Shown here: positions 1-64,000 of the stretch, piece after piece
How positions within the stretch are numbered: the stretch's first letter is position 1
How the letters are laid out: each line of letters opens with the position of its first letter
Assembly: GCA_965112735.1 (NCBI GenBank)
Contig: OZ218951.1
Coordinates: 5,890,001 to 5,954,000, forward strand
From: Phaeosaccion multiseriatum
Lineage: Eukaryota > Protista > Ochrophyta, other classes
DNA: 64,000 bases
Direction: 5' to 3'
Made by a program: the position numbers and the translations under genes
Notes under the pieces: generated by a model
Told to the model about the DNA's origin: nothing
Databases searched by the model: none
What the model saw: only the letters and a program-made list of their open reading frames with translations

Positions 1-83
1 GCTGACGAGAGGCAGATCCTTGCGTAGATGGTAGAAGAAGTATATCACGTGAAGTATATGGTGCTCATCTTCCTCTATCTTAC

Positions 84-3000
84 CGAGCAGGTACGGTCGT
101 TACCATCGCAGTCCACCTGTGAGCCTTCGAACTTGGATGGGTTTCCCGGTTCAGACTGTGGCAGGGTTAGCACGCAGGCAGGCAGGAGTGCACCAGCGGA
201 GCAACAAGAGGTGGTCAGCGGGACGTGAAGAAAGGGAGGATGCAGGGCGTGAGTCTCCAAGCACTACTACAAAGTCAGTGAAAGCCGTTCCACCCATCCA
301 CGAAGGCCGAAGAGAGGTCAGAGATGGGGAGTCTTAGAAGAAGTACATGCATCTCCGTCTTCCTTACCTGGCAGGACCCTACACCAATGCAACCAACCAC
401 TGAATCGAGAGACATGATGCCCTGTTCAAATGCAAGCAGCAGGAGTGCAAGTGGAGCAAGAGGTGGCCAGAGGGACGTGAAGAAAGTGACGATGCAGGGC
501 GTGAGTCTCCAAGCACTATAAAGTAAGTGAAAGCCGTTCCACCCATCCACGAAGGCCGAAGAGACGTCAGAGGTGGGGTAGTCTTAGTAGAAGAAGTACA
601 TGCATGTCCGCCTTCCTTACCAGGCAGGATTGTGGACCAGTGCAAGCGCTGACACCGGCTGTCTGTGTGTTGGAGACACTGGCTCTCTGTGCGCACGCAG
701 GCAGGCAGGAGTGCACCAGTGGAGCAACAAGAGGTGACCAGAGGGACGTGAAGAAGGGGAGGATGCAGGGCGTGAGTCTCCAAGCACTACTACAAAGTCA
801 GTCAAAGCCGTTCCACCCACCCACAAAGGCCGAAGAGAGGTCAGAGGTGGGGTAGTCTTAGTAGAAGAAGTACATGCAGCCATGTCCGTCTTCCTTACCT
901 CGCAGGAACCTGGACCAACGCAAAGCAGATCTGAATCGTCAGACGTGATGTCCTGTTCAAATGCACGCAGCAGGAGTACAAGTGGAGCAAGAGGTGGCCA
1001 GAGGGACGAAAAGAAAGGGAGGATGCAGGGCGTGAGTCTCCAAGCACTATAAACACCCGTCGGTGAAAGCCGTTCCACCCATCCACGAAGGCCGAAGAGA
1101 GGTCAGAGGTGGGGTAGTCTTAGTAGAAGAAGTATATGCATGTCCGTCTTCCTTACCTCGCAGGAATCTGGACCACGGCAAACCACATCTGAAGCGGTAG
1201 ACGTGATGTCCTGTTCAAATGCAAGCAGCAGGAGTACAAGTGGAGCAAGAGGTGGCCAGACGCGAAGAAAAGGAGGATGTTGGGCCTGAGTCTCCGAGAG
1301 AAAGCAGCACACTATGTGAGTAAAAGCCGTACGACGCGAACTACTACTATCATGATCTGCCTCTCAAGGCGATCCGCCATGATTCACTCCCCCCCCCTCT
1401 TTTCCTTCCGTACCGAGCAGGAATCTGATGCGGAGCATTCCGCCCTTGATTGCGAGGTCAACTCAACACCCTGTGTGCAAGCAGGCAGGCAGTTGTGCAC
1501 CAGAGGAGCAACAAGAGGAGGCCAGAGGGACGTGAAGAAAAGGAGCATGCAGGGCGTGAGTCTCCGAGAAAACGAACTTTAAACACGAAGTGAAAGCCGA
1601 ACCAGAGATTGGTGTACTGTGGGGAAGAGTGTACTGTGGGGAAGAGTGGTCAGAGGTGAGGTGTGTGTTACGGTGTCTCCGGGGTGTCGCTCCCCTGACG
1701 GGGGCGAACGGCAGCTTGACTCAAGGGGAAGCAGATGCTTATAACTAGGCTGTTGTCCGCCTTTCTTACCGGGCAGGCGTCCGCAGCAGCGCAGAGCGCA
1801 GTTGCATCCGAGTCAAACGTGGAGTCCTGTTCAAAGGCACGCAGTAGGAGCGAAAGCAAGTGGAGCAACAAGTTTTTGGATGTGAACAAAAGGAGCAGGA
1901 GACTCAGGGCGAGAAGCCAAGCAGTAGACTACTGGCAGCCGGTATGAGCGAGAGCGAAAGCACTACCGGGCGATCTAAAGCAGATGTGCCGCTCAGTACG
2001 ACCCATGCAGGACCCCGGCGGCATGCAACAATACACAAGTGGAAGGAGATGCTTCGAGAACTTGCCTTGCAACAATTCACAAGATCGGCGTTGCAATTAG
2101 CCTGGTGGTGTGGGCAGAGAGAGGAGAGGATGAAAAGGAGGGGGCAGCCAGCAAGCGAGGAGGAGGCAGCGAGCAGGTCAGGCACGTCAGAAGGGGTGCC
2201 AGTGTAAAACAGCAACGCAGGCCAAGTCGTGGGGACCGAGGAGACAGAAAACCAGAAAGATTAGCTGCACGTGCCACCACAAGCCATGATAATGATACGC
2301 ATGACGAAGCTGAAAGAGGAAGCACTAGGGAAGGAAAGCAAGGCCAAGTAGTAGCTAACCTCCCCCTTCCTTCGGGAGAAAACACACAAGGGGAAGCAAG
2401 AGGACTGGGGAAGACTCTACAAGGACCATGACATGTCAATGGGGAAACAAGAACAGATAGGAGTAGAGGATGGAGGAGAGAGAGGATGAGGCCAACAAAA
2501 TAGCAGCAGCAGCAGACAGCAAGGATGGAGAGGACGTCATGAACAGACCCGAGAAAGCCGCCCCTCCCTCACTTCCCACGACGTACCTGTGCACATGGAT
2601 TGATGCATGACTTCGCTCGAGGTGGTCAGAGAGCAGCCACAGCCGCCGCCGGGGAGAGAGAGGAGCGGAGAAGAAGGCGGGGCGCGAGCAAGCAAGGAGG
2701 GGCGAGGGGTAGAGGGTGCCGGTGGATAGTAGCAAGCCAACAACAGGCAGGGAGAAGGAGACAGAACGTGAGAAAGGGCTGCGCGCTGCTCGTGCCTCGT
2801 GCGGCAATGGTGTTCATGACGGAGAGGCAAAAGTGAGCAAATAAAGCAAGGCCACGCTAGGCCAGCAAGCCGTGAGCCCCCCCATTTGGTTTTGGAGACA
2901 ATCTCGGTCCCCATCCCAGCCAAGGGCAACCAATAGGAGGGCGCACAGTTAGTGGTGGGCGAGGAAGACAAGAGGTAGAAAAGAAGAGGGGAACTGAGGA

Positions 3001-5577
3001 GTGCGCACAGCAGACGGGAGCGGCCCGAACGAATGACAGAGAGAGTAAGACCAACACCACAGCAGCAGCATCACCAGGAGCAGCAGGCAGGAGGAGGAGG
3101 AAGAAGATAGGATGCCATGAACAAGCTTAAGACATCTGTCCCTCTCCCAGCCAATTGAGGACGTACTCTGAGACACTCTTCCAGCTCCGGTCCAGACTCA
3201 ATCAGGAACGCGCAATCCTTCGCTCGAGGTGGTAGGGACCACGCACGGCCACCGGCGGGCAGAGAGAGGAGAAGAAAGGAGCAAGAAGGAGGGCAAAAAG
3301 CGAGGAGTGCGACGGGGAGGAGGGTCAGTAGATAACAGCAAGCCAAGTGGCTGGCGGGGACGAGGAGACAGCCAGAACATGTGTAAGAAAGCAAGGGCTG
3401 CTGCTCGTGCCAGCACAATGGTATTCACGACGGAGAGGAAAGATTGAGGAAGCAAGCAAGGTCAACGAAGCGAGACGATGTCATCCCGATGCCCATCCCA
3501 AAGGCAAGCACGCAAGAGAGGCGAGGGAGAAACTGCTAGTACATGTGAGATGAATATGAGAAGATGAGAAGAGGAGGAGGAAGGAGGAGTGAGCACAAGA
3601 GACGGAAGCGGCCGAACGATAGGGCAAGCAAGGAGGGTGAGGCCAAGAACACAGCAGCAGCAACAACAGTAATTGGAGAGTACAAGCCCAGGACATCTTT
3701 CCCTCTCCTTGGTTACTAACCGGAAAACAAGTACCCACGCATCCCTTCGCTCGAGGTGGTGAGACAGCACAGCCGCGGGCGGGCAGAGAGGGGAGAGGAG
3801 AAAGACGGGGACGGGCGAGCGAGGCGGAGCGAGGGGGGGGGACGGTGCCAGTCAAGAACAGCAGGCCAAGTGGCTGGCGCGGAGTGCTGCTCGCGCCGCA
3901 ATGGTGTTCATGACGAGCGGAAAGAGTGAGCAAATAAGAAAGCAAGGCAAGCAAGGCCAAGAAGTAGAATCTTCGGGGGAGGGGGAGACAATCTCGTGCC
4001 CAGCCATCCCAAGAACAAGTAGTAAGCAAGAGGATGGAGCGTGAGGACAACAACGCAGCTGCAGAAGCAGTAGCAGTAGCAGCAGCAGCAGCAGCAGCAA
4101 GAATGGGCTGTAGAGGTCATGAACAGGCCCCGAGAAATCTGTCCCTCTCCCCCACTGCCCTGAGCTACGACGTACAGTCACACAGTCCGGGCATGCCTTC
4201 GCTCGAGGTGGTCAGAGAGCAGCCACGGCCGCCGGCGGGGAGAGAGAGGAGCGGAGAAGAAGGCGGGGGGCGAGCAAGCGAGGAGGAGCGAGGGGTGGAG
4301 GGTGCCAGTGGATTGCAGTCAGCAAGCCAAGCGGCAGGGACAAGGACACAGAACGTGAGAAAGGGCTGCTGCTCGTGTGGCAGCCAATGGTGTTTATGGC
4401 GGAGAGGAAAGAGCGAGCCAACAAGCAAGGCAAGCAAGGCCAAGTATGAACAAGCCCATGAAGAGAAGACAAGCATTCACGGTCACGTCACCATCCAAGC
4501 AGGGCATGCAGCAAGAGGAAGGTGAGGCCAACAACAAAGCAGCCAGCAGCAGCAGAAAGAATGGAGAGGACGTCATGAACAGGCCTGAGAAATCTCCCTC
4601 GCCCGCTGCCCTGTGCTACGACCCACCTGATTCCCAGTAGGACACTCCGCGCACATCTTCGCTCGAGGTGGTGGGAGAGCACGGCCGGCGGCACCAGGCA
4701 GAGAAAGGAGCGAGAGGAACAGGAAAAAGGGGGGCGGGGCAAGCGAGGAGGAGCGAGAGGGGGGCGGGCGGGGGGGAGGGCAGTGGGACGGCAAGCCAAG
4801 AGGCGGGGAGGGAGGAGACAGAACATTAGGATGAGCTGGCTGCTGCAAGTGCCACCACTTGCACAAAGCAATGATCATCCATGAGAGAGCGAGGCCCGAG
4901 CTGAAAGCCAACATACCAGGCAGCAGCCCAGCAGCGGCAGCACCAGGCAAGCAAGAAGGGACAGGATTAACAGGCCCGAAGCAAAATCTGTTCCCCGGCA
5001 CTCTCCCTCGCCTCACTTCCGCCCCAGCTGGTGCTACTGTGACGTACCTGTGAACAATCAATATCCGAAGTACACACCTTCGCCGGCGGCCACCAGGCAC
5101 AGAGAAGAGAGGACCAACCAAGGAGGGGGGGGAAGGAGGAGTAAGCCAGCCAGGCAGCAAGGCAGCGGGCGCAAGAAGTAGCAGCCAAGGCCAAGCAAGA
5201 CGCAACAACCAAACGCTGGGGTTGTTTGTGGAGGTCAGACACTCTCGCCCCCAGCCAACAAGGACACGCAAGAGGAGGGGCAATGGTGCGGCTGCGCCCA
5301 GCAGCCCGCTCTCCTTCACTTACTTCTCCAGAAAAGATGGTCCTCTGGGTGAGCACAGGCATGCAGCCAGGCAGGAGCCAAGGAGACGGAAGAGCAGGCA
5401 GGAAGGAGGAGAGAGGGGAATGTCAACAACATCATCAGCCGCAGCAGTATTGCAGCAGAAATGCATTTAGAACCCCCCCCCAAGTGGTGCTTAACGTACC
5501 GGTAAGACAGCAGGGCAATCGGGAGTGGCAGTTGCCGACGTCCAGAAGGAGAGCAGGATGGCTACAGTCAGCTTCAT
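84..5577 (-). CDS. Secreted Cys-rich protein encoded by a micro-exon gene (at least 16 exons; 3' end runs off the window start)
   Basis: Minus-strand exons: 5577-5500 MKLTVAILLSFWTSATATPDCPAVLP (signal peptide); 5344-5324 RTIFSGE; 5077-5048 VCTSDIDCSQ; 4656-4627 MCAECPTGNQ; 4196-4176 ACPDCVT; 3744-3721 GCVGTCFP; 3217-3167 DCAFLIESGPELEECLR; 2610-2587 SCINPCAQ; 2101-2066 ANCNADLVNCCK (GC donor); 1826-1770 DSTFDSDATALCAAADACP; 1470-1414 GVELTSQSRAECSASDSCS; 1210-1157 DITSTASDVVCRGPDSCE; 952-899 DITSDDSDLLCVGPGSCE; 686-621 RASVSNTQTAGVSACTGPQSCL; 421-368 GIMSLDSVVGCIGVGSCQ; 155-84 SEPGNPSKFEGSQVDCDGNDRTCS. Every internal exon is bounded by AG and GT (one GC), has a length divisible by 3 and contains no stop; 243 aa in total. 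Confidence 0.85.
156..2065 (-). repeat. Intron repeat family A of the micro-exon gene (7 related introns, ~200-300 nt)
   Basis: Plus-strand blocks GATGCAGGGCGTGAGTCTCCAAGCACTA (~240, 491, 763, 1022) and AAAGCCGTTCCACCCATCCACGAAGGCCGAAGAGAGGTCAGAG... recur with a ~250-270 bp period. Most copies start GTAAG on the minus strand. Confidence 0.85.
2102..5323 (-). repeat. Intron repeat family B of the micro-exon gene (degenerate, ~250-560 nt)
   Basis: A shared acceptor end ACCACCTCGAGCGAAG| (plus strand CTTCGCTCGAGGTGGT) occurs at 2611, 3218, 3745, 4197 and 4657, with a variant at 5078. Internal blocks are also shared (CATGAACAG.CC, GACAGAACGTGAGAAAGGGCTG, CAATGGTGTTCATGAC). Confidence 0.8.
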
Positions 5578-5649
5578 CTTTGCGTTGCTATTATTGTAGC
5601 TAAGAAAGTGAGGAGAGACCTGCATGATTCTCGCACTCCCGCTGTTGTG

Positions 5650-6202
5650 GACTTTTCGCCAGGGTAGGGTATGCACTTTCAAAAAGTGCCAACACGGCAT
5701 GGGTAGGGGGGTATGCCGCCCACAGGGCGCGAGAAGGTAGCGGCGCGGTATGGAGGTATGCACCTGCACTAGCATGCCCACACCCGCACACCTCTGCACC
5801 GCCCCCTTGCTTTGCCCCTCCATGTGCCCCCCCCCCAAGTCCTCTCTATCTCTCCCCATCTTCCTCGCTCGTGGTCTCTGCCCCTCTCTCCTGGCCGCAC
5901 CCTGCCCCCCTTGCTCCCACCCTCCTCGGTCGACCCCCCTCTGTCTCTCTCCCTCCCATCTCTCGGCTGCTGTGTCTGCGTCTATCCATTGGCCCTCGCT
6001 CCCCGGACCGAGGCATCACCTACCGTGGCCACTGTCGGTGGTATCGCGGCAGCGGGAACATCTTTGTGAGGGGAACCGGGATTTGAGCACGCGGGTATGG
6101 AGGTATGCTGTACCAAGGGCCCCCGATTGGGACACAGGGGCAGGGGGGTATGCCATTTTGACCCCCTTGCTGAAAGTGCATACCCTACCCTGGCGAAAAG
6201 TC
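5650..6202. mobile_element. MITE-like non-autonomous element with a perfect 32-bp inverted repeat
   Basis: GACTTTTCGCCAGGGTAGGGTATGCACTTTCA (5650-5681) is the exact reverse complement of 6171-6202. Internal direct repeats GGTATGGAGGTATGC and GGGGGGTATGCC are present. There is no coding capacity and no TSD was identified. Confidence 0.6.
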
Positions 6203-7351
6203 GGGGCCCTGAGCGGGCCGAGACAACGAACAGTAAAAAATTTAGAAGTTCATTTAAAAACATTTAAAGTTAAATATATATATTTTTAGTGAATTTTTCC
6301 CGCCCTTTGAACTTGAGCTTCAACCAGGAGGGCCGGAGGGCCATAGTCTAGGGGGGAGATGTGGCCAGGAGCTTCCGACGAACTCATCTGTCGCAAAGAG
6401 GCCAAGGAACTGACCAATAGGATCGCTCACTTGGAAAGAGACGTATTTTCCTCGCAGTCTGTATTCGACCTTACGTTCACAGTGGACCCGATTGGCCGAT
6501 CTTCATGTCAAAGGGTAGGAGCAGAACATTACGCGCATGAGCTATTGTGTGTACAGGCAAGAAATGATGTTGCCAAGGAAATAAGCTGAATATTGCATTT
6601 GTCTCTCTTTCTCTGATGCCTTGACGTGCTACCTGCTACTGCTACCGACCGGCGCCAGCCAGGCTGCTACCCACTACCGCCAGGGGTGGTAGCATGCGAC
6701 CGGCGAACAGATCGGTAGCACATCAGGAGCCGACTCACTACGTAAGCACTGTGAGAAATTCTGAGCCCCACGTCTCACTTGCGGAAACCCGTACATTGAT
6801 CACTGTATGTAGACACGTTGGGCCATTGAGAAATTCCGTGTGCTCCGTCTCACAGATCCATCCCCTCACGAAAAACCCCTATCTTACGTTAGGGGTGGTT
6901 TCCCATCGGTCCGTGTTGGTGGTACAATCGGTGAGAAAATACCGTGCTCAGGTTTCACACAACATCCATGATCGGAAACCACGAAAATTAAGGGCGGTTG
7001 TCGGTTTTCAGCAGGGTTCCCCCTGGAAGGCGGTCTCAACACGCATTTACCAGCACATACTGAGAAAGGGGACCTGACCTGTCTCTTCTAAGTCAAGGAT
7101 CAGCGCTTCCCTCCTCCTCATCCAACCTCTCATACACTCGCCTTTGTGGTGCGTGGGGATTGTACACAGACAGAGAAGATCAAGGGAGTGAGCGCTTATA
7201 AGGACAGTGCGAAACCTACCCTCTTGGTGGACCTGACTCCTTTCCTTATTCCTTTTTTTTTTATTAATAGACCCCCCCCCCCCTCCCATCATACACAGCG
7301 AGGATAATGTCAGCGAGGTAAGCTTGCGAATACCTGTACTCAGCCCTCCCG

Positions 7352-8545
7352 ATGAGGCTTATTCTTCCTTTTTTGCTGCAACAGCTCTCTCCTTCCAGTG
7401 ACGTATACTCACCCCCTTCTTTTGCTTCTCTCCAGTCCGTGAGCCTCTGTAAGGCTATTGTCTTTAAGAAGGGCATCGAGGAAATTCGAACCGCGGCAAG
7501 AGCACTCATCGCCAGGAAAGGAGGGAACAGGACATGCCTCGACGAAGTCATGGGCGTGGAGGAGAGGAAGAGTATTATCCTGATGTGTGGGGGGGAATTT
7601 CCCATAGAGGATTATTTAAGTTGGACCCCGATGGGAATGGTGCTCGTTATGAAAAGCGGACCAGACGTCGTCGGCATGCTTCTCGAAGAAGGGGCTTCTC
7701 CGGACACGCTTGTAGGGCCGGAAGCCATGAGCCCTCTGTGCATGGCAAGCGGCGATTGCACGCCAGCCATCGTCCAGCACCTGTTAGCCGCGGGTGGGGC
7801 GGTGAATGTCGCCTGCGGTAATCTACAGCGAACGCCTCTCCACATTGCTTGTATGAAGAACCACCTTCCCATCACACGGCAACTTCTCGCTGCTGGCGCT
7901 GACGTCGAGAGCCGGTGCAGAGATGACTGGACTCCCCTTCATATGGCTGTATTCGGTGGCCATCTTTCGATCATGAAAGCTCTTCTTGAGGCTGGTGCAA
8001 GCGTTCATGTGCGTGGATCAGCAGAATCCGGAAACGCCTCTCTCCTCCACATTGCTTCCCGAGAAGGGCATCCTCATTTATTTGAGGCACTGCTCTCTGC
8101 CGGGGCCGAGTTGAACAGGTTGACTCATGCGGGAAGCGCCCCTCTTCATGTGGCAGTGCAGTTTGGTCAGGCAACGATGGTGCATAAGCTTCTTGCTGCG
8201 GGGGCGGAGGTGGACAGTGGAGCCCAGTTCACCCCTCTCTTCGCAGCAGCGTATTACAGCCGGGAGTGGGCCATGCAGGAGCTGTTTAGGGCAGGGGCGT
8301 CCCTTCCCAAGGCCCTCAAGGCGGCTCGGCAGCGGGGCCACCCTGAATGTGCGGTTCGCCTCTTGGCCGCGAATAAGCGCTACTCCGACTCTCAGCGTGT
8401 GGTGGACGTGATGCGTGTGTGCGATGGCGTCTGCTGGGAGAAGGAGGGGCGCAGTCAGCAGAAGGGAGGGCCGTTGCAGAGGGGACTTCGGCCGGAAGCC
8501 CTGGAGCTGATCGCCGCTGCGGCGATCGCCGATGAGGTGCCTTGA
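7352..8545 (+). CDS. Ankyrin-repeat protein
   Basis: About 6 ankyrin repeats (SPLCMA, TPLHIAC..NH, TPLHMAVFGGH, SLLHIASREGH, APLHVAVQFGQ, TPLFAAA, each followed by an LL.AGA-type motif). The true start may be a short upstream exon (ATG 7307, donor 7318). Confidence 0.9.
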   Translation: MRLILPFLLQQLSPSSDVYSPPSFASLQSVSLCKAIVFKKGIEEIRTAARALIARKGGNRTCLDEVMGVEERKSIILMCGGEFPIEDYLSWTPMGMVLVMKSGPDVVGMLLEEGASPDTLVGPEAMSPLCMASGDCTPAIVQHLLAAGGAVNVACGNLQRTPLHIACMKNHLPITRQLLAAGADVESRCRDDWTPLHMAVFGGHLSIMKALLEAGASVHVRGSAESGNASLLHIASREGHPHLFEALLSAGAELNRLTHAGSAPLHVAVQFGQATMVHKLLAAGAEVDSGAQFTPLFAAAYYSREWAMQELFRAGASLPKALKAARQRGHPECAVRLLAANKRYSDSQRVVDVMRVCDGVCWEKEGRSQQKGGPLQRGLRPEALELIAAAAIADEVP

Positions 8546-8756
8546 GGGACGAGGGAGGGTGCGTGCAGCGACGTGCAGCGATCAGCAAACGGCGTGGGAG
8601 GGAGGACAGTGCCCGAAGTGCTCAAGTGGGGGATGATGTGCCGGAGCAGAAGCTGCGTGAGTGCTATTCGCTGGTACTGCGCACACGCTGTCTGAGGGCC
8701 CAAAGGAGAGAGATGGGGGGGGGGGGCAAGGAATGATGAAGTGAAAGCTCTTGTGT

Positions 8757-11660
8757 TCAAAGCGCCGCTACCTCTGGTGCCTCTGCCTCCCCCCACCCCT
8801 GCAGCAGGGCCTCGATCGCCACCGCGACTCCGTCCTTTGGCAACAACGACAACGCGAACAATAGCACAACAGGAGAGAGAGAGCGAATCATTGGAAAGAC
8901 TGGGAGGGGCGTATGGGGGCAGGGAGGCGTTTCAGGCCACAAGTGGAATGGGGCAGTATAGCGACATTGTATAGAGCACTGAACAGGCCGCAATATGAAA
9001 TTGAAGTACTGCCGTGAATGAGAGGCTTGACCACAGGCGCCACACTTTAATAATCACAAGGTACGCACAAGCGCAAGCAAAAGGCAAAGGAAGGCACGAC
9101 ACCTCTAACGCACCTCATCGTTGGTTTCCGTGACGAGTGCTGCGGCCCCCCTAACCTGTGGGGCGGCTTGCCCCATGGCCACGCTGTGCCCAACTACAGA
9201 GAACATCTCCACGTCGTTCTCTTGGTCGCTGCGGGCAGACAGATGTGCAGACAGGTGGGTAGGCAGACAGGCAAGCAGGCAGGCAGGCAGGTAGGCAGGC
9301 AGTCATGCCAGCAGGCAGGTAGACAGGCAAGCAGGCAGTCATGCCAGCAGGCAGGCAGGCAGCGGAGGAAGCCAGACAGGCAGGCAGACAGGCAGACAGG
9401 CAAGCAGGCAGGCAGGCAGCGGAGGGAGGCAGACATCGAGGTGGTGGTGGTAAACGTCAGCGAGTCGTTGTAAGGGCTGCGGGTGGGCAGCACGGAAGCA
9501 AACTTTCATGTAAAAGGGCGGGCGGAGAGGACATACAACGTGGAGAGAGATGAGGGCCATGTATATAGAGAGAGATGAGGGCCATGTATATAGAGAGAGA
9601 TGAGGGCCATGTATATAGAGAGAGGGGGGGAGATGGTACACGGAGGGGGGGGGAAGAGAGCGAGGAGAGGAGGGAAGGGGCGTTATGCAAGGAGAGATAT
9701 AAATGGAGGGGGAGAGAGTGGGCTTACCCGATGGCCATGGCGTGATCAGGGTGGATGTCGAGATCCTCGAGAAGCTTCCTCACGCCGTCGCCCTTGCTCG
9801 CCCCTGTGCCATCCCATGAGGAGCATTCGTTGCATTGCATGGGTCAGGGGTCACACGGGGAGGGGAAGCACATGCTAAGGCTAGCAACGGCAGAGGCAGC
9901 ACCACACACACGACCTGCAGTGTATGGGCACGCACTCACACACAACGCACACATACAAACACAGTACACACATACACACGTACAAAACAAACACACACAA
10001 CACACACAGAGGCTCGTGTGCTCGCTGACACTGACCGAAGGGGAGCACCTCGAGCATGTCGGCGAGGCCCTTGGTCACCACGCCGTCCAACCCTTACGTA
10101 CGCGTTATGGTAGTGTGAACATAAGGGTAAGTTGAAGGGGAGGGGAAGGGGAAGGGAGGGAGGCAAGGTGAGGGGAGGGGAGGGAAAGGCAGGGAAGAGG
10201 AGGGGAAGGGAAAGAAAAGGAAGAGGACACCCGCGAAACGGATAGACCCTATTGCTGCATGGGGGGGAATTGTTCCACTTGGACTGGCTGCTTGAGAGTG
10301 AGGGAGTGGCTCAACAAGCACGAGACCTCAAGTACCCCTGGAAGGTCCCTCACCACTCTACGAGGACAGAGACACACGCGCCGCACTCACCCACGCTCTC
10401 CTCTAGGTAGGGGCGGATCACGTCCACCTCCTCTGCGCTGCTTCCCCAGAAGAAAAGCCTACTAAGTGTCAGCCCCCCCCGCACGGCCTCGCCCAGGCAG
10501 CCGATCTGAGCCGCTCACGAGGGGAGCAGTAAGTCAACGAGTCGGTCGATCGAAGAATGAGCACAGCAGAGCAGGGGAGATCGGAGGGTGAGTGGAAGGA
10601 ACACACAAGGACACATTCAGAGACAAGAGTGATGAGATAGAGAGAGGGAGAGGAGCAGCAACCAGAGACAAGGAGGGAGAGACAAAGCCGGGAAGAGAGA
10701 GAGAGAGAGAGACCGGCGCACATGAGAGTCCTCGTCCGCACCTCCTCCGGCGCCGGCTCCTTAGCACTGACATACCGCAGCGCCCTCTCGTCGTGCTTGT
10801 CCATGACGACTCGGTCACCCACACTGCCCATGAGAGTCACGCCCAGCCCCACCACATTGGGGTGGTCCCTGTGGAACATCACCACCCTCTCCGCCAGGGA
10901 GGAGGGCAGTGAGGCGGAGTGAATCTCCTCCCCCTTGCCTCCGAACACGGTGAGGCCGTTCATTGCCACGAGCGGGTAGCGTGCCCCGGCGTCGAAGAGC
11001 GCCGGGGTGAGCACGGCTTCGATGCCCACTTTGCCTCTTCCCGAGGCGGGGATGAACACCAAACCCCTGCGTCGCGCCTCTGTTACGGCAGCTTTGACAC
11101 GATCGCTGACCTGAAAGCGGGAGGGGCACATCAGGTCGTCCGTAAGCAAGCAGAAGTACCGGAGGAGGGCAAAGAGGCTTGTACCCTTTTCTTTGCTACT
11201 TGTTTCCTGCCAAAAAAAACCCCGCCTCCCTACCACTCACCTGGTGCTTGCTGTTGAGCAAAGTGCCGTCAAGGTCGCAAATGATGGCCTTCACGGCCGA
11301 TGCGGCCCCTGAGAAGGGGTCCTTCATCCGCTCCCCACTCTTGCTGCACCTCAGGCCAAGCGCCCCTCCCTCTCCTATTGCGCTGCTGCTGCTACTGCTG
11401 CTGCTCATGCTCCGCACCCTCTTGCGATACGCCAAAGTGTGATTCGATCTGCTGCCGACCAAGCTGCTACCCCTCCCTGTCGTACTCGCTCTTGCCGAGG
11501 CACCACCAGCCCCTCCCGCCGGAAGTTGAGATAGCCTCCCAGAGCGAAGGAGCAGACGCCTACTCATGCAAACTGTAGTGGTAAAAGACGATCCGGGTGT
11601 GAGCAAGAGCGAGAGCAGTGTCAGCCGAGGTAGGCTCAAAAAGCTCCAGACACTGGGCAT
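8757..11660 (-). CDS. Cof-type HAD-superfamily (subfamily IIB) hydrolase, probably plastid-targeted; ~7 exons
   Basis: Motif I CDLDGTLLN, IPASGRG, AMNG, MLEVLP, GASKGDGVRKLL, AMAIG|DQENDVEMF...SVAMG and TNDE|DGVAVAIE are recovered across GT-AG exons. The N-terminus is a signal peptide followed by SSF. Confidence 0.9.
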
Positions 11661-12100
11661 TGCGCGTGTGAGTCACGAGAATCGAGGGCTGTGAGTCGCG
11701 GCGACTGCCGGATTACAATACGCACGGTCGCCCCTGGTCTGCTCGAAACTCGAAAAGGAACTTCCACTTCCATTTTAATAGGGCGTAGTGCATAGTGCAA
11801 TTCTTCATAACCCTCCTTGGAGTAAGTGGTACTCGACTGGACCAGCGATCTCGTTCATGGCTCGCCTTCTAACGCACTACCCCTTCCTCCTCCTCCAATC
11901 CCTTTCTTTCTTCCCTCCTCCTACATCAACCTTTTCTCCTTCTCTTTGCCTCCTAAGCAGGCAGTCCGTCGTCATCCCCCCCATCCCAATACATACTGCT
12001 GAGAATCACGTCGTGCTTGCTGCAGCGGGGCTGAGCTCCCTTCTCTCAATCGCTCGGGCTTCCTTTCTTTGGAGGACCGCAGACCTGGAGGGGTAGAGCA

Positions 12101-13167
12101 ATGATGCCCGTTGCCGGAGGCGGATGCAAGGCAGGTCGCTACTTGGCCCTCGCACTATCTAAAGGAGCCGGAGGACGAGCAGCACCACTGGCGCCGGCAG
12201 AAGCAGCGAACAGAGTCTTTCGTGGGGGATGCAGCAGGAATAGCAGCACCAGCACCACTGGCACCAGCACTGGCAGCAGTGCCACTACCGCCACCACTAC
12301 CACCGGCAGTAGCACCAGCAGCGCTACCGCCGCTTGTCCGTCCTCTCTGCCTCACTGGAGCGCTCTGTCTGTTTCACCCTTCTCGTCTACAGCGGGGGCG
12401 TCCTCCCCCCAGCTGCCGCCCTTGACTCTCATCCGAATGCCACGCATGAGTCCCTCCATGCAGCACGGCACGCTGAGCAAGTGGTGCAAGGCGCCCCCCG
12501 AGCAGGTGGAGGAGTACAATGTGGTGTTCAACGTGCACACAAAGAGCCTCTACGAGGACGAGGACGAGGCCGAGGTATGTAGTCTAGAGAGTCCTGGAGA
12601 GAGAGGGAGGGGAGGGAAGAGAGAGGGAGAGAGCGATAGGTCGAGCGAGAGGGAGGGAGGAAGAGAAAATGATATGAGACGGAGAGAGCGAGACAGAGAG
12701 AGAGAGACAGAGAGGGAGACACGAAAGAGAGGAAGAGGGGGAGAGAGAGGGAGAAAGAGGGAGACAACAGAGAGACACACAGAGAGAGTAAGAGACAAGA
12801 GATCTCAGAGCTCCATGAAATGTTGACGCCCCTCCACCACACTCCACTCACCCTCTCTCTTGTACCATACGCTCACTCACAGATGGCCATGACCGTGGAG
12901 ATAATCGAAGACGGGTACTTGGCCAAGCACCTCGTTCAAGAGGGCTCAGAGGTGAAGGTGGGGACGCCCATTGCGCTCATGGTGGAGAGGGAGGAGGAGG
13001 TGCGTGCCGTGTCGGAGGCCTCGGTAGAGGAGCTGCTGGCAGCGGTCAGGAGGGGCTCGTCTGTTTTAGCGGGGGGGAGCAGCAGCAGCGGCAGCAGCGG
13101 CGGGGGGGGGGTGCAGGAGGAGGTGATCGAGGCCCAATGGCAAGGGTATAAAATGTCATGTACATAG
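12101..13167 (+). CDS. Stand-alone lipoyl/biotinyl-attachment-like domain protein with a mitochondrial-type presequence; exons 12101-12574 and 12883-13167
   Basis: IRMPRMSPSMQHGTLSKW...E.IEDGYLAKHLVQEGSEVKVGTPIALMVE matches the PDH E2/E3BP lipoyl domain consensus. The intron is phase-0 GT-AG. Confidence 0.8.
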
Positions 13168-13986
13168 AGGAGAAAGGGTGGTTTCCGAGTCGAGGGCATG
13201 TATGTATCGGACTGCGCATATACCCTAGACACATGTCTGGGGGCCCAATCACTCTCTTTGCGGCCTTGTTATACACAAAGAGACAAGGCAATGACAGAGC
13301 AAGAGGGGCCTAAGAGGGGGTCTGTGTCCTTTGTGTCCTTTGAGACCTTTGAGACCTGGCCTGCTTGCACGCCACTGCGCACCACTCTTACAGTGGTGTG
13401 ACAGAGCCGTTACATCTTTTGAAGCACAGGCTGAGAGGCTGGGGCGGCTGCACGCAGAATCCCCCCTTCCCCCTTTCCTGGGGATGGACATTTGAGGCCG
13501 TAGTCTGGGATGGACATTTGAGGCCGTAGTCTGGAGCTTGCGCAGTGGAGCTTGTGCAGTGGAGCTTTTACTCTCGCGGCAACAAAACTTCAATTGATAA
13601 AAAGCAAAGCAAAACAAAACAAAAAAGAACAAAACAAAACAAAACAAAACACTGTATTCTGCCGGACTTTACCGGCCTTGCGGGCCGCTTTCTATGCCTA
13701 CCATTTATAGGGATAAATACAGTGCGCTTAAAAAAGAAAGGGAGAAATACAGTGTTCTTCAGGGAGTGTGTGTGTGCTCATTTTTTTAACTACTACAACA
13801 TGGACTTGGTGAGGACGGGTGGGCCAAACACAGCGGCTCTTCCCCTCTGTGCAGGGCCCATTCATGCACAATTCCCCTTTTCCTTTTCCATCGTGTAAGC
13901 AGTTGGTGATACACGGACCTGCGCCTCACAAGGGGGGCTCCCTCACACCTCTCGCCCCTCCAATCTCCCCCCGCTCAGCTCTCTTC

Positions 13987-16900
13987 TCAGCCCGCGGCAA
14001 CCGAGGCTGGGGTCAGGGTCGGCGGTGGCACAGCTGAGGTCAGGGCCTGCGGCGACTTTGCTGAGGACAGGGGCGAAACGGTCAGGGGCTCCTCCCCCGT
14101 CTCCGCCAACGTGCTCGGGAAGGCATCGAGGGCCGCAGCTTCCACCCAGTCAAGGCCCTCACAGAGATATGTATCACCAACTGCTGGTGTGTCAACATCT
14201 CCAGCCCCCCCTGCCTTGGCAGCCGCTACAACCCAATCAAGACCATCCCTATCTGCTGCTGTATCACCAACTACTGCAGCTTCGCCCTCAGTCTTGCTCG
14301 CGCCTTCGAGCGTGCCTATCCCCGGGGGGGGGCTCGTCTCCCCAAGCGCCTCAGAGGCCACCGTGCGCTTGGTTGGCGCTGTGCTGACCCCCCCACCCCC
14401 AGTTTGCTGCTGTATCACCAACTGTTGCTGCTGCTTGCTCCCCTTGCCCTTGCCCTGTGCGGGGCGTGATAGTCTCGTGTCTGCCGCAGCTGTTCGCGCG
14501 CGGCCTGTGTGAGTGTGTGTGTGTGTGTGTGTGAGCGAGAGAGAGAGAGTGTGTGTGTGTGTGTGAGTGTGTCTGATATCGAGTTGCCGGGGTGGTGGTA
14601 CCCACTCCCCCCCCTGGGCACTAACCCCCTGGGCACTCCTCCTCACCACTCACCCTGAAGCTCAGTGCTCTCCAAGCGTTTCAGTGCCCTCCCTGCGGCT
14701 GAGTACGCCTTGTAAGTGAGCTTGTGCACCCCCCCTACAGCGCCCGCCTTCACCGCGCCCCCCCTGACTGCGGTGGCCCCCCTCGTCTCCTCCTTGCCGC
14801 CCCTGTCCTTCTCCTCGTGTAGGCGGGTGCGAGTGGGGGAGGAGGGGGTTGGGCTTCTGTGGCTGGGTCTTCCCCCCCCCCTCCCTCCCCTCCTCCTGGT
14901 GGGCGAAGGCGGGCAAGTCAGCAGAGCCTTTGACGCCAAAGCCTCCAGGAACGCCCCTGACACCGTACTGTCGAAGGGTTTCTGCTCCTGCGTGTTCCCT
15001 TCCCCGCCCCCCCATTGGCTCCCCCTGGGCGTGTCCCCTCCCTTGGTGAGAGTGGTGGTGTTGGCGGTGGTGGCCGGCCTCGCCCGCTGCTTGCTACCCG
15101 CGGCGTACAGCCTCTCGAACACCGAGGAGCCCTTTCCGCTGCTGAGCGTCACCCCGGGGCGGCCCTTGCTGCGAAGTCCCGGGGGGGCGGACGCAGGTTT
15201 CCGAGGCCGTCCACTGCCATCCGAGGGAGAAGATGAAGAATCCGCGTGGTCGCCGTCTGTGATGCTCGAGGTGGGGGCGCGCTTGGGTCGCTGCTTGTAC
15301 CCCCCCGGGTCGACCTTGCTTACCGCCCCGGCTGAGGCCCCCTTGCGAGTCATCCATTCCTCAATGTAGCTGGGGGGGAGAGGAGGGGAGGAGGGTGAGG
15401 AGGAGGAGGAGGAGGAAGAGGAGGAGGAGGAGGAGGAGGAGGAGGACGGACGGACGGACGGACGGACGGACGGACAATGTGAGAATAGAACAATGGGATA
15501 GAGTGTTGGGATCAGGAGAGGAGGGACAACTGCTGCATCTCGTCTGGCTTACCCTTCGAAGCGCGAGGCGAGCTTCGGCTTTGTGGTGACGAGGGACGAG
15601 CCCCCATGCAACCTCTCCTGCAGCCCCAGCACCTGTTGTCAAGCAGTCAGTGGTCAAGCAGTCAGTGGTCAAGCAGTCAGGGGTCAAGCACTTCGAGGGG
15701 GAGAGAACGCGGATGGGGAGGGAGGAGGGAGGTTATGGTTGACAGTCCCGTGACCTTCGATTCATGCCACACACACACAGCCCTCACACACCTGCCTCCA
15801 CCCACCCACCCACCCTGATGGTTCTGCAGATCCCCCCCCCCGTATGCTTCTATCCAGTCACTCACCCTCTGGTTCTGCTCCCGGAGCCTTCTCTTGGCGG
15901 CCTTAACGCTCCCCTCCGCGCACCCCTGACACACGCGCACCGCCCGGAGCCTGAGTCGCGCGTCCGCCTCAAGCACACCCAGCGCCGCCACCAGGCCCTC
16001 CCTCACCAGTTGGTGATACAGGCCCTCCTTCTCGACTGCCTGCTGCTCCTGTATCACCAGCTGTTGCTGCTGCTGATGGAGGCGTGCCCCCCCCGGGTAG
16101 GTGCTGTGGAGCACGGCGTAGGCCACCTGCACCCCTCGGCAGGGAGGGCGGTGCTTGCGGTGACGCTCCTTCTCCTTCTCCTTCTCCTTCTCCTCATCTT
16201 CATCCTCCTCCTCCTCCTCCTCCTCCTTCTGCAGCCCCCAGCGGCAGTTTTCGGCGGCGGCTCCGAGCGTTACGAAGTACTTTAGATTGCCATCCCCTCC
16301 TCCGGGCTTATCGCTATGGTCTCTCTCAGGCACCTCGTCCTCGTCCTCGTCCTCGTCCTCCTCCTCCTCTTCCTCCCCCCCGCCCGACCTGTGGAGAGAG
16401 CCTCCTTGCCCCTTCCCATATGACTGTCCCTGCCCTCCGTCACCACTGACAGACGCCTCTTCGCCCCCCTCCGTCCCTGCCCTCCTGATCCACGCACACG
16501 CGACGCACTCGAACGGCTGAGGTCTGCGAGGCAAAGTCGTTCCCTTCCTCCTCCCTCCTCCATCAGCTGCCATCCCCCCCCCCCCCTCCATCTCCAGTCT
16601 CCTCCTCTGGTCCTCGCCCCCCCCCCCCTCGCCCCTGAACAGACGAGGGCGATGCTCCTGGGGCGTCGTCTCCGGGCCGACATGGTGGGGGTGTTGGTTG
16701 TATGTCGTCGCCATCGTGACGCAGCTCGAGGGAGAGGGGACCCCCCTGTCCCCTCCCGTGCCTGCCCCCCTGCCTGCCTCCCTGTACGTTGTCTGTCGCC
16801 CACCTGCCTGGCATGTGCAAGTATGTTCTGCCGTCCGCTCCCTGCTTAAAGAGGAGCGTCAGTCTGTACACCTTGGAGCCCGAGGAGGACGAGTCTGAAG

Positions 16901-19900
16901 TGGATGGCAGTGGATGAGGCCGGGAGGAAGGGAGGGAGTGGTAAGCTGTGGTGTCTCCTTCAACAAGGTTAGGCGCCTCCTTGATCTGATGCGATGCCAT
17001 GGAGTAGAGGTACTGAAGCAAGGATGGTGAATCACTGACCCCTTCTGCTGTACTCACTGTACTCACTGTACTGACTGTACTGACCTGCAGGAAGCACCGC
17101 CGCCAAATGGCTGAGATCGATCGGCAAGGCAAAGGAAGGGTGGAAGGGGAATCGATCGACGCGGCAAAGGAAGCGTTGACGGGGAGAGGGGAGGAGAGAG
17201 GCAGAGAGAGACAGAGAGAGGGAGAGACAGGAGACCGAGGGCAGGAGAGTAAGAGAGAGTCGGACAGCTCAGAGACAGCACAAGAGTACAGAAGAGTACG
17301 AGAGAGAGAGCTGAGCAGGTGGGGGTCACGAGGCAAGCAAAAATAAAGTCCTGAGGGGGGCGGGCAGCAGGCAAAGTGCCCTCCCGAACAGCGCCACTCA
17401 TGTGCCGAGTCATACACTCTAAGGATACCCACTCACCTGCCCACTTGTTCGGCCACCTCCCACAGCGTCTGCCTCAACGCCGCACTCGCCACGGAGCGCG
17501 CCTCAGAGCCCACTGCTCCAGGGGGGCGTCTCTGACCCCGCCTTCCCCCCGGGGGGTCCGATGGCAGCTCCAGAGTCACCGTCCTGAGCGAAGGGCACAA
17601 GGAAGGGAAGGAGGAAGGGCAGGAGGAAGGACAGGAAGCGTCAAAGGTCAGAAGGAAGGGGAGGAAGCGCTTAACGTCGGAGAGCGGAATATGTCTGTCG
17701 CTCCGTCTTGAACCGATCGATAGGTGCTGCACACTGCTGCACACACGCACGTACACGTACACGTACACGTACACGTACACGTACACGCACCTGCGGGAGA
17801 GAGAGGGGGCTCCTTGCTCGGCGCTGCTTTGACTCATGAACATGTCCTCTGTCCTGTCCATCCTGTCCACGCTCGAGTAGCGCTCCATCAACGTGTGCGT
17901 GGGGGTGCACTGGACCTGCTTGGGGGCCATGAGTGGGTACCCTCGTTAGTCAGGTGGGGCAGACAGTACCGCACTCGACTGTTCTGTTGGAGTGGCTGGG
18001 TCTTGAGGCGGCGGCGGTGATGTATGGGCCGAGGCCAGAAGGAAAGGGGATTGCAAGCAGGGCCCTACGACTACAGAGACGACGCGACTGCTTGCTTGAC
18101 AGAACTGTGCTGCTTGACATTTTTGCTTGACAGAGCCGTGCTTGCCATCTGTGACCGCACCTGAATGACGTGATTCCTGCCGCCGAGGGGGCTGAGGAAC
18201 TTCTGCAGCAGACACGGTCCCGGGGGGGGACGCACGAAGAGGAGCTCCTGAGGCCGACGGCGGAGAGATGGCGGGGGTTCTTAAGTCATAAAAGGGGCAT
18301 CAGCTACCATCAGCCTTGGAGTAAAGCAAGGAGCCACGCGCACAGGCCCACACGCCCATCCGCGCTTTGGCAAGACACATCACACTCCACTCCCCTCACT
18401 CATTCTGACGGCCTTCAGCTCTGCTTTGTCCTGACTCCGTGCTCCCCCATCACTCCTCACCTTGAGCTCTGTTCTGTTGAGGTGCCTCACGAGCGTCCCT
18501 CCCCTCTCCTGGGCCTCGTCTTGAAGCCCCTCCTCACCCCTGCTGCCCCGTCCATTGCCATCCCCCCCCTCTCGCCTCTCCGGGCAGTACAACACGGCAA
18601 CAATGTCATGATGCCCTCGCGCCTCCTTGCCCCCCCCCCCTGCTGCTGTGGACAGCCCTGCGGCGCCCCCCCCTCTCCATCCCGACGAGCCTGCCAACGC
18701 GAAGGCAGCCAAGTCGCCTCTGCCGGGCCCGTTCGTTCTACCCTGCCCCGTCCCCCCTGGGGCCGTGATCCCCCCTGGGGCCGCGATCACTCCTGGGGCC
18801 GCGATGTGCCTTGGGGCCGTCAGCCCCCTCTTCCTGCCCCTTCTCCTGCCCATATGACTGAGCACGTGAGTGGGTGGAGTGGGTGGATTGGCGTTGACGA
18901 AGGCTGCGTAGACTGCTGTGCGGGATGTGTGTTTGGAGAGTTTGCGCTTTACGCAGCCCTCTCTGTTGAGCCGTGGAGCATCAAAGGGCGGGGGTGTGGT
19001 TAAGGCATTGAAAGGGGCAGTAAGTGCCGCCACCTCCATGTTGTAAGTCAATAGTCCCGGCCCCTAAGTCAACGATTCCAGTCCTGACACCCTGACTGAC
19101 CTGGAGGTGAAGAACCAGTGCAAGGGCACTCCTGCCGCCGAGAGCAGAACCGTGTCGGGCACCGCGCAGCCCGAGAAGGCCCTGTCAGGGGGGGCAGTTG
19201 GTGATACAGCAGCAGCAGGGCATGCATGGAGAGTTAGGGGCAGCAGAGAGTTGCATGGGTCAAGGCCGAGGGGACAGCAAGCAGTAGCAGCAGCAGTAGT
19301 AGCAGCAGTGTTCAACTCGTGTGACCAGACACAACGCGTCGCACCTTCCCGTGTTGTCCCGCTGCCACAGCAGGTAGGGAAAACTCAGCATCGCCGCAGC
19401 GCTGTCGACTCCATCCACTGCCAGGGCCACTGCGTCCACTGCCATCGCGTCGCTCGCACCACCGCCGTCGTTGCTGGCCGAGGAGGGTCGGCCCTCCGTG
19501 CCCTCCTTAGCGCCATCCACAGAGACAGAGAGGCACTGCAACACTCCTTCGAAGGCCAAGCTGCCGTCCTCCTGCTCCTCCCCCTCCTCCCCCTCCTCCG
19601 CTTGCTGTTCAGCTTCCTCCTCCTTCTCCCCTTCCTCTGCCTTCGCCCCTCGCAACAGCGACGATGACGCTGCCTCCCTCTTACCCGCGTCTTCCTCTTC
19701 CTCCGCTGCTGCAGCAGAAACTTCATCTTGGCTAATCCCTGCCAAGCCTGCCCCCAAGAGCTCCTTCTCCTTCTTCGCCTCTTGACTCCCTTCGCCCATG
19801 CCCGGCTGCTTCTCTCCTCCACCCTCATCTGCCTGCACCTGCACTGGTGCCTGCCGCTGCCCCCCTTCCTTCCCTCCTTTCCCATCGATGGGAGCGTCTG

Positions 19901-21008
19901 AAGATCCCCCTCCCACCTCCCCACATACCCCCTCTTTAGCAATCCCGTCCCTCTGTCCCTGCTTCGCCAAAGTAGAAGCCCCAACAGCCGCTACTTCTGC
20001 TAGTGATCCTCCTCCTCCACCTGCCTCTCCTCCTCCTGCTGCTATATCACCAACTGTTGCAGGCTCTTCCACCTCTATTTGGGTCGCGCTGCCTGCCTGT
20101 AGGACCCCCAATACACCTCCCGCAGCGGCTGCTGCAGACGCGTGTGTCACAGCACACTCAGGTGGTGGGGCAACCTCCTTCGGCTGCTCAGAATGCGGCT
20201 CGTCTTGCTTCATTTCTCCGGCTGGGCTCTTTTTTCCGGCAGAGTCTATGCCCCCATCCCCGCCCTTCGTCTTCTCCATCTCTTCCTTCTGCTCCTTCTC
20301 TTCTGCATCGTCGTCGTCATTATCATCATCATCGAAGTCGCCGATGTCATACGCCGCCGTGTCCAGACTTTGTTCTCCTTCTCCGCCCTTTGCAGAAGTA
20401 GCGGGGGGTCCATTTATGGCGGAAAGACGACTTTCTCCTCCTCCTGCGGGTGGTGGCTTGCCACGTCCCTCACCACTGCTACTGCCACTACTACTCAGAC
20501 TGTGTTGGCTATAATCAAAGTCACTGTCCCCGTCCCCCCCCTCCTTCTCGTTCGTCGCTGCTGCTGTCGCACCTGCCCTCAAAGTCCCCTCCTCGGTTTT
20601 CGCCTGTATCCTGGCAGCTTCTGCCCCCTCTCCGGCTTCAGCCTGCCGACTGTCAGCATTCTCGCCAGATCCATCCTCCTGCCCCTGCTTTAAAGCAGCG
20701 AAAGGATCAGGATCGATTGGTGCTACTACTTCCTCACCCCCTTCTCCTCCTCCTGCTGCTGCGGATGCTGGTTGGCTAAGTCCCTCCTCCTCACTGCAAC
20801 CACTACTACTCAGGCTGTGTTGGCTGTACTCAAAATCGCTTTCCTCCTCGTCTTTGTCCTCCTCCTTTGCCCCCTCTCTTCCCAAGTAGTCTGAAATGGC
20901 ACCTCCTTCCCAACCCGCATCATCTTCATACTCTTCTTGCTCGTCGGACTTCTCCTTCTCCTCCTCCTCCTCCTGCCTTGGCTTCTTCTGATCGCTATTC
21001 TTTTCCAT
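13987..21008 (-). CDS. Large multi-exon hypothetical protein with an acidic low-complexity N-terminus and a globular core
   Basis: Consecutive minus-strand exons give FPYLLWQRD|VPDTVLL..G.PLHWFFTS|DIVAVLY|CLLQKFLSPLGGRNHVIQ|RLTLLFKQGADGRTYL|CVAC...VCQGC. The pattern resembles an uncharacterised protist family (from recall). Gene ends are approximate. Confidence 0.6.
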
Positions 21009-21706
21009 GTCTCCCACACCAAGCCGCCTCTCGCTCCTCCGTGATGTCGGGGTGCGATCAGCGCCCCCCCTCCCCTTCTCCGCTGCCTCCTATCTCTTTG
21101 GCGGACCAGGCGTCCCAGAAACGTAACGGTGAAAATGTCGAGGATATAGTATTCACCCAAATGTCGATATAATATCGATATCGAGCACAGGCGGCCCTAT
21201 AATTCTTACTACATAGCTCTGTGGTTCTCCCATTTTGTCGCGACACGCACATCAAACCCTCCCACAAAGAAGAGCTCCACTGGTCTTCTGCTGTATTGGC
21301 CATTCGTCGTCCGCTCCTGCTCCAGCACCCGTTGAGCCCTGTAGCGGCGCTTCATCTGAAGGAGCAGGTCGGCAGGCCGAGGGCGCAAAGGACTATGGGA
21401 CCATGGGACTACGGACTGGCACAGTACGCCCTTCGAGGGCAGTGGTGCTGAGCCGGCCCTCCCTCAACACACACGGCCATTCGGGGGGCCTTCCAGCGAG
21501 GCTCTGCCGTGGCTGGGAGAGTGTATGGGAGAGTAGCGCTCGCCTTCACAAACTACATACAAACATTTAAACGGGCGTCTTCCTCTTCTCCCGAACATCT
21601 CGCTCAATCTATACACAACCCCTCCCCCCTCACGCATGACACTGAAATGCCCACAAGAACATGAAAGATGTTGGAGGCTTGTCCTCGTGCCTTGTCCTGA
21701 CACCTC

Positions 21707-22801
21707 CTACCCGCTTCCCTCCGCCAGGGTCACCTTACGGGGCCCGCCCACGATCTCATACACCTTGCCATCCTTGCCCGTGACCTTGATGTTGCCCTTT
21801 GGAACGGGGCACAGGAGCTCCTTTTGGTACAGGCAGTGGGCGGGGAAGGGAAGGGGGGGAGGGGCTTGAGTGTTGGGTATGTGGGGACGGTAAGAGTCCA
21901 CAGATTCACAGATGGAAGAGGCGTACCGGAGGGGAGAAGGGCGGCGTAGAATGCCATTGTCCTTGCCTCCCCTAAGTGTATCGCTTCATTCTTTTGCATC
22001 TCTCTCTCCTCTCCTCTCTTCCTTCCCGTCTTCTCTCTCTCTCTCTCTCTGCCTCTGTCTTACGTATCCCCCCCTGCCCCTCTCTCACCTCCTCCATGAT
22101 GGCCATTTCATACTCTCCCCCTTGTCCGCTGGGGTCTTCGCATACGGCCTTAGTGGCCCAAAGGCACTTCTCATTGTCGCACGCCGGCGTCACGTTGCTC
22201 TCGTCACAGCAAACACAGCTGTACCTGGAAAGGGAGCATAGAAGAGAGGGGAGAGAGGAGAGACGAGAGAGGAGAAAGAAGGAGAAGAGAGGAGGACGAT
22301 GAAGGCGTTGAGGGGGAGGAAGAGGAGTTGGGCCCGAGGACATGACCGGCCGGCTGTCAAATGCGGATCAAGTGCTTGCCGATTGGCGCGACTGGCGTAG
22401 AGGGAGGCCAGGTGATGCGACACGTACAGGGAGACAGCAATGGAACACATATCTCCTTGCCCTTGCCTACTTACTTGCACATGGTGTCTGCTGCCGCGGC
22501 GGAGTTAGCGCACTCGTCTCCAAAGTCGGAGGTGGAGCAGGGGCACCGCTCAGGGGCGTTGACCACTGGGCAGGGGGTTGTTGAGGGGGGGGCGGGGAGG
22601 AGATACGGGAGGGGTAGGTCAGGCGAAGGCGACAAGGAGAGAGCTTGTCAAGTACATAGAATTGAGAGGGGGGAGGTGGAGGGGGACATTGTCCCCGTCC
22701 TCACCTCCTTCCTCGGCGCACTGCCCTGCGCTGACCATTGCTGGAAGTATGGCCAGGCTCAACCCCATAAGCACAGCAAAGCTCGCAATGTAAGACTTCA
22801 T
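21707..22801 (-). CDS. Small secreted Cys-rich protein (4-5 exons)
   Basis: Signal peptide MKSYIASFAVLMGLSLAILPAMVSA, then exons ERCPCSTSDFGDECAN..., YSCVCCDESNVTPACDNEKC... and ELLCPVPKGNIKVTGKDGKVYEIVGGPRKV...stop. Confidence 0.65.
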
Positions 22802-23060
22802 TTTCTGGGTGATGTAACTGGAGCGAGAAGCCATTTTCCTTCCACATGTGTACTTCGACAAAAATCGGACAGAAATAGGATTTTTGCTTTGTGAGCCGGA
22901 AATCGAGGAAAAGAGGAACGGCCAGAAAGTGTGGGAAAAGCGTCCAGAGCAAGGTCCGCAGGCGCAGCTGTACAGGCAAGGTCCCTTAGTACGGGCTCTT
23001 GGATCAAAGGAGCGATCTAGGGGGAAAAGAGTGAGTAGGAGGAGGGGGATGTTCTAGCTC

Positions 23061-25666
23061 ATGGTCGCAATGTCCCCGCGGCAGAACCTCTTTTCAAGCA
23101 TCACTAGTAGCAGCTTAACAATGGCCGATCACGCTGAGGCCAGCCAACTGTCCTCGAGAGTCGACAATATTGATGTGGGAGAGGACGGGCAAGCAGAGAG
23201 GCCAGCAGAGAGGCCAGCAGACGACGTTCTCTTCAGAGGCTTCAATGGCACCATCAACTACCAGAGCCCGCGCAGTAAGGGTGGCAAGAATCCGATAACC
23301 TTCAGCCATGCGGATGACGGTGAACAAGAGGGGCAGGGGCAGGCGGCAGAGGAGGACTTCACGCCCCGCGAGCTGGAGTCGCTGGATGTGACGAAGGGCA
23401 GTGAGGGTGGGGGAAAGGGGGGAGTTCAAGGGCCAGCAGAGGTCTTGTTCCGGGGATTTAACGGCACTGTGAACTACAAGAGCCCTCGCGGTGCCAGCCA
23501 TGCGACTCCAAGCTTCACTCAGAGCGCTGGCGAGGGAGATGAGGAGGTAGACCAGCCGCAACAGGAGCAGGAGGGGGAGGAGGAGGAGGAGGAGGAGGAG
23601 GAGGAGGAGGAGGAGGAGGGTCCAAAGGTTAGCGAGAGTGTGAAGGATGACGAAGGACACGGTGACGTGCAAGGAGACGCCCAGGAAGCACAAACACCCC
23701 CTTGTCAGACTGAAGAGCCCTTGCCCTTGCCCTTGCCTCCCCTCGATGGGAGTCCCGATGGGAGTGGAGGCGGTGGAGATGAGAGGGGCCAAGATGGGGG
23801 CGACGAGGGGGAGGAGGAGGAGGAGAGGAAGAAGAAGGAAGAGGAAGAGGAGGAGGAGGGCGGTGGGGAGGGCAGCAGCGATTCGACACACTCCATTGAG
23901 ACCAAGACCGGAGGGGCTGAAGAGACGCGGACAGAAGCACACATGTTTTCAGAGGAAGGAGCCGGAGCATCTGTAGGAGAAGGAGAGGGAGGAGCACCAG
24001 CAGCGGAAGGAGCAGCAGAAGGAGCTGCAACGGCAGCAGCGGCGGCAGCAGCAGTGGCAGCAGGAGGAGGAGGGGATGGTGCCGTGGCCCAACCCCAAGC
24101 AGAGTCGGGAGTCGTCGGAGGAGCTCCGATGGAGCTTAGCGGGACGGGGATGGCAGGGAAAGGCACAGCGGCAGAGAGCGGGGAGGGGATGGCAGTGGAA
24201 GGCACCGCGGTAGACAGTAGGACAGGGATGGCAGTGCAAGATACAGCCGCAGAGAGCGGGGTGGATATGGAAGGGGAAAGCACAACGGCAGAAGGTGGGA
24301 TGGGGATGGCAGTGGAAGATACAGCCGCAGAGGGCGGGGTGGGGCAGGCAATGGAAGGCACAGCGGCAGAGGGTGGGGCAGGGATGGCAGGGGACGGCAC
24401 AGCGGCAGAGAGTGCCACGGCAGAGGCAGAGGCTGCCGAGGGGCCCACGACATCGCCGAGGAAGGTTAGTGCAGGGAGTACGCCTCCTCCCTTCCCGGCT
24501 GCGCCAGCTAAGCAGCGCCAGCTAAGCAGCGCGGATGCCCTTCTCTCTCTCTCTCTCTCTCCCTCTCTATCTCTCACATACACACACACGCACACCCTCT
24601 CACCGCCCCTTTCTCCCTCCCTTCCTCTCTGTGCCTCTGCTTTCCAACCTCCCACTCTCCCTCCTTGTCCCCCTTGCCCAGGTGATTGCTCTGCTGTCTT
24701 CGTACCTGTCCACCCTCCCGCAGGAGGTGGCTCAGCGGCGGGCCTGTGACCTCTTCAGCGGCAAAGGCATGGACATGTTGCAGCTCGACGCCGCAGACCC
24801 GCTCAACAAGGTGAGTCAAGCGCCAGCAAGGTTCTTCTTCACGCCCTTTAAGGCCCGTTAAGGCGCTCGTGCAGGCGTTACCGCCAACGGGGTGGCGTTG
24901 CAGTGGCACCGCTAGTGGAGTGGGCCGTTTGTGTGTGTGTGTGCGTGTGTGTGCACAAAAGGGAAGCGCATTGTGAAGCAGAACAAGCGAAGGAAGCGAA
25001 GGAAGCGAAGGAGGGGCACGGCGGAGGGCGGGTTATCTTAACCTTCGGTTCTCCTCGCCTATCCATGGCGATGCGTGTGTGTGTGTGTGTGTGTGTATGC
25101 AGGAGCTCCGCGACAACTTGTTCAGCATCTCCGGTGTGAGGGGCAAGTACCCGCAGCTGTTCATACAGGAGCCGGACCACTCACTCACCTTCGTGGGGGG
25201 CTGGGAGGAGGTGAGCCCTTTAAGGACCACAGGGATGCCAGTCTGTCTTCTCTCTCTTGGAGGGAGGGGAGGGGATGTCAGTCTGTCTTCTCTCTCTTGC
25301 TCTGTTTTATCCTCTCTATCCGTCTCTCTCTTTGGTCTGTCTGCTGTCTCCCCCTCTGTCCCATCTCTTTCTCTCCTCTCTCCCTCTCTTTGCTCTCTCT
25401 CCCCCTTTTTCTGGCTGCCCCTCCCCCCCTCTGCGTCCTTTCTCTTCCTCGCACACCCACCCCCCCTCTCTCTACTCCCCTCCTCCCTGCCGCTATCCTC
25501 CCCCTCCCCGTATGCTTCCACCCAGCTGGAGTCGCTGGTGGATATGAATGACCTCCCCCCCGGGGTGCTGCAGCAGAACCCTTCTATCCGAACCTTCGAC
25601 TCTGTGTTTCGAGGCGTGCAGCGCGGCCCTCCCAAGAAGGGGGTGTTGCCCAACACGTGGTTGTGA
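23061..25666 (+). CDS. Acidic low-complexity protein with a C-terminal SH3BGR/glutaredoxin-like thioredoxin-fold domain
   Basis: Exons at ~23061-24464, 24682-24810, 25103-25210 and 25526-25666 give QRRACDLFSGKG..LQLDAADPLNK|ELRDNLFSISGVRGKYPQLFI...FVGGWEE|LESLVD. The N-terminal motif VLFRGFNGT.NY.SPR occurs twice. Confidence 0.7.
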
Positions 25667-26400
25667 GGTAGCACAGCTTGGGCATCAGACCCCAAAGAGG
25701 GAAGGGTGGGAAGCATCAGAGCCCACAGGAGGGAGGGTCGGGGTGGGTGGGCACCAGAGCCCAGGGAGGGCGTCGGAGGCTACCCTTGTTATCCTTCATA
25801 CGCTTCTTTGGTTTGGTACCTGTGGTTGGGTACCTGTGGTACTACGACCCCCCATTGACCCCTCCCCCTCTGCTGAGGGCCGTGGGGCGTGCGTGTGGCG
25901 GCCATCCGCTGCCATCCGCGGCCCTCCCTCCCCTCTCGGAGTGCGTGTCCATGCAGTGCCATCCGTCGTCGAGCGTTAGTTACCCTTGGGAACACTCTTG
26001 ATTCTTCACGGGCTGTTCGTGGAGGGGCGCTTGGCGACGCTTAGTCTGTCTCTCTCTCTCTCTCTCTCTCTCTTTTGTGTGTGCCTTGCTATTTATGTGT
26101 GTACTCTCTCTCTCTCTCTGCGCATGGAGAGAGGGTAAGGCGGCACTCGCTGTGCTCCCCTTGGTAGGGGGAGTGCGGAGTGCGGTAAAGGAGAGTAAGT
26201 CAATCAATACAATCCCTTCTTACATTGTACCGACAGTTTATGAACAATTACGTAGTATGTATATATTTCACGCAGTCTATGCTTCCTACACACCCGCCAG
26301 CGAGCCACAGCCAAGCAGTCGACAGCCCCTGCTCCTCTTTGTCCTAATGGTATGGTAGTGTTTGAAACAGTTATCCTAATGGTAGTGTTTGAAACTGTTA

Positions 26401-29400
26401 CTAATCTTCACAGAGATCCTCTCCGAAGGCGACATCCTTGACGGAGAAGGCCACGAAGAGCCCCCCCGGGGAGTGTCCAGCCCCGCCCCTGCCCCCCCCC
26501 CCGCCTTGCCCCTTGGCCTGCAGCAGCAGCGGCCCCTGTGCCCCCCCTCGAGAGGAGCCCCTGGAGGCGGCCGTGTAGCTGGAGGGCGTCTCGCTGCGGA
26601 AACTGTCTGTGGCGGCGACTATCTGCTTGATGCGCTGAGCCCTCCTCTCCCGCTCCTCGAAGCCCTCCCTTCGCACCCCTCCTCCCCCTCCCCCCCCCCC
26701 TCCTACGAGGGGTCCTGACACCTCGTAGTGGCTCATGGCGGGCCACAGCCGCAGCACCGCGTCTCTGAAGGAGGCAATGCTCACCTCTACGGAAACCTTT
26801 CCGCCAGAAGACGAAGCCGAGCCCTCTTCTCCTCCTCCTCCTCCCTCTCCCTCCCCCCCCCCTGCCGTGGTGTTGGTGGTGGTGGTGGTTCCCAGCCCGA
26901 GTCTCTTGCCCAAGCCGCCCACCCGCTTCCTGATCTCCAGCTCGTACTGGTAAGTGAGGGCAGCCATGAGGGCCGGGTCCGTGGCGATGCGGGGGAACAG
27001 CGCCATAACGGGCTCCGAATAGGCCGCACTCACGCCGAAGCCCGCACTGCCCAGCCTCTTGTCCCCGTGCTGCACGAACTGATTGGCTGCGTACTCTCGA
27101 TAGGCTCTGATGATGCCCGCAGCCGTGTCGGCCACGATAATGTTGCGCGGCAGCCTCAGTACATCGGACACCTTGCGACTGGGCAGCGTGTTGATGGGAA
27201 TGACCTTGATCTCAATCTCCGAGTCCTTGTTTACTCCATCCAAGTGCAGCGCCTTCGCCACTGCCCGCCAGCCGTAGCGCCGCGTCGACACCTCGTCCCT
27301 GCTGATGTCCGAGCGCGCGAAGGGGGTGCCACCGTGGAGTTTGAATTTGAGCTTGGTGACCATCGTTTGCTTGACCAAGTCCTTGAGCGGCAACAGCACC
27401 CAGCCGCATGACATCTCCGTCTCTATGAAGGAGTCTTCATCCGCGCCGTCGCCATCTGAGTCGTCGTCGGAGTCAGACTTGCCCGCGCGGCGCCGCAGAG
27501 AGAAGACTTTCCTGCTTTTCCTGCCCTTCTTGTTCTTCTTGATTTTCTTCCTCTTGTCGGCCTTTGCCTTGGCCTTCTTCTTCGCCTTGTTCTTCTTTGC
27601 CTTCGCCTTCTCCATCTTCTTCTCCTTCTTGCTGCTCTTCTTGGGCTCCTTCCTCTTCGAAGGAGACTTGCTCCTCCTCCCCTCGTCGTCGCTGCTGCTC
27701 TCCTCATCCTCATCCTCCTCGCTCTCGTCGCTACTCTCCTCCTCACTGCCCCAGCCGTGTCTCCGTGCCTTCTTCCCCTTCCCCTTTCCTCCCCGGCCTC
27801 TCCTCTTGCCCCTCCCCTCTCCGTCCTCACTGCTGCTCTCCTCCTCATCCTCATCCTCATCACTGCTGCTATCCTCATCCTCCCACCCACTGCTCCCTTC
27901 CTCGTCATCGGATTGCAGGGCCGTGCTCTGTGTTCTTGCCTTGAAGTTCTTGAGTGGCCCCCTCGGGTCATTTGAGTCCTGACAGCCCTCGCCTTGCCCC
28001 CTGAAGCTGCGCACCGTGCAGGTGAGCTCGAGCAGCACAAAGAGCCGGTCCTGGGTGGTGGTGTGTGTGTGTGTGCGCGAGTGTGCGTACGCGTGAGCAA
28101 GTTGGATATAAGCGTAGCTGCCACACTACTTCACTACTTCACTGCCTCACTGCTGAACCCTAAACTTTCACTCGCGACTCATCTCACTGTCTCACTACCC
28201 CACACCCACGCTAACCTCACTGCGTCTCACCGCGCCTCACTCACCCTGGACTTGCTCTCTTGCGGGTCTCTGAAGTCCGTTCGGATGAGGAACTTTCTGT
28301 CTCCGTCCCCCTCCCCCCCCTCCTTGGTGCCTGCCCCAGTAGGGAAGGTCCAGCACTCCTCCTTGGCAGGGTGTCTCAGGGCCAGCGTCTGGTAGCTGTT
28401 GCCCAGGAAGAAGTCTTGGTAGTTGAAGCCGCCCCCCTCGGGGAGCTGCCCCCCTGGGCCTCGGCTGGTTCCCGCGCGAGAGTCAAGTTGCTCCTTAGGG
28501 GGCTGAGTCGAGCGTTTGTGTGTGCGTGTGCGAGTGTGTGTGTGTGTGCGCGGCGCGCGTGCGCGTGTGCGCGTGGGCAGAGAACGTACAGGCATAAGGG
28601 TGTGGGTATGGCCCTGGAAGGGAAATAGAGGCATATGGGCTCCTCCCTAAGCACTGGCCTAACCTATGGACTCGTCACTAAGCCCTGAGCACTGACCAAA
28701 ATCGAGGAGTAGAGGCATATGGGCCCCTCTCCGAGCACTGGCCTCTGGCCACTAACCTGATAGAAGAGGCAGGCCCTGAGTGACCTCTGCACCACATCGC
28801 TTTGCCTCCCATCCGTGACACAGGGGATGCCGTACGCATTCTTCACCGAGAGCATGACTTGCCACACGTCCGTCTTCAGGGGGTCCTCCCCGGCCGGCAC
28901 CTGGTGTCAGACAGGCAGTCATTGGTGTCAGACAGGCAGTCATTGGTGTCAGACAGGCAGTCATTGGTGTCAGACGGGCAGTCATTGGTGTCAGACAGGC
29001 AGTCATTGGTGTCAGACAGGCAAGTCATTGGTGTCAGACAGGCAGTCATTGGTGTCAGACAGGCAGTCATTGGTGTCAGACGGGCAGTCATTGGTGTCAG
29101 ACAGGCAGTCATTGGTGTCAGACAGGCAGTCATTGGTGTCAGACAGGCAGTCATTGGTGTCAGACAGGCAGTCATTGGTGTCAGACAGGCAGTCATTGGT
29201 GTCAGACGGGCGATCATTGGTGTCAGACGGGCGGTCATTGGTGTCAGACGGGCGGTCAGTGGTGTCAGACAGGCAGTCATTGGTGTCAGACAGGCCGTCA
29301 TTGGTGTCAGACAGGCAGTCATTGGTGTCAGACAGGCAGTCATTGGTGCCAGACAGGCAGTCATTGGTGTTAGGCAGTCAGAGAGCTCCTGGTGTCAGTC

Positions 29401-32400
29401 AGTCAGTCAGTCAGTCAGTCAGTCAGTCAGTCAGTCAGGCAGTCAGTCAGCCAGTCAGTCAGTCAGTCAGTCAGTCAGTCAGTCAGTGCGGTACCACGTG
29501 TGACGTACCACTTCTCCAATGGGCTTGAGCACGGCGCTCTTGTGCAGCTCCGTCACAGTGAGCTGAGTGCTCTCGCCGAACACGCTCGAGCGTTTCCGCT
29601 CAGACATTCCCCCCTTAGTGGCAAGGGCGCGCCCTCCGCCCCCCATGGTGGGGTGATGCTTGAAGGCCCTCCCTCTGTCTCTGTCTCTGTCTCCCTTGCC
29701 CTTCCCCTTGCCCTGCTTGCCCTGCTTGCTTCGCGAAGGGCTGCTCACCCCGCGGAAGGAAGCCATGAGCTTGCCGGTGAAGGACAAGGGAGAGGCCCGT
29801 CCACTGCCATCCCCTCCCCCTCCTCCCACCATGCCCATGACACTGAGCTGCAGGGCGGTGGAGGTCGTGTTGAGGGTGGTGTCTCTCGTCACCACATCGC
29901 TCAACACGTGCACTTCAAGGTCTGCGAGGCGGAGGGAGCCCCTGGCGTCTAAGACGGGCTGCAGCAGGGAGGAGAGGGAGTACTCGCGAAGACGATCCAG
30001 AGGAGCCAGCACGCTGCAGCGGTAATTACTGTGGAGGGGGGGAGGGAGCGGTTGAGGGGGATGATGTATCAACAATAAAGGCATCTGTCTGCAGGGATGA
30101 TGGATCAACAATAAAAGCATCTGTCTGCGGGGATGATGGATCAACAATAAAAGCATCTGTCTGCAGGGATGATGGATCAACAATAAAAGCATCTGCAGAG
30201 CTTAATTGTGCTGTACATGCCACACGCACACACACACACACTCAACACTCACACACACGCACGCTCATACACAAACTCACATATACATATACATATACAC
30301 ACACGTACATATACACACAAACACAGACGCACACACACATAAACACACACTCTCTCTCTCATACACACACATACGCACACACATATACACACGCGCGCAC
30401 ACACACCTCGGCATGCCCATGAAGGCGGTAAGGTGGTCCTCTGGATCGGGGCGTACGCCAGCCTTGAGCTTCTTCAGCGCCCCCGCCACCACCCCTCTGA
30501 CCTCCGGGCTCAGCATGTCCCTGCCCTTGTCGTCGGACAAAAGCTCGAACAGGGCCAGGAACTCCACCCACTCCACCTGGGGGGGGGGGGGCATAATGGG
30601 TGTCAGGACAGAAAGTGTGGTGGGTGTCAGGACACAAGAGTGGGTGTCAGGGCAGGGTGTCAGGACAGAGGGTGTCAGGACAGAGAGTTGTCAGGACAGA
30701 GGGTGTAGGACCGCCTCACCTTGCCGTCTCCGTCCCGATCGAGCAGGGAGAGCACAGCGAGGGCTTCGTCTCGGGCAAGCAAAGAGAGTTTATCGCAGAA
30801 CATGAAGCTGGGGGGGGGGGGGAGGGGAGAGGGGGGGGGTGAGGCGGGATAAGGAGGAGGGGGAGGAGGAGGAGGAGCGAGGAGGAAGAGCGAGAGGAGG
30901 AGCGAGAGGAGGAGCAGGAGGACGGGATGGCAGTCGAAGTGCCTGTACTCTCCACTCACGTGAATTCGTTGTGCGAGATGGTGCCCGAGTCGTCGCTGTC
31001 GATGGCGGCGAACAGCGCTCGCATCTCAGACTCAGTCAATTCGCGCTCGGAAACCTGTGTGCATGAGTGTGAGGTTCGGTTCGTTGGTGCAGTCAAGAGT
31101 CAGTGACGGAAGCAAGTCAATGACCCACCTTGTCCAGCAGGAAGGGCATGACGGCCTCGTAGAACTCGTCGAATTGGAGCACTCCGTTGCCGTCCGCATC
31201 GGCCTTGCGCATCAGCTGAGGAGAGAGGAGGGGGTAGAGGGCAGGGAAGGGACCATTTAACCCTCCTTAGCCTTCAGATGGCAGCTTGAACTAACTCGAG
31301 TTCGCCACCAAGGGATATTCGACATCGATCTTTCAAGTGAGTGGTGTTGGGTACCATAGAGGATCTATGACCTGAAACTGCAACTCACCTGGCGGAGCTC
31401 CTTCCTGGAGGGCTCTTCCCCGAGGGCGGCGAGAATGTGGCGCAGCTCGGAGGCGTCGATCGAGTTGGACGAGTCGGAATCGAAGAATGTGAAGGCCTGA
31501 AGGAGCAGTGAGTGAGGCAGTGAGTGAGGCAGTGAGTGAGGCAGTGCTATGAGGATCATACTCCCACACCTACACGGGATGGACGCCCCCCGGCCCCCCT
31601 TCTCCTTCTGCGCGGCGACGAAATCCTTCTTGTCCTCTTGTGCTCACCTTCTCAATGGCTTGCATGAGGGCCGTGTACATGGCCTCGTCCACCCTGTCCG
31701 TCCCCGTCCCATCAAGCCCCGCAGAGAAGAATCGATCCGTCCTGGGCCCCCGCCTCCCCCGCCTGCCCCCCCCCCCTGCCCCCCCCTCCTCTTCCTCACT
31801 GCCCTCCTCATCTCTGAGAAGGGCTGCGATGGCGCTGTCCGCTTTGCTCAGCGCCTTGATCGAGCGCGCCTTCATGAGTCTGTGGAAGTGGCGGAACTGC
31901 AGACAGGTGGCAGTGGATGGCGCCCCCTCCCTGCCCGTATGCCTCCCGTCCGCCTTTGGTCCGACGGCGACTCGAACAAGTTGCGCCACGAGGGCGGGGG
32001 AGAGGTGCAGACCGCACGACTTGAGCCCGCGGGACAAGTGCTGACGTATGTTACGAAGGCATACGAAAGATAAGGTGCATACGTAAGCAAAGAGGGGGAA
32101 TAAGGGGGGAAGATACGGTCGGCCCTTCCCCAAATGGTTCACTGAATCACCAACTGCTCACCCTTTGCGAGAGCTTGGGCCGCCCCTTGGCCATCTCTTT
32201 GAAGAGCGCTCGGAGGTCCCTCCTTTGGCTGAGCTTCGCCGTCACGTGCCTCTGGACCTTCCTCAGCAATGCGTCCGTCAGCCCTCCTCCCTCCTCGAGC
32301 CAGCGCACCAGCCGCGGGTAGAGCACCACCATGTGTAGCAACTCCTTGTCTGATGCGCCATCTGTGACTTGCTGCCCGCTCGTCTTCTCGGGCTCGTCGT

Positions 32401-32450
32401 CAGGGTCTCGGTCTCTGTCTTTGGAGTCGCGGTCGCGTTCACCGAACTTC

Positions 32451-32495
<45 letters not shown>

Positions 32496-32871
32496 CGTTT
32501 GGATGGTTTTCGAGTGGGGGTTCGTATTGGGTGGGGGTCGGGCGGGGTGAAAAAAGTGGAAGTGAAGTGAGGACGGACTATCCACTAACCCCTCGCGCGC
32601 GTTGGAGTCAGCGTTGGATCAGCTCTTCCTCCCCTACCTGCTGCACGACAAGTTTCAGCTCTTCCTCCGTCAGCTCGTGCACGCCCGCCTCTCTCAGGGC
32701 CTTGCGCACCCCCCGGGGAGGTAGAGTTCCGGAATCATCGGAGTCGAATCGCTCGAACAGGGCCAGCCAGTCCCGGTGGGGGGGCTCCTTACCCCGGGGG
32801 GAGTCTTTTCCCTTCTGCTCGTCCGCCGCCTCCACCTGAGGTAGTGGTTCACGCACATACACACGCACAGC

Positions 32872-32902
<31 letters not shown>

Positions 32903-35900
32903 TAAGTGTATGGGCCACCCAGATATAAGGGGAGGTACGTCAGAACTTGTCCTGCTCCCCTCACCTGCCGACAGATGGACGCATGCAGCGCCGCAAGACG
33001 CGACTTCCTCCTTGGCGACGTCTGTGAGTGCGTGAGTGCGTGTGTGCGTGTGCGTGAGTGTGTGTGAGAGAGAGGGCAGGGTAAAGGCAGTAGGCGGCAG
33101 GGAGGCAGGGACAGTAAGGCACACGGGCATCAAGCAGGCCGGCAGGCAGGGCAGGCAGGCAGACGAGAGGGCTTAAGAGTCAAGGTAGGCACGTAACCAG
33201 CGATGCAAGGAGGCAGGCAAGCAGCAATTGGTCATACAAAGCTTCTTCTCACTCCTTCACTCACCCCTCGCTTTCCCCCCGAGACTGGGCTGCTGTCTCC
33301 CCCTTCCTCGTCGTCTGTCTCCTCCTCACTGTCCTCGTCTTCCTCGTCGCTCGCCCCACCTGTCCTCCCCCTCCTGTTGCCCGTGCCCGTGCCCCTGCCC
33401 CTGCTGGACGAGGGAGGAGTGCCCTTCTTCCTGAAGCGACCCATGAGGCCCTTCTTGCGCTTGTCCCCTCTCTCTTCGTCATCCTCGTCCCCGTCGTCGT
33501 CGTCGTCGTCGTCGCTGTCTGTGTCTTCCTCCTCGGAAGAAGCCCCACCGCCCTTCTGGTGTGTGTGTGTGTGTGTGTGGGTGTAAAGACAAGGTAAGGC
33601 AGCAAAGCACGAGGCGGGCACGCGAGCAGTACAGCACAGCGCAGCAGGGGAAAGTGTGAGTGTGCGCTTCCTTCCAAGCTCTTCGCCCCACGGACGCCCC
33701 CACACGCACGTGCTCACGTGGCTTCACGTCACCCCCCAAACTCGTACTCACGTTCTTCCTCTTTCGCTTGCTGAGCTGTCTTTTGGCCTCCGTGGATAGA
33801 GCGATGAATTCCTCCCACTCGAAGGCGTCGCCATCTGCATCGTCCGCGCTGAGGCACATTCGCATCAGGGCCAGAGCCTGCTCCGCGGAGGGTAGAGAGG
33901 GAGGGGTCAAGCGGATGTCAAGCGCTAGAAGTCAAGCCATCAAGGTTAAGCATTAGAGGTCAAGCTGATGTCAAGCATTAGAAGTCAAGCCTTCAAGGTT
34001 GAGCATTAGAGGTCAAGCGGATGTCAAGCATTAGAAATCAAACCTTCAAGGTTAAGCATTAAATGTCAAGCGGATGTCAAGCACACTAGAAGTCAAGCCT
34101 TCAAGGGTAAGCATGAGAGGTCAAGCCTTGAAGGATGAGCATTAGAGGTCAAGCAGAGATCCGAGACAGAGGTGAAGGTCATCTTCCTTCCTCCCTTCCT
34201 CCATCCCCTCGCCCTGTTGCTGCTCACGCCAAGCATCAATCACCCCCCCCTTGGCAGCTGGTCCTCGAATGACGCACACACTCACAGTAACACCCACACA
34301 CACGCACGCACCTCCCCCTCGGCGAGTGGCATGCCCAGGACGCTCCTCAGCGCCACTTGCATCTCCCGGGGGCTCAGCGTCTCCTCCTCTGACTCCTCAT
34401 CCTCGTCGTCGCCCTCTGTGGAATCATCATCATCGTCCTCATCACTTCCTCCTCGGCCCTTCTTCTTCTTGCTATTTTCTCTCTCCTTCTTCTCGCCCCT
34501 CCCCATGGCCGAGAGCACGTCCCTGAGCCTCACCCCTCTCCCCTGCAGCAGCCCCAGGAAGTGGCCGAGCTTGGCCATGGTCCTCTCCTCCTCTAGACCG
34601 GCGGATAGCCACACCGCCAGGCTATCGGAGCTCACAAAGCCCGCCTCTGAGGGGTCGAAGCGGCTCACGAGCACGGCCTTGTCTTTGGAAGAAAGCTCCA
34701 CTCGCCCGCCGGAGCAGAGCCTGTGGATGTGTGTGTGGGTGTGTGTGTACGCGTAAGTTTGTGTGTGGTGTGCATGAGTGATATGAAAGTGGAGCGGCGA
34801 GAAGATGTGAGCAGACGAGTCTGTGATCAGTCTGTAGCGCCACACGAGTGGGTTGGGACAGAAGCAACTATTCAGCACCTTCCCTGACTAAGGAGGGTTC
34901 CTTCACTGACTTACTTGTCCAGGACCCGCTTGAAGTCGGGTACGCTCACAAAGCCGCACTTCTCTGGGTCCATCTTGTTGAAAAGCTCCATCGCCGCTCC
35001 ACACGCACACGCGCCCACACCACGGCCCGCTCCTTCCTTCCCTCCTCCTCCCCACTTGAGCCGGGCACCGCCCCCCTTCCCCCCGCTGCGTGTGCGCGCC
35101 ACCTTCCCCTGCAGACAGGAGGCAAGCGTGGCCTGTAGGGCGGAAATCTGCCTGCCCTCAGGCTTGCTCAACACGAACTCGACGAAGGTCCGGAAGGAGA
35201 TGAGGCTGGGGCCCGCCTTACCCTCCTTCTTTCCCATACTGCTGCCCTTGGTGGAGGGCGGGCCGAAGCTCATGGCCACGACAATGGCATCAAGGTCCTC
35301 GTCGGACAGGGGGGGCGCTTTGGAGCCTTTCAGGTAGGACGACAGGAGCTTGCGGACCTGGGCATGGGCAAAGCGAATCAAAGGAGTGTTGAGGGTAAGC
35401 TGAAACAAGAGAGGAGAGGCAGCAAGAAAGGGGTTTCCATTCTCGAAGCTGCGAAGATAATCGGCCGACAGACCGATGGACGGACAGCAGACACCAGGTA
35501 TTCGCTGACCTGTTTCTCTGTGGCCTGAAGGTGCATGGGGTCGGCATCGGCATTCGCCCCTCCCCGATCCTTCTCCTTGCTCTTGCTCGGGGAGCGAGAG
35601 CGAGACCGGGAGCGAGAGACGCCGCTCCTTCCCCCCACGGCCTTGCGGAAGGCGCTTCTAAGGCCCTTGTCCACGCTAAGGCCCTTCGCTCCGACGGCGG
35701 TCAGGGCCTCTCGAGCGGCGCGGGACAGCAGGGCCAGGTCGTCAGACGGCGTAGAGTGAGAGGTCACGAGGCCCTCCTTGCCTCCCTTCCCTCCTGCTCG
35801 TCTCCTTGCAGAAGGGCTCCCACTTCTGCTCCGCCGGCCGCCCTTCCGAGCCTCGCCCTCCTCCCCGTCAGAATCTGCCGTCTCCTCTTCCCCCTCCTCC

Positions 35901-38900
35901 TTCCCCTCCTGTAGTGCTGCCCCGGGTCTGTCGGTCAAACGCAGCACGTCCTTGACGCGCATGGTGGTGGTACGGTCGGCGTCGTCCCCGTCCTCGCCAG
36001 CGCTGCGAACAAGGGCCACGTACTCGCCCCCCGTGAGGAGCATCCCGAGCTGCTTCAGACAAACCCTCGTGAGCGCGTCCCTGTCCAATGTGTGTGTGTG
36101 TGTGGCCCTCCGCTCGCCACCCCGGCTCGCCGAGACTAGTACGGCCTTCAGCGCCTTCACCGCCGCCTTTCCGTCTTTACCCCTACCGTCTTGTCCGTCC
36201 GCCCCCTCTTCTTCTCCTCCTGCTGCTGGCCGTTGCAGTAGCTTCAAACTCAAATTCAGCTGTCGACCGGCCTTGTCGCAGGAGTGCTCGGCGTCCATAC
36301 CCGTACACACCCACGCTGCAAACATGGAATAGTTCACTCGCGCCGCTCCCCCTCCTCCTTCCGCTCCGAAGGCCTCCATGAGCACTTTCGCGTCCTTGCT
36401 GTTGAGCTTCATTCCGAGGCTTTCGCACGTCTTGCGGAAGGCCTTCTCGGGCAGGAAGGATGTGCGCTTGCTGAGGCCTGTGGCTTCCGCCTCGGCCTCG
36501 TGCATGGCCTCCGACACGAGCGCGTGGTGGGTGGTGCTGGTGCTGGTGCTGGTGCTGGTGCTGCCCATGTGACTGCCGCTGCTCTGCTTCATCTTCTTGG
36601 AGCGGGCAGAGGCGGCCTTGAGCAGCTGCGCCGACATCTGTGAGCGGGGGGGGGGGGAGGGGAGTGCGCCCATGCGTGCATATGTGAAAACGCCACAGAG
36701 AGAGATGGATAGAGGAAGAAGAACTTAGGGAGGGAGACAGGAGGAAAGGGATGTTCCGGGTCTGACGTGAATGTGTTCTCGCAAGGACGCATCCCCCCAC
36801 TCTGCCATCACGTGTGACTGACCCACCTGCCCCCAGAGCTTGTCCATCCCCTCGAGCTTGGCCGAGTGTGCCGCCACCAGCAGGCTGTGCAAGTCGCCCC
36901 AGCCAAAGCCGCCACCTGCTGTCAGGACCTTCTTTCTCTTCTTCTTCTTGTCGTGGTCCCTGTTGGGCTGCTCTCCGACCCAACCAGAGGTGGGAGGCGA
37001 AGCCGAGGCCCTGAGTCTCCACAGTAACGCCGCGTCTTGTGCCGTAAAGACGTTCCTCCTCCGCCCACCCTCGGCAGCGGCCCCGCCCTTCTGCAGCACC
37101 TTGAGGAGGTGGCTGCGGGTTTCCAGTTCGCCATCCTCGTCCGCCTCTGAGGCGAAGGCCTTGCTGAGCCTCCCCTTTTGCACCTCCACTGCGGCGAGCC
37201 GGGCCAGCTTCTTGCGGAGCGCGGAGGACGCTAACTGTTGTTGCTCCTGTAGCACCAGTCGCTTCTTCCGCTTGCCGTCTCCGGAGTCGCTACTGCCGCT
37301 GCCGTCACTACTGAAGTTGTCCTCGGTGGAATCCTCGTCCTCGTCTCCGCTGCTGCTACTGTCGCTACTGCCCCCTCTGCGGCGGCTTCCTTCTCGTCTC
37401 CGGCGGGAGGGCGACGAGGAGGGGGACTTGTTCTTACCGCGCGAGAAAGGGCTCCGCAGCCTGTCCAAAGCGCTCTTCTTCCTTCCTTTGCCCCCCCCCC
37501 CCCCCGCCCTATGGCGCCGAGAACTATCGCCGTGTGGGTCGTCGTCTTCGTCGCTGCGGGATGCATCACTGTCCCCGCCCGAGGAGGAAGAGGAGGAGGA
37601 GGGGACCCTCTTCCCCTTGTCCCTGCCCCTACCTCTGTCTCTGCTGCTGCCCGTCTGGACCAAGCGAAGCAGCTTGTCTACGCTCACCATGCCTCGCCCG
37701 TCCCCAACACTCCTCGACACCGCCCGCAGCTGCGACGTCGAAGGGGCGGGGAGACGAAACTTGACGCACACTTTGCTCAGATTGGGATCGCTCAGCACAG
37801 CCCTCTGTGACCCCCTGCCCTCTGCGTATCCCTCGAGGTACCTTCGGAGATCCGAGGGGGACTTTCTGTAACGCTCGAGAGCCCCCGCCAGGGCCTCTGC
37901 CAGCCGAAGCGCCACTTTCTTGTCCGTCTTGTCCTCTTCTGTCTCGCCCTCCTCCTCCCTTCCCCCTCTTATGTTTCTCGTGCTGCCCGTCCTGCGCGGA
38001 CTGCGACTGCCCCCACCGCGACCACTGCGACCACCGCCTCTGCCGTCGTCGGACAAGGATGCTTCCGAGGAGTGGCGTTCATGAGCGCCAGGGTCGGGCC
38101 TGCGCTGCTGACTCGAGCCGGAGGGGGAGAGTCTGCGAGGAGTATGCGTCGCCTCGGAGTCCCTCGGGCGCACCCACCGGGGCTCCACCCTCACCTCCAC
38201 GGCCCCGCTACCGCTGCACTTGACGTCGTACGAGCCATCGCGATGCACCACGCTCACGCGCCCACTCACCCACTCCTGGGCCCCTCTACTCCTCCCGCTG
38301 CGTCCTGACACCTGCACCTGCACCTTGTCTCCCACCTGGAAGTGCTCCTGCGGTAGCTCCACCTCCGACTCCCCTCCGCTCGCCTGCCCCTGTCGCCCCC
38401 GTCCACTGCCGTCCGCCTGGCTCCTGCTCGCCTTCCTCACCCACCTCTTGTCCATCCTCTCCTCCCTCTCGCCTGTCGCATCATAAGTAAGGTCTAGGGT
38501 CCCATCTCTGTGGATGCCCGACACCTTACCAGGTGTCCACCTTCCCCGGCCCCTTCGGTTGCCTTCCACACGATCGCCCAGCCGTAAAGGAACTTCCTCC
38601 TCCACTTCAGACACGACCGAATCATTTCGTGGGTGTCCTCGAGTCGGTTTCCCCCCCCCCCTACCATCCCCAGCCTTCTTCCTCACCATGTCCCTCTCCA
38701 TCGCTCGGTCCTCGTCACCATCGTCATAGCGTACGTGAAGCGTGCCGTCTCTGTTCTTTCGCATGACTGTACCCTTGTACCAGCGGCCCTTACCCTTGTA
38801 GTTGGCCTCCACAGGGTCACCTACGTCCAGCTCCGCCTCTGCCTCTGAGTCATCAGCGTATCGACTGCGCTGAGGAGACTTCGGCCGAGCAGCCGCTCCT

Positions 38901-41900
38901 CCCCTCTTCCTCACCATGTTCCTCTCCATCGCGCGGTCCTCGTCACCATCATCATAGCGTACATGAAGCGTGCCGTCTCTGTTCTTTCGCATGACTGTAC
39001 CCTTGTACCAGCGGCCCTTACCCTTGTAGTTGGCCTCCACAGGGTCACCTACGTCCAGCTCCGCCTCTGCCTCTGAGTCGTCCGCGTGACGAGACTTCGG
39101 CCGAGCAGCCGCTCCTCCCCTCTTCCTCACCATGTTCCTCTCCATCGCTCGGTCCTCGTCACCATCATCATAGCGTACGTGAAGCGTGCCGTCTCTGTTC
39201 TTTCGCATGACTGTACCCTTGTACCAGCGGCCCTTACCCTTGTAGTTGGCCTCCACAGGGTCACCTACGTCCAGCTCCGCCTCTGCCTCTGAGTCGTCCG
39301 CGTGACGAGACTTCGGCCGAGCAGCCGCTCCTCCCCTCTTCCTCACCATGTTCCTCTCCATCGCGCGGTCCTCGTCACCATCATCATAGCGTACATGAAG
39401 CGTGCCGTCTCTGTTCTTTCGCATGATTGTACCCTTGTACCAGCGGCCCTTGCCCTTGTAGTTGGCCTCCACAGGGTCACCTACGTCCAGCTCCGCCTCT
39501 GCCTCTGAGTCATCAACGTATCGACTGCGCTGAGGAGACTTCGGCCGAGCAGCCGCTCCTCCCCTCTTCCTCACCATGTCCCTCTCCATCGCGCGGTCCT
39601 CGTCACCATCATCGTAGCGTACGTGAAGCGTGCCGTCTCTGTTCTTTCGCATGACTGTACCCTTGTACCAGCGGCCCTTGCCCTTGTAGTTGGCCTCCAC
39701 AGGGTCACCTACGTCCAGCTCCGCCTCTGCCTCTGAGTCGTCCGCGTGACGAGACTTCGGCCGAGCAGCCGCTCCTCCCCTCTTCCTCACCATGCTCCTC
39801 TCCATCGCTCGGTCCTCGTCACCATCATCATAGCGTACGTGAAGCGTGCCGTCTCTGTTCTTTCGCATGACTGTACCCTTGTACCAGCGGCCCTTACCCT
39901 TGTAGTTGGCCTCCACAGGGTCACCTATGTCCAGCTCCGCCTCTGCCTCTGAGTCGTCCGCGTGACGAGACTTCGACCGAGCAGCCGCTCCTCCCCTCTT
40001 CCTCACCATGTTCCTCTCCATCGCTCGGTCCTCGTCACCATCATCATAGCGTACGTGAAGCGTGCCGTCTCTGTTCTTTCGCATGACTGTACCCTTGTAC
40101 CAGCGGCCCTTGCCCTTGTAGTTGGCCTCCACAGGGTCACCTACGTCCAGCTCCGCCTCTGCCTCTGAGTCGTCCGCGTGACGAGACTTCGGCCGAGCAG
40201 CCGCTCCTCCCCTCTTCCTCACCATGTTCCTCTCCATCGCGCGGTCCTCGTCACCATCATCGTAGCGTACGTGAAGCGTGCCGTCTCTGTTCTTTCGCAT
40301 GACTGTACCCTTGTACCAGCGGCCCTTGCCCTTGTAGTTGGCCTCCACAGGGTCACCTACGTCCAGCTCCGCCTCTGCCTCTGAGTCGTCCGCGTGACGA
40401 GACTTCGGCCGAGCAGCCGCTCCTCCCCTCTTCCTCACCATGCTCCTCTCCATCGCTCGGTCCTCGTCACCATCATCATAGCGTACATGAAGCGTGCCGT
40501 CTCTGTTCTTTCGCATGACTGTACCCTTGTACCAGCGGCCCTTGCCCTTGTAGTTGGCCTCCACAGGGTCACCTACGTCCAGCTCCGCCTCTGCCTCTGA
40601 GTCGTCCGCGTGACGAGACTTCGGCCGAGCAGCCGCTCCTCCCCTCTTCCTCACCATGTTCCTCTCCATCGCTCGGTCCTCGTCACCATCATCATAGCGT
40701 ACATAAAGCGTGCCGTCTCTGTTCTTTCGCATGATTGTACCCTTGTACCAGCGGCCCTTGCCCTTGTAGTTGGCCTCCACAGGGTCACCTACGTCCAGCT
40801 CCGCCTCTGCCTCTGAGTCATCAGCGTATCGACTGCGCTGAGGAGACTTCGGCCGAGCAGCCGCTCCTCCCCTCTTCCTCACCATGTCCCTCTCCATCGC
40901 TCGGTCCTCGTCACCATCATCATAGCGTACGTGAAGCGTGCCGTCTCTGTTCTTTCGCATGACTGTACCCTTGTACCAGCGGCCCTTACCCTTGTAGTTG
41001 GCCTCCACAGGGTCACCTACGTCCAGCTCCGCCTCTGCCTCTGAGTCGTCCGCGTGACGAGACTTCGGCCGAGCAGCCGCTCCTCCCCTCTTCCTCACCA
41101 TGTTCCTCTCCATCGCTCGGTCCTCGTCACCATCATCATAGCGTACATGAAGCGTGCCGTCTCTGTTCTTTCGCATGACTGTACCCTTGTACCAGCGGCC
41201 CTTGCCCTTGTAGTTGGCCTCCACAGGGTCACCTACGTCCAGCTCCGCCTCTGCCTCTGAGTCGTCCGCGTGACGAGACTTCGGCCGAGCAGCCGCTCCT
41301 CCCCTCTTCCTCACCATGTTCCTCTCCATCGCTCGGTCCTCGTCACCATCATCATAGCGTACATGAAGCGTGCCGTCTCTGTTCTTTCGCATGACTGTAC
41401 CCTTGTACCAGCGGCCCTTACCCTTGTAGTTGGCCTCCACAGGGTCACCTACGTCCAGCTCCGCCTCTGCCTCTGAGTCATCAGCGTATCGACTGCGCTG
41501 AGGAGACTTCGGCCGAGCAGCCGCTCCTCCCCTCTTCCTTACCATGTTCCTCTCCATCGCGCGGTCCTCGTCACCATCATCGTAGCGTACATGAAGCGTG
41601 CCGTCTCTGTTCTTTCGCATGACTGTACCCTTGTACCAGCGGCCCTTGCCCTTGTAGTTGGCCTCCACAGGGTCACCTACGTCCAGCTCCGCCTCTGCCT
41701 CTGAGTCGTCCGCGTGACGAGACTTCGGCCGAGCAGCCGCTCCTCCCCTCTTCCTCACCATGTTCCTCTCCATCGCTCGGTCCTCGTCACCATCATCATA
41801 GCATACATGAAGCGTGCCGTCTCTGTTCTTTCGCATGACTGTACCCTTGTACCAGCGGCCCTTACCCTTGTAGTTGGCCTCCACAGGGTCACCTGCGTCC

Positions 41901-44701
41901 AGCTCCGCCTCTGCCTCTGAGTCATCAGCGTATCGACTGCGCTGAGGAGACTTCGGCCGAGCAGCCGCTCCTCCCCTCTTCCTCACCATGTCCCTCTCCA
42001 TCGCGCGGTCCTCGTCACCATCATCGTAGCGTACATGAAGCGTGCCGTCTCTGTTCTTTCGCATGACTGTACCCTTGTACCAGCGGCCCTTGCCCTTGTA
42101 GTTGGCCTCCACAGGGTCACCTACGTCCAGCTCCGCCTCTGCCTCTGAGTCATCAGCGTATCGACTGCGCTGAGGAGACTTCGGCCGAGCAGCCGCTCCT
42201 CCCCTCTTCCTCACCATGTCCCTCTCCATCGCTCGGTCCTCGTCACCATCGTCATAGCGTACGTGAAGCGTGCCGTCTCTGTTCTTTCGCATGACTGTAC
42301 CCTTATACCAGCGGCCCTTGCCCTTGTAGTTGGCCTCCACAGGGTCACCTACGTCCAGCTCCGCCTCTGCCTCTGAGTCATCAGCGTATCGACTGCGCTG
42401 AGGAGACTTCGGCCGAGCAGCCGCTCCTCCCCTCTTCCTCACCATGTCCCTCTCCATCGCGCGGTCCTCGTCACCATCATCATAGCGTACATGAAGCGTG
42501 CCGTCTCTGTTCTTTCGCATGACTGTACCCTTGTACCAGCGGCCCTTGCCCTTGTAGTTGGCCTCCACAGGGTCACCTACGTCCAGCTCCGCCTCTGCCT
42601 CTGAGTCGTCTCGTGTCCTTACTGATGAAGGCCGAACAGGGCCTCTGCCCACGCTCCTCATGCACGCGGGTCGGACGCTCTCCTCGCGTTCGCCGTCGTC
42701 ATACGCAATGTCGTAGGTGCCATTTCGGTTGGCCCTGGCGACTTTGCCGGAGTACCACTTGCTGTGACCCCTGTACCTAGCCTCCACCTTCTGCCCCACA
42801 CGGAAGGTGTCTCCGCCGCCACCCAAGTCGGATGAGGCCGCGGATTGCAGAGAGTCACAACTGGCGGCACCGGCCGAGCCCTCCATGCCTAAAGGGGGGT
42901 ATGAGGAGGATGAGGGGATTAGGAGGCGAAGATGGAGCATTGGGGACGGGTGTTGTTGCTAGGCTTCGGCGACGACAAAGGTGCAGAATGGTGTATGGTG
43001 GCGGAGGGCATGCAAGGGCGAGGATGGGCAGGCGAAGAACACCAAATGGACAGTAGCATAGCATGGTACCAAATGGACAGTAGCATAGCATGGTACCAAA
43101 TGGACAGTAGCATAGCATGGTACCAAATGGACAGTAGCATAGCATGGTACCAAATGGACAGTAGCATAGCATGGTACCAAATGGGCAGTAGCATGGTGGA
43201 CAGTAGCATGGTGGCTTCGCCAATGCGCATACATACCACACCCATACCGCCCAGGCCATCTTCAGGACAGAGGCATGTCCTGACACCCCTTACCCACCTG
43301 AGATGACCCTTCTCCCCGGCGACTTGGGCTTCTCGGGGCCCAACAAGCTCCCTGAGCTGGACGTGCCATTGAGAGCCCTCATGAGGCCCGCTGACACGCC
43401 CCTCTCGGCCTCTCCGTCGTCGTAGATAATGTCATACGTCCCGTCTCGGTTCTTATCGGAAACCTTTCCCTTGTACCAACGGGATCGGCCCCGATACTGC
43501 GCCTCGATGGCGTCTCCCACCCGGAAGTGCCCAAGGCGCACTATGTCGGCGTCTGAATCGTCTGTTGTCGCCGCTGACCGCCCGTCCCCGCCCGCGGCCC
43601 GAATGTTGCTGGGCTTAACTCCCCTCTCCTCTTCTCCGTCGTCATATCGAATGGTATAGTCTCCGAATCTGTCTGGGCGGTCAGCTATCCTGCCCGGGAG
43701 CCACCTGCCCCGGCCTTTGTACTTGGCCTCGACCTTCTGCCCCACTCGAAAGCTCTCACTCGCCCCTCCCCCACCCCTGGGCTCGCTGCTAACATGCATC
43801 CGAGTGGAGAGAAGCAGCAGCCAAGGCAAGTCCAGTCAGGTCAAGTCAACAGCATATCGGCAGGAGGAGGCCAGCAGAGAGGCGGGTTGGGGTAGGGGAG
43901 GGGAAGGGGGTAGGGGCGGGCGGAGACACATGAGGGACCGAGCGGAGGGGAAGCGGCTGGACTAACGCTTGGTGTCAGGATGGATGGACTCACGCTTTGC
44001 TGCCGGGGCTGTCGCGATCCCTGAACGAGCTCTTGGGGGGTGCGGCTCTGTAGCTGCCCGAGTCATCAGCCGCCGCCCTGCCGCTCGACCCCCTTCGGAG
44101 CCCGCCCGTGGGGCTGGTGCTGAGCCCTCTCCCGCGAGGGCTGTCCTCAAGGGTCCTGGAGCCGGGGCGAGGGCGCGAAGGAGAGGGGGCTTTGGCGTCG
44201 ATGCTTCCCGCCCTTTGGCGGTTGGCGGCAAGAACAGGCGAAAGGGGGGGGGGGGGGGAGAGGGAGGAGAGAGGGACATGGTCAGGGTGCCAGGTCCTAT
44301 CTACGGGCAGTCTCAACACCAAAGCCGAAAGGCAGATAGCTCACAGGGGGGGACGGGGAATGGCGCCATCTTAGACTGCTCCTGTTGGAGATGGAGATGG
44401 GGGGAAGGAAGGATAGGCGGGGGAGAATGCCCCATGGCCTACCAAGCCTGCCCGCCCCGTTCCCACCCGTCTCTCCCCTCCCCTGATAGAATCCTAGCCC
44501 GCTGCCTTGTACACGCAAAAAAAAGGCATTTCCCGCCTGACTGGCGTACCTCGGGGGACGTCCTCTCGCGGAGCTTGGCCCTGCCGCCTTGGCCTCGGCT
44601 CCGGCGCTGGAGGCGGCCGCGCGGAAGCGAGACATGGGTCTGGGTCTGCCCCCAGACCGACTGCTGGGGCCCATATCGAACTCCAATACATCACCCCCCA
44701 T
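26401..44701 (-). CDS. NPHP1: Giant nephrocystin-1-like protein: 23 Tudor/Agenet-like repeats, multiple EF-hands and the NPHP1 C-terminal domain (~20 exons)
   Basis: The C-terminal exons match the NPHP1 domain as recalled: GMP.NYR.SVL...LLQP...L.LADL; [11 protein letters not shown]; FLGN...WTF; LLELT; [11 protein letters not shown]; LHGGTPF; LP..I; YR; [16 protein letters not shown]; [10 protein letters not shown]-hands include [47 protein letters not shown]|VEWVEF and DSDDSGTL. Same-strand exons form an unbroken chain; the single-transcript model is inferred. Confidence 0.72.
28902..29487. repeat. Intronic 21-bp minisatellite (~22 copies) followed by (CAGT)n
   Basis: Unit TGGTGTCAGACAGGCAGTCAT spans 28902-~29370; (CAGT)n spans ~29395-29487. 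Confidence 0.95.
30058..30197. repeat. Intronic 36-bp tandem repeat (~4 copies)
   Basis: Unit GGATGATGGATCAACAATAAAAGCATCTGTCTGCAG. Confidence 0.9.
33906..34153. repeat. Intronic ~53-bp tandem repeat (~4.5 copies) built from GTCAAGC subunits
   Basis: GTCAAGCGGATGTCAAGCATTAGAAGTCAAGCCTTCAAGGTTAAGCATTAGAG-like units start near 33906, 33959, 34012 and 34065. Confidence 0.85.
38680..42610 (-). repeat. Coding tandem array of 18 near-identical Tudor-like units (216 or 228 bp)
   Basis: The marker ACAGGGTCACCT occurs at 38811, 39039, 39255 ... 42339, 42567. The unit is [46 protein letters not shown] with short (SRHADD) or long ([10 protein letters not shown]) linkers. Confidence 0.97.
43042..43210. 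repeat. Intronic 27-bp tandem repeat (5 full copies plus a degenerate tail)
   Basis: Unit CCAAATGGACAGTAGCATAGCATGGTA. Confidence 0.95.
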
Positions 44702-45063
44702 GGTGACCACTGCCCACCACTCTACCCTCCGATGCTTGCTGTCTGTCCTACGAGCTGCTCCTCATTTACCCACCCTCGTGTCTCCCTTCCCTCTTCTGTT
44801 TCTCCTGGGCACTGTACGTCTCTTCCTCTTGCACCAGGCTTAGTCTGTGATCTAGAGACGCCCCTTGTAGCTCCCTAGGAAGCTCTCCCCCCACTATCAC
44901 CCGTTACAACTTGTACACGATTTCCGGATTTGCAGATGGCACCAGATGGCTGCCTTTAATTGCACCAGACACTTGTAAAAAACATGCGAGGCTGTCTGTC
45001 AGGAGAAGGGCTGCTTGTCGTCTTCACTGAGACAGAGTAACAGCGACTGGAAGAATTACACCT

Positions 45064-45597
45064 ATGGGAGGGGGGGTGAGGAGAAAGATCGGAGTGTGTG
45101 GGTTAGTGCTTTCGCTGCTCTTGCTTCCGCTACTGGTGACCAGCGGCTCCCCGAGTGTCTCTGTCTCGGTAGGGAAGGCCTCTATTCGGAGCGGCGGGCA
45201 GAGCCTTACAGAGCAGCAACAGCCGCAGCAGATGCCGGAGGACAAGGAGGAGGTGGACATGGAGACAGAGGAACCTTTGCTGGCTCTACCAGACCGACCG
45301 TCCTCGGATGACGACGCGCCAGGGCGTAAGCTCGAGCTAGGCAAGACGCTTGACTTCGAAAATCTTGGGCCTATCATCATCAATTCCGATGGATCAACCT
45401 CTCGGATCGCGAACTGGAGCGCGCTCAGCGAAACGGAGCAGCAGAGCACATGGAAGGTAATCGCGAAGAGGAACGAGAAGAGGAGGGCAGCGTTGTTGGA
45501 ACAGCAGCAGCAGGAGGAGGAAGAGGGTGGGAAGGACGCGACGGAGGGCTCCTCCCCAGATGAAAGAGGGTCGGGGGATACTGAGGCAGATTTATGA
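45064..45597 (+). CDS. Uncharacterised protein with an N-terminal hydrophobic signal and a conserved LGPIIIN.DG..SRI.NW...KRN domain
   Basis: Single-exon 177-aa ORF. The same domain recurs at ~53000-53280 (GPIIINEDGTTSAIANW...ISKRNAKRR). Confidence 0.8.
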   Translation: MGGGVRRKIGVCGLVLSLLLLPLLVTSGSPSVSVSVGKASIRSGGQSLTEQQQPQQMPEDKEEVDMETEEPLLALPDRPSSDDDAPGRKLELGKTLDFENLGPIIINSDGSTSRIANWSALSETEQQSTWKVIAKRNEKRRAALLEQQQQEEEEGGKDATEGSSPDERGSGDTEADL

Positions 45598-46289
45598 CTC
45601 GCTACCTTCCTTCGGAGCTTGTGTGCGGGGGAGACGTCTTGTTGACCTCCTGTGCTTGTCAACAGCCGGAATTGGAAACTCGGATAGCGCCGTCGGTTTG
45701 AGTACAATAGAATTGGGGTCAGGGAATATATTTGACGGCCAGGAAGAGGAGGAGCGGGGCGAGTGGAGGTTGCGTTGTCTCCTTTGGGCTTTCTGGGTGC
45801 TCTCGGCGACGCAGCTGAGAGGGCCGGATTGAAGAGTGCTAATGCATCTCAGCACCAGTGACATGGCCTTAAGCTGGGCTGCCCCACGCAGCAGCGAAGC
45901 AACGAGACGGAGGGTGCTGAGCTGTCTGCTGGCTTGTTGCTTTGAACGTCAGCGACGAGAAGCAGATTGATGCTGCAGCAAGTGCGGTGCGGCGCCGCCG
46001 TGCACGACATCGGTAGGGACAGGGGAAAGGTCTTGACTATGCCGCTAGCGGGGGCGCAAGATCTGAGCGAGGGCTCTGGGGATGGGAGATGGAGGTCGAT
46101 GGGGGGGGTTGGCACCTTCCATGCGCTTCTCTCCGCACACACACAATGCCTTTTCTATTAGGAAGTGTTACGTAATGGAACGGGGTAATTTGGCGCCACA
46201 CGCGCGCTCACATAGACCAGTTGTCAAGCCAAGTAGGACAAGACCATAAGGTCACCTCAAACGAAGGCCAGGGAGGCATCTGCGCCGCC

Positions 46290-46620
46290 CCCAGAAGGGT
46301 GCCCCTAAGACAGAGACTGGTGACCCGAACAAGAGCCACAGAGAGAGATGCGGGCACGAAGCCTGCCGGTGATGGTGCTTAGGGGTTGATCCGCAGAGCC
46401 ACGGCGTCGGTGGAAGTGGCGGGCTAGTTGGGGAATGAAGTGGCGGGCTAGTTGGGGAATGAAGGATGGAAGTGTTGGCCCGGTCACCCATGGCCCCGTT
46501 AGTCGCGAAGATCAAGGGGGTGAAGGAAGCGCGCATAGCCAGGTAAGCCTGCTCGTACTTGGCAGTCTTGGATCGTTCAGCCGTACGGAGGATAGAGGCG
46601 GCGCTTAGGTTGGCCTGACC
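46290..46620 (-). mobile_element. Degenerate 3' fragment of a non-LTR retrotransposon (restriction-like endonuclease clade, CRE-like)
   Basis: AERSKTAKYEQAYLAMRASFTPLIFATNGAMG followed, after frameshifts, by LSTITGRLRARISL / ALVRVTSLCLRG resembles the C-terminal E..K..KY...F.P.....G..G ... LR.R.S....R....C.RG region. It is interrupted by a 24-bp duplication and flanked by a 22-bp tandem repeat (~46640-46745). Confidence 0.6.
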
Positions 46621-47190
46621 ATCCTGCAGGCACCAGCTTCTTGGGTCTGCAGCTGAGCCCCGTGGGGTCTGCAGCTGGTCCTTGTTGGTTCTGCAGCTGA
46701 GCCTTGTTGGGTCTGCAGCTGAGCCTTGTTGGGTCTGTCGCTCAGCTCTCCACTGCAAAAATTGGTTGAATTGTAGTCTGTGGACACTGCAGCTGTATGC
46801 TGTCCTCTAGTTTAGTATACTAACTTCGAGCACGTGTGCTGTAAAGTAAACTGTCCCTTCCCCCCAAAAGTAAAGCCTCTTCTACCCCAAAAATGGCCAC
46901 CCAAGAGCAATCGCTAAAGAGCAGTCGCTACCCCCTCGCACCGGACGAGGGCCGTAGCGATCTTCTCTCCTGCCCCCTCTCCCAAGCCTATGCTGCCATA
47001 TCCCTCTCCCTCCACTGCCATATTCCCTCTCCCTCCACCCTCCACCCTCTACGCTCTACACTCTACCCTGAAACGCTACTTTCTCACCCCTCCATGGAAA
47101 AAATCTTACAGTACAGAGCTTTCTCCTCACACTCTGCCCACTTCCCCCGGGCGGCCCCTCCCTTCAGGAGCGAGCCCACCTGCCAGTCAG

Positions 47191-47255
47191 TGGTGTCAGT
47201 ACCTGGTGTCAGTACCTGGTGTCAGTACCTGGTGTCAGTACCTGGTGTCAGTACC
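47191..47255. repeat. 13-bp tandem repeat, 5 copies
   Basis: TGGTGTCAGTACC at 47191, 47204, 47217, 47230 and 47243. Confidence 0.95.
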
Positions 47256-48546
47256 CAGACCCCTTGCCCCACCAGCCCCAGCCTGTTCGCTTCGGTCCGA
47301 ATGACTCGCGCGGCGGGTCGGGCTCGAACTCCTTTCCAAAGGCGTCCACAGCAACGACGGACACATCCGATGCCACGGAAGCGGTGGGGGCCCGAGGAGG
47401 GGTAGCGGCGTGGGCCCCGAGGGAATACTCCGGTGAGAATGACGAGTATCCCGACTCGAGCTGGTTGAAGGGCATCGTCTCGTGATTGCCAGTCACGCCG
47501 TCCCGGAAATCTGATCGATGGATGGGAATGTAGTGCGGCCCTCCTCCTCTTTTCCCTTCTCTTCCTCTTCCTCCTCCTCGCTGTCCTCCTCTTCCGCCTC
47601 TTCCGCAGCAGCAGCAGCAGCAACACCACAGCGAGCACAAGAAGTGGACGAGGCGGCACACGAAGCTCACACAGACGATGATCAGCACGAGCATCATCAC
47701 CATGCCCGTGGCAGTCAAGCCTTCATGGTGGTGCCGCTGCTGCTGCTGCTGCTGCTGCTGCTGTCCTTCCTGCTGTTGCTGTTGCTGCTGCTGCTGGTCC
47801 TGGTGGCTGCCGGCGAGGGGGGGAATCATGGTGCCAATAATCCACTGCAGCGGGATGACGATGTGGTGAAGGGTGCGTAGCTCAGCCCACATGAGCACCT
47901 GGCGGACCGGCCAGTAGAACAGAAGCACGGCCAAGGTGCTCATCGCCGTCTTGACAATCAAAGACATTGCGTGGTCGCAGAAAGTGAGCGGCGATGAGGG
48001 GAGGTTGTGGAGGGTGTAGCCCGCCCCCCCACCCTCTCCTTGTCGCCCATGGAAGTCGTAACGCGACTCGGAGGGTTCAGATGCGCGTTTGCGGCACATT
48101 CTCTTCTGCGGGAAGCTGAAGATGGCAAGTACGTAGAGGAGAAGGAGGATGAAGTTCACGGCATCCAGGAAGCCCAGCGTATTGGGGCCCTCCCGTCGCG
48201 CCATCGTATCCAAGCTGTGGTTGTTCCGCCTCCTCTCCTCCATCCACCAGCTCCATAGACTCCCCGACAGAGCGAGAAGCCTCATTGCAGACAACGCACC
48301 AGAGCCGCTCGAGAAGGGACAGGGCCGCTCGAGAAGGGACGCTTCCGCCCCTGCTGCTTTGTAAAAGCGAGGGAGAGAGAGAGTGAGAGAGAGAGAAATA
48401 AATTGGGAGAGCGGGAGGGGCACAGATGGGGGTGAGGGGGGGACGAGCGAGCAGAGCAATCGCCTCGCGTGTGTAGTTGTTTTTCCGCCCCAAGTTGAAG
48501 GCGACTTGCGATTGACACTCCACATCCAATAGTCACAGGTTGGCAT
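47248..48546 (-). CDS. Hypothetical multi-pass membrane protein (start uncertain)
   Basis: 432-aa ORF with 3-4 hydrophobic segments (FILLLLYVLAIFSF; LAVLLFYW; MVMMLVLIIVCVSFVC), poly-Q and poly-C tracts. Confidence 0.5.
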   Translation of the reverse strand: MPTCDYWMWSVNRKSPSTWGGKTTTHARRLLCSLVPPSPPSVPLPLSQFISLSLTLSLPRFYKAAGAEASLLERPCPFSSGSGALSAMRLLALSGSLWSWWMEERRRNNHSLDTMARREGPNTLGFLDAVNFILLLLYVLAIFSFPQKRMCRKRASEPSESRYDFHGRQGEGGGAGYTLHNLPSSPLTFCDHAMSLIVKTAMSTLAVLLFYWPVRQVLMWAELRTLHHIVIPLQWIIGTMIPPLAGSHQDQQQQQQQQQEGQQQQQQQQQRHHHEGLTATGMVMMLVLIIVCVSFVCRLVHFLCSLWCCCCCCCGRGGRGGQRGGGRGREGKRGGGPHYIPIHRSDFRDGVTGNHETMPFNQLESGYSSFSPEYSLGAHAATPPRAPTASVASDVSVVAVDAFGKEFEPDPPRESFGPKRTGWGWWGKGSGY

Positions 48547-48643
48547 CCTTTTCCTTTTCTTCCAACCACAACTTGGGCGAACTTACATTCGTCCCATTAG
48601 ACACGCTATCCGCTCCTGCACGCTTGGATCGAACAATCGAGGC

Positions 48644-50594
48644 ATGATACTGAGGCATGCACTGTTTGCGGGCTACTTGGTGAACTGCCTTACGGCAGCC
48701 AAAGCATTTTTCCCACCTCCAACAGCGAGAGCGAGAGGGGCTGCTGGCACCGCCCGTATTGGGATCAAGAGGCCTAGGCCGGTCGCCATAGCTGGAAGAG
48801 AAGGCGTAGACAGAGGGACGAAGGCCCCTGGCGGCAGCTTGAGGAGAGACATGATGACGAGCAGCACTGAGAGTGGGGCCGCTGCTGCAACCCCTGCGAC
48901 GCCCACTTCGAAGCCCGTGCTCTATAAGTACGCCTATTGCCACGGCTTCCTGTCCGACGAGACGAGCAGCAAGGGCATGTTCCTGCGGCAGAAGGTAATC
49001 AATCTTACGTGAAGCAGGGGCTTGCTTCCTGCCTCCCATGCCCTCTTTTCATGCGGGGCTACCCATCCCGTGCACAGTCTCTCCGTGAAGGTTTGAAGTG
49101 CGCTTTGCTCTTTTCTCTTCTCAATTGTTCTCTCAGTGCCCCTGTTTGACAAAAGTGTTCGTAATTCTCCTCTCTCTAGACCCGATGCACCGGTGAAGGG
49201 GAGGGAAGGGAAAGATCCGTCGGATCTGGCACTAAATGCCGCTCTGCGCTCTCTTGTGTCACAGCTGGCGGAGGCGGGGGTAGAGGTGGAGCTGCTCAAC
49301 CTCAACGGGCCAGGAGGGGTCGGCTCTGTGACCTACACCGGAGCAGTCGAGGTAAGCGCGGGCACTCAAGGCCTCGAGAACTAACCGCAAATAACCGCGC
49401 CGAACGCCCGCGAAATGACCTGCCAGGCCGTGGACGAATGCTATTTGGCGACGGCCGAGGCGCACCCCTCGCAAGAGGTCAAGCTCAGGCTCCTTGGCAG
49501 CAGCCTGGGGGGTTACGTGGCTGCGAGGTGAGTCCGTCAGTCCGCCATCCGCGGGACAAGCGCGGCTCTGGCTGGAGAGCCAATGAACATGCGGAGTGCC
49601 TCGGCAGGCTACACGGAGACACACGGGTGGCAAGTGTGCAGCTTTGGCAAGCTCCGTTAACCTCCATTAACCTCCGTCCTCCTGTCTCTGTCTGTGGCCA
49701 TGCGGTGTGTGCGTGGGCCACCCCACCCCACCCCACCCCATCCCACCCCATCCCACAGGTACGCTTCACTTCACCCGTCCCGCGTGGACCGCATGCTGCT
49801 GCTCTGTCCTGGCTTCGACATGCACAGCCGCTGGGACACGCTCTTCGGGAGGGAGGCAATCGACAAGTGGAGGGACAAGGGCAGCAGGACCTTCCCCAGG
49901 GAGGGGGCAGGGGACGTGGAGGTGCCCTTCGCTTTCTACGAGGACGGGCTGCACAACCACCCGCCCTACCCTTTCTGTGAGTGCTGACTGATGACTGATG
50001 GATTGAGAGTGAGTGTCTTCTTTTCTTGAGTGCCGACCGAGGCGGGGTGGGTGAGGGCAAGGAAGGGGAGGGCCTCAGGGGCTCAGCCGATGACACGACC
50101 AAGTCAATGAATGGGGACATGTGCTTGACTTGTGCCCCGGCCCCCCTCCCACCTCCTCTGTTCGCTCCTGGCACCAGATACTTGTCCGACGACGGTGGTG
50201 CACGGACGGAGGGACACCACTGTGCATGTGGAGGCCACCCAGAAGCTCTTTTCCAGCGCCCAGCAGCAGCAGTTGGTGATACAGCAGCAGCAGGCCAGCG
50301 GACAGAAAGCGGAGGAGGATGAGAATAACGTTCAGGAGCCGTCAATGGACTCTGCGGAATGTTCTCGCTCGACCATGGCCATGGTGGTGGAGGACGATCA
50401 CAGTCTGGCCCTGCCCTCAACAATGGACCTCATCGCGCGGCTCGCCTTGGGGGAGCGCTTTGCCGACGTAGAGGCTGGGGCCCTCTCTGGCCAAGGGGGG
50501 CAAGGACAGGGGCGAGGACAGGGGCAAGGACAGGGGCGAGGACAGGTTATCGAGGTGGAGAGCAAGCACCACGTCAAGGACAAGATCGTGCTGG

Positions 50595-50642
<48 letters not shown>

Positions 50643-53306
50643 TACCACCGACGCACCCTCACGTAACTGGCAAGTACGCAACGCGCCTGGAAGCCCAGGC
50701 AAAGCTCAAGAGGCCTCTCGTACACAAAGGGCCTCCGTCCTCGCTATGGTACCTTCCTCTCCCTTCCTCTCCCTCCCTCCCTGTGCTCATTGCCCTACTC
50801 CTCTGTGGGATGTCCCCCTGCGCCCCCCCGTGTAGGCCACGCTGTCTGCCCTTGGCGCCACGCTAGTGAGCGAAGAGATGTTCACAGACGTATACTTGGA
50901 CTGGCCGGGGCAGGGCAGTCATATGGGCACAAAGCTCCTGAAGGATGATGTGTGGCTGCGTCTGCGTGCGGGGCTGTGGGAGCTCAAGGTCCCAGGTAGG
51001 CCAAGCACAGTTGAGGCGAGCCGCGGCGTTATGGCATCGGAGGAGATGAGCGCTGTCCCTCCCTCACACTCCCTTCCTCCGTCTCTCTCTCTCTGTCAGT
51101 GTCGGGCGTGGAGGACAATGAGGAGAGGGGGCTGCCTGCGGTGTACAAGGAGCTGACCAACCCCAGGGATATCTTGAGGTGGCTCAAGGCAAGATACCCC
51201 AGGCCCTTCAGCGGCAGCGCCAGCAGTGCCAGTGGGGAGGTGAGTGAGCGACAACAGCGCACTTCCACTTTGACGCCAAGAGCCTGTTTTGTTCTTGTTC
51301 TTGTTCTTGTTGGTGGTGGTGGTGGTGGTGGTGGCGGTGGTGGTGGTGTTTTTTGTTGTTGTTGGTGGTGGTGGTGTCGCTCACTCTTTTTCTGTGTACC
51401 TTTATTCTCTTTCTACGCTGCTGCACTCACCCCTCTTTTGAAACCAATCTGTGTCTCTTTTGCCTCCTGTACAACCAACCGCCCCACCTCAGATCAGCAA
51501 TGGCGAGGTGCGGGAGGCGCTGCTTGGGGCAGGGCTGAAGGTGTTCGCCGAGTACACAAGCACACGAAGGAAGTGGCAGAAGACCAAGGCCACGGGGGAG
51601 GCCCAAGGTAAGGGAGAGGGAGAGAGAGGAAGATAGGGACAGCGACAGAGGCTGTCGAAGCGGACAGTCCAACGTTAAGTAGAGGGTCTCAGTTTCAGTT
51701 CAGTCTTCAATTTCAGTTTCGGTTACAAGTCAGGGAGGCGCAGCAGGATAGCACTATACGCGCCGCCCTCTCTCCCCTCTCACGCTGTGGAGGGCCCTCC
51801 TCCTCCCCATCCACTGCCATCCCCCCCCTCCCCCTAAGGCTCCTCTCCCGCGGAGCTGAGCAGAGACGTGTCAGTGGACATCGACGAGGCGAGCTTCGGA
51901 TACAGCGTCGTGGAGGTGGAGACGTTGGTGGAACCGACCAGAGTCACAGATGGAGACAGCGGCAGTGTCACAGAGGGACAGACGTCTCTGCAGGACAGGA
52001 AGGCCATCGAGCAGGCCTCTGTGGACGTGGAGGCCTTCGCGGGGGCCCTGGGGCTCACTTCAGGGTAAGTCAGTGGGTGTAGCGGCATTGCTTTCGATAG
52101 GGGGCTATAGAACAATAGGCGTATCTCCTCAGCGCTGACATGCCCACCCGGAGATACGTCAGTTTCAGTTCTGGTTTGATGCCATGAGTCACAGAGAGAG
52201 CCCAAGCACAGGCACCGACACAGACACATTCCGTGGGGCCGGCCCCTTGCCCAAACAGAGCAGATTGCTCAACCCTGCTGTCTGCCTGTTTGTATGCCTC
52301 TGTCCATTCGCTGCCCAGCCCCTCTGTGCGCGTGGCGGGGAAGCTTATGGAGTACATCAAGCGCTACTGCCCCACGGAGTTGGTGAGTGAGTCCGAGGGG
52401 GGGAGGAGAGGGGGGAAGCAAGGCAAGGGCAGCGGCGGGCGAGGACCGACCGTGGTGTACGGGGATGTGGCGTGTTGCGCCTCTGCCTCAGAGCCGAAGT
52501 GCAGGAGGGCAGGGAGGGGAGGGCGGGGGGAGACGCTGGTCCATTGATGCGCATTTTGAGGCTTAGCATACGTGCTGTTCGCTTCATTGAATACTCTTTC
52601 TCCCCCTTCTCTGTTCCTCCCTATCTGTCCCTCCCTCTCTCTCTCTCTCTCCATCTCTCTCGCTTGATTGAGACTCAGCACATGCGTTTCGCCTGTCCCT
52701 TCAGCTTCATGCAGTCTTAGTCCTATCGCTGCCTCCTTGCCCCCTGTTGCCCCCTTGCTTGTCTTCTGCTGCCATCTGCCCTCCATTGCCCGTCTTGCTC
52801 CAAAGGATGTCATTGAGGCAGCGAAAGCCCAAAAAGTCGCCGAGAAGGCTCAGAAGAAGCAGGAGGAGGAGATTGCGAAGAAGATTGCAATGGCGACCGG
52901 GGCGCCTCCTCCTTCCTCCTCCCTGGGAGAGCCCATCATGGCTCTGCCGCCCCCACCCGAGGGCTTTGCGGAGAAGGAGGGCGTCAAGAAGCTCACCCTG
53001 GGGGGGGACGCCGTGAAGATGGATGGGGTGAGGAGATGGCAGTGGATGGAGGGGGCGATAGACACATGCCCACTTATTCTACACCGCCTCTCCTGCCCCT
53101 CTGCTCCTCCCTCCTCTCTCCTCTCTCCTCAGGCGGGGCCCATCATCATCAATGAAGACGGGACAACGAGCGCCATCGCCAATTGGGACCGCATGGACGA
53201 GAGGGAGAAGGAGCTCTCGTGGAAGATGATCTCCAAGCGAAACGCCAAGAGGAGGAAGATATTGGAGGAGCAGGGCAAGAGCGTGGACATCAACCAAACT
53301 ATGTAA
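48644..53306 (+). CDS. Plastid-targeted fusion protein: YqiA/UPF0227-like alpha/beta hydrolase, thiamine-triphosphatase-like CYTH domain and an uncharacterised C-terminal domain (~12 exons)
   Basis: Signal peptide plus AKAFFP. Hydrolase motifs: YCHGFLS..SSKG, GSSLGGY, LLLCPGF, VHGRRD, DDHSL. CYTH motifs: IEVESK, FTDVYLD, WLRLR..WELK, YKEL, VDIDEASFGYSVVEVE, GKLMEYIKRY. A phase-compatible splice (52382 to 52806) leads into the last domain. Confidence 0.8.
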
Positions 53307-53475
53307 ACAGATAGGCATACATGTATAGGTAAGGGCCAGGGAAAAGCGCACAGTGAACAAGATGCACACATGCATTCATTATTTTTAATTTTTTATGATT
53401 GAGTACTTACAAACGAAGGTTCCGTACGGTACGTCATTTCTTCCCCTCTCCCGCCTGCCTGCCCATATGCCCGCC

Positions 53476-55261
53476 TCAACCTCGAATCTTGATGCCCATC
53501 TCCATCCTCCGGCCGCCTCGCTTGAGCTTGCTCCCCCCCGCGGCCCCGTTGCCCCTGCCCCCCTTCCGCCGCTCCTTCTGCTGCCCCGCCCCGAGGGTAC
53601 CCCCGCCGACCTTCCCCACCGGCACTTCGAGCACCACCATTGGCGGCTGCCAGAGCCTCTGCCCAAGATCGAACACATTGCGAGAGTCGACACGCACCCC
53701 CGCACACTCTGGGACACGCTCCATAAGCTCTGCCCACAGCCACGCGCCCACGGCTTGTTCGGCTTGCTCTTCCTCAGACGATGTGTTCCCGCCGCCCTCC
53801 TTCTCATTCTTCATCTCCTTCCCGTCACTAGTCTTGTGCTGCACCTGCATCTGCTCTCGACCTCCCTCCTCCCCTCCCTCGCCGCACGGACTGGGCAGCT
53901 CCATCCCTTCGCTGGAGGCAGCAGCGGCAGCGGCCGCCGTGGCTGCAGCAGCAGATGCATCATCCGCCTCATCATGGCCATTCACCCGCCCGTACACACC
54001 ATTGCTGCTACTATCCACCTTCTCCTCCTCCTCGTCCTCTCTCCCCCGCATCTTCGCCTCGTCTTCCTCCTCTTCCTCTTCGTCTTTCTCGACCCCCATC
54101 CGAAGCCTCGACCCGACGAATCCATTGCTGTACCTTCCTGTGCCGCCCGCCCCCTCTCCCTCCTCGTCTTCCTCGCCGTAAAAGAAGTTGACGTCGCCCT
54201 TCCGTATGCCCACCCGTGCGGAGTGCAGCGCCTCCACGTCCACCCCCGCCACGCCTCTCCGGCCCAGAAAGCGCTGAATCAAGGCTTGTGGCCCTTCCCC
54301 TTGCCTCAGAAAGGTCAAAAATGGCACTCCATGCAACGGCTCCGACTTGAAGCCCCCCCCTCCATACGCCATGTGCACACTCCTCGGATAAGGGGTGTCG
54401 TACGAGTCCCCAGATGTCCCGAGGGACCCATTCCTGCTCCCCGCCCTCCTCCTCCCTCCTCCTCCTATCCCCCCTTCGCCCTCAGGCTCGCTGAAGACAA
54501 GCTGGACGGACATCCACGGGCAGCCTGGCGACTGTGGAAGCAGGGCCTCCTCACTGTCCTCTCGCTCCAGCAGCATGAAGCCGTCCGACTGCACCTCTGC
54601 TGACCAGCAGCTGGCGGGGAGTTGGCCGCACTCCTCGTCCGGTAAGAAGCACCTAAGCACGAACGAGGAGGGGCCACACCACAGCAAACACCCAAGCAGA
54701 AAAGCAGCCATACGCGAGGGACTTGGTCATGCTTCGGGCTACATAAGTACGATCCTTCGTCGAGACAGTTTCCATCAGGGAGAAAAGGGAGAAAGACAAG
54801 AGAGACAGACCAGCCTGCCCGCCCGTTCCCACAACGCCCTCCACCCCAACCCCTCCCCCCCCCCCGGTGTCCACCCTTGTGGCGACACCCTTGTGGCGAC
54901 ACCCTTGTGGCGACACCCTTGTGGCCGTATGTCCTGTCCGTACCTGGTGACAGCGTGTCCAACCACCTCGACCAAGCGCAGCGCAGGCGCTGACCCACCC
55001 TCTTCACCCTCTCCGATGCCCAACTGCTGCCCCGCCCCCTTCAGCACCTCCTCCACGCGCGCTTGGTGGCTCTCCGTCCTAAGGTAAATCACCCCGATGA
55101 AGCGCGAGAGCTCTGCCTCGTCGTACACAGGCTCCGGCCGTGCAACGACTGCACCACCAACTGCTGCAGCTGCACCATCGCCTCCACCCGCTGACGGGCC
55201 ATCCCCCCCACCCTCCCCCCCTTTTCCGGGACCGATTGTAGGGACACCAGCCTGCCCAGTC

Positions 55262-55295
<34 letters not shown>

Positions 55296-55966
55296 GAAGC
55301 GCCTCCTTAATCTCCCTGAGCTGCCTGGCCTCTCTCCGCTTGTCGAGGAGCCTCCGTCCGAAGGCGTCTGCCTCCAGCGCGGCCTCCCTCTTGTTGAGCA
55401 GCAACTCGTCCACCAGCTGCATCTGCACGAGGCGGGGCTTCGAGCCGTAGCGGCCATCCCCACTCCGGGCTATCTCCGTGTCCAGCAGCGAGAAGGGAAG
55501 GACCGTGAACTGGACCCAAATGGGAATCCCCTTCTGACATTCGAAATGTCGGTTCGTGAAGTGGGCGGCATCGATGTCGAGCACGTCCGCATCGTTCCTT
55601 CCGTAGGGGTTACTCATGAAATTGGGGTTGATGCGCGCAGCAAAGCCGTCGAGCCGTCTGCTGTTGCTGTTGCTATTGTAGCCGGTGTCGCTGATACTGC
55701 AGGTGCTGGCCTTGGCGGGCGGCCAGGCAGTGAGCTTGATGTGCAGAGGGCTGGGCACGTTGGTGAGCAGCTCGCACAGATCCTCCACTATTGTCCTGTA
55801 CGAATGCGCAACCTTAATCTCCATGCTGATGCCCGATGGTTGCTGCGAGGTACACACAGTGAGGCACAGAGTTGGAGCAATTGTTGGTTAGTTGCTACTT
55901 GGGATCCGAAGGGAGAAGGCAAGCACATTGCATATTCACTCCACCCCACCCCGCCAAGTGCGACAA

Positions 55967-56012
<46 letters not shown>

Positions 56013-56812
56013 ATCGATAGACAAGACAGACAGACAGACAGACGCGTCGAGTCCTGACGGGGCCACATCGCGGACGTCATGAGGCAACTAAGAAAGTCAC
56101 AAGTCACTGACTACGTAAGTAGGCACGTAAAGTGTACGTAAGTAGGTAACATACCTGGCCCTCGCCGCTCAGGACGCTGGCCCCTGCTGGCAGGAGCGGC
56201 AGATGCAGACAATCCACGCCGCTCGAGGGCACCACGTGCAGCACCCTCCGCCTGGCCCTGTACCTGAAAGGAGGGTGCCAGTGAGTGAGTGAGTATGTGA
56301 GTCAGTGAGTGAGTCAGTGAGTGAGTAAGTGCGTGCATGAAGGAGTGAGTGAGTTAGGAAAGTAGCGGTGCGTGAGCGACTCACTTGCAGTAGGCCAGAA
56401 GGTTCAGGGGGCTCGCCTTGCGCCAAACGCCCAGAGAGTCCTGACACCAGTGGTGGCTGTGGCTGTGGCTGTGGCTGGACCGGGGCCTCCTGTGTGTGTG
56501 TGTGCGGGGCTGGCCGCGTTGGTCCGCCCCCGGCACGGCAGCAGGAACGAGTCGACGACGGGTGGGGGTAGATTGGGGGGTGGGGAAGGGAGCAGCGGGA
56601 GGAGGTGTGTAAGTGCCTGAGCTTACACGTGGCATACGGAGCGGCACAGATTCACAGGCTGGCGCCGTCTGCAGGCAGCGAGTGCGACGCCCGACATTCA
56701 TTTTCCTCGGGCTGTAGCAATGTGTTGGCAAAATCCTGGGCAACATACAGGGCAGCACGGCAGCACGGTAGGCGCTCTCTCGCGCTCCCTCTCTCTCTCT
56801 GGCAGAAACAGT

Positions 56813-56846
<34 letters not shown>

Positions 56847-59800
56847 CTGCAGGTAGGTGCACCCCTTTTCGGACTGTCCCTTACCTGGTCCTCTTGTCTC
56901 GGCCGTTTCTTCCCAATCGTACCGTCCCCGCCGCCGCCCTGCACCCCCTCCCCCTCCCCCTCCCCCGCCTCCGCGCCGGCCTCCTCTCCTTCCCTCACCC
57001 CCCCCACCCCCCCGTTCTTGTGCTCCTCCTCCTCAGTGGGAGGCACAACAACCTGCACGCAAATGATATCTCCACAGCAGAGCTCTTGGGCCTTGCCCGT
57101 CTTGTCCAGGTCGAGCAACGTCGGCTCGTGAATCAGAACGCCGTCCCATAGCTCGAGCTGCTGAGTGTCCGGCAGGCCGAGCCTTCCTCTGAGCTCGGGG
57201 AGGAGGTTGATGAGCTTGGCCCCCCGGGAGATGCTTGCGCACCCGATAAAGTCCAGCGTGGCCGTGAGCGTCGTCAGCCCGCGGTACGGCTCCAACAAGG
57301 CTTGTGCACTGGTGTCAGGACTGCTACCCCCCCCATGACTGGTGCCATTGCCCGCCCCCTCCTCTCCCTGCTGTGTCACCAACTGCTGCTGTTGCCTGGC
57401 GCGGAACACCTTGACAAAGAGGAACAGGTCTCCCCTGCGCGCAGGTGGCGGGCACTTGGGGCGCGCACGCACGCGTAGTGGCAGGGCGCGCTCCTCCTCT
57501 CCCTCTCCGGCCTCCACCTCCATCTTGGCCTCTCCCCCTTCCCTTCCCGTCTCTGCTCTACTCCCCTCCGCTGCCTCCGCCCCCCTCTTTTCTCCTCCTC
57601 CGGCCTCTCCAGTCTCTCGGGCTTCTCTACACTCGTGCTGCCTCCTTTCCCCCGTTCTCCCATCGTCCCCTCCCTCCCCCTCCTTCTCCGTGGACGGATG
57701 TACGACTTGCACGTAAAGACGGGGAGGTTGCTCAGTGCCATTATCGCCTAACCTTGCCCCCCCCATGTCGAGAATCTCCTCCGCAGTGGCGTTGCGGGCT
57801 ACCCCCCACTTTTTCCCCTCATCTCCATCTCGCTCTTCACTCTCCTCCTCCTCCTCCTCCTCCCCCTCCTCCTCCTCCTGGAGAGGGTTGTCGGGTCGGA
57901 CGGTCTTGTTCTCTCGAGTTATGACACTCCACAGCCGCATGTGCTCGCTGTTGAGGCTCAGCTCTTGTGCCACAGCGTCAACAAGCTCTTGCAGCCTCCA
58001 GCTCCTCCGCACCTTCAGCCGCCGAACCTTTTGTACAAGGAGGACAAGGAGGATGGATGGATACGATCGGAGAGAGAGAGAAGGAGAGGGAGGAAGGGAA
58101 AGAGCGACAACGACGAGAGAGATGGAGATGGAGAGAGACGGGAGTGAGGACAGCACTCGGAGTGTGGGAAGATGGCGGACAGCGAATTCCAAATCAAAAG
58201 TGTGGCACCACGCTATGTGAAAGCGCCTTGCTCAGAGCATGGGAACGAAGGGGGTTGGATCCGACAAGGGGGTACAAACAGGGTGTGGATGGACAGAGAA
58301 CATGGACAGGAGACAGGGCTCATAAAGCGAGCAACCCGCGCCCCAATGCCCCAACAGACATGCGTATGTGCCGCACCTTTGGCCATCGGACAAAGTCCTC
58401 GGAGATTGCTTGGCCTGAGGCAAAGAGCGAAATGAGAGGTACAACACGCGGCGGGAGGATGAGGAGGAGGCATGGAAGAGAGAGAGGTAGACATGTCAAT
58501 TGCGTCCAAAGAGACGAGAGACGAGATGTTCACGCGCGGAAAGAGAGGAGGGGCCGAGAAGCAGGACGACAAAAGCTGCTGTAGCGATGCTCTCTTTCAC
58601 TCACTCTCTCTCTCTGCCCCGTTTCCCTCCCGCTCATCGTCCACCTTGTCATCCATCCCCACGCCCCTCTCTCTCTCTCACCGTCCGGCTCGCAGTCGCG
58701 AATGTCCTGGTCCGTAGCGAGCTGAGCGAAGAAGAAGAGGTGCGCCTCCCGCTTGTCCTTGGCGATACGCGCCGCCTCCGCCTCCTCCCCTTGGAAGCGA
58801 AGCCTCAGAGCCTCGGGAACGCCTGCCACGCATCGTGTACACGAGACACAGAGAGGGAAGGGTGAGCGACCCGCAAGATAGATATCTCTCCACTGCCATC
58901 CACTGCCATCCACAGGTGCTACAAAGGGGCTCGTCTGCCGTCCATTGCCTTTTGCTGTCAGGTCATTCCTAAGCCCTCACGGCCCTCTGGCCCCCCTTTG
59001 TGGCTCTTCAGCTCCTTTCAAGCTACGGTGCAGGTAAACAACACAAGCACGCGACTTACACCTTGTGCCTCTTCTTACCTTTGAAGCCCGGCAGGGGTAG
59101 CATGACCTCTGCCCAGTCCGTCTCCCTCACGTACACGAGCATGTACGCGCTCGAGTACCTTGACGCGAAGGAGGGCCTGCAGTTGGGAGTACTGCTGAGG
59201 AGCCCCTCCTTGGCGCCGCTCTGGCCCCTCCGCCGCTTCTTGCCCCTCTTGCCGCCCTTCTTCGCACTCCGAAGGCGGTGGCTGACTCCAAAGAAGTTCT
59301 CGGGGTGGAAGTCTCGGTTGCGATTGTCGTCCTGCGAAAGAGACGGAGAGAGAGAACAGAAGGGGAGACGGAATTGAACACTTCGATGCTCCCGCAGAGA
59401 AGAGACGGGCAGAGCATGCGTTGGCTCCTCGTCTGAGATGTACTGCGCATACATTATCCCCCCCCCTCCCTCTTACCTCCTCGCTCCACCCAAACGATCC
59501 ACGCACGGCCTCTTCAAAGGACACGTTCGTGACGTGCTCATCGTCGAACTTGAACCAGCGATCACCGTCGTCGTCCTGCCCTCCTTCGCCCCCCTCTTCT
59601 CCCTCCTCCCCCCCCTCTTCCTCGCTGCTCGACCCCTCGCCGTTCGACTCGCCCCCCGTCTCCGATTCGCGCTTGCCCTTCTCCTCCTCATCATCCTCCT
59701 CCGCCTCCTCCTCCTCCTTGTTCTTCTTTTTCTTCTTCTTCTTCTCCTCCTCCTCCTCCTCCTCCACAACATCGTCGTCCTTCGCATCATCCCTGTGGCC

Positions 59801-62675
59801 CAGTGGCGCATGGGAACGGTAACAGATGGCAACAGAACGAAAACATGTGAGCTACACGTGGCTCCATGGGGTGGGCCGAGGCAGCAGCTTTTAACCTTTA
59901 CTATATACACTATAGTGTGCCATGCGAGCCTCTATCCTCCTGCCCTCTCTGCCACGAGGCAGGTATCCTCTTCAGCTCCTTCCAACGTCCATGTACCAAT
60001 ACGTACCTTGTGCTGTCGCCGCTGTCGCCGCTGACATTGCTGATCTGCGGGCGGATGAAGGCGAAGTAATGCCCTCCGTGCAGCTCCCCGCTGTGCACCA
60101 GCACGCTATGCAGGCGGTAGCGCTGAGGTGCAGCCGTTGGTGCTACACCAGGAGCAGCAGCAGCGGCAGCGGCGGCAGCGGCAGCCCCTGCCAGAGAGGG
60201 CTCCTGGTGTGTGGCAAGGTACTCGTCAATGTCGAGCGTCTCCGGGAATTCGAACTTGTCGTTGACCTTGACCATGTTCCCTGTGGCCATGTCGAACTCG
60301 AAGCGCTTGAGATGGATGTTCAGCACCGGAGGGAACTCCAGGAACTTGACACCTGTATATGTATCAGCGGGCAAGTGCGGCAGCGAATTCACAAGATGCA
60401 GTGGTGAGAACGACTACACGCCGCCAGTCGCTGGCCCGCGGATTCGCATCACGCCCCTTGCACCCCCTTCTTTCTTTCTTTCTTTCCTTCCTTCCTTCCT
60501 TCCGTCCTTCCTTCGCCTTCGCCTTCAATCGAACAATCCACCAACGGGGGCGTGTGGTTCTTCCCAGACAAGAAAGAAAAATAGAGAGAGAAGAAGACTC
60601 AAGATAAACAGACAAGAGACATCCCCTCAAACTCCAACTCCAACTGGCACTCCATGTTCATCTGCATCCGACCCACCCTTCTTGGCTGCCTGCTTGCCGA
60701 AGTGCCCCGCATCGTACTCATTGTCCCCGTCCATGAGCTCCTCCTCAGTGTACTTGGCGAAGCTCTGGTGGATGTTCCTGCAGCCCTTGACGTCGAGCTG
60801 AATGTCATAGTACGTCTCCTCCCTCTTGCTCTCGTAGTCCACGTCCACGCACCTGATGGACATGTAGAGAAGGTTAGCGCAGAGGGGTCAGGAGCGCTGA
60901 GGAGAGAGAAGAGGAGAGAGAGGAGGAGGAGGAGCACAGAGGTCCCTTCCACTCCACTCCACTTGCCTGATGTAGGAGCGCAGGCGCCCCCCGAAGAGGC
61001 GCTCGATGGCCCCGTCGGCCTTGGTGCCCTTCATTTTCTCCTCGAGCTTGTCGCACAGCACGCGGTTGAGCTCCTGTACGTCCTGCTGCAGGAAGCTGTC
61101 GTACGTGTCCCAGCCGAAACTCTTGGTCAGCTCCTTGGTGCCCACGGGCCGGGGCGGCCCAATGTGGCTGGCCTTAGCAACGCCATTGCCCTTGGACTCA
61201 ATGGACTCAATGGACTCATTGGACTCATTGGATTCGCTCGTGGGCTGCCCCGTCTGCAGCCTCCAAAACACCTTCTGCAAGGCAAGCGGCACGCTCGTGG
61301 CGGCGTCCTCCCCCGCCGTGGGAATGTCGTACACGGCCTTGCGGAGGCTGTGCAGGTGGAAGAGCGTCTGCAGCAGGGAGTTCATGTAGCAGGTGGCGCC
61401 CTGGTTCTTCAGGCCCACCATGCCCGTCTCTCTGTTCCGATCCAAAGTAGAGAGTCCCCCCCTGCCCCCTACCGCGCTCCCGGCTGGGGAGATGTCCGTC
61501 ACGCGCACCGCCAGGCGGAACGTACCCCCGGGCCAAAGCAGTGCCGGGTTGCCCTTGAGCTCCTTCCTCTCCCAGCACCTGGGGTAGCCGTAGTCGGAGT
61601 TGGTCGCTGTGAAGTCGTGCGCGAGCATGTCCTTCTCCTTGGACTGCGCGATGTCGAATCTGTCCAGGAGGGCGAGGTCGAACTCCACCCGGCGGTGCCA
61701 GCGCTCTCCGCCCCTGCACCCCGCCTGCAGCGCCTTGGCGTTGACCAGCTCGAGAAAGGCGGATACGTTGCCCGTCGTGTTGTAGTCGTTCCCGAAGGGA
61801 AAGACCATGAGCCTCCACACGCAGCCCTCCTTGTCCCTCACAGCGCGGCTGTACAGCTTTTTGCGGCCGGGCTCGTGCGGCGTGGCGTAGTTTTTGGGGT
61901 GGAAGGGAAAGTCCGCCACGAACACGAGGCGGCCGTCCCCAACCTCCGTCAGTCTCTCAAGACTGCCGCTCTCCTCATTGTCATTGTTCTCGTCGTTCTC
62001 GTCCTCCTCCACAATGGCCCTCTCCAGGCCCGCAAACTCCCGGCCCTGCACACCGCCGTCATCTGAAATCTGGTGGAGAGCCGGCGGTCCATACACCCGC
62101 TGCTGCCCATATGGCTGCTGCTGCCGAGGCGGAAGCTTCTTGAGGCGCTTGTTTGCAACGGGCGATATCGTTCGGCCCCCCTCCTCTGGCCCTGTGGCAT
62201 CGTGCTCTCCTGGAGCGGTCGCGCCATTGAGCCCAAGCTCCATGCCACCAATCGGCGCCGTGACGATACGTGACGAAGGGAAAGGTCTGAAGACCTCCTC
62301 CTCCCCCTCCTCCGCTTCCTCGTCCTCCTGCTGGGCAGGGGCCATCCTCGCCCCTACCCCTCCTCTGGCCTCCATGGGCGGTATGGCGCGAGCCACGCGG
62401 GAGACATTGCTGGGCGACAGATTGGGAGGAATGGGTCTGGTAGGAGGCCCACCATTCTCAATGTCTTCACCCGAGTCATACCTTTCAGGCGAGGCATCCC
62501 CGCCACCCCCTTGCGCCAGGTGCGGGTGGTGCGAGAAGGCCGGTTCCTGCCTCCCGTCGCTGTCTGGGGAAGCAGGAACTGGAGCCTCCTTCGCTACTGC
62601 CTCTGCGGCTGGTGAAGCAGGAGCTGGAGCATCAACCACAGGTTCTTGTTGCTCCTGATTCTCAGTGTTATCCAT
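53476..62675 (-). CDS. USP7: Ubiquitin-specific protease 7 (USP7/UBP12/13/Ubp15 family)
   Basis: MATH domain (WRLMVFPFGN...VSAFL...HDF....DYGY), Cys box GLKNQGATCYMNSLLQ, QQDVQELNRVL, YYDIQLDVKG, LHLKRF-type motif (IHLKRFEFD), His box LVHSGELHGGHY, WFKFDD, SAYMLVYVRE, and UBL-region R.W....R.NKTVRP. Confidence 0.93.
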
Positions 62676-64000
62676 CGCTGCCGCGCCACTTGCGCGTTGG
62701 CGCACTTGTTCCAAAGTCTTCGTCACGAGGAAGGCAAATTGCCTGGTTCCCAACCTCGCCCCCCCGCCCTGCGCCTGCTGCTACTACTCCCGTCCACCAA
62801 AAAATGACTAGAATACCCTTCTCCCACTATTCTCCTCTCTATCGAGGCTTCTGTCGAGATACTATAGGGCGAAGCCACGCGGGAATGCAGCCGCGACGGC
62901 AAAACTTCCCGCGAAATGGGTACTAAGGGTCCGGCGCCTCACGTCTGCACCGCTCCTCCTCCTCCTCCTCCTCCTCCTCCTCCTCCTCCTCCCGCGCTGT
63001 CGGGTGCATTCACCCTCTCTCTCTTTTTTTTCTCTTTCTCACTCGTAAAGCTTCTTTCTTCCCAGTTCTGAAAAAAGGGAGCCCTGGCAGCAGATCCGGC
63101 GATGCCCACACCTCTCCCCCCCCTGCAGTAGGGCTTGTGGTGTTGGCTTACCACACGCGGCTTCTGTCTATGTCGTTTTTATGCTTACGTAAAGCACCCG
63201 TGAGGAGCATTTCCTCGTTGGGTGCCATCCCTCGTTTGGTGATGAACTGAAACGCAAACTGAAACTCGTGGCCTGGGGGCGCCCAACACTGCTCTTCAAG
63301 ACTTTCCCCTTCCTTCCTTCGTTTGTGTGGCTAGATAGTTTGCAGCCTCTGAGCTCATTCTCCCACCCTACGAAGAAGAGACAAGGTAAGAGCGAAAGTT
63401 TGCAGTGGAGAGGGGGGGCACGGAGTGTGGGGGGCAGCAAAGGAGGGAGAGGGGTAGTAAGCGTGGGTCGAGTCGAGTCTGTCTGAACGGGCGTGCTTGT
63501 TGTGCTGGCAGCTCTCTGCTGCTGCTGCTGCTGCTGTCAGCGCTCTTGTGTTGCTTGTGGGCAATAGAGGGCGGAGTGCGTGGGAAAGGGGTCGCGGAGA
63601 GATGGTTATGTGATGGAGAAAGGCAGGGAGGGGGGGGGGGAAGGAAGGAAGATCAGAGAAGGTGCGTTCAGAGAGAGAGGCACGAAGGCAAACAGTGGCT
63701 GCAACGGAGCCGTGGGCCTGGGCCAGGACTCTTTTCTTTCGAAGGCCCTCTTTGTGGATCCACCCCAGCCCCAGCGAGCAGCGTGTGGGATGAGCGAAGG
63801 AAAAGTGGTGGAGAAGCATTGCATCAGCTCGGCTGACTGAGTTACAGTAGAAGGAAGCAGCGGGAACCGTGGCTCAGGACGTTTTGTTTTTGCAGAAAGC
63901 TGTCTTTGGTCGGTCCAACAGTGGCGCGAAGATGAGGAAGGAACGGTGATGAAGACAATTGGACTAGAGTTTCTGCAACACCATTGCTGATACACCCTTG

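Follow-up and report, generated by a model that had tools for sequence, protein, structure and literature searches.

A satellite-like stretch of the Phaeosaccion multiseriatum genome as the probable 5' part of a micro-exon gene for a secreted cysteine-repeat protein

At the left end of the window (the whole analysed stretch of 64,000 nucleotides) lies DNA whose cassettes register as tandem repeats with a period of 258 in TRF and as repeat families D1-D13. This raises the question of whether the locus is a satellite or whether a gene is hidden within it. Judging from its sequence, what resembles a satellite is very probably the beginning of an unannotated minus-strand multi-exon gene with predicted splicing. 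The explanation that we consider probable is that the window holds the 5' part of a real nuclear gene from an intron-rich eukaryote; this gene would encode a secreted, acidic, Cys-rich protein and would have been built by tandem duplication of exons together with their introns. The features of this gene model, in the direction of reading, are as follows (a slash marks a predicted splice border).

5500-5577, minus strand: exon 1, 78 nt, with the start codon, the predicted signal peptide MKLTVAILLSFWTSATA and the first Cys; donor CCG/GTACGT
5324-5344, minus strand: exon 2, 21 nt, a unique linker with zero Cys; acceptor CACCCAG/, donor GAA/GTAAGT
5048-5077, minus strand: exon 3, 30 nt, family B, C-x5-C
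2611-5047, minus strand: family B introns 3-7, 391-556 nt, CT-rich, with the conserved 3' end CCACCTCGAGCGAAG/
4627-4656, minus strand: exon 4, 30 nt, family B, C-x2-C; donor GTGGGT
4176-4196, minus strand: exon 5, 21 nt, family B, C-x2-C
3721-3744, minus strand: exon 6, 24 nt, family B, C-x3-C; donor GTTAGT
3167-3217, minus strand: exon 7, 51 nt, family B, C-x12-C
2587-2610, minus strand: exon 8, 24 nt, family B, C-x3-C
2066-2101, minus strand: exon 9, 36 nt, a transition exon with 3 Cys; GC donor AAG/GCAAGT
156-2065, minus strand: family A introns 9-15, 199-299 nt; introns 12-15 are 84-94% identical
1770-1826, minus strand: exon 10, 57 nt, family A, 3'-terminal C-x5-C
1414-1470, minus strand: exon 11, 57 nt, family A, CACAG acceptor subtype
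1157-1210, minus strand: exon 12, 54 nt, family A, TTTGAACAG acceptor subtype
899-952, minus strand: exon 13, 54 nt, family A; compared with exon 12, 8 nonsynonymous and 0 synonymous differences
621-686, minus strand: exon 14, 66 nt, family A, CACAG subtype
368-421, minus strand: exon 15, 54 nt, family A, the duplication partner of exon 13, 27.8% diverged
84-155, minus strand: exon 16, 72 nt, family A, C-x6-C; positional duplication partner of exon 14, alignable only at the Cys codons
1-83, minus strand: start of intron 16, with a GTAAGA donor and a family-A-like 5' end; the gene goes on beyond the window

Joining the 16 exons on the minus strand (5577-5500 to 155-84) yields 729 nt, i.e., 243 codons with zero stops, and the remaining two frames of the spliced exons contain eight stops each. 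An earlier note on this DNA had described such a stop-free frame beginning with a signal peptide; it was reproduced here with identical exon coordinates. The same is true of its description of the internal exons: all 15 (exons 2-16) measure 21-72 nt, are a multiple of 3 in length, and are symmetric and in phase 0. Nine distinct lengths occur among them. Introns, which range from 155 to 556 nt, have a length divisible by 3 in only two of 15 cases. If at least 10 independent length constraints are counted, exon lengths that are all divisible by 3 would arise by chance with a probability of approx. 2e-5. Exon borders coincide with conserved intron motifs. In four deep DNA runs from one sample, contigs are colinear with the window and contain zero variant letters, so the assembly is sound; these four DNA-like runs show no splice joints. 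Sequencing-run searches with the gene itself and with an exon-dense 9.7-kb stretch that includes the USP7-like gene described below gave DNA-like runs of that sample only.

The predicted donors comprise GTAAG (seven), GTACG (six), and GTGGGT, GTTAGT and the GC donor GCAAGT (one each), whereas the acceptors differ between the two cassette families: TTTGAACAG/ or GCRCACAG/ in family A and the conserved CCACCTCGAGCGAAG/ in family B. Both donor and acceptor motifs are kept in every cassette. GTACGT, GTGGGT, GCAAGT, a CT-rich intron and CAG/ also occur at three homology-anchored junctions of a USP7-like gene in the same window (59.9-61.0 kb), and this control gene uses GC-AG introns too. The family B acceptor, GCGAAG/, is unusual in that it is preceded by a GAG at 5 nt and its pyrimidine tract is 35-60 nt distant; none of the three USP7-like control junctions has an acceptor of this type.

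These observations bear on the objection that the locus is not a gene at all but a CT-rich satellite or the remnant of a dead gene, with variable segments that can be read through in one frame by chance. CT-rich DNA is stop-poor, and long open reading frames therefore appear mechanically even inside the introns; moreover, the family B acceptor is odd, no homologue has come to light (see below), and codon usage is weakly gene-like, with frame 0 the best of three and yet a log-likelihood of approx. 0, and with a GC3 of 0.55 in the spliced frame vs. 0.70 in reference genes. However, the exons are not CT-rich (A 19% and G 28%, compared with A 13% and G 23% in the introns), and both other exon frames are interrupted by stops. 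Chance readability would also have to account for lengths of 3n in the exons but not in the introns, for 13 cassettes in which two Cys codons each keep a set distance to the splice sites, for a predicted signal peptide of textbook form at the 5' end, and for the retention of donor and acceptor motifs throughout. Taken together, this makes the absence of a gene very unlikely.

What would the gene encode? At the N-terminus, a charged start leads into a hydrophobic core of 10 residues, and A-x-A precedes the predicted cleavage site (small residues at -3/-1), which is the n/h/c layout of a signal peptide. The placement of Cys in the remainder follows the splice sites. As had been pointed out in the earlier note, Cys is the second codon of exons 3-8 and the last but one of exons 9-16, and this register holds with zero exceptions. 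The total of 30 Cys compares with 9.5 +/- 3.0 in shuffled exon sequence. The six family B cassettes, with exons of 21-51 nt, open with x-Cys and have the second Cys 2-12 residues later; the seven family A cassettes, with exons of 54-72 nt, each end with C-x5/6-C-x. Exactly two Cys are present in 13 of the 15 internal exons; each of these encodes a single two-Cys unit, which would presumably form one small disulphide loop. The mature part has a pI of 4.05, with 34 D+E vs. 8 K+R and zero H, Y or W. In composition, the product is acidic and rich in Ser, Thr and Asp. Neither an LRR (LxxLxLxxN) nor a TPR pattern is present in the repeat, and downstream domains fall outside the window. It is reasonable to assume that the product is a very acidic, modular Cys-repeat protein, whose secretion is predicted, and its most likely role would be that of an extracellular surface, matrix or adhesive protein with variable loops turned outward.

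Relatives of the repeat were sought with a 19-position profile of family A, built from the exons, which is a weak query, misses three divergent units and may thus overlook distant kin. Among 1.84 billion representatives, six proteins matched this profile, all of them RCC1-repeat proteins. Kinship with RCC1 repeats was rejected as spurious, since the matches run through a compositional 'TTDSSAY..C' stretch. A search of the PDB with the same profile gave zero matches. In calibration, the gene's own product would score 110 bits; it is thus absent from the searched library, and no homologue that supports the reading frame was found with the 19-position profile. Elsewhere in the 64-kb window, there are no paralogues or decayed cassettes.

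A strong feature of the locus is that its introns resemble each other more than its exons do. This inversion of the usual pattern, noticed previously, is borne out by the numbers: introns 12-15 are mutually 84-94% identical, whereas exons 13-16 are 44-72% identical. Within the two-cassette unit that was duplicated last, the introns differ at 27/403 positions (6.7%), compared with 15/54 (28%) for exon pair 13/15 (p 1.6e-5) and 32/57 (56%), plus 24 gap columns, for exon pair 14/16 (p 5e-18); the exons are thus 4-8x more diverged than the introns that flank them. The same holds in family B, where introns 4 and 7 are 91% identical over their final 127 nt (11/127 positions differ), compared with 11/21 differences between exons 5 and 8 (p 9e-6). 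Nonsynonymous changes dominate the exon pairs (8 vs. 0 synonymous for exons 12/13, and 12.5 vs. 2.5 for exons 13/15, where pS is 0.19), with synonymous counts that are too small for a formal test or for proof of positive selection.

For introns 12-15, 11 of 11 informative sites support the tree (i12,i14 | i13,i15), with 0 in conflict, and the two pairs have similar depths (5.5% and 7.8%), which fits one recent two-cassette duplication. No signal of mosaicism or conversion is present among these four introns (informative sites 11:0:0). Their 5' 100 nt are common to all four and near-identical, with private differences only, and their 3' 50 nt fall into two classes that track the exon subtype. 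Intron 11 is a hybrid, since its 3' half resembles the family and its 5' half is unique; breakpoints therefore do fall within introns.

It might be supposed that the cassettes are old and that their introns have been homogenised. Within this context, the exons would be ancient paralogues drifting under weak constraint, in which Cys and a few Gly, Ser and Pro matter, while conversion or unequal crossing-over keeps the introns alike, with tracts that stop at the diverged exons. Positive selection would then be superfluous, variability would have no special function, and the product would simply be a structural protein of the matrix, of mucin-like type or with an adhesive role. Tandem arrays commonly undergo concerted evolution; the near-identity of the first 100 nt in introns 12-15, the breakpoints in intron 11 and a pS for exons 13/15 that exceeds intron divergence are consistent with it, and an acidic, Ser/Thr/Asp-rich product suits a structural extracellular protein. 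However, the single tree and the similar pair depths are what a single duplication predicts, conversion would require separate tracts that each end exactly at exon borders, and exons 12 and 13 differ by eight nonsynonymous changes and zero synonymous ones. We therefore regard homogenised introns, together with the plain structural product that forms part of this explanation, as rather unlikely.

Under the preferred explanation, that of tandem duplication followed by accelerated change in the exons, a signal-peptide exon and a short linker exon would have been followed by two arrays of exon+intron cassettes (B, then A), which grew via tandem duplication of an exon plus its intron. Because all exons are symmetric and in phase 0, every duplication or loss would preserve the frame. 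After the latest two-cassette duplication, the introns would have drifted by approx. 7%, whereas exon pair 13/15 would have changed 4x as fast, chiefly at nonsynonymous sites, and exon pair 14/16 would have undergone outright replacement apart from the Cys codons. Change would thus have been concentrated in the exon bodies, with Cys spacing, frame and splice signals retained. The proposed cause is diversifying selection and/or exon-sized replacement from other cassettes, under which such a pattern would be expected.

Could the cassettes also be used in combination? The earlier note had envisaged a cassette system, analogous to the micro-exon genes (MEGs) of schistosomes, in which exons are skipped, duplicated or swapped, so that the disulphide-rich proteins which the cell secretes would vary and could serve in recognition, adhesion or defence. 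The route could be alternative splicing, or somatic or germline recombination in the look-alike introns. Symmetric phase-0 exons, most of them with two Cys, would make most skips in-frame and foldable, and the hypervariable exon bodies lie amid conserved introns; in addition, brown-alga ROCO genes, with one repeat per exon, are reported to have multiple splice variants (PMC11378527), and schistosome MEGs use symmetric micro-exons in exactly this manner (PMC4350168). On the other side, exon symmetry follows automatically from tandem exon duplication and is not itself evidence of regulated skipping. Cassette-number polymorphism and variant letters are absent from the four deep DNA runs of one sample. 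An inverted-repeat search of positions 1-6200 revealed no Dscam-type docking/selector arm common to the cassette introns, nor any complementarity between these introns and a unique site, and no Rfam family matched positions 1-6200 on either strand in covariance-model searches at E up to 1, so that the introns contain no Rfam-known RNA element. Thus, of the interpretation proposed earlier, a symmetric micro-exon gene for a Cys-rich protein of predicted secretion remains the best way to read the locus, whereas combinatorial use gained no support from either the DNA runs or the search for docking/selector elements. The statement that any exon can be skipped goes slightly too far with regard to Cys: exon 9 has three and exon 1 has one, and skipping exon 9 would leave an odd number. 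Diversification in the manner of MEGs is improbable. By analogy with schistosome MEGs and with LRR exon shuffling in brown algae, one might imagine an algal cassette system in which look-alike introns serve as handles for recombination and/or splicing, and two-Cys loop exons are swapped, duplicated or skipped to give individual- or cell-specific surface repertoires (self/non-self recognition, gamete or substrate adhesion, defence); this, too, is doubtful.

Judged by analogy, the architecture has precedents in collagen, in schistosome MEGs and in the ROCO-LRR genes of brown algae, and it is the repeat that appears to be new. The likeness to MEGs and to the one-repeat-per-exon genes of Ectocarpus, drawn in the earlier note, is indeed apt as an analogy of architecture. 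In the ROCO-LRR and NB-ARC-TPR genes of Ectocarpus, each protein repeat has a short exon of its own that preserves the frame, and these cassettes stand in tandem (Zambounis et al. 2012, PMC3341825; Teng et al. 2024, PMC11378527); their exons are a uniform 72 nt, with one LRR, and are counted as phase 2 (Teng et al. 2024, PMC11378527), and brown-alga ROCO genes produce multiple splice variants with different exon sets (PMC11378527). They share with the present gene the tandem frame-preserving cassettes and the difficulty of annotation; their exon bodies are under diversifying change, to which the fast divergence of the present exons may correspond. However, they encode intracellular GTPase/NB-ARC receptors, in which the LRR or TPR repeats are joined to a ROC-COR or NB-ARC domain, whereas here there are a predicted signal peptide and two-Cys units; their exons are uniform in length, whereas ours have nine lengths; and, unlike in those genes, zero inactivated or reverse-strand exons lie in the introns of this window. 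As for MEGs, their coding region consists mostly of very small symmetric exons of 3-81 bp (PMC4350168; bioRxiv 10.1101/2023.06.21.545858), and they are described as restricted to platyhelminths, with introns of up to 5 kb (PMC4350168). Tiny symmetric exons, a signal peptide (here predicted) and a fast-evolving coding sequence are common to both. Nonetheless, MEG exons are not tandem duplicates with look-alike introns, whereas the cassette origin is clear here, with far more compact introns (155-556 nt); MEG products are mostly not Cys-repeat proteins, and MEG exon skipping has been shown by cDNA, whereas splicing here is predicted from genomic DNA. Dscam arrays also have tandem duplicated exons with conserved intronic elements (Dscam is mentioned in PMC11378527), but Dscam exons replace one another, whereas those of the present locus are read in series and, within positions 1-6200, lack docking/selector complementarity.

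Long symmetric arrays that arose by tandem duplication, with whole repeats in each exon, are familiar from the 54-bp exons of fibrillar collagen and from titin PEVK exons. In titin PEVK, this symmetry is exploited for skipping; collagen has symmetric exons without regulated skipping. In neither do the introns resemble each other more closely than the exons do; the exons are conserved, and the repeats, Gly-X-Y or PEVK, differ in chemistry from the present one. Another parallel is offered by toxin genes of accelerated evolution, those of snake venom PLA2 and conotoxins, in which the exon for the mature Cys-framework peptide is less conserved than the introns and the signal sequence, and the Cys scaffold is kept while the loops vary. 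These are families of separate small genes, whereas the present locus is an intragenic cassette array, without evidence of homology or toxicity.

If transcribed as predicted, the gene would be among the cleanest non-animal examples in which nearly all coding sequence lies in symmetric micro-exons, down to 21 nt, and it would provide a sharp example of exon-focused acceleration, in which exons of 44-72% identity are flanked by introns that agree at 93%. If true, it would also extend to secreted Cys-loop proteins an exon-cassette route to variable proteins that, in brown algae, has so far been described for intracellular LRR/TPR receptors only. The genome appears to lack annotation in the collections searched, and such loci may well escape ab initio callers and repeat maskers; the gene, if transcribed, would be a concrete test case for annotation. 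With respect to its extent, given earlier as 84-5577, the exon coordinates hold, but the gene is longer: downstream of exon 16 come a GTAAGA donor and the beginning of a family-A-like intron, which leaves the window at its left edge, and the model is therefore incomplete and covers the 5' part only. At the other end, an in-frame ATG at 5625, 48 nt upstream of the start codon of the model, offers an alternative start and, if used, would lengthen the n-region of the signal peptide.

The 16-exon model of the micro-exon gene, in which a predicted signal-peptide exon is followed by 15 tiny exons on the minus strand (5577-5500 to 155-84), was rebuilt by script over positions 1-6200, and the exon coordinates of the earlier note were reproduced base for base. 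The exons total 729 nt, or 243 codons with no stop, and both alternative frames are interrupted by 8 stops each, which bears out the single open frame claimed previously. As had also been claimed, internal exons span 21-72 nt, and all 15 lengths (in order, 21, 30, 30, 21, 24, 51, 24, 36, 57, 57, 54, 54, 66, 54, and 72 nt; nine distinct values) are multiples of 3, whereas this holds for only 2 of the 15 introns. Exon borders were not free to be picked for frame because they were placed on intron motifs conserved between cassettes (exon plus intron units); counting only independent length changes, of which there are at least ten, the chance of such exon lengths is approx. 3^-10, i.e., approx. 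2e-5. Two mechanical ORFs (3481-4053 and 4573-5319) were rejected as by-products of introns that are CT-rich and poor in stops; copies of these introns carry indels whose lengths are not divisible by 3.

The joined exons contain 30 Cys codons, compared with 9.5 ± 3.0 expected and a maximum of 25 in 2000 shuffles. The proposed register of Cys relative to the splice sites was found in each exon concerned, at codon 2 in exons 3-8 (family B) and at the penultimate codon in exons 9-16 (transition exon 9 and family A, exons 10-16). Exactly two Cys are encoded by 13 of the 15 internal exons, the exceptions being exon 2 (none) and exon 9 (three). In exon 1, MK is followed by a hydrophobic core of ten residues and then by S-A-T-A ahead of the likely cut. 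Composition shifts at the borders, from A 19% and G 28% in exons to A 13%, G 23%, and C+T 64% in introns. A GTAAGA donor after exon 16 is followed by 83 nt resembling the start of a family A intron; therefore, the gene extends beyond the window.

Donors comprise GTAAG (seven), GTACG (six), GTGGGT, GTTAGT, and a single GC donor, GCAAGT, downstream of exon 9. Three conserved kinds of acceptor occur (a caret marks the splice border): CCACCTCGAGCGAAG^ at exons 4-8, with the related CGGCGAAG^ at exon 3; TTTGAACAG^ at exons 10, 12, 13, and 15; and GC(A/G)CACAG^ at exons 11 and 14. The few homology-anchored junctions of the USP7-like gene (minus strand, 56.4-62.8 kb) served as a control:

60852-60966, minus strand: junction 1, ...TACATCAG^GCAAGT...TCCATCAG^GTGCGT, a CT-rich GC-AG intron of approx. 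115 nt
Minus strand: junction 2, AAGAAGG^GTGGGT...ATATACAG^GTGTCA
Minus strand: junction 3, ACAAG^GTACGT

This genome thus makes normal use of GC, GTGGGT, and GTACGT donors, of introns rich in CT, and of CAG acceptors. The weakest point of the gene model is the family B acceptor, which ends in AAG with GAG 5 nt upstream and a pyrimidine tract 35-60 nt away, and which has no counterpart among the few control junctions. Codon usage contributes little support: frame 0 scores best (-0.07 vs. -0.37 and -0.40 bits per codon), but GC3 of the joined exons is 0.55 vs. 0.70 in reference coding sequence. The locus is very probably a real gene.

Its repeated construction is evident from a 258-nt period across 205-1295 (TRF) and from 13 direct-repeat families in the region. 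When cassettes are aligned, introns are near-identical up to the acceptor, and similarity returns at CCTGC..G^GTAAGG; inside family A exons, it collapses, sparing two TGC codons and a GG. Pairwise identity is 84-94% among introns 12-15 and 44-72% among exons 13-16. The initial 100 nt are common to all four of these introns, and the final 50 nt fall into two classes matching the exon subtype; therefore, the latest duplicated unit was a cassette pair, [intron 12, exon 13, intron 13, exon 14] vs. [intron 14, exon 15, intron 15, exon 16]. In introns 12-15, the 12/14 and 13/15 pairing is supported by each of the 11 parsimony-informative sites and contradicted by none.

Divergence between paired copies (Fisher p against the introns)
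Introns 12/14 and 13/15: 27/403 differences, 6.7%
Exons 13 vs. 15: 15/54 differences, 27.8%; p = 1.6e-5
Exons 14 vs. 16: 32/57 differences plus 24 gap columns, 56%; p = 5e-18
Family B introns 4 vs. 7, final 127 nt: 11/127 differences, 8.7%
Family B exons 5 vs. 8: 11/21 differences, 52%; p = 9e-6

The inverted conservation put forward in the earlier note, with introns alike and exons diverged, is therefore confirmed and statistically strong (6.7% vs. 27.8% and 56%). A (GCA)15 microsatellite lies at 4055-4099 within family B intron 5, where contigs of all DNA runs break, and GCA runs similar to it are the only intron parts of the gene that match elsewhere in the window.

Such exon-focused change could have arisen if a cassette pair was duplicated recently and accelerated change was then limited to exon bodies. 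Diversifying selection would have acted on loop residues after duplication, and pairs such as exons 14 and 16, which are effectively unrelated outside their Cys codons, may reflect wholesale exon replacement from other cassettes. Younger pairs show a nonsynonymous excess (8 N and 0 S for exons 12/13; 12.5 N and 2.5 S for exons 13/15). A competing explanation is that the cassettes are old and that gene conversion keeps introns alike while exons drift. Intron 11 is visibly hybrid, so recombination within introns does occur; however, homogenisation would need separate conversion tracts, each stopping exactly at exon borders. Because the intron tree is conflict-free and both intron pairs are of similar depth, as duplication of a single whole unit predicts, we favour recent duplication with accelerated exon change over intron homogenisation, the synonymous counts being too small for a formal test.

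Within the window, the mature part of the predicted product comprises 226 residues (pI 4.05; 34 Asp+Glu vs. 8 Lys+Arg). Cys accounts for approx. 13% of it (12.3% when all 243 aa are counted); it is rich in Ser, Thr, Ala, and Gly and lacks His, Tyr, Trp, and N-glycosylation sequons. A chain of this kind, acidic, rich in Ser/Thr, and made of small two-Cys units that follow a putative signal peptide, may serve outside the cell as a surface, matrix, or adhesive protein, each exon contributing a single small disulphide loop. Diatom frustulins, with acidic Cys-rich domains, offer a possible likeness. Overall, the locus is probably best explained as a real, unannotated gene for a secreted acidic Cys-repeat protein, built by tandem exon and intron duplication. 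Combinatorial use of the cassettes by the cell to generate variable secreted proteins, the functional claim of the earlier note, is unsupported here and has a low probability of being correct. No complementarity common to the cassette introns and a unique site was found, which leaves a Dscam-like selector mechanism unsupported, and the conserved introns contain no Rfam families.

A 19-position profile from aligned family A exon translations had no match in the PDB and yielded six matches at E < 0.001 among 1.84 billion representatives; these are RCC1-repeat proteins with different Cys spacing and were rejected as spurious. By local calibration, the 243-aa product itself would score 109.8 bits (E 6e-28) in a database that large, yet no such match was returned, so it is absent from the library. 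Distant relatives may escape the profile, as a version of it built from four units misses the other three. Two further ORFs lie in the window:

7352-8545, plus strand: 397-codon ORF that begins with ATG and encodes ankyrin repeats (Ank_2, E 1e-33)
36725-42940, minus strand: uninterrupted 2071-codon ORF in which Tudor/Agenet-like barrels are densely packed (Pfam Agenet, E 8e-105; Tudor_5; SGF29_Tudor)

The ankyrin ORF and the micro-exon gene lie on opposite strands, 1.8 kb apart. The product of this ORF has no exact match in the public gene-position collection, which suggests that the genome is without annotation in the collections searched.

The architecture is already of a known kind. In Ectocarpus ROCO-LRR and NB-ARC-TPR genes, each frame-preserving exon encodes one repeat, and these genes undergo exon shuffling, are under positive selection, and give rise to splice variants (PMC3341825, PMC11378527). 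Schistosome micro-exon genes, most of whose coding sequence is divided among tiny symmetric exons following a signal peptide, use exon skipping to diversify their products (PMC4350168). However, within the window the present gene lacks LRR, TPR, and ROC-COR, and its exons vary in length, whereas a uniform 72 nt is found in the Ectocarpus cassette genes. The 19-position profile revealed no homology to the schistosome genes, from which the gene also differs in its short introns and obvious tandem-cassette origin. Thus, it belongs to neither class. Further analogies include the 54-bp exons of collagen, the PEVK exons of titin, and venom genes, in which introns are conserved and exons are hypervariable. 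For brown algae and their relatives, no account of a cassette gene with Cys micro-exons was found in the literature. The locus is a striking, well-defined case.

Run searches matched runs of one sample only, in which 94-98% of sampled words were present, introns and intergenic DNA included. On 1-6000, these runs give genomic contigs at 70-590x that are colinear with the window and carry no variant letters, indels, or splice joints; thus, the assembly is sound. One contig in two runs joins 4300 to 4753, omitting one 452-nt family B cassette (the shorter side being 21 letters only), and another, in all four runs, joins 3106 back to 2469 via 19 other letters. These joins probably stem from paralogous cassettes located elsewhere, or from paths that the contig graph takes through words common to several introns, and they may represent a cassette-number variant. 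Intron 10 contains a short, highly repeated dispersed element: word depth rises approx. 13-fold over 1601-1800 (7634 vs. approx. 590 in run X4), and contigs have loose ends at positions 1673 and 1707, beside a perfect 17-nt x 2.2 tandem (GTGTACTGTGGGGAAGA, 1612-1648). A 549-bp MITE/TIR-like element lies upstream of the gene, its near end 75 nt from the ATG; it is bounded by the arms of an inverted repeat (5652-5686 and 6166-6200), each 35 nt long and 94% complementary to the other. At 5650, three contigs branch in every DNA run and depth is raised over 5601-5800, so this element is multi-copy in the genome.

Elsewhere, the 11-mer GTTGGTGATAC occurs seven times in the window (four plus, three minus; 13902, 14171, 14261, 14412, 16009, 19197, and 50272); three of the copies cluster in less than 250 nt at 14.2-14.4 kb, and the micro-exon gene contains none. 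The USP7-like gene carries, compared with human USP7, an in-frame low-complexity insertion (SNESNESIESIES...) of approx. 32 residues in the catalytic domain (61155-61250).

Follow-up and report, generated by a model that had tools for sequence, protein, structure and literature searches.

Mosaic introns and diverging cysteine-clasped exons in a predicted micro-exon gene of Phaeosaccion multiseriatum

Layout of the predicted gene

In the stretch of 64,000 nucleotides analysed here (the window; assembly GCA_965112735.1, contig OZ218951.1, positions 5,890,001 to 5,954,000), positions 84-2101 carry, on the minus strand, eight phase-0 micro-exons of 36-72 nt with a C-x5/6-C motif, separated by introns with GT/GC-AG boundaries. 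Judged from the sequence, this region is the middle of one unannotated gene for a predicted secreted cysteine-repeat protein: a putative signal peptide comes first, then around 30 phase-0 micro-exons, each of which would code for a single short loop clasped by cysteines, and at the C-terminus a domain with a predicted VWD fold. The putative exon 1 is located at 5494..5577 of the same strand, where a start codon and a hydrophobic, signal-peptide-like amino-terminus precede a GTACGT donor; it represents the last 28 residues of the open reading frame at 5491-5859, and the signal peptide was judged by eye. At the other end, the array runs on past the start of the window, with 14 more exons after exon 16. 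Units of one exon plus one intron are repeated in tandem within the gene with a period of 258, 21 of them in a row, and all 21 consecutive AG/GT-bounded segments are in frame, open and contain C-x5/6-C. These predicted exons are all symmetric, in phase 0, so skipping would keep the frame; the intron lengths are not multiples of three, read-through of one would shift the frame, and the spacers contain frame-breaking indels. We infer that the predicted segments are spliced.

Following the minus strand, exon 9 (2066..2101) is a 36-nt open frame with C-x6-C-C, predicted to extend from a CAG acceptor to an AAG/GCAAGT donor whose position is homologous to that of the GTAAGT donors in downstream introns. 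Intron 9 (1827..2065, 239 nt, GC-AG, with its GC donor at 2065) retains an ancestral central block and ends in a GAACAG-type tail. Exon 10 (1770..1826, 57 nt, 19 residues) is a G-type cassette; intron 10 (1471..1769, 299 nt) combines a CACAG-type tail with a long 5' body that resembles the ancestral one and contains a 17-nt tandem duplication. Exon 11 (1414..1470, 57 nt, 19 residues) is a C-type cassette, and intron 11 (1211..1413, 203 nt) has a 5' body of its own and a GAACAG-type tail, 93% identical to that of intron 12. The next four introns share the body that we call family A, which is joined to a GAACAG tail in intron 12 (953..1156, 204 nt) and intron 14 (422..620, 199 nt), and to a CACAG tail in intron 13 (687..898, 212 nt) and intron 15 (156..367, 212 nt), the last with an 8-nt insertion before the acceptor. 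Exons 12 (1157..1210), 13 (899..952) and 15 (368..421) are G-type cassettes of 54 nt and 18 residues, exon 13 having 85% nucleotide identity to exon 12 and 72% to exon 15. Exon 14 (621..686, 66 nt, 22 residues) is a C-type cassette with an in-frame alternative acceptor 24 nt downstream, and exon 16 (84..155) is 72 nt long and encodes 24 residues. Exons 11 and 16 likewise have in-frame alternative acceptors. Exons 10 to 15 each end in C-x5-C-x and exon 16 in C-x6-C-x; all seven are open and multiples of three in length.

The C-terminal 354 amino acids were modelled with a pLDDT of 77.8. The model matches VWD domains with Z-scores of 10-13.3 and rmsd values of 2.6-3.8 over 124-153 residues, the best being MUC5B (Z 13.3), VWF (Z 13.0) and FCGBP (Z 12.5); the 19 top structural matches all contain a VWD domain, and the next match has a Z-score of 6.3. 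The modelled C-terminal module is thus predicted to have the VWD beta-sandwich fold, which it would share with mucins, VWF, FCGBP, RGM and vitellogenin, although Pfam gave no VWD match for it, only a sub-threshold coiled-coil match. Foldseek alone gave no significant match for the C-terminal model. Where the GDPH autocleavage motif would stand, the sequence is SDPV here and GDP(L/I/V) in homologues. The model also carries an inserted helical bundle. A word search for relatives of the C-terminal open reading frame found none within its length range, and a full HMMER search found 99 distant relatives (37-40% identity), none with micro-exon repeats. Four close paralogues of the C-terminal domain have no C-x5/6-C micro-exon array in the 10 kb upstream of them.

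Two tail types and mosaic introns

All introns of the array share homology. Only introns 12 to 15 are alike from end to end, with 92-95% identity overall and 95-97% in the first ~90 nt; introns 9, 10 and 11 share only the last ~95 nt with other introns (85-93%), their 5' parts being structurally different. The exact blocks shared by introns 12 to 15 are 38-47 nt long, whereas no two exons share one of more than 12 nt. The earlier note on this DNA had described introns of 199-212 nt with long near-identical blocks; the length range applies to five of the seven, introns 9 and 10 being longer, and the near-identity to the family-A introns, but not to introns 9 to 11 beyond their 3' ends. It had also proposed two interleaved acceptor types, and its assignment proved exact: GAACAG stands before exons 10, 12, 13 and 15, CACAG before exons 11, 14 and 16.

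Introns 12 to 15 share a derived 5' body, marked by one common deletion of ~100 nt and a novel segment. Their last ~45 nt split into two old types, both of which are present on introns with other bodies: GAACAG also on introns 9 and 11, CACAG also on introns 10 and 16 to 21, such that all four combinations of body and tail are found. Among introns 12 to 15, the 13 columns supporting the split all lie in alignment columns 105-111 and 174-218, while the 34 other variable events, singletons included, are distributed evenly; the maximum chi-square test places the breakpoint at columns 164/174 (p=0.0017 by permutation). All informative sites among these four introns are compatible and support the single split ((12,14),(13,15)), so compatibility-type recombination tests on the four alone are uninformative and the mosaic rests on spatial clustering, on indels and on comparison with the other introns. 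The earlier note had expected mosaic introns with incongruent trees for their two halves. In the tree of the 5' part, introns 12 to 15 form a clade (support 80/87) and a clade of G-type introns is rejected (AU p=0.024); in that of the 3' part, intron 12 groups with introns 11 and 14 (74/89) and intron 15 with introns 10 and 13 (66/88), but when the 3' 100 nt are used, the converse hypothesis, a clade of introns 12 to 15, survives the AU test (p=0.27). The mosaic of two older intron types in introns 12 to 15 is real, and the sequence comparisons support exchange within introns. A two-unit repeat is visible in the array, with an intron identity of 94%.

Divergence of the exons

Exons of 18-24 residues with C-x5/6-C, as the earlier note had them, are what the minus-strand exon map contains. 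The note's statement that they share little else is true of exons 11, 14 and 16, whose parts before the cysteines match no other exon and are unalignable, but not of the exons that follow G-type tails: exons 10, 12, 13 and 15 are still recognisably alike in this part (z 3-7.6, except z 1.5 for exons 10 and 15). Exon identity is at best 70-85%. Exons 14 and 16 sit in duplicated blocks that are otherwise 94% identical, yet are wholly unalignable; a genome-wide search for second copies matched only the exons themselves, and Pfam scans of each gave no match. Such total dissimilarity is beyond point substitution under selection; the exons would have to be older, to have been replaced, or to lie at a duplication boundary that coincides with the acceptor. 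As exons 11, 14 and 16 are unalignable and exons 14 and 16 are single-copy in the genome, a shuffling of cassettes finds no support in them.

Exons 13 and 15 differ by 27.8%, against 5.2% in their flanking introns (p=1.6e-6), and exons 12 and 15 by 29.6% against 7.6% (p=2.9e-5); for exons 12 and 13 the difference from their introns is not significant (p=0.13), so that the excess of exon over intron divergence expected in the earlier note was significant in two of these pairs but not in the third. All eight nucleotide differences between exons 12 and 13 are non-synonymous. In the three G units, 18 of 54 exonic sites vary, compared with 33 of 196 intronic sites (p=0.012), the exonic ones being distributed 6/9/3 over the codon positions, with the third varying least. 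Intron tails of the G units are 96-98% identical and the adjoining exons, with their loops, 67-83%, the drop coinciding with the splice sites. For the array as a whole, intron divergence is 0.062; pN is higher (0.143; p=2e-6) and pooled pS, at 0.088, is similar (p=0.21), but pN and pS do not differ significantly (p=0.23). The ratio of transitions to transversions is 14:38 in exons versus 126:119 in introns (p=0.0013). Diversifying pressure on the exons, also put forward in the earlier note, is thus plausible but not proven: the exons have diverged more than the introns, mostly by amino-acid changes, but pN is not significantly different from pS.

History of the array

The account that we consider probable, with considerable doubt left, combines duplication of units, misaligned recombination sited in introns and fast change of the loops under selection. 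The array would have grown via tandem duplication of exon-plus-intron units, introns 9 to 29 all being derived from one ancestral intron of ~310 nt. In exons 12 to 15 the repeating unit would reach from mid-intron to mid-intron, comprising the last ~45-110 nt of one intron, the exon and ~100-170 nt at the start of the following intron. Recombination between misaligned copies, by unequal crossover or gene conversion, may have been resolved inside the long similar introns, with the result that four exons in a row came to be followed by the same derived intron body, regardless of the type of flanking tail and exon cassette, and that hybrid introns were produced. Given the difference in length between the identity blocks of introns and exons, introns are the likely sites of exchange. 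Duplication of a single unit (258 nt) and then of two units (~525 nt) would yield the order G C G G C G C; one exchange and one two-unit duplication are enough for the interleaving. Of the earlier note's proposal that unequal crossover or gene conversion shuffles cassettes, exchange within introns is thus retained and repeated shuffling is dispensable. After duplication, the loop-coding parts of the exons would have gained amino-acid changes 2-5 times faster than the neighbouring introns changed, retaining a scaffold of Cys, Gly and Ser. Selection for varied surface loops is the most likely cause, although not a proven one; we infer both this positive selection and the mechanism of exchange.

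Duplication might also have been the only process, family-A units arising by simple tandem duplications in which tails were inherited with their exons and unlike units exchanged nothing. The visible two-unit repeat, the fit of all informative sites in introns 12 to 15 to one split and the non-significant AU test on the 3' part are as such a history would have them. It is nevertheless improbable: the internal branch is zero over the first 100 columns and columns 112-173 but long over the final 45 (p=0.002), a G-type clade is rejected by the AU test on the 5' part, and the presence of the family-A body on both tail types, and of both tails on other bodies, demands either parallel complex indels or one exchange or more. 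The four family-A bodies form a star, so a burst of duplication and ongoing homogenisation would leave them indistinguishable. Unlikely, if less so, is that the exons are old and the introns young without diversifying selection, the divergence of the cassettes being ancient, with constraint no more than ordinary or else relaxed, and gene conversion overwriting only the introns and the Cys-clasp part, its tracts stopping at heterologous loop DNA. The short identity blocks of exons would block heteroduplex extension, exons 11, 14 and 16 lack detectable similarity before the cysteines despite flanking introns that are 89-95% identical, and pN and pS are not significantly different, all in keeping with old exons. 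Such exons would, however, require a pS far higher than the one found in the alignable exons, which matches intron divergence; the drop in identity of the G units at the splice sites and the low variation at third codon positions also argue against them.

It would be still less probable than a history of duplications alone that the introns are alike because they are functional and under purifying selection, as splicing enhancers for micro-exon definition, through selector/docking pairing or as carriers of an intron-borne RNA. The ~95-nt 3' block with its invariant core is retained in 13 introns across the array, including units with unrelated exons, and the symmetric exons would permit in-frame skipping; on the other hand, an Rfam scan of window positions 1-6000 matched no family, the predicted folds of introns 12 and 13 are less stable than those of shuffled sequences (z +1.5 and +1.7), folding six introns together revealed almost no covariation and no stable structure, singletons are evenly spread along the introns, and intron divergence equals synonymous divergence. 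Scarcely credible is that there is no gene at all, the repeats forming a 258-bp satellite that codes for nothing, or the introns having been copied from a mobile element of the introner kind. The stretch is unannotated and its repeat part has no homologue, but the unbroken series of open, cysteine-spaced segments between spacers with frame-breaking indels, the exon with a signal-peptide-like start upstream on the same strand and the VWD-fold open reading frame downstream speak for a gene. Introner-like elements would be expected in many unrelated genes; the intron core motif has 13 matches in the 67-Mb genome, all 13 inside this gene, which also means that the likeness of the introns is not due to chance, and a DNA search with the intron sequence gave matches at this locus only. 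Two metagenome scans, one by protein and one by intron motif, were both without matches.

Flag introns are said to have been found more homogenised than exons by Hayashi and Lewis in 2000. Within a given spider silk gene (flagelliform; Argiope MaSp2, PMC9779670), the introns are 94-99.7% alike and belong to a family private to that gene; some MaSp2 genes have two alternating intron types, with a repeated unit of two exons and two introns, and unequal crossover in introns has been proposed as the mechanism. The array resembles them in its tandem exon-plus-intron units within one gene, its gene-private intron family and introns more than ~90% alike, here introns 12 to 15. It differs in that only these four introns are fully alike, and in that silk exons are large, of low complexity and homogenised too; here, the exons are diverging Cys-clasped micro-exons of 54-72 nt that are not homogenised together with the introns. 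Schistosoma micro-exon genes (MEGs, PMC10526429) encode secreted products in many short symmetric exons (3-81 bp) of high variability, comparable to the phase-0 exons of 36-72 nt found here, whose product may also be secreted, given the signal-like amino-terminus of exon 1. However, MEG introns are long (up to 5 kb), with no homogenised tandem family reported, and there is no sequence relationship; variation in MEGs comes from alternative splicing.

Conotoxins and snake PLA2 combine conserved non-coding or pre-pro regions with a hypervariable mature peptide on a Cys framework. The array shares with venom and defence peptides a retained Cys scaffold, inter-Cys loops that change fast and mostly non-synonymously, and adjoining non-coding DNA that is more conserved; theirs is a variation between paralogous genes or species, here it is between repeats within one gene. 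Mussel MgCRP-I genes, as outlined in PMC4558851, are another venom/defence-type example of conserved regions with a hypervariable Cys-framework peptide. No toxin function is suggested for the array gene. In the HMA4 model, in the outline given in bioRxiv 10.1101/2025.10.29.685298, interlocus conversion homogenises some segments of tandem paralogues and selection keeps others apart, resulting in a mosaic of identity; the units in that outline are whole-gene paralogues, in contrast to the 260-nt exon-intron units here.

The pattern is what recombination between repeats, together with selection for varied protein loops, would be expected to leave behind, and spider-silk and toxin genes are known to show it. 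It is improbable that the gene is a built-in diversification device, in which look-alike introns are kept as substrates for recombination and splicing and symmetric phase-0 loop cassettes can be duplicated, deleted, exchanged or skipped at high frequency; were it so, many variants of the surface protein could coexist in a population, or even within a single cell line, and the alga would possess its own equivalent of micro-exon genes or variable receptors. Genes of this kind escape standard annotation, since their exons are too short to be detected by homology. The stretch offers, at base resolution, a view of how an exon-per-repeat gene may evolve, with introns as exchange points, hybrid introns as their record and adjoining loops that change faster than neutral DNA. 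The pattern of iterated, homogenised introns described in spider silks would come to include a protist, in which the exons diverge instead of being homogenised; if the gene is expressed, its product would be a candidate for a variable adhesion or surface protein in a marine alga.

Organization of the predicted micro-exon gene

Scanning of the reverse complement for open, AG- and GT-bounded segments with spaced cysteines revealed an unbroken exon array on the minus strand of the window (G000:C2:5890001-5954000). The predicted exons E10 (window 1826-1770) and E11 (1470-1414) are 57 nt long, E12 (1210-1157), E13 (952-899) and E15 (421-368) 54 nt, E14 (686-621) 66 nt and E16 (155-84) 72 nt. All are in phase 0, with C-x5-C-x at the exon end in E10-E15 and C-x6-C-x in E16. 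The introns I9-I15, each named after the exon it follows, measure 239, 299, 203, 204, 212, 199 and 212 nt; unlike the exon lengths, these are not multiples of three, and read-through of an intron shifts the cysteine frame. This is strong indirect evidence that the predicted array is a real spliced gene, which we take as likely. I9 is apparently of the GC-AG type (AAG|GCAAGT, window 2060-2066, minus strand), its donor aligning with the downstream GTAAGT donors, and in I10 a 17-nt sequence is perfectly duplicated in tandem (2.2 copies, window 1612-1648).

Fourteen further exons of the same kind lie to the left of the window, reaching window coordinate -5284, and after the last of them the array runs into a C-terminal open reading frame of 390 codons (L011:5179-6348, minus strand; L011 is the stretch left of the window start). 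Upstream, at window 2102-5577 (minus strand), the exons are still shorter (21-51 nt, with CxxC or C-x3-C motifs), each preceded by a conserved CGAGCGAAG acceptor, and the introns form a second family of about 450-610 nt, purine-rich on the plus strand. A start-codon exon encoding a signal-peptide-like N-terminus lies at window 5577 on the minus strand and would be the first of the gene. An open reading frame with an NDUFS7/PSST-type motif of respiratory complex I adjoins the 3' end of the gene (L011:438-1109, plus strand, some 11 kb beyond the left end of the window). The window also contains a 2071-codon open reading frame (36725-42940, minus strand) in which a 216-nt repeat recurs about 18 times with 95% identity and a higher-order period of 444 nt.

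The C-terminal open reading frame has at least 30 paralogous loci scattered across the genome. A search of 1.8 billion representative proteins yielded 99 distant relatives, in which the module is C-terminal, behind subtilase, gametolysin-like or carbohydrate-binding domains. Pfam detected no VWD domain in the open reading frame, and Foldseek alone gave no significant match for its predicted model (pLDDT 77.8). The model matches the VWD domains of MUC5B, VWF, FCGBP, MUC2 and RGM with Z values of 10-13.3, the next fold scoring far below. Four close paralogues of the module lack the micro-exon array, so the array appears to be specific to this gene. On another contig (G000:C5:705066-732700), three VWD-like C-terminal modules are arranged in tandem, about 13.2 kb apart; in the six-frame match all three have the same pair of in-frame stop codons (one TGA, one TAG), a pattern that a small intron or a pseudogenising change common to the copies could explain.

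Mosaic introns and the order of the array

The intron ends fall into two interleaved acceptor types, as the earlier note had reported: GAACAG (G tail) before exons 10, 12, 13 and 15, and CCTGCCTG...CACAG (C tail) before exons 11, 14 and 16. The homogeneity it described holds over the full length for I12-I15, which are 92-95% identical (95-97% in the first 90 nt or so) and have exact common blocks of 38-47 nt. I9, I10 and I11 resemble them in the last 95 nt or so only (85-93%), their 5' parts having another structure. Alignment of all 21 introns of the array traces them back to a single ancestral intron some 310 nt long, from which the derived body of I12-I15 departs by a novel segment and one common loss of about 100 nt. 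All 13 occurrences of the conserved intron core in the 67-Mb genome fall inside this gene, and a DNA search with window 1-1500 matched this locus only; a dispersed mobile element is therefore ruled out. Nothing supports retention of the likeness through a functional RNA encoded in the introns: Rfam gave no match, folding z-scores were +1.5 and +1.7, and covariation was negligible. Constraint as splicing signals may act on the invariant core.

Among I12-I15, all informative columns back a single split (I12 and I14 against I13 and I15) and occupy only columns 105-111 and 174-218 of the alignment; singletons are evenly distributed along the introns. A max-chi2 scan with permuted labels places a breakpoint between columns 164 and 174 (p=0.0017). 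The first 170 nt or so thus coalesce as a star, and the last 45 nt or so fall into two deep lineages. As both tails recur on other bodies (G at I9 and I11; C at I10 and I16-I21), all four combinations of body and tail exist. The tree of the 5' part unites I12-I15 (80/87), and there the AU test rejects a grouping of the G-tail introns (p=0.024). In the tree of the last 100 nt, I12 goes with I11 and I14 (74/89), and I15 with I10 and I13 (66/88). That stretch does not reject I12-I15 as a clade (p=0.27), since its strongest characters are indels, of which the likelihood model takes no account. The proposed mosaic structure is thus borne out, and at least one exchange within an intron, or within the 3' third of an exon, is needed.

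Repeated shuffling of cassettes, also proposed, is not required for the interleaving: G C G G C G C follows from one single-unit duplication (E12/E13, period 258) and one two-unit duplication of about 525 nt (I12-E13-I13 versus I14-E15-I15, introns about 94% identical). Tail type goes together with exon class, so the natural repeating unit extends from mid-intron to mid-intron. In their pre-Cys parts, the four exons that follow G tails still resemble one another (z 3-7.6, but 1.5 for E10/E15), while those behind C tails match nothing in the exon comparison; the claim that exons share little beyond C-x5/6-C therefore applies to the C-type exons. The part of the exon encoding the Cys clasp falls within the homogenised tract (71-88% identity), and the variable zone consists of the 30-45 nt of loop-coding sequence right after the acceptor.

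Divergence of the exons

Exons diverge more than their flanking introns for E13/E15 (27.8% versus 5.2%, p=1.6e-6) and E12/E15 (29.6% versus 7.6%, p=2.9e-5), as the earlier note had observed; for E12/E13 the values are 14.8% and 8.2% (p=0.13). Across the three G units, 18 of 54 exon sites and 33 of 196 intron sites are variable (p=0.012), with 6, 9 and 3 variable sites at the three codon positions, third positions being least variable. Their intron tails are 96-98% identical up to the acceptor, falling to 67-83% beyond it. E12 and E13 differ by eight non-synonymous and no synonymous changes.

Pooling seven independent exon pairs from the whole array gave a pN of 0.143, a pS of 0.088 and an intron divergence of 0.062. 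For diversifying pressure, the excess of pN over intron divergence is clear (p=2e-6), but that over pS is not significant (p=0.23). Exons older than their introns, bypassed by intron conversion, are possible for the C-type cassettes but disfavoured for the G-type, since synonymous divergence is in line with intron divergence (pooled p=0.21 for a difference). The values fit a scenario in which the units duplicated recently and their loops then changed faster at the amino-acid level, though the exons are too short to prove this formally. Paired exons also have 14 transitions to 38 transversions, against 126 to 119 in flanking introns (window -5284 to 1826, p=0.0013), a bias that may stem from selection favouring radical amino-acid replacements or from a difference in mutational input.

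E14 and E16 are unalignable and of unequal length, though the introns around them belong to blocks about 94% identical, and searches of the 67-Mb genome found no other copy of either. Point substitution cannot account for this; the acceptor must have migrated or coincided with a duplication boundary, or the exons must have been replaced. Use of another in-frame acceptor, 24 nt downstream, would shorten E14 to 662-621 and E16 to 131-84, and one 9 nt downstream would shorten E11 to 1461-1414 (all minus strand). A CACAG intron-tail copy closes the first 24 nt of E14, which suggests that migration of the acceptor, or alternative use of 3' splice sites, alters loop length.

Relation to known gene families

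The observation in the earlier note is confirmed and its interpretation partly supported. In conotoxins and PLA2, conserved non-coding sequence lies beside hypervariable Cys-framework peptides. Other venom and defence genes have the same arrangement (PMC4558851), and schistosome micro-exon genes have short symmetric exons encoding secreted variable proteins (PMC10526429). In Argiope MaSp2 and flagelliform silk genes, iterated introns are homogenised within the gene, private to it and sometimes of two alternating types, with unequal crossover in introns as the proposed cause (PMC9779670). In contrast to these silk, micro-exon and venom or defence genes, the algal gene unites homogenised hybrid introns with diverging one-loop micro-exons.
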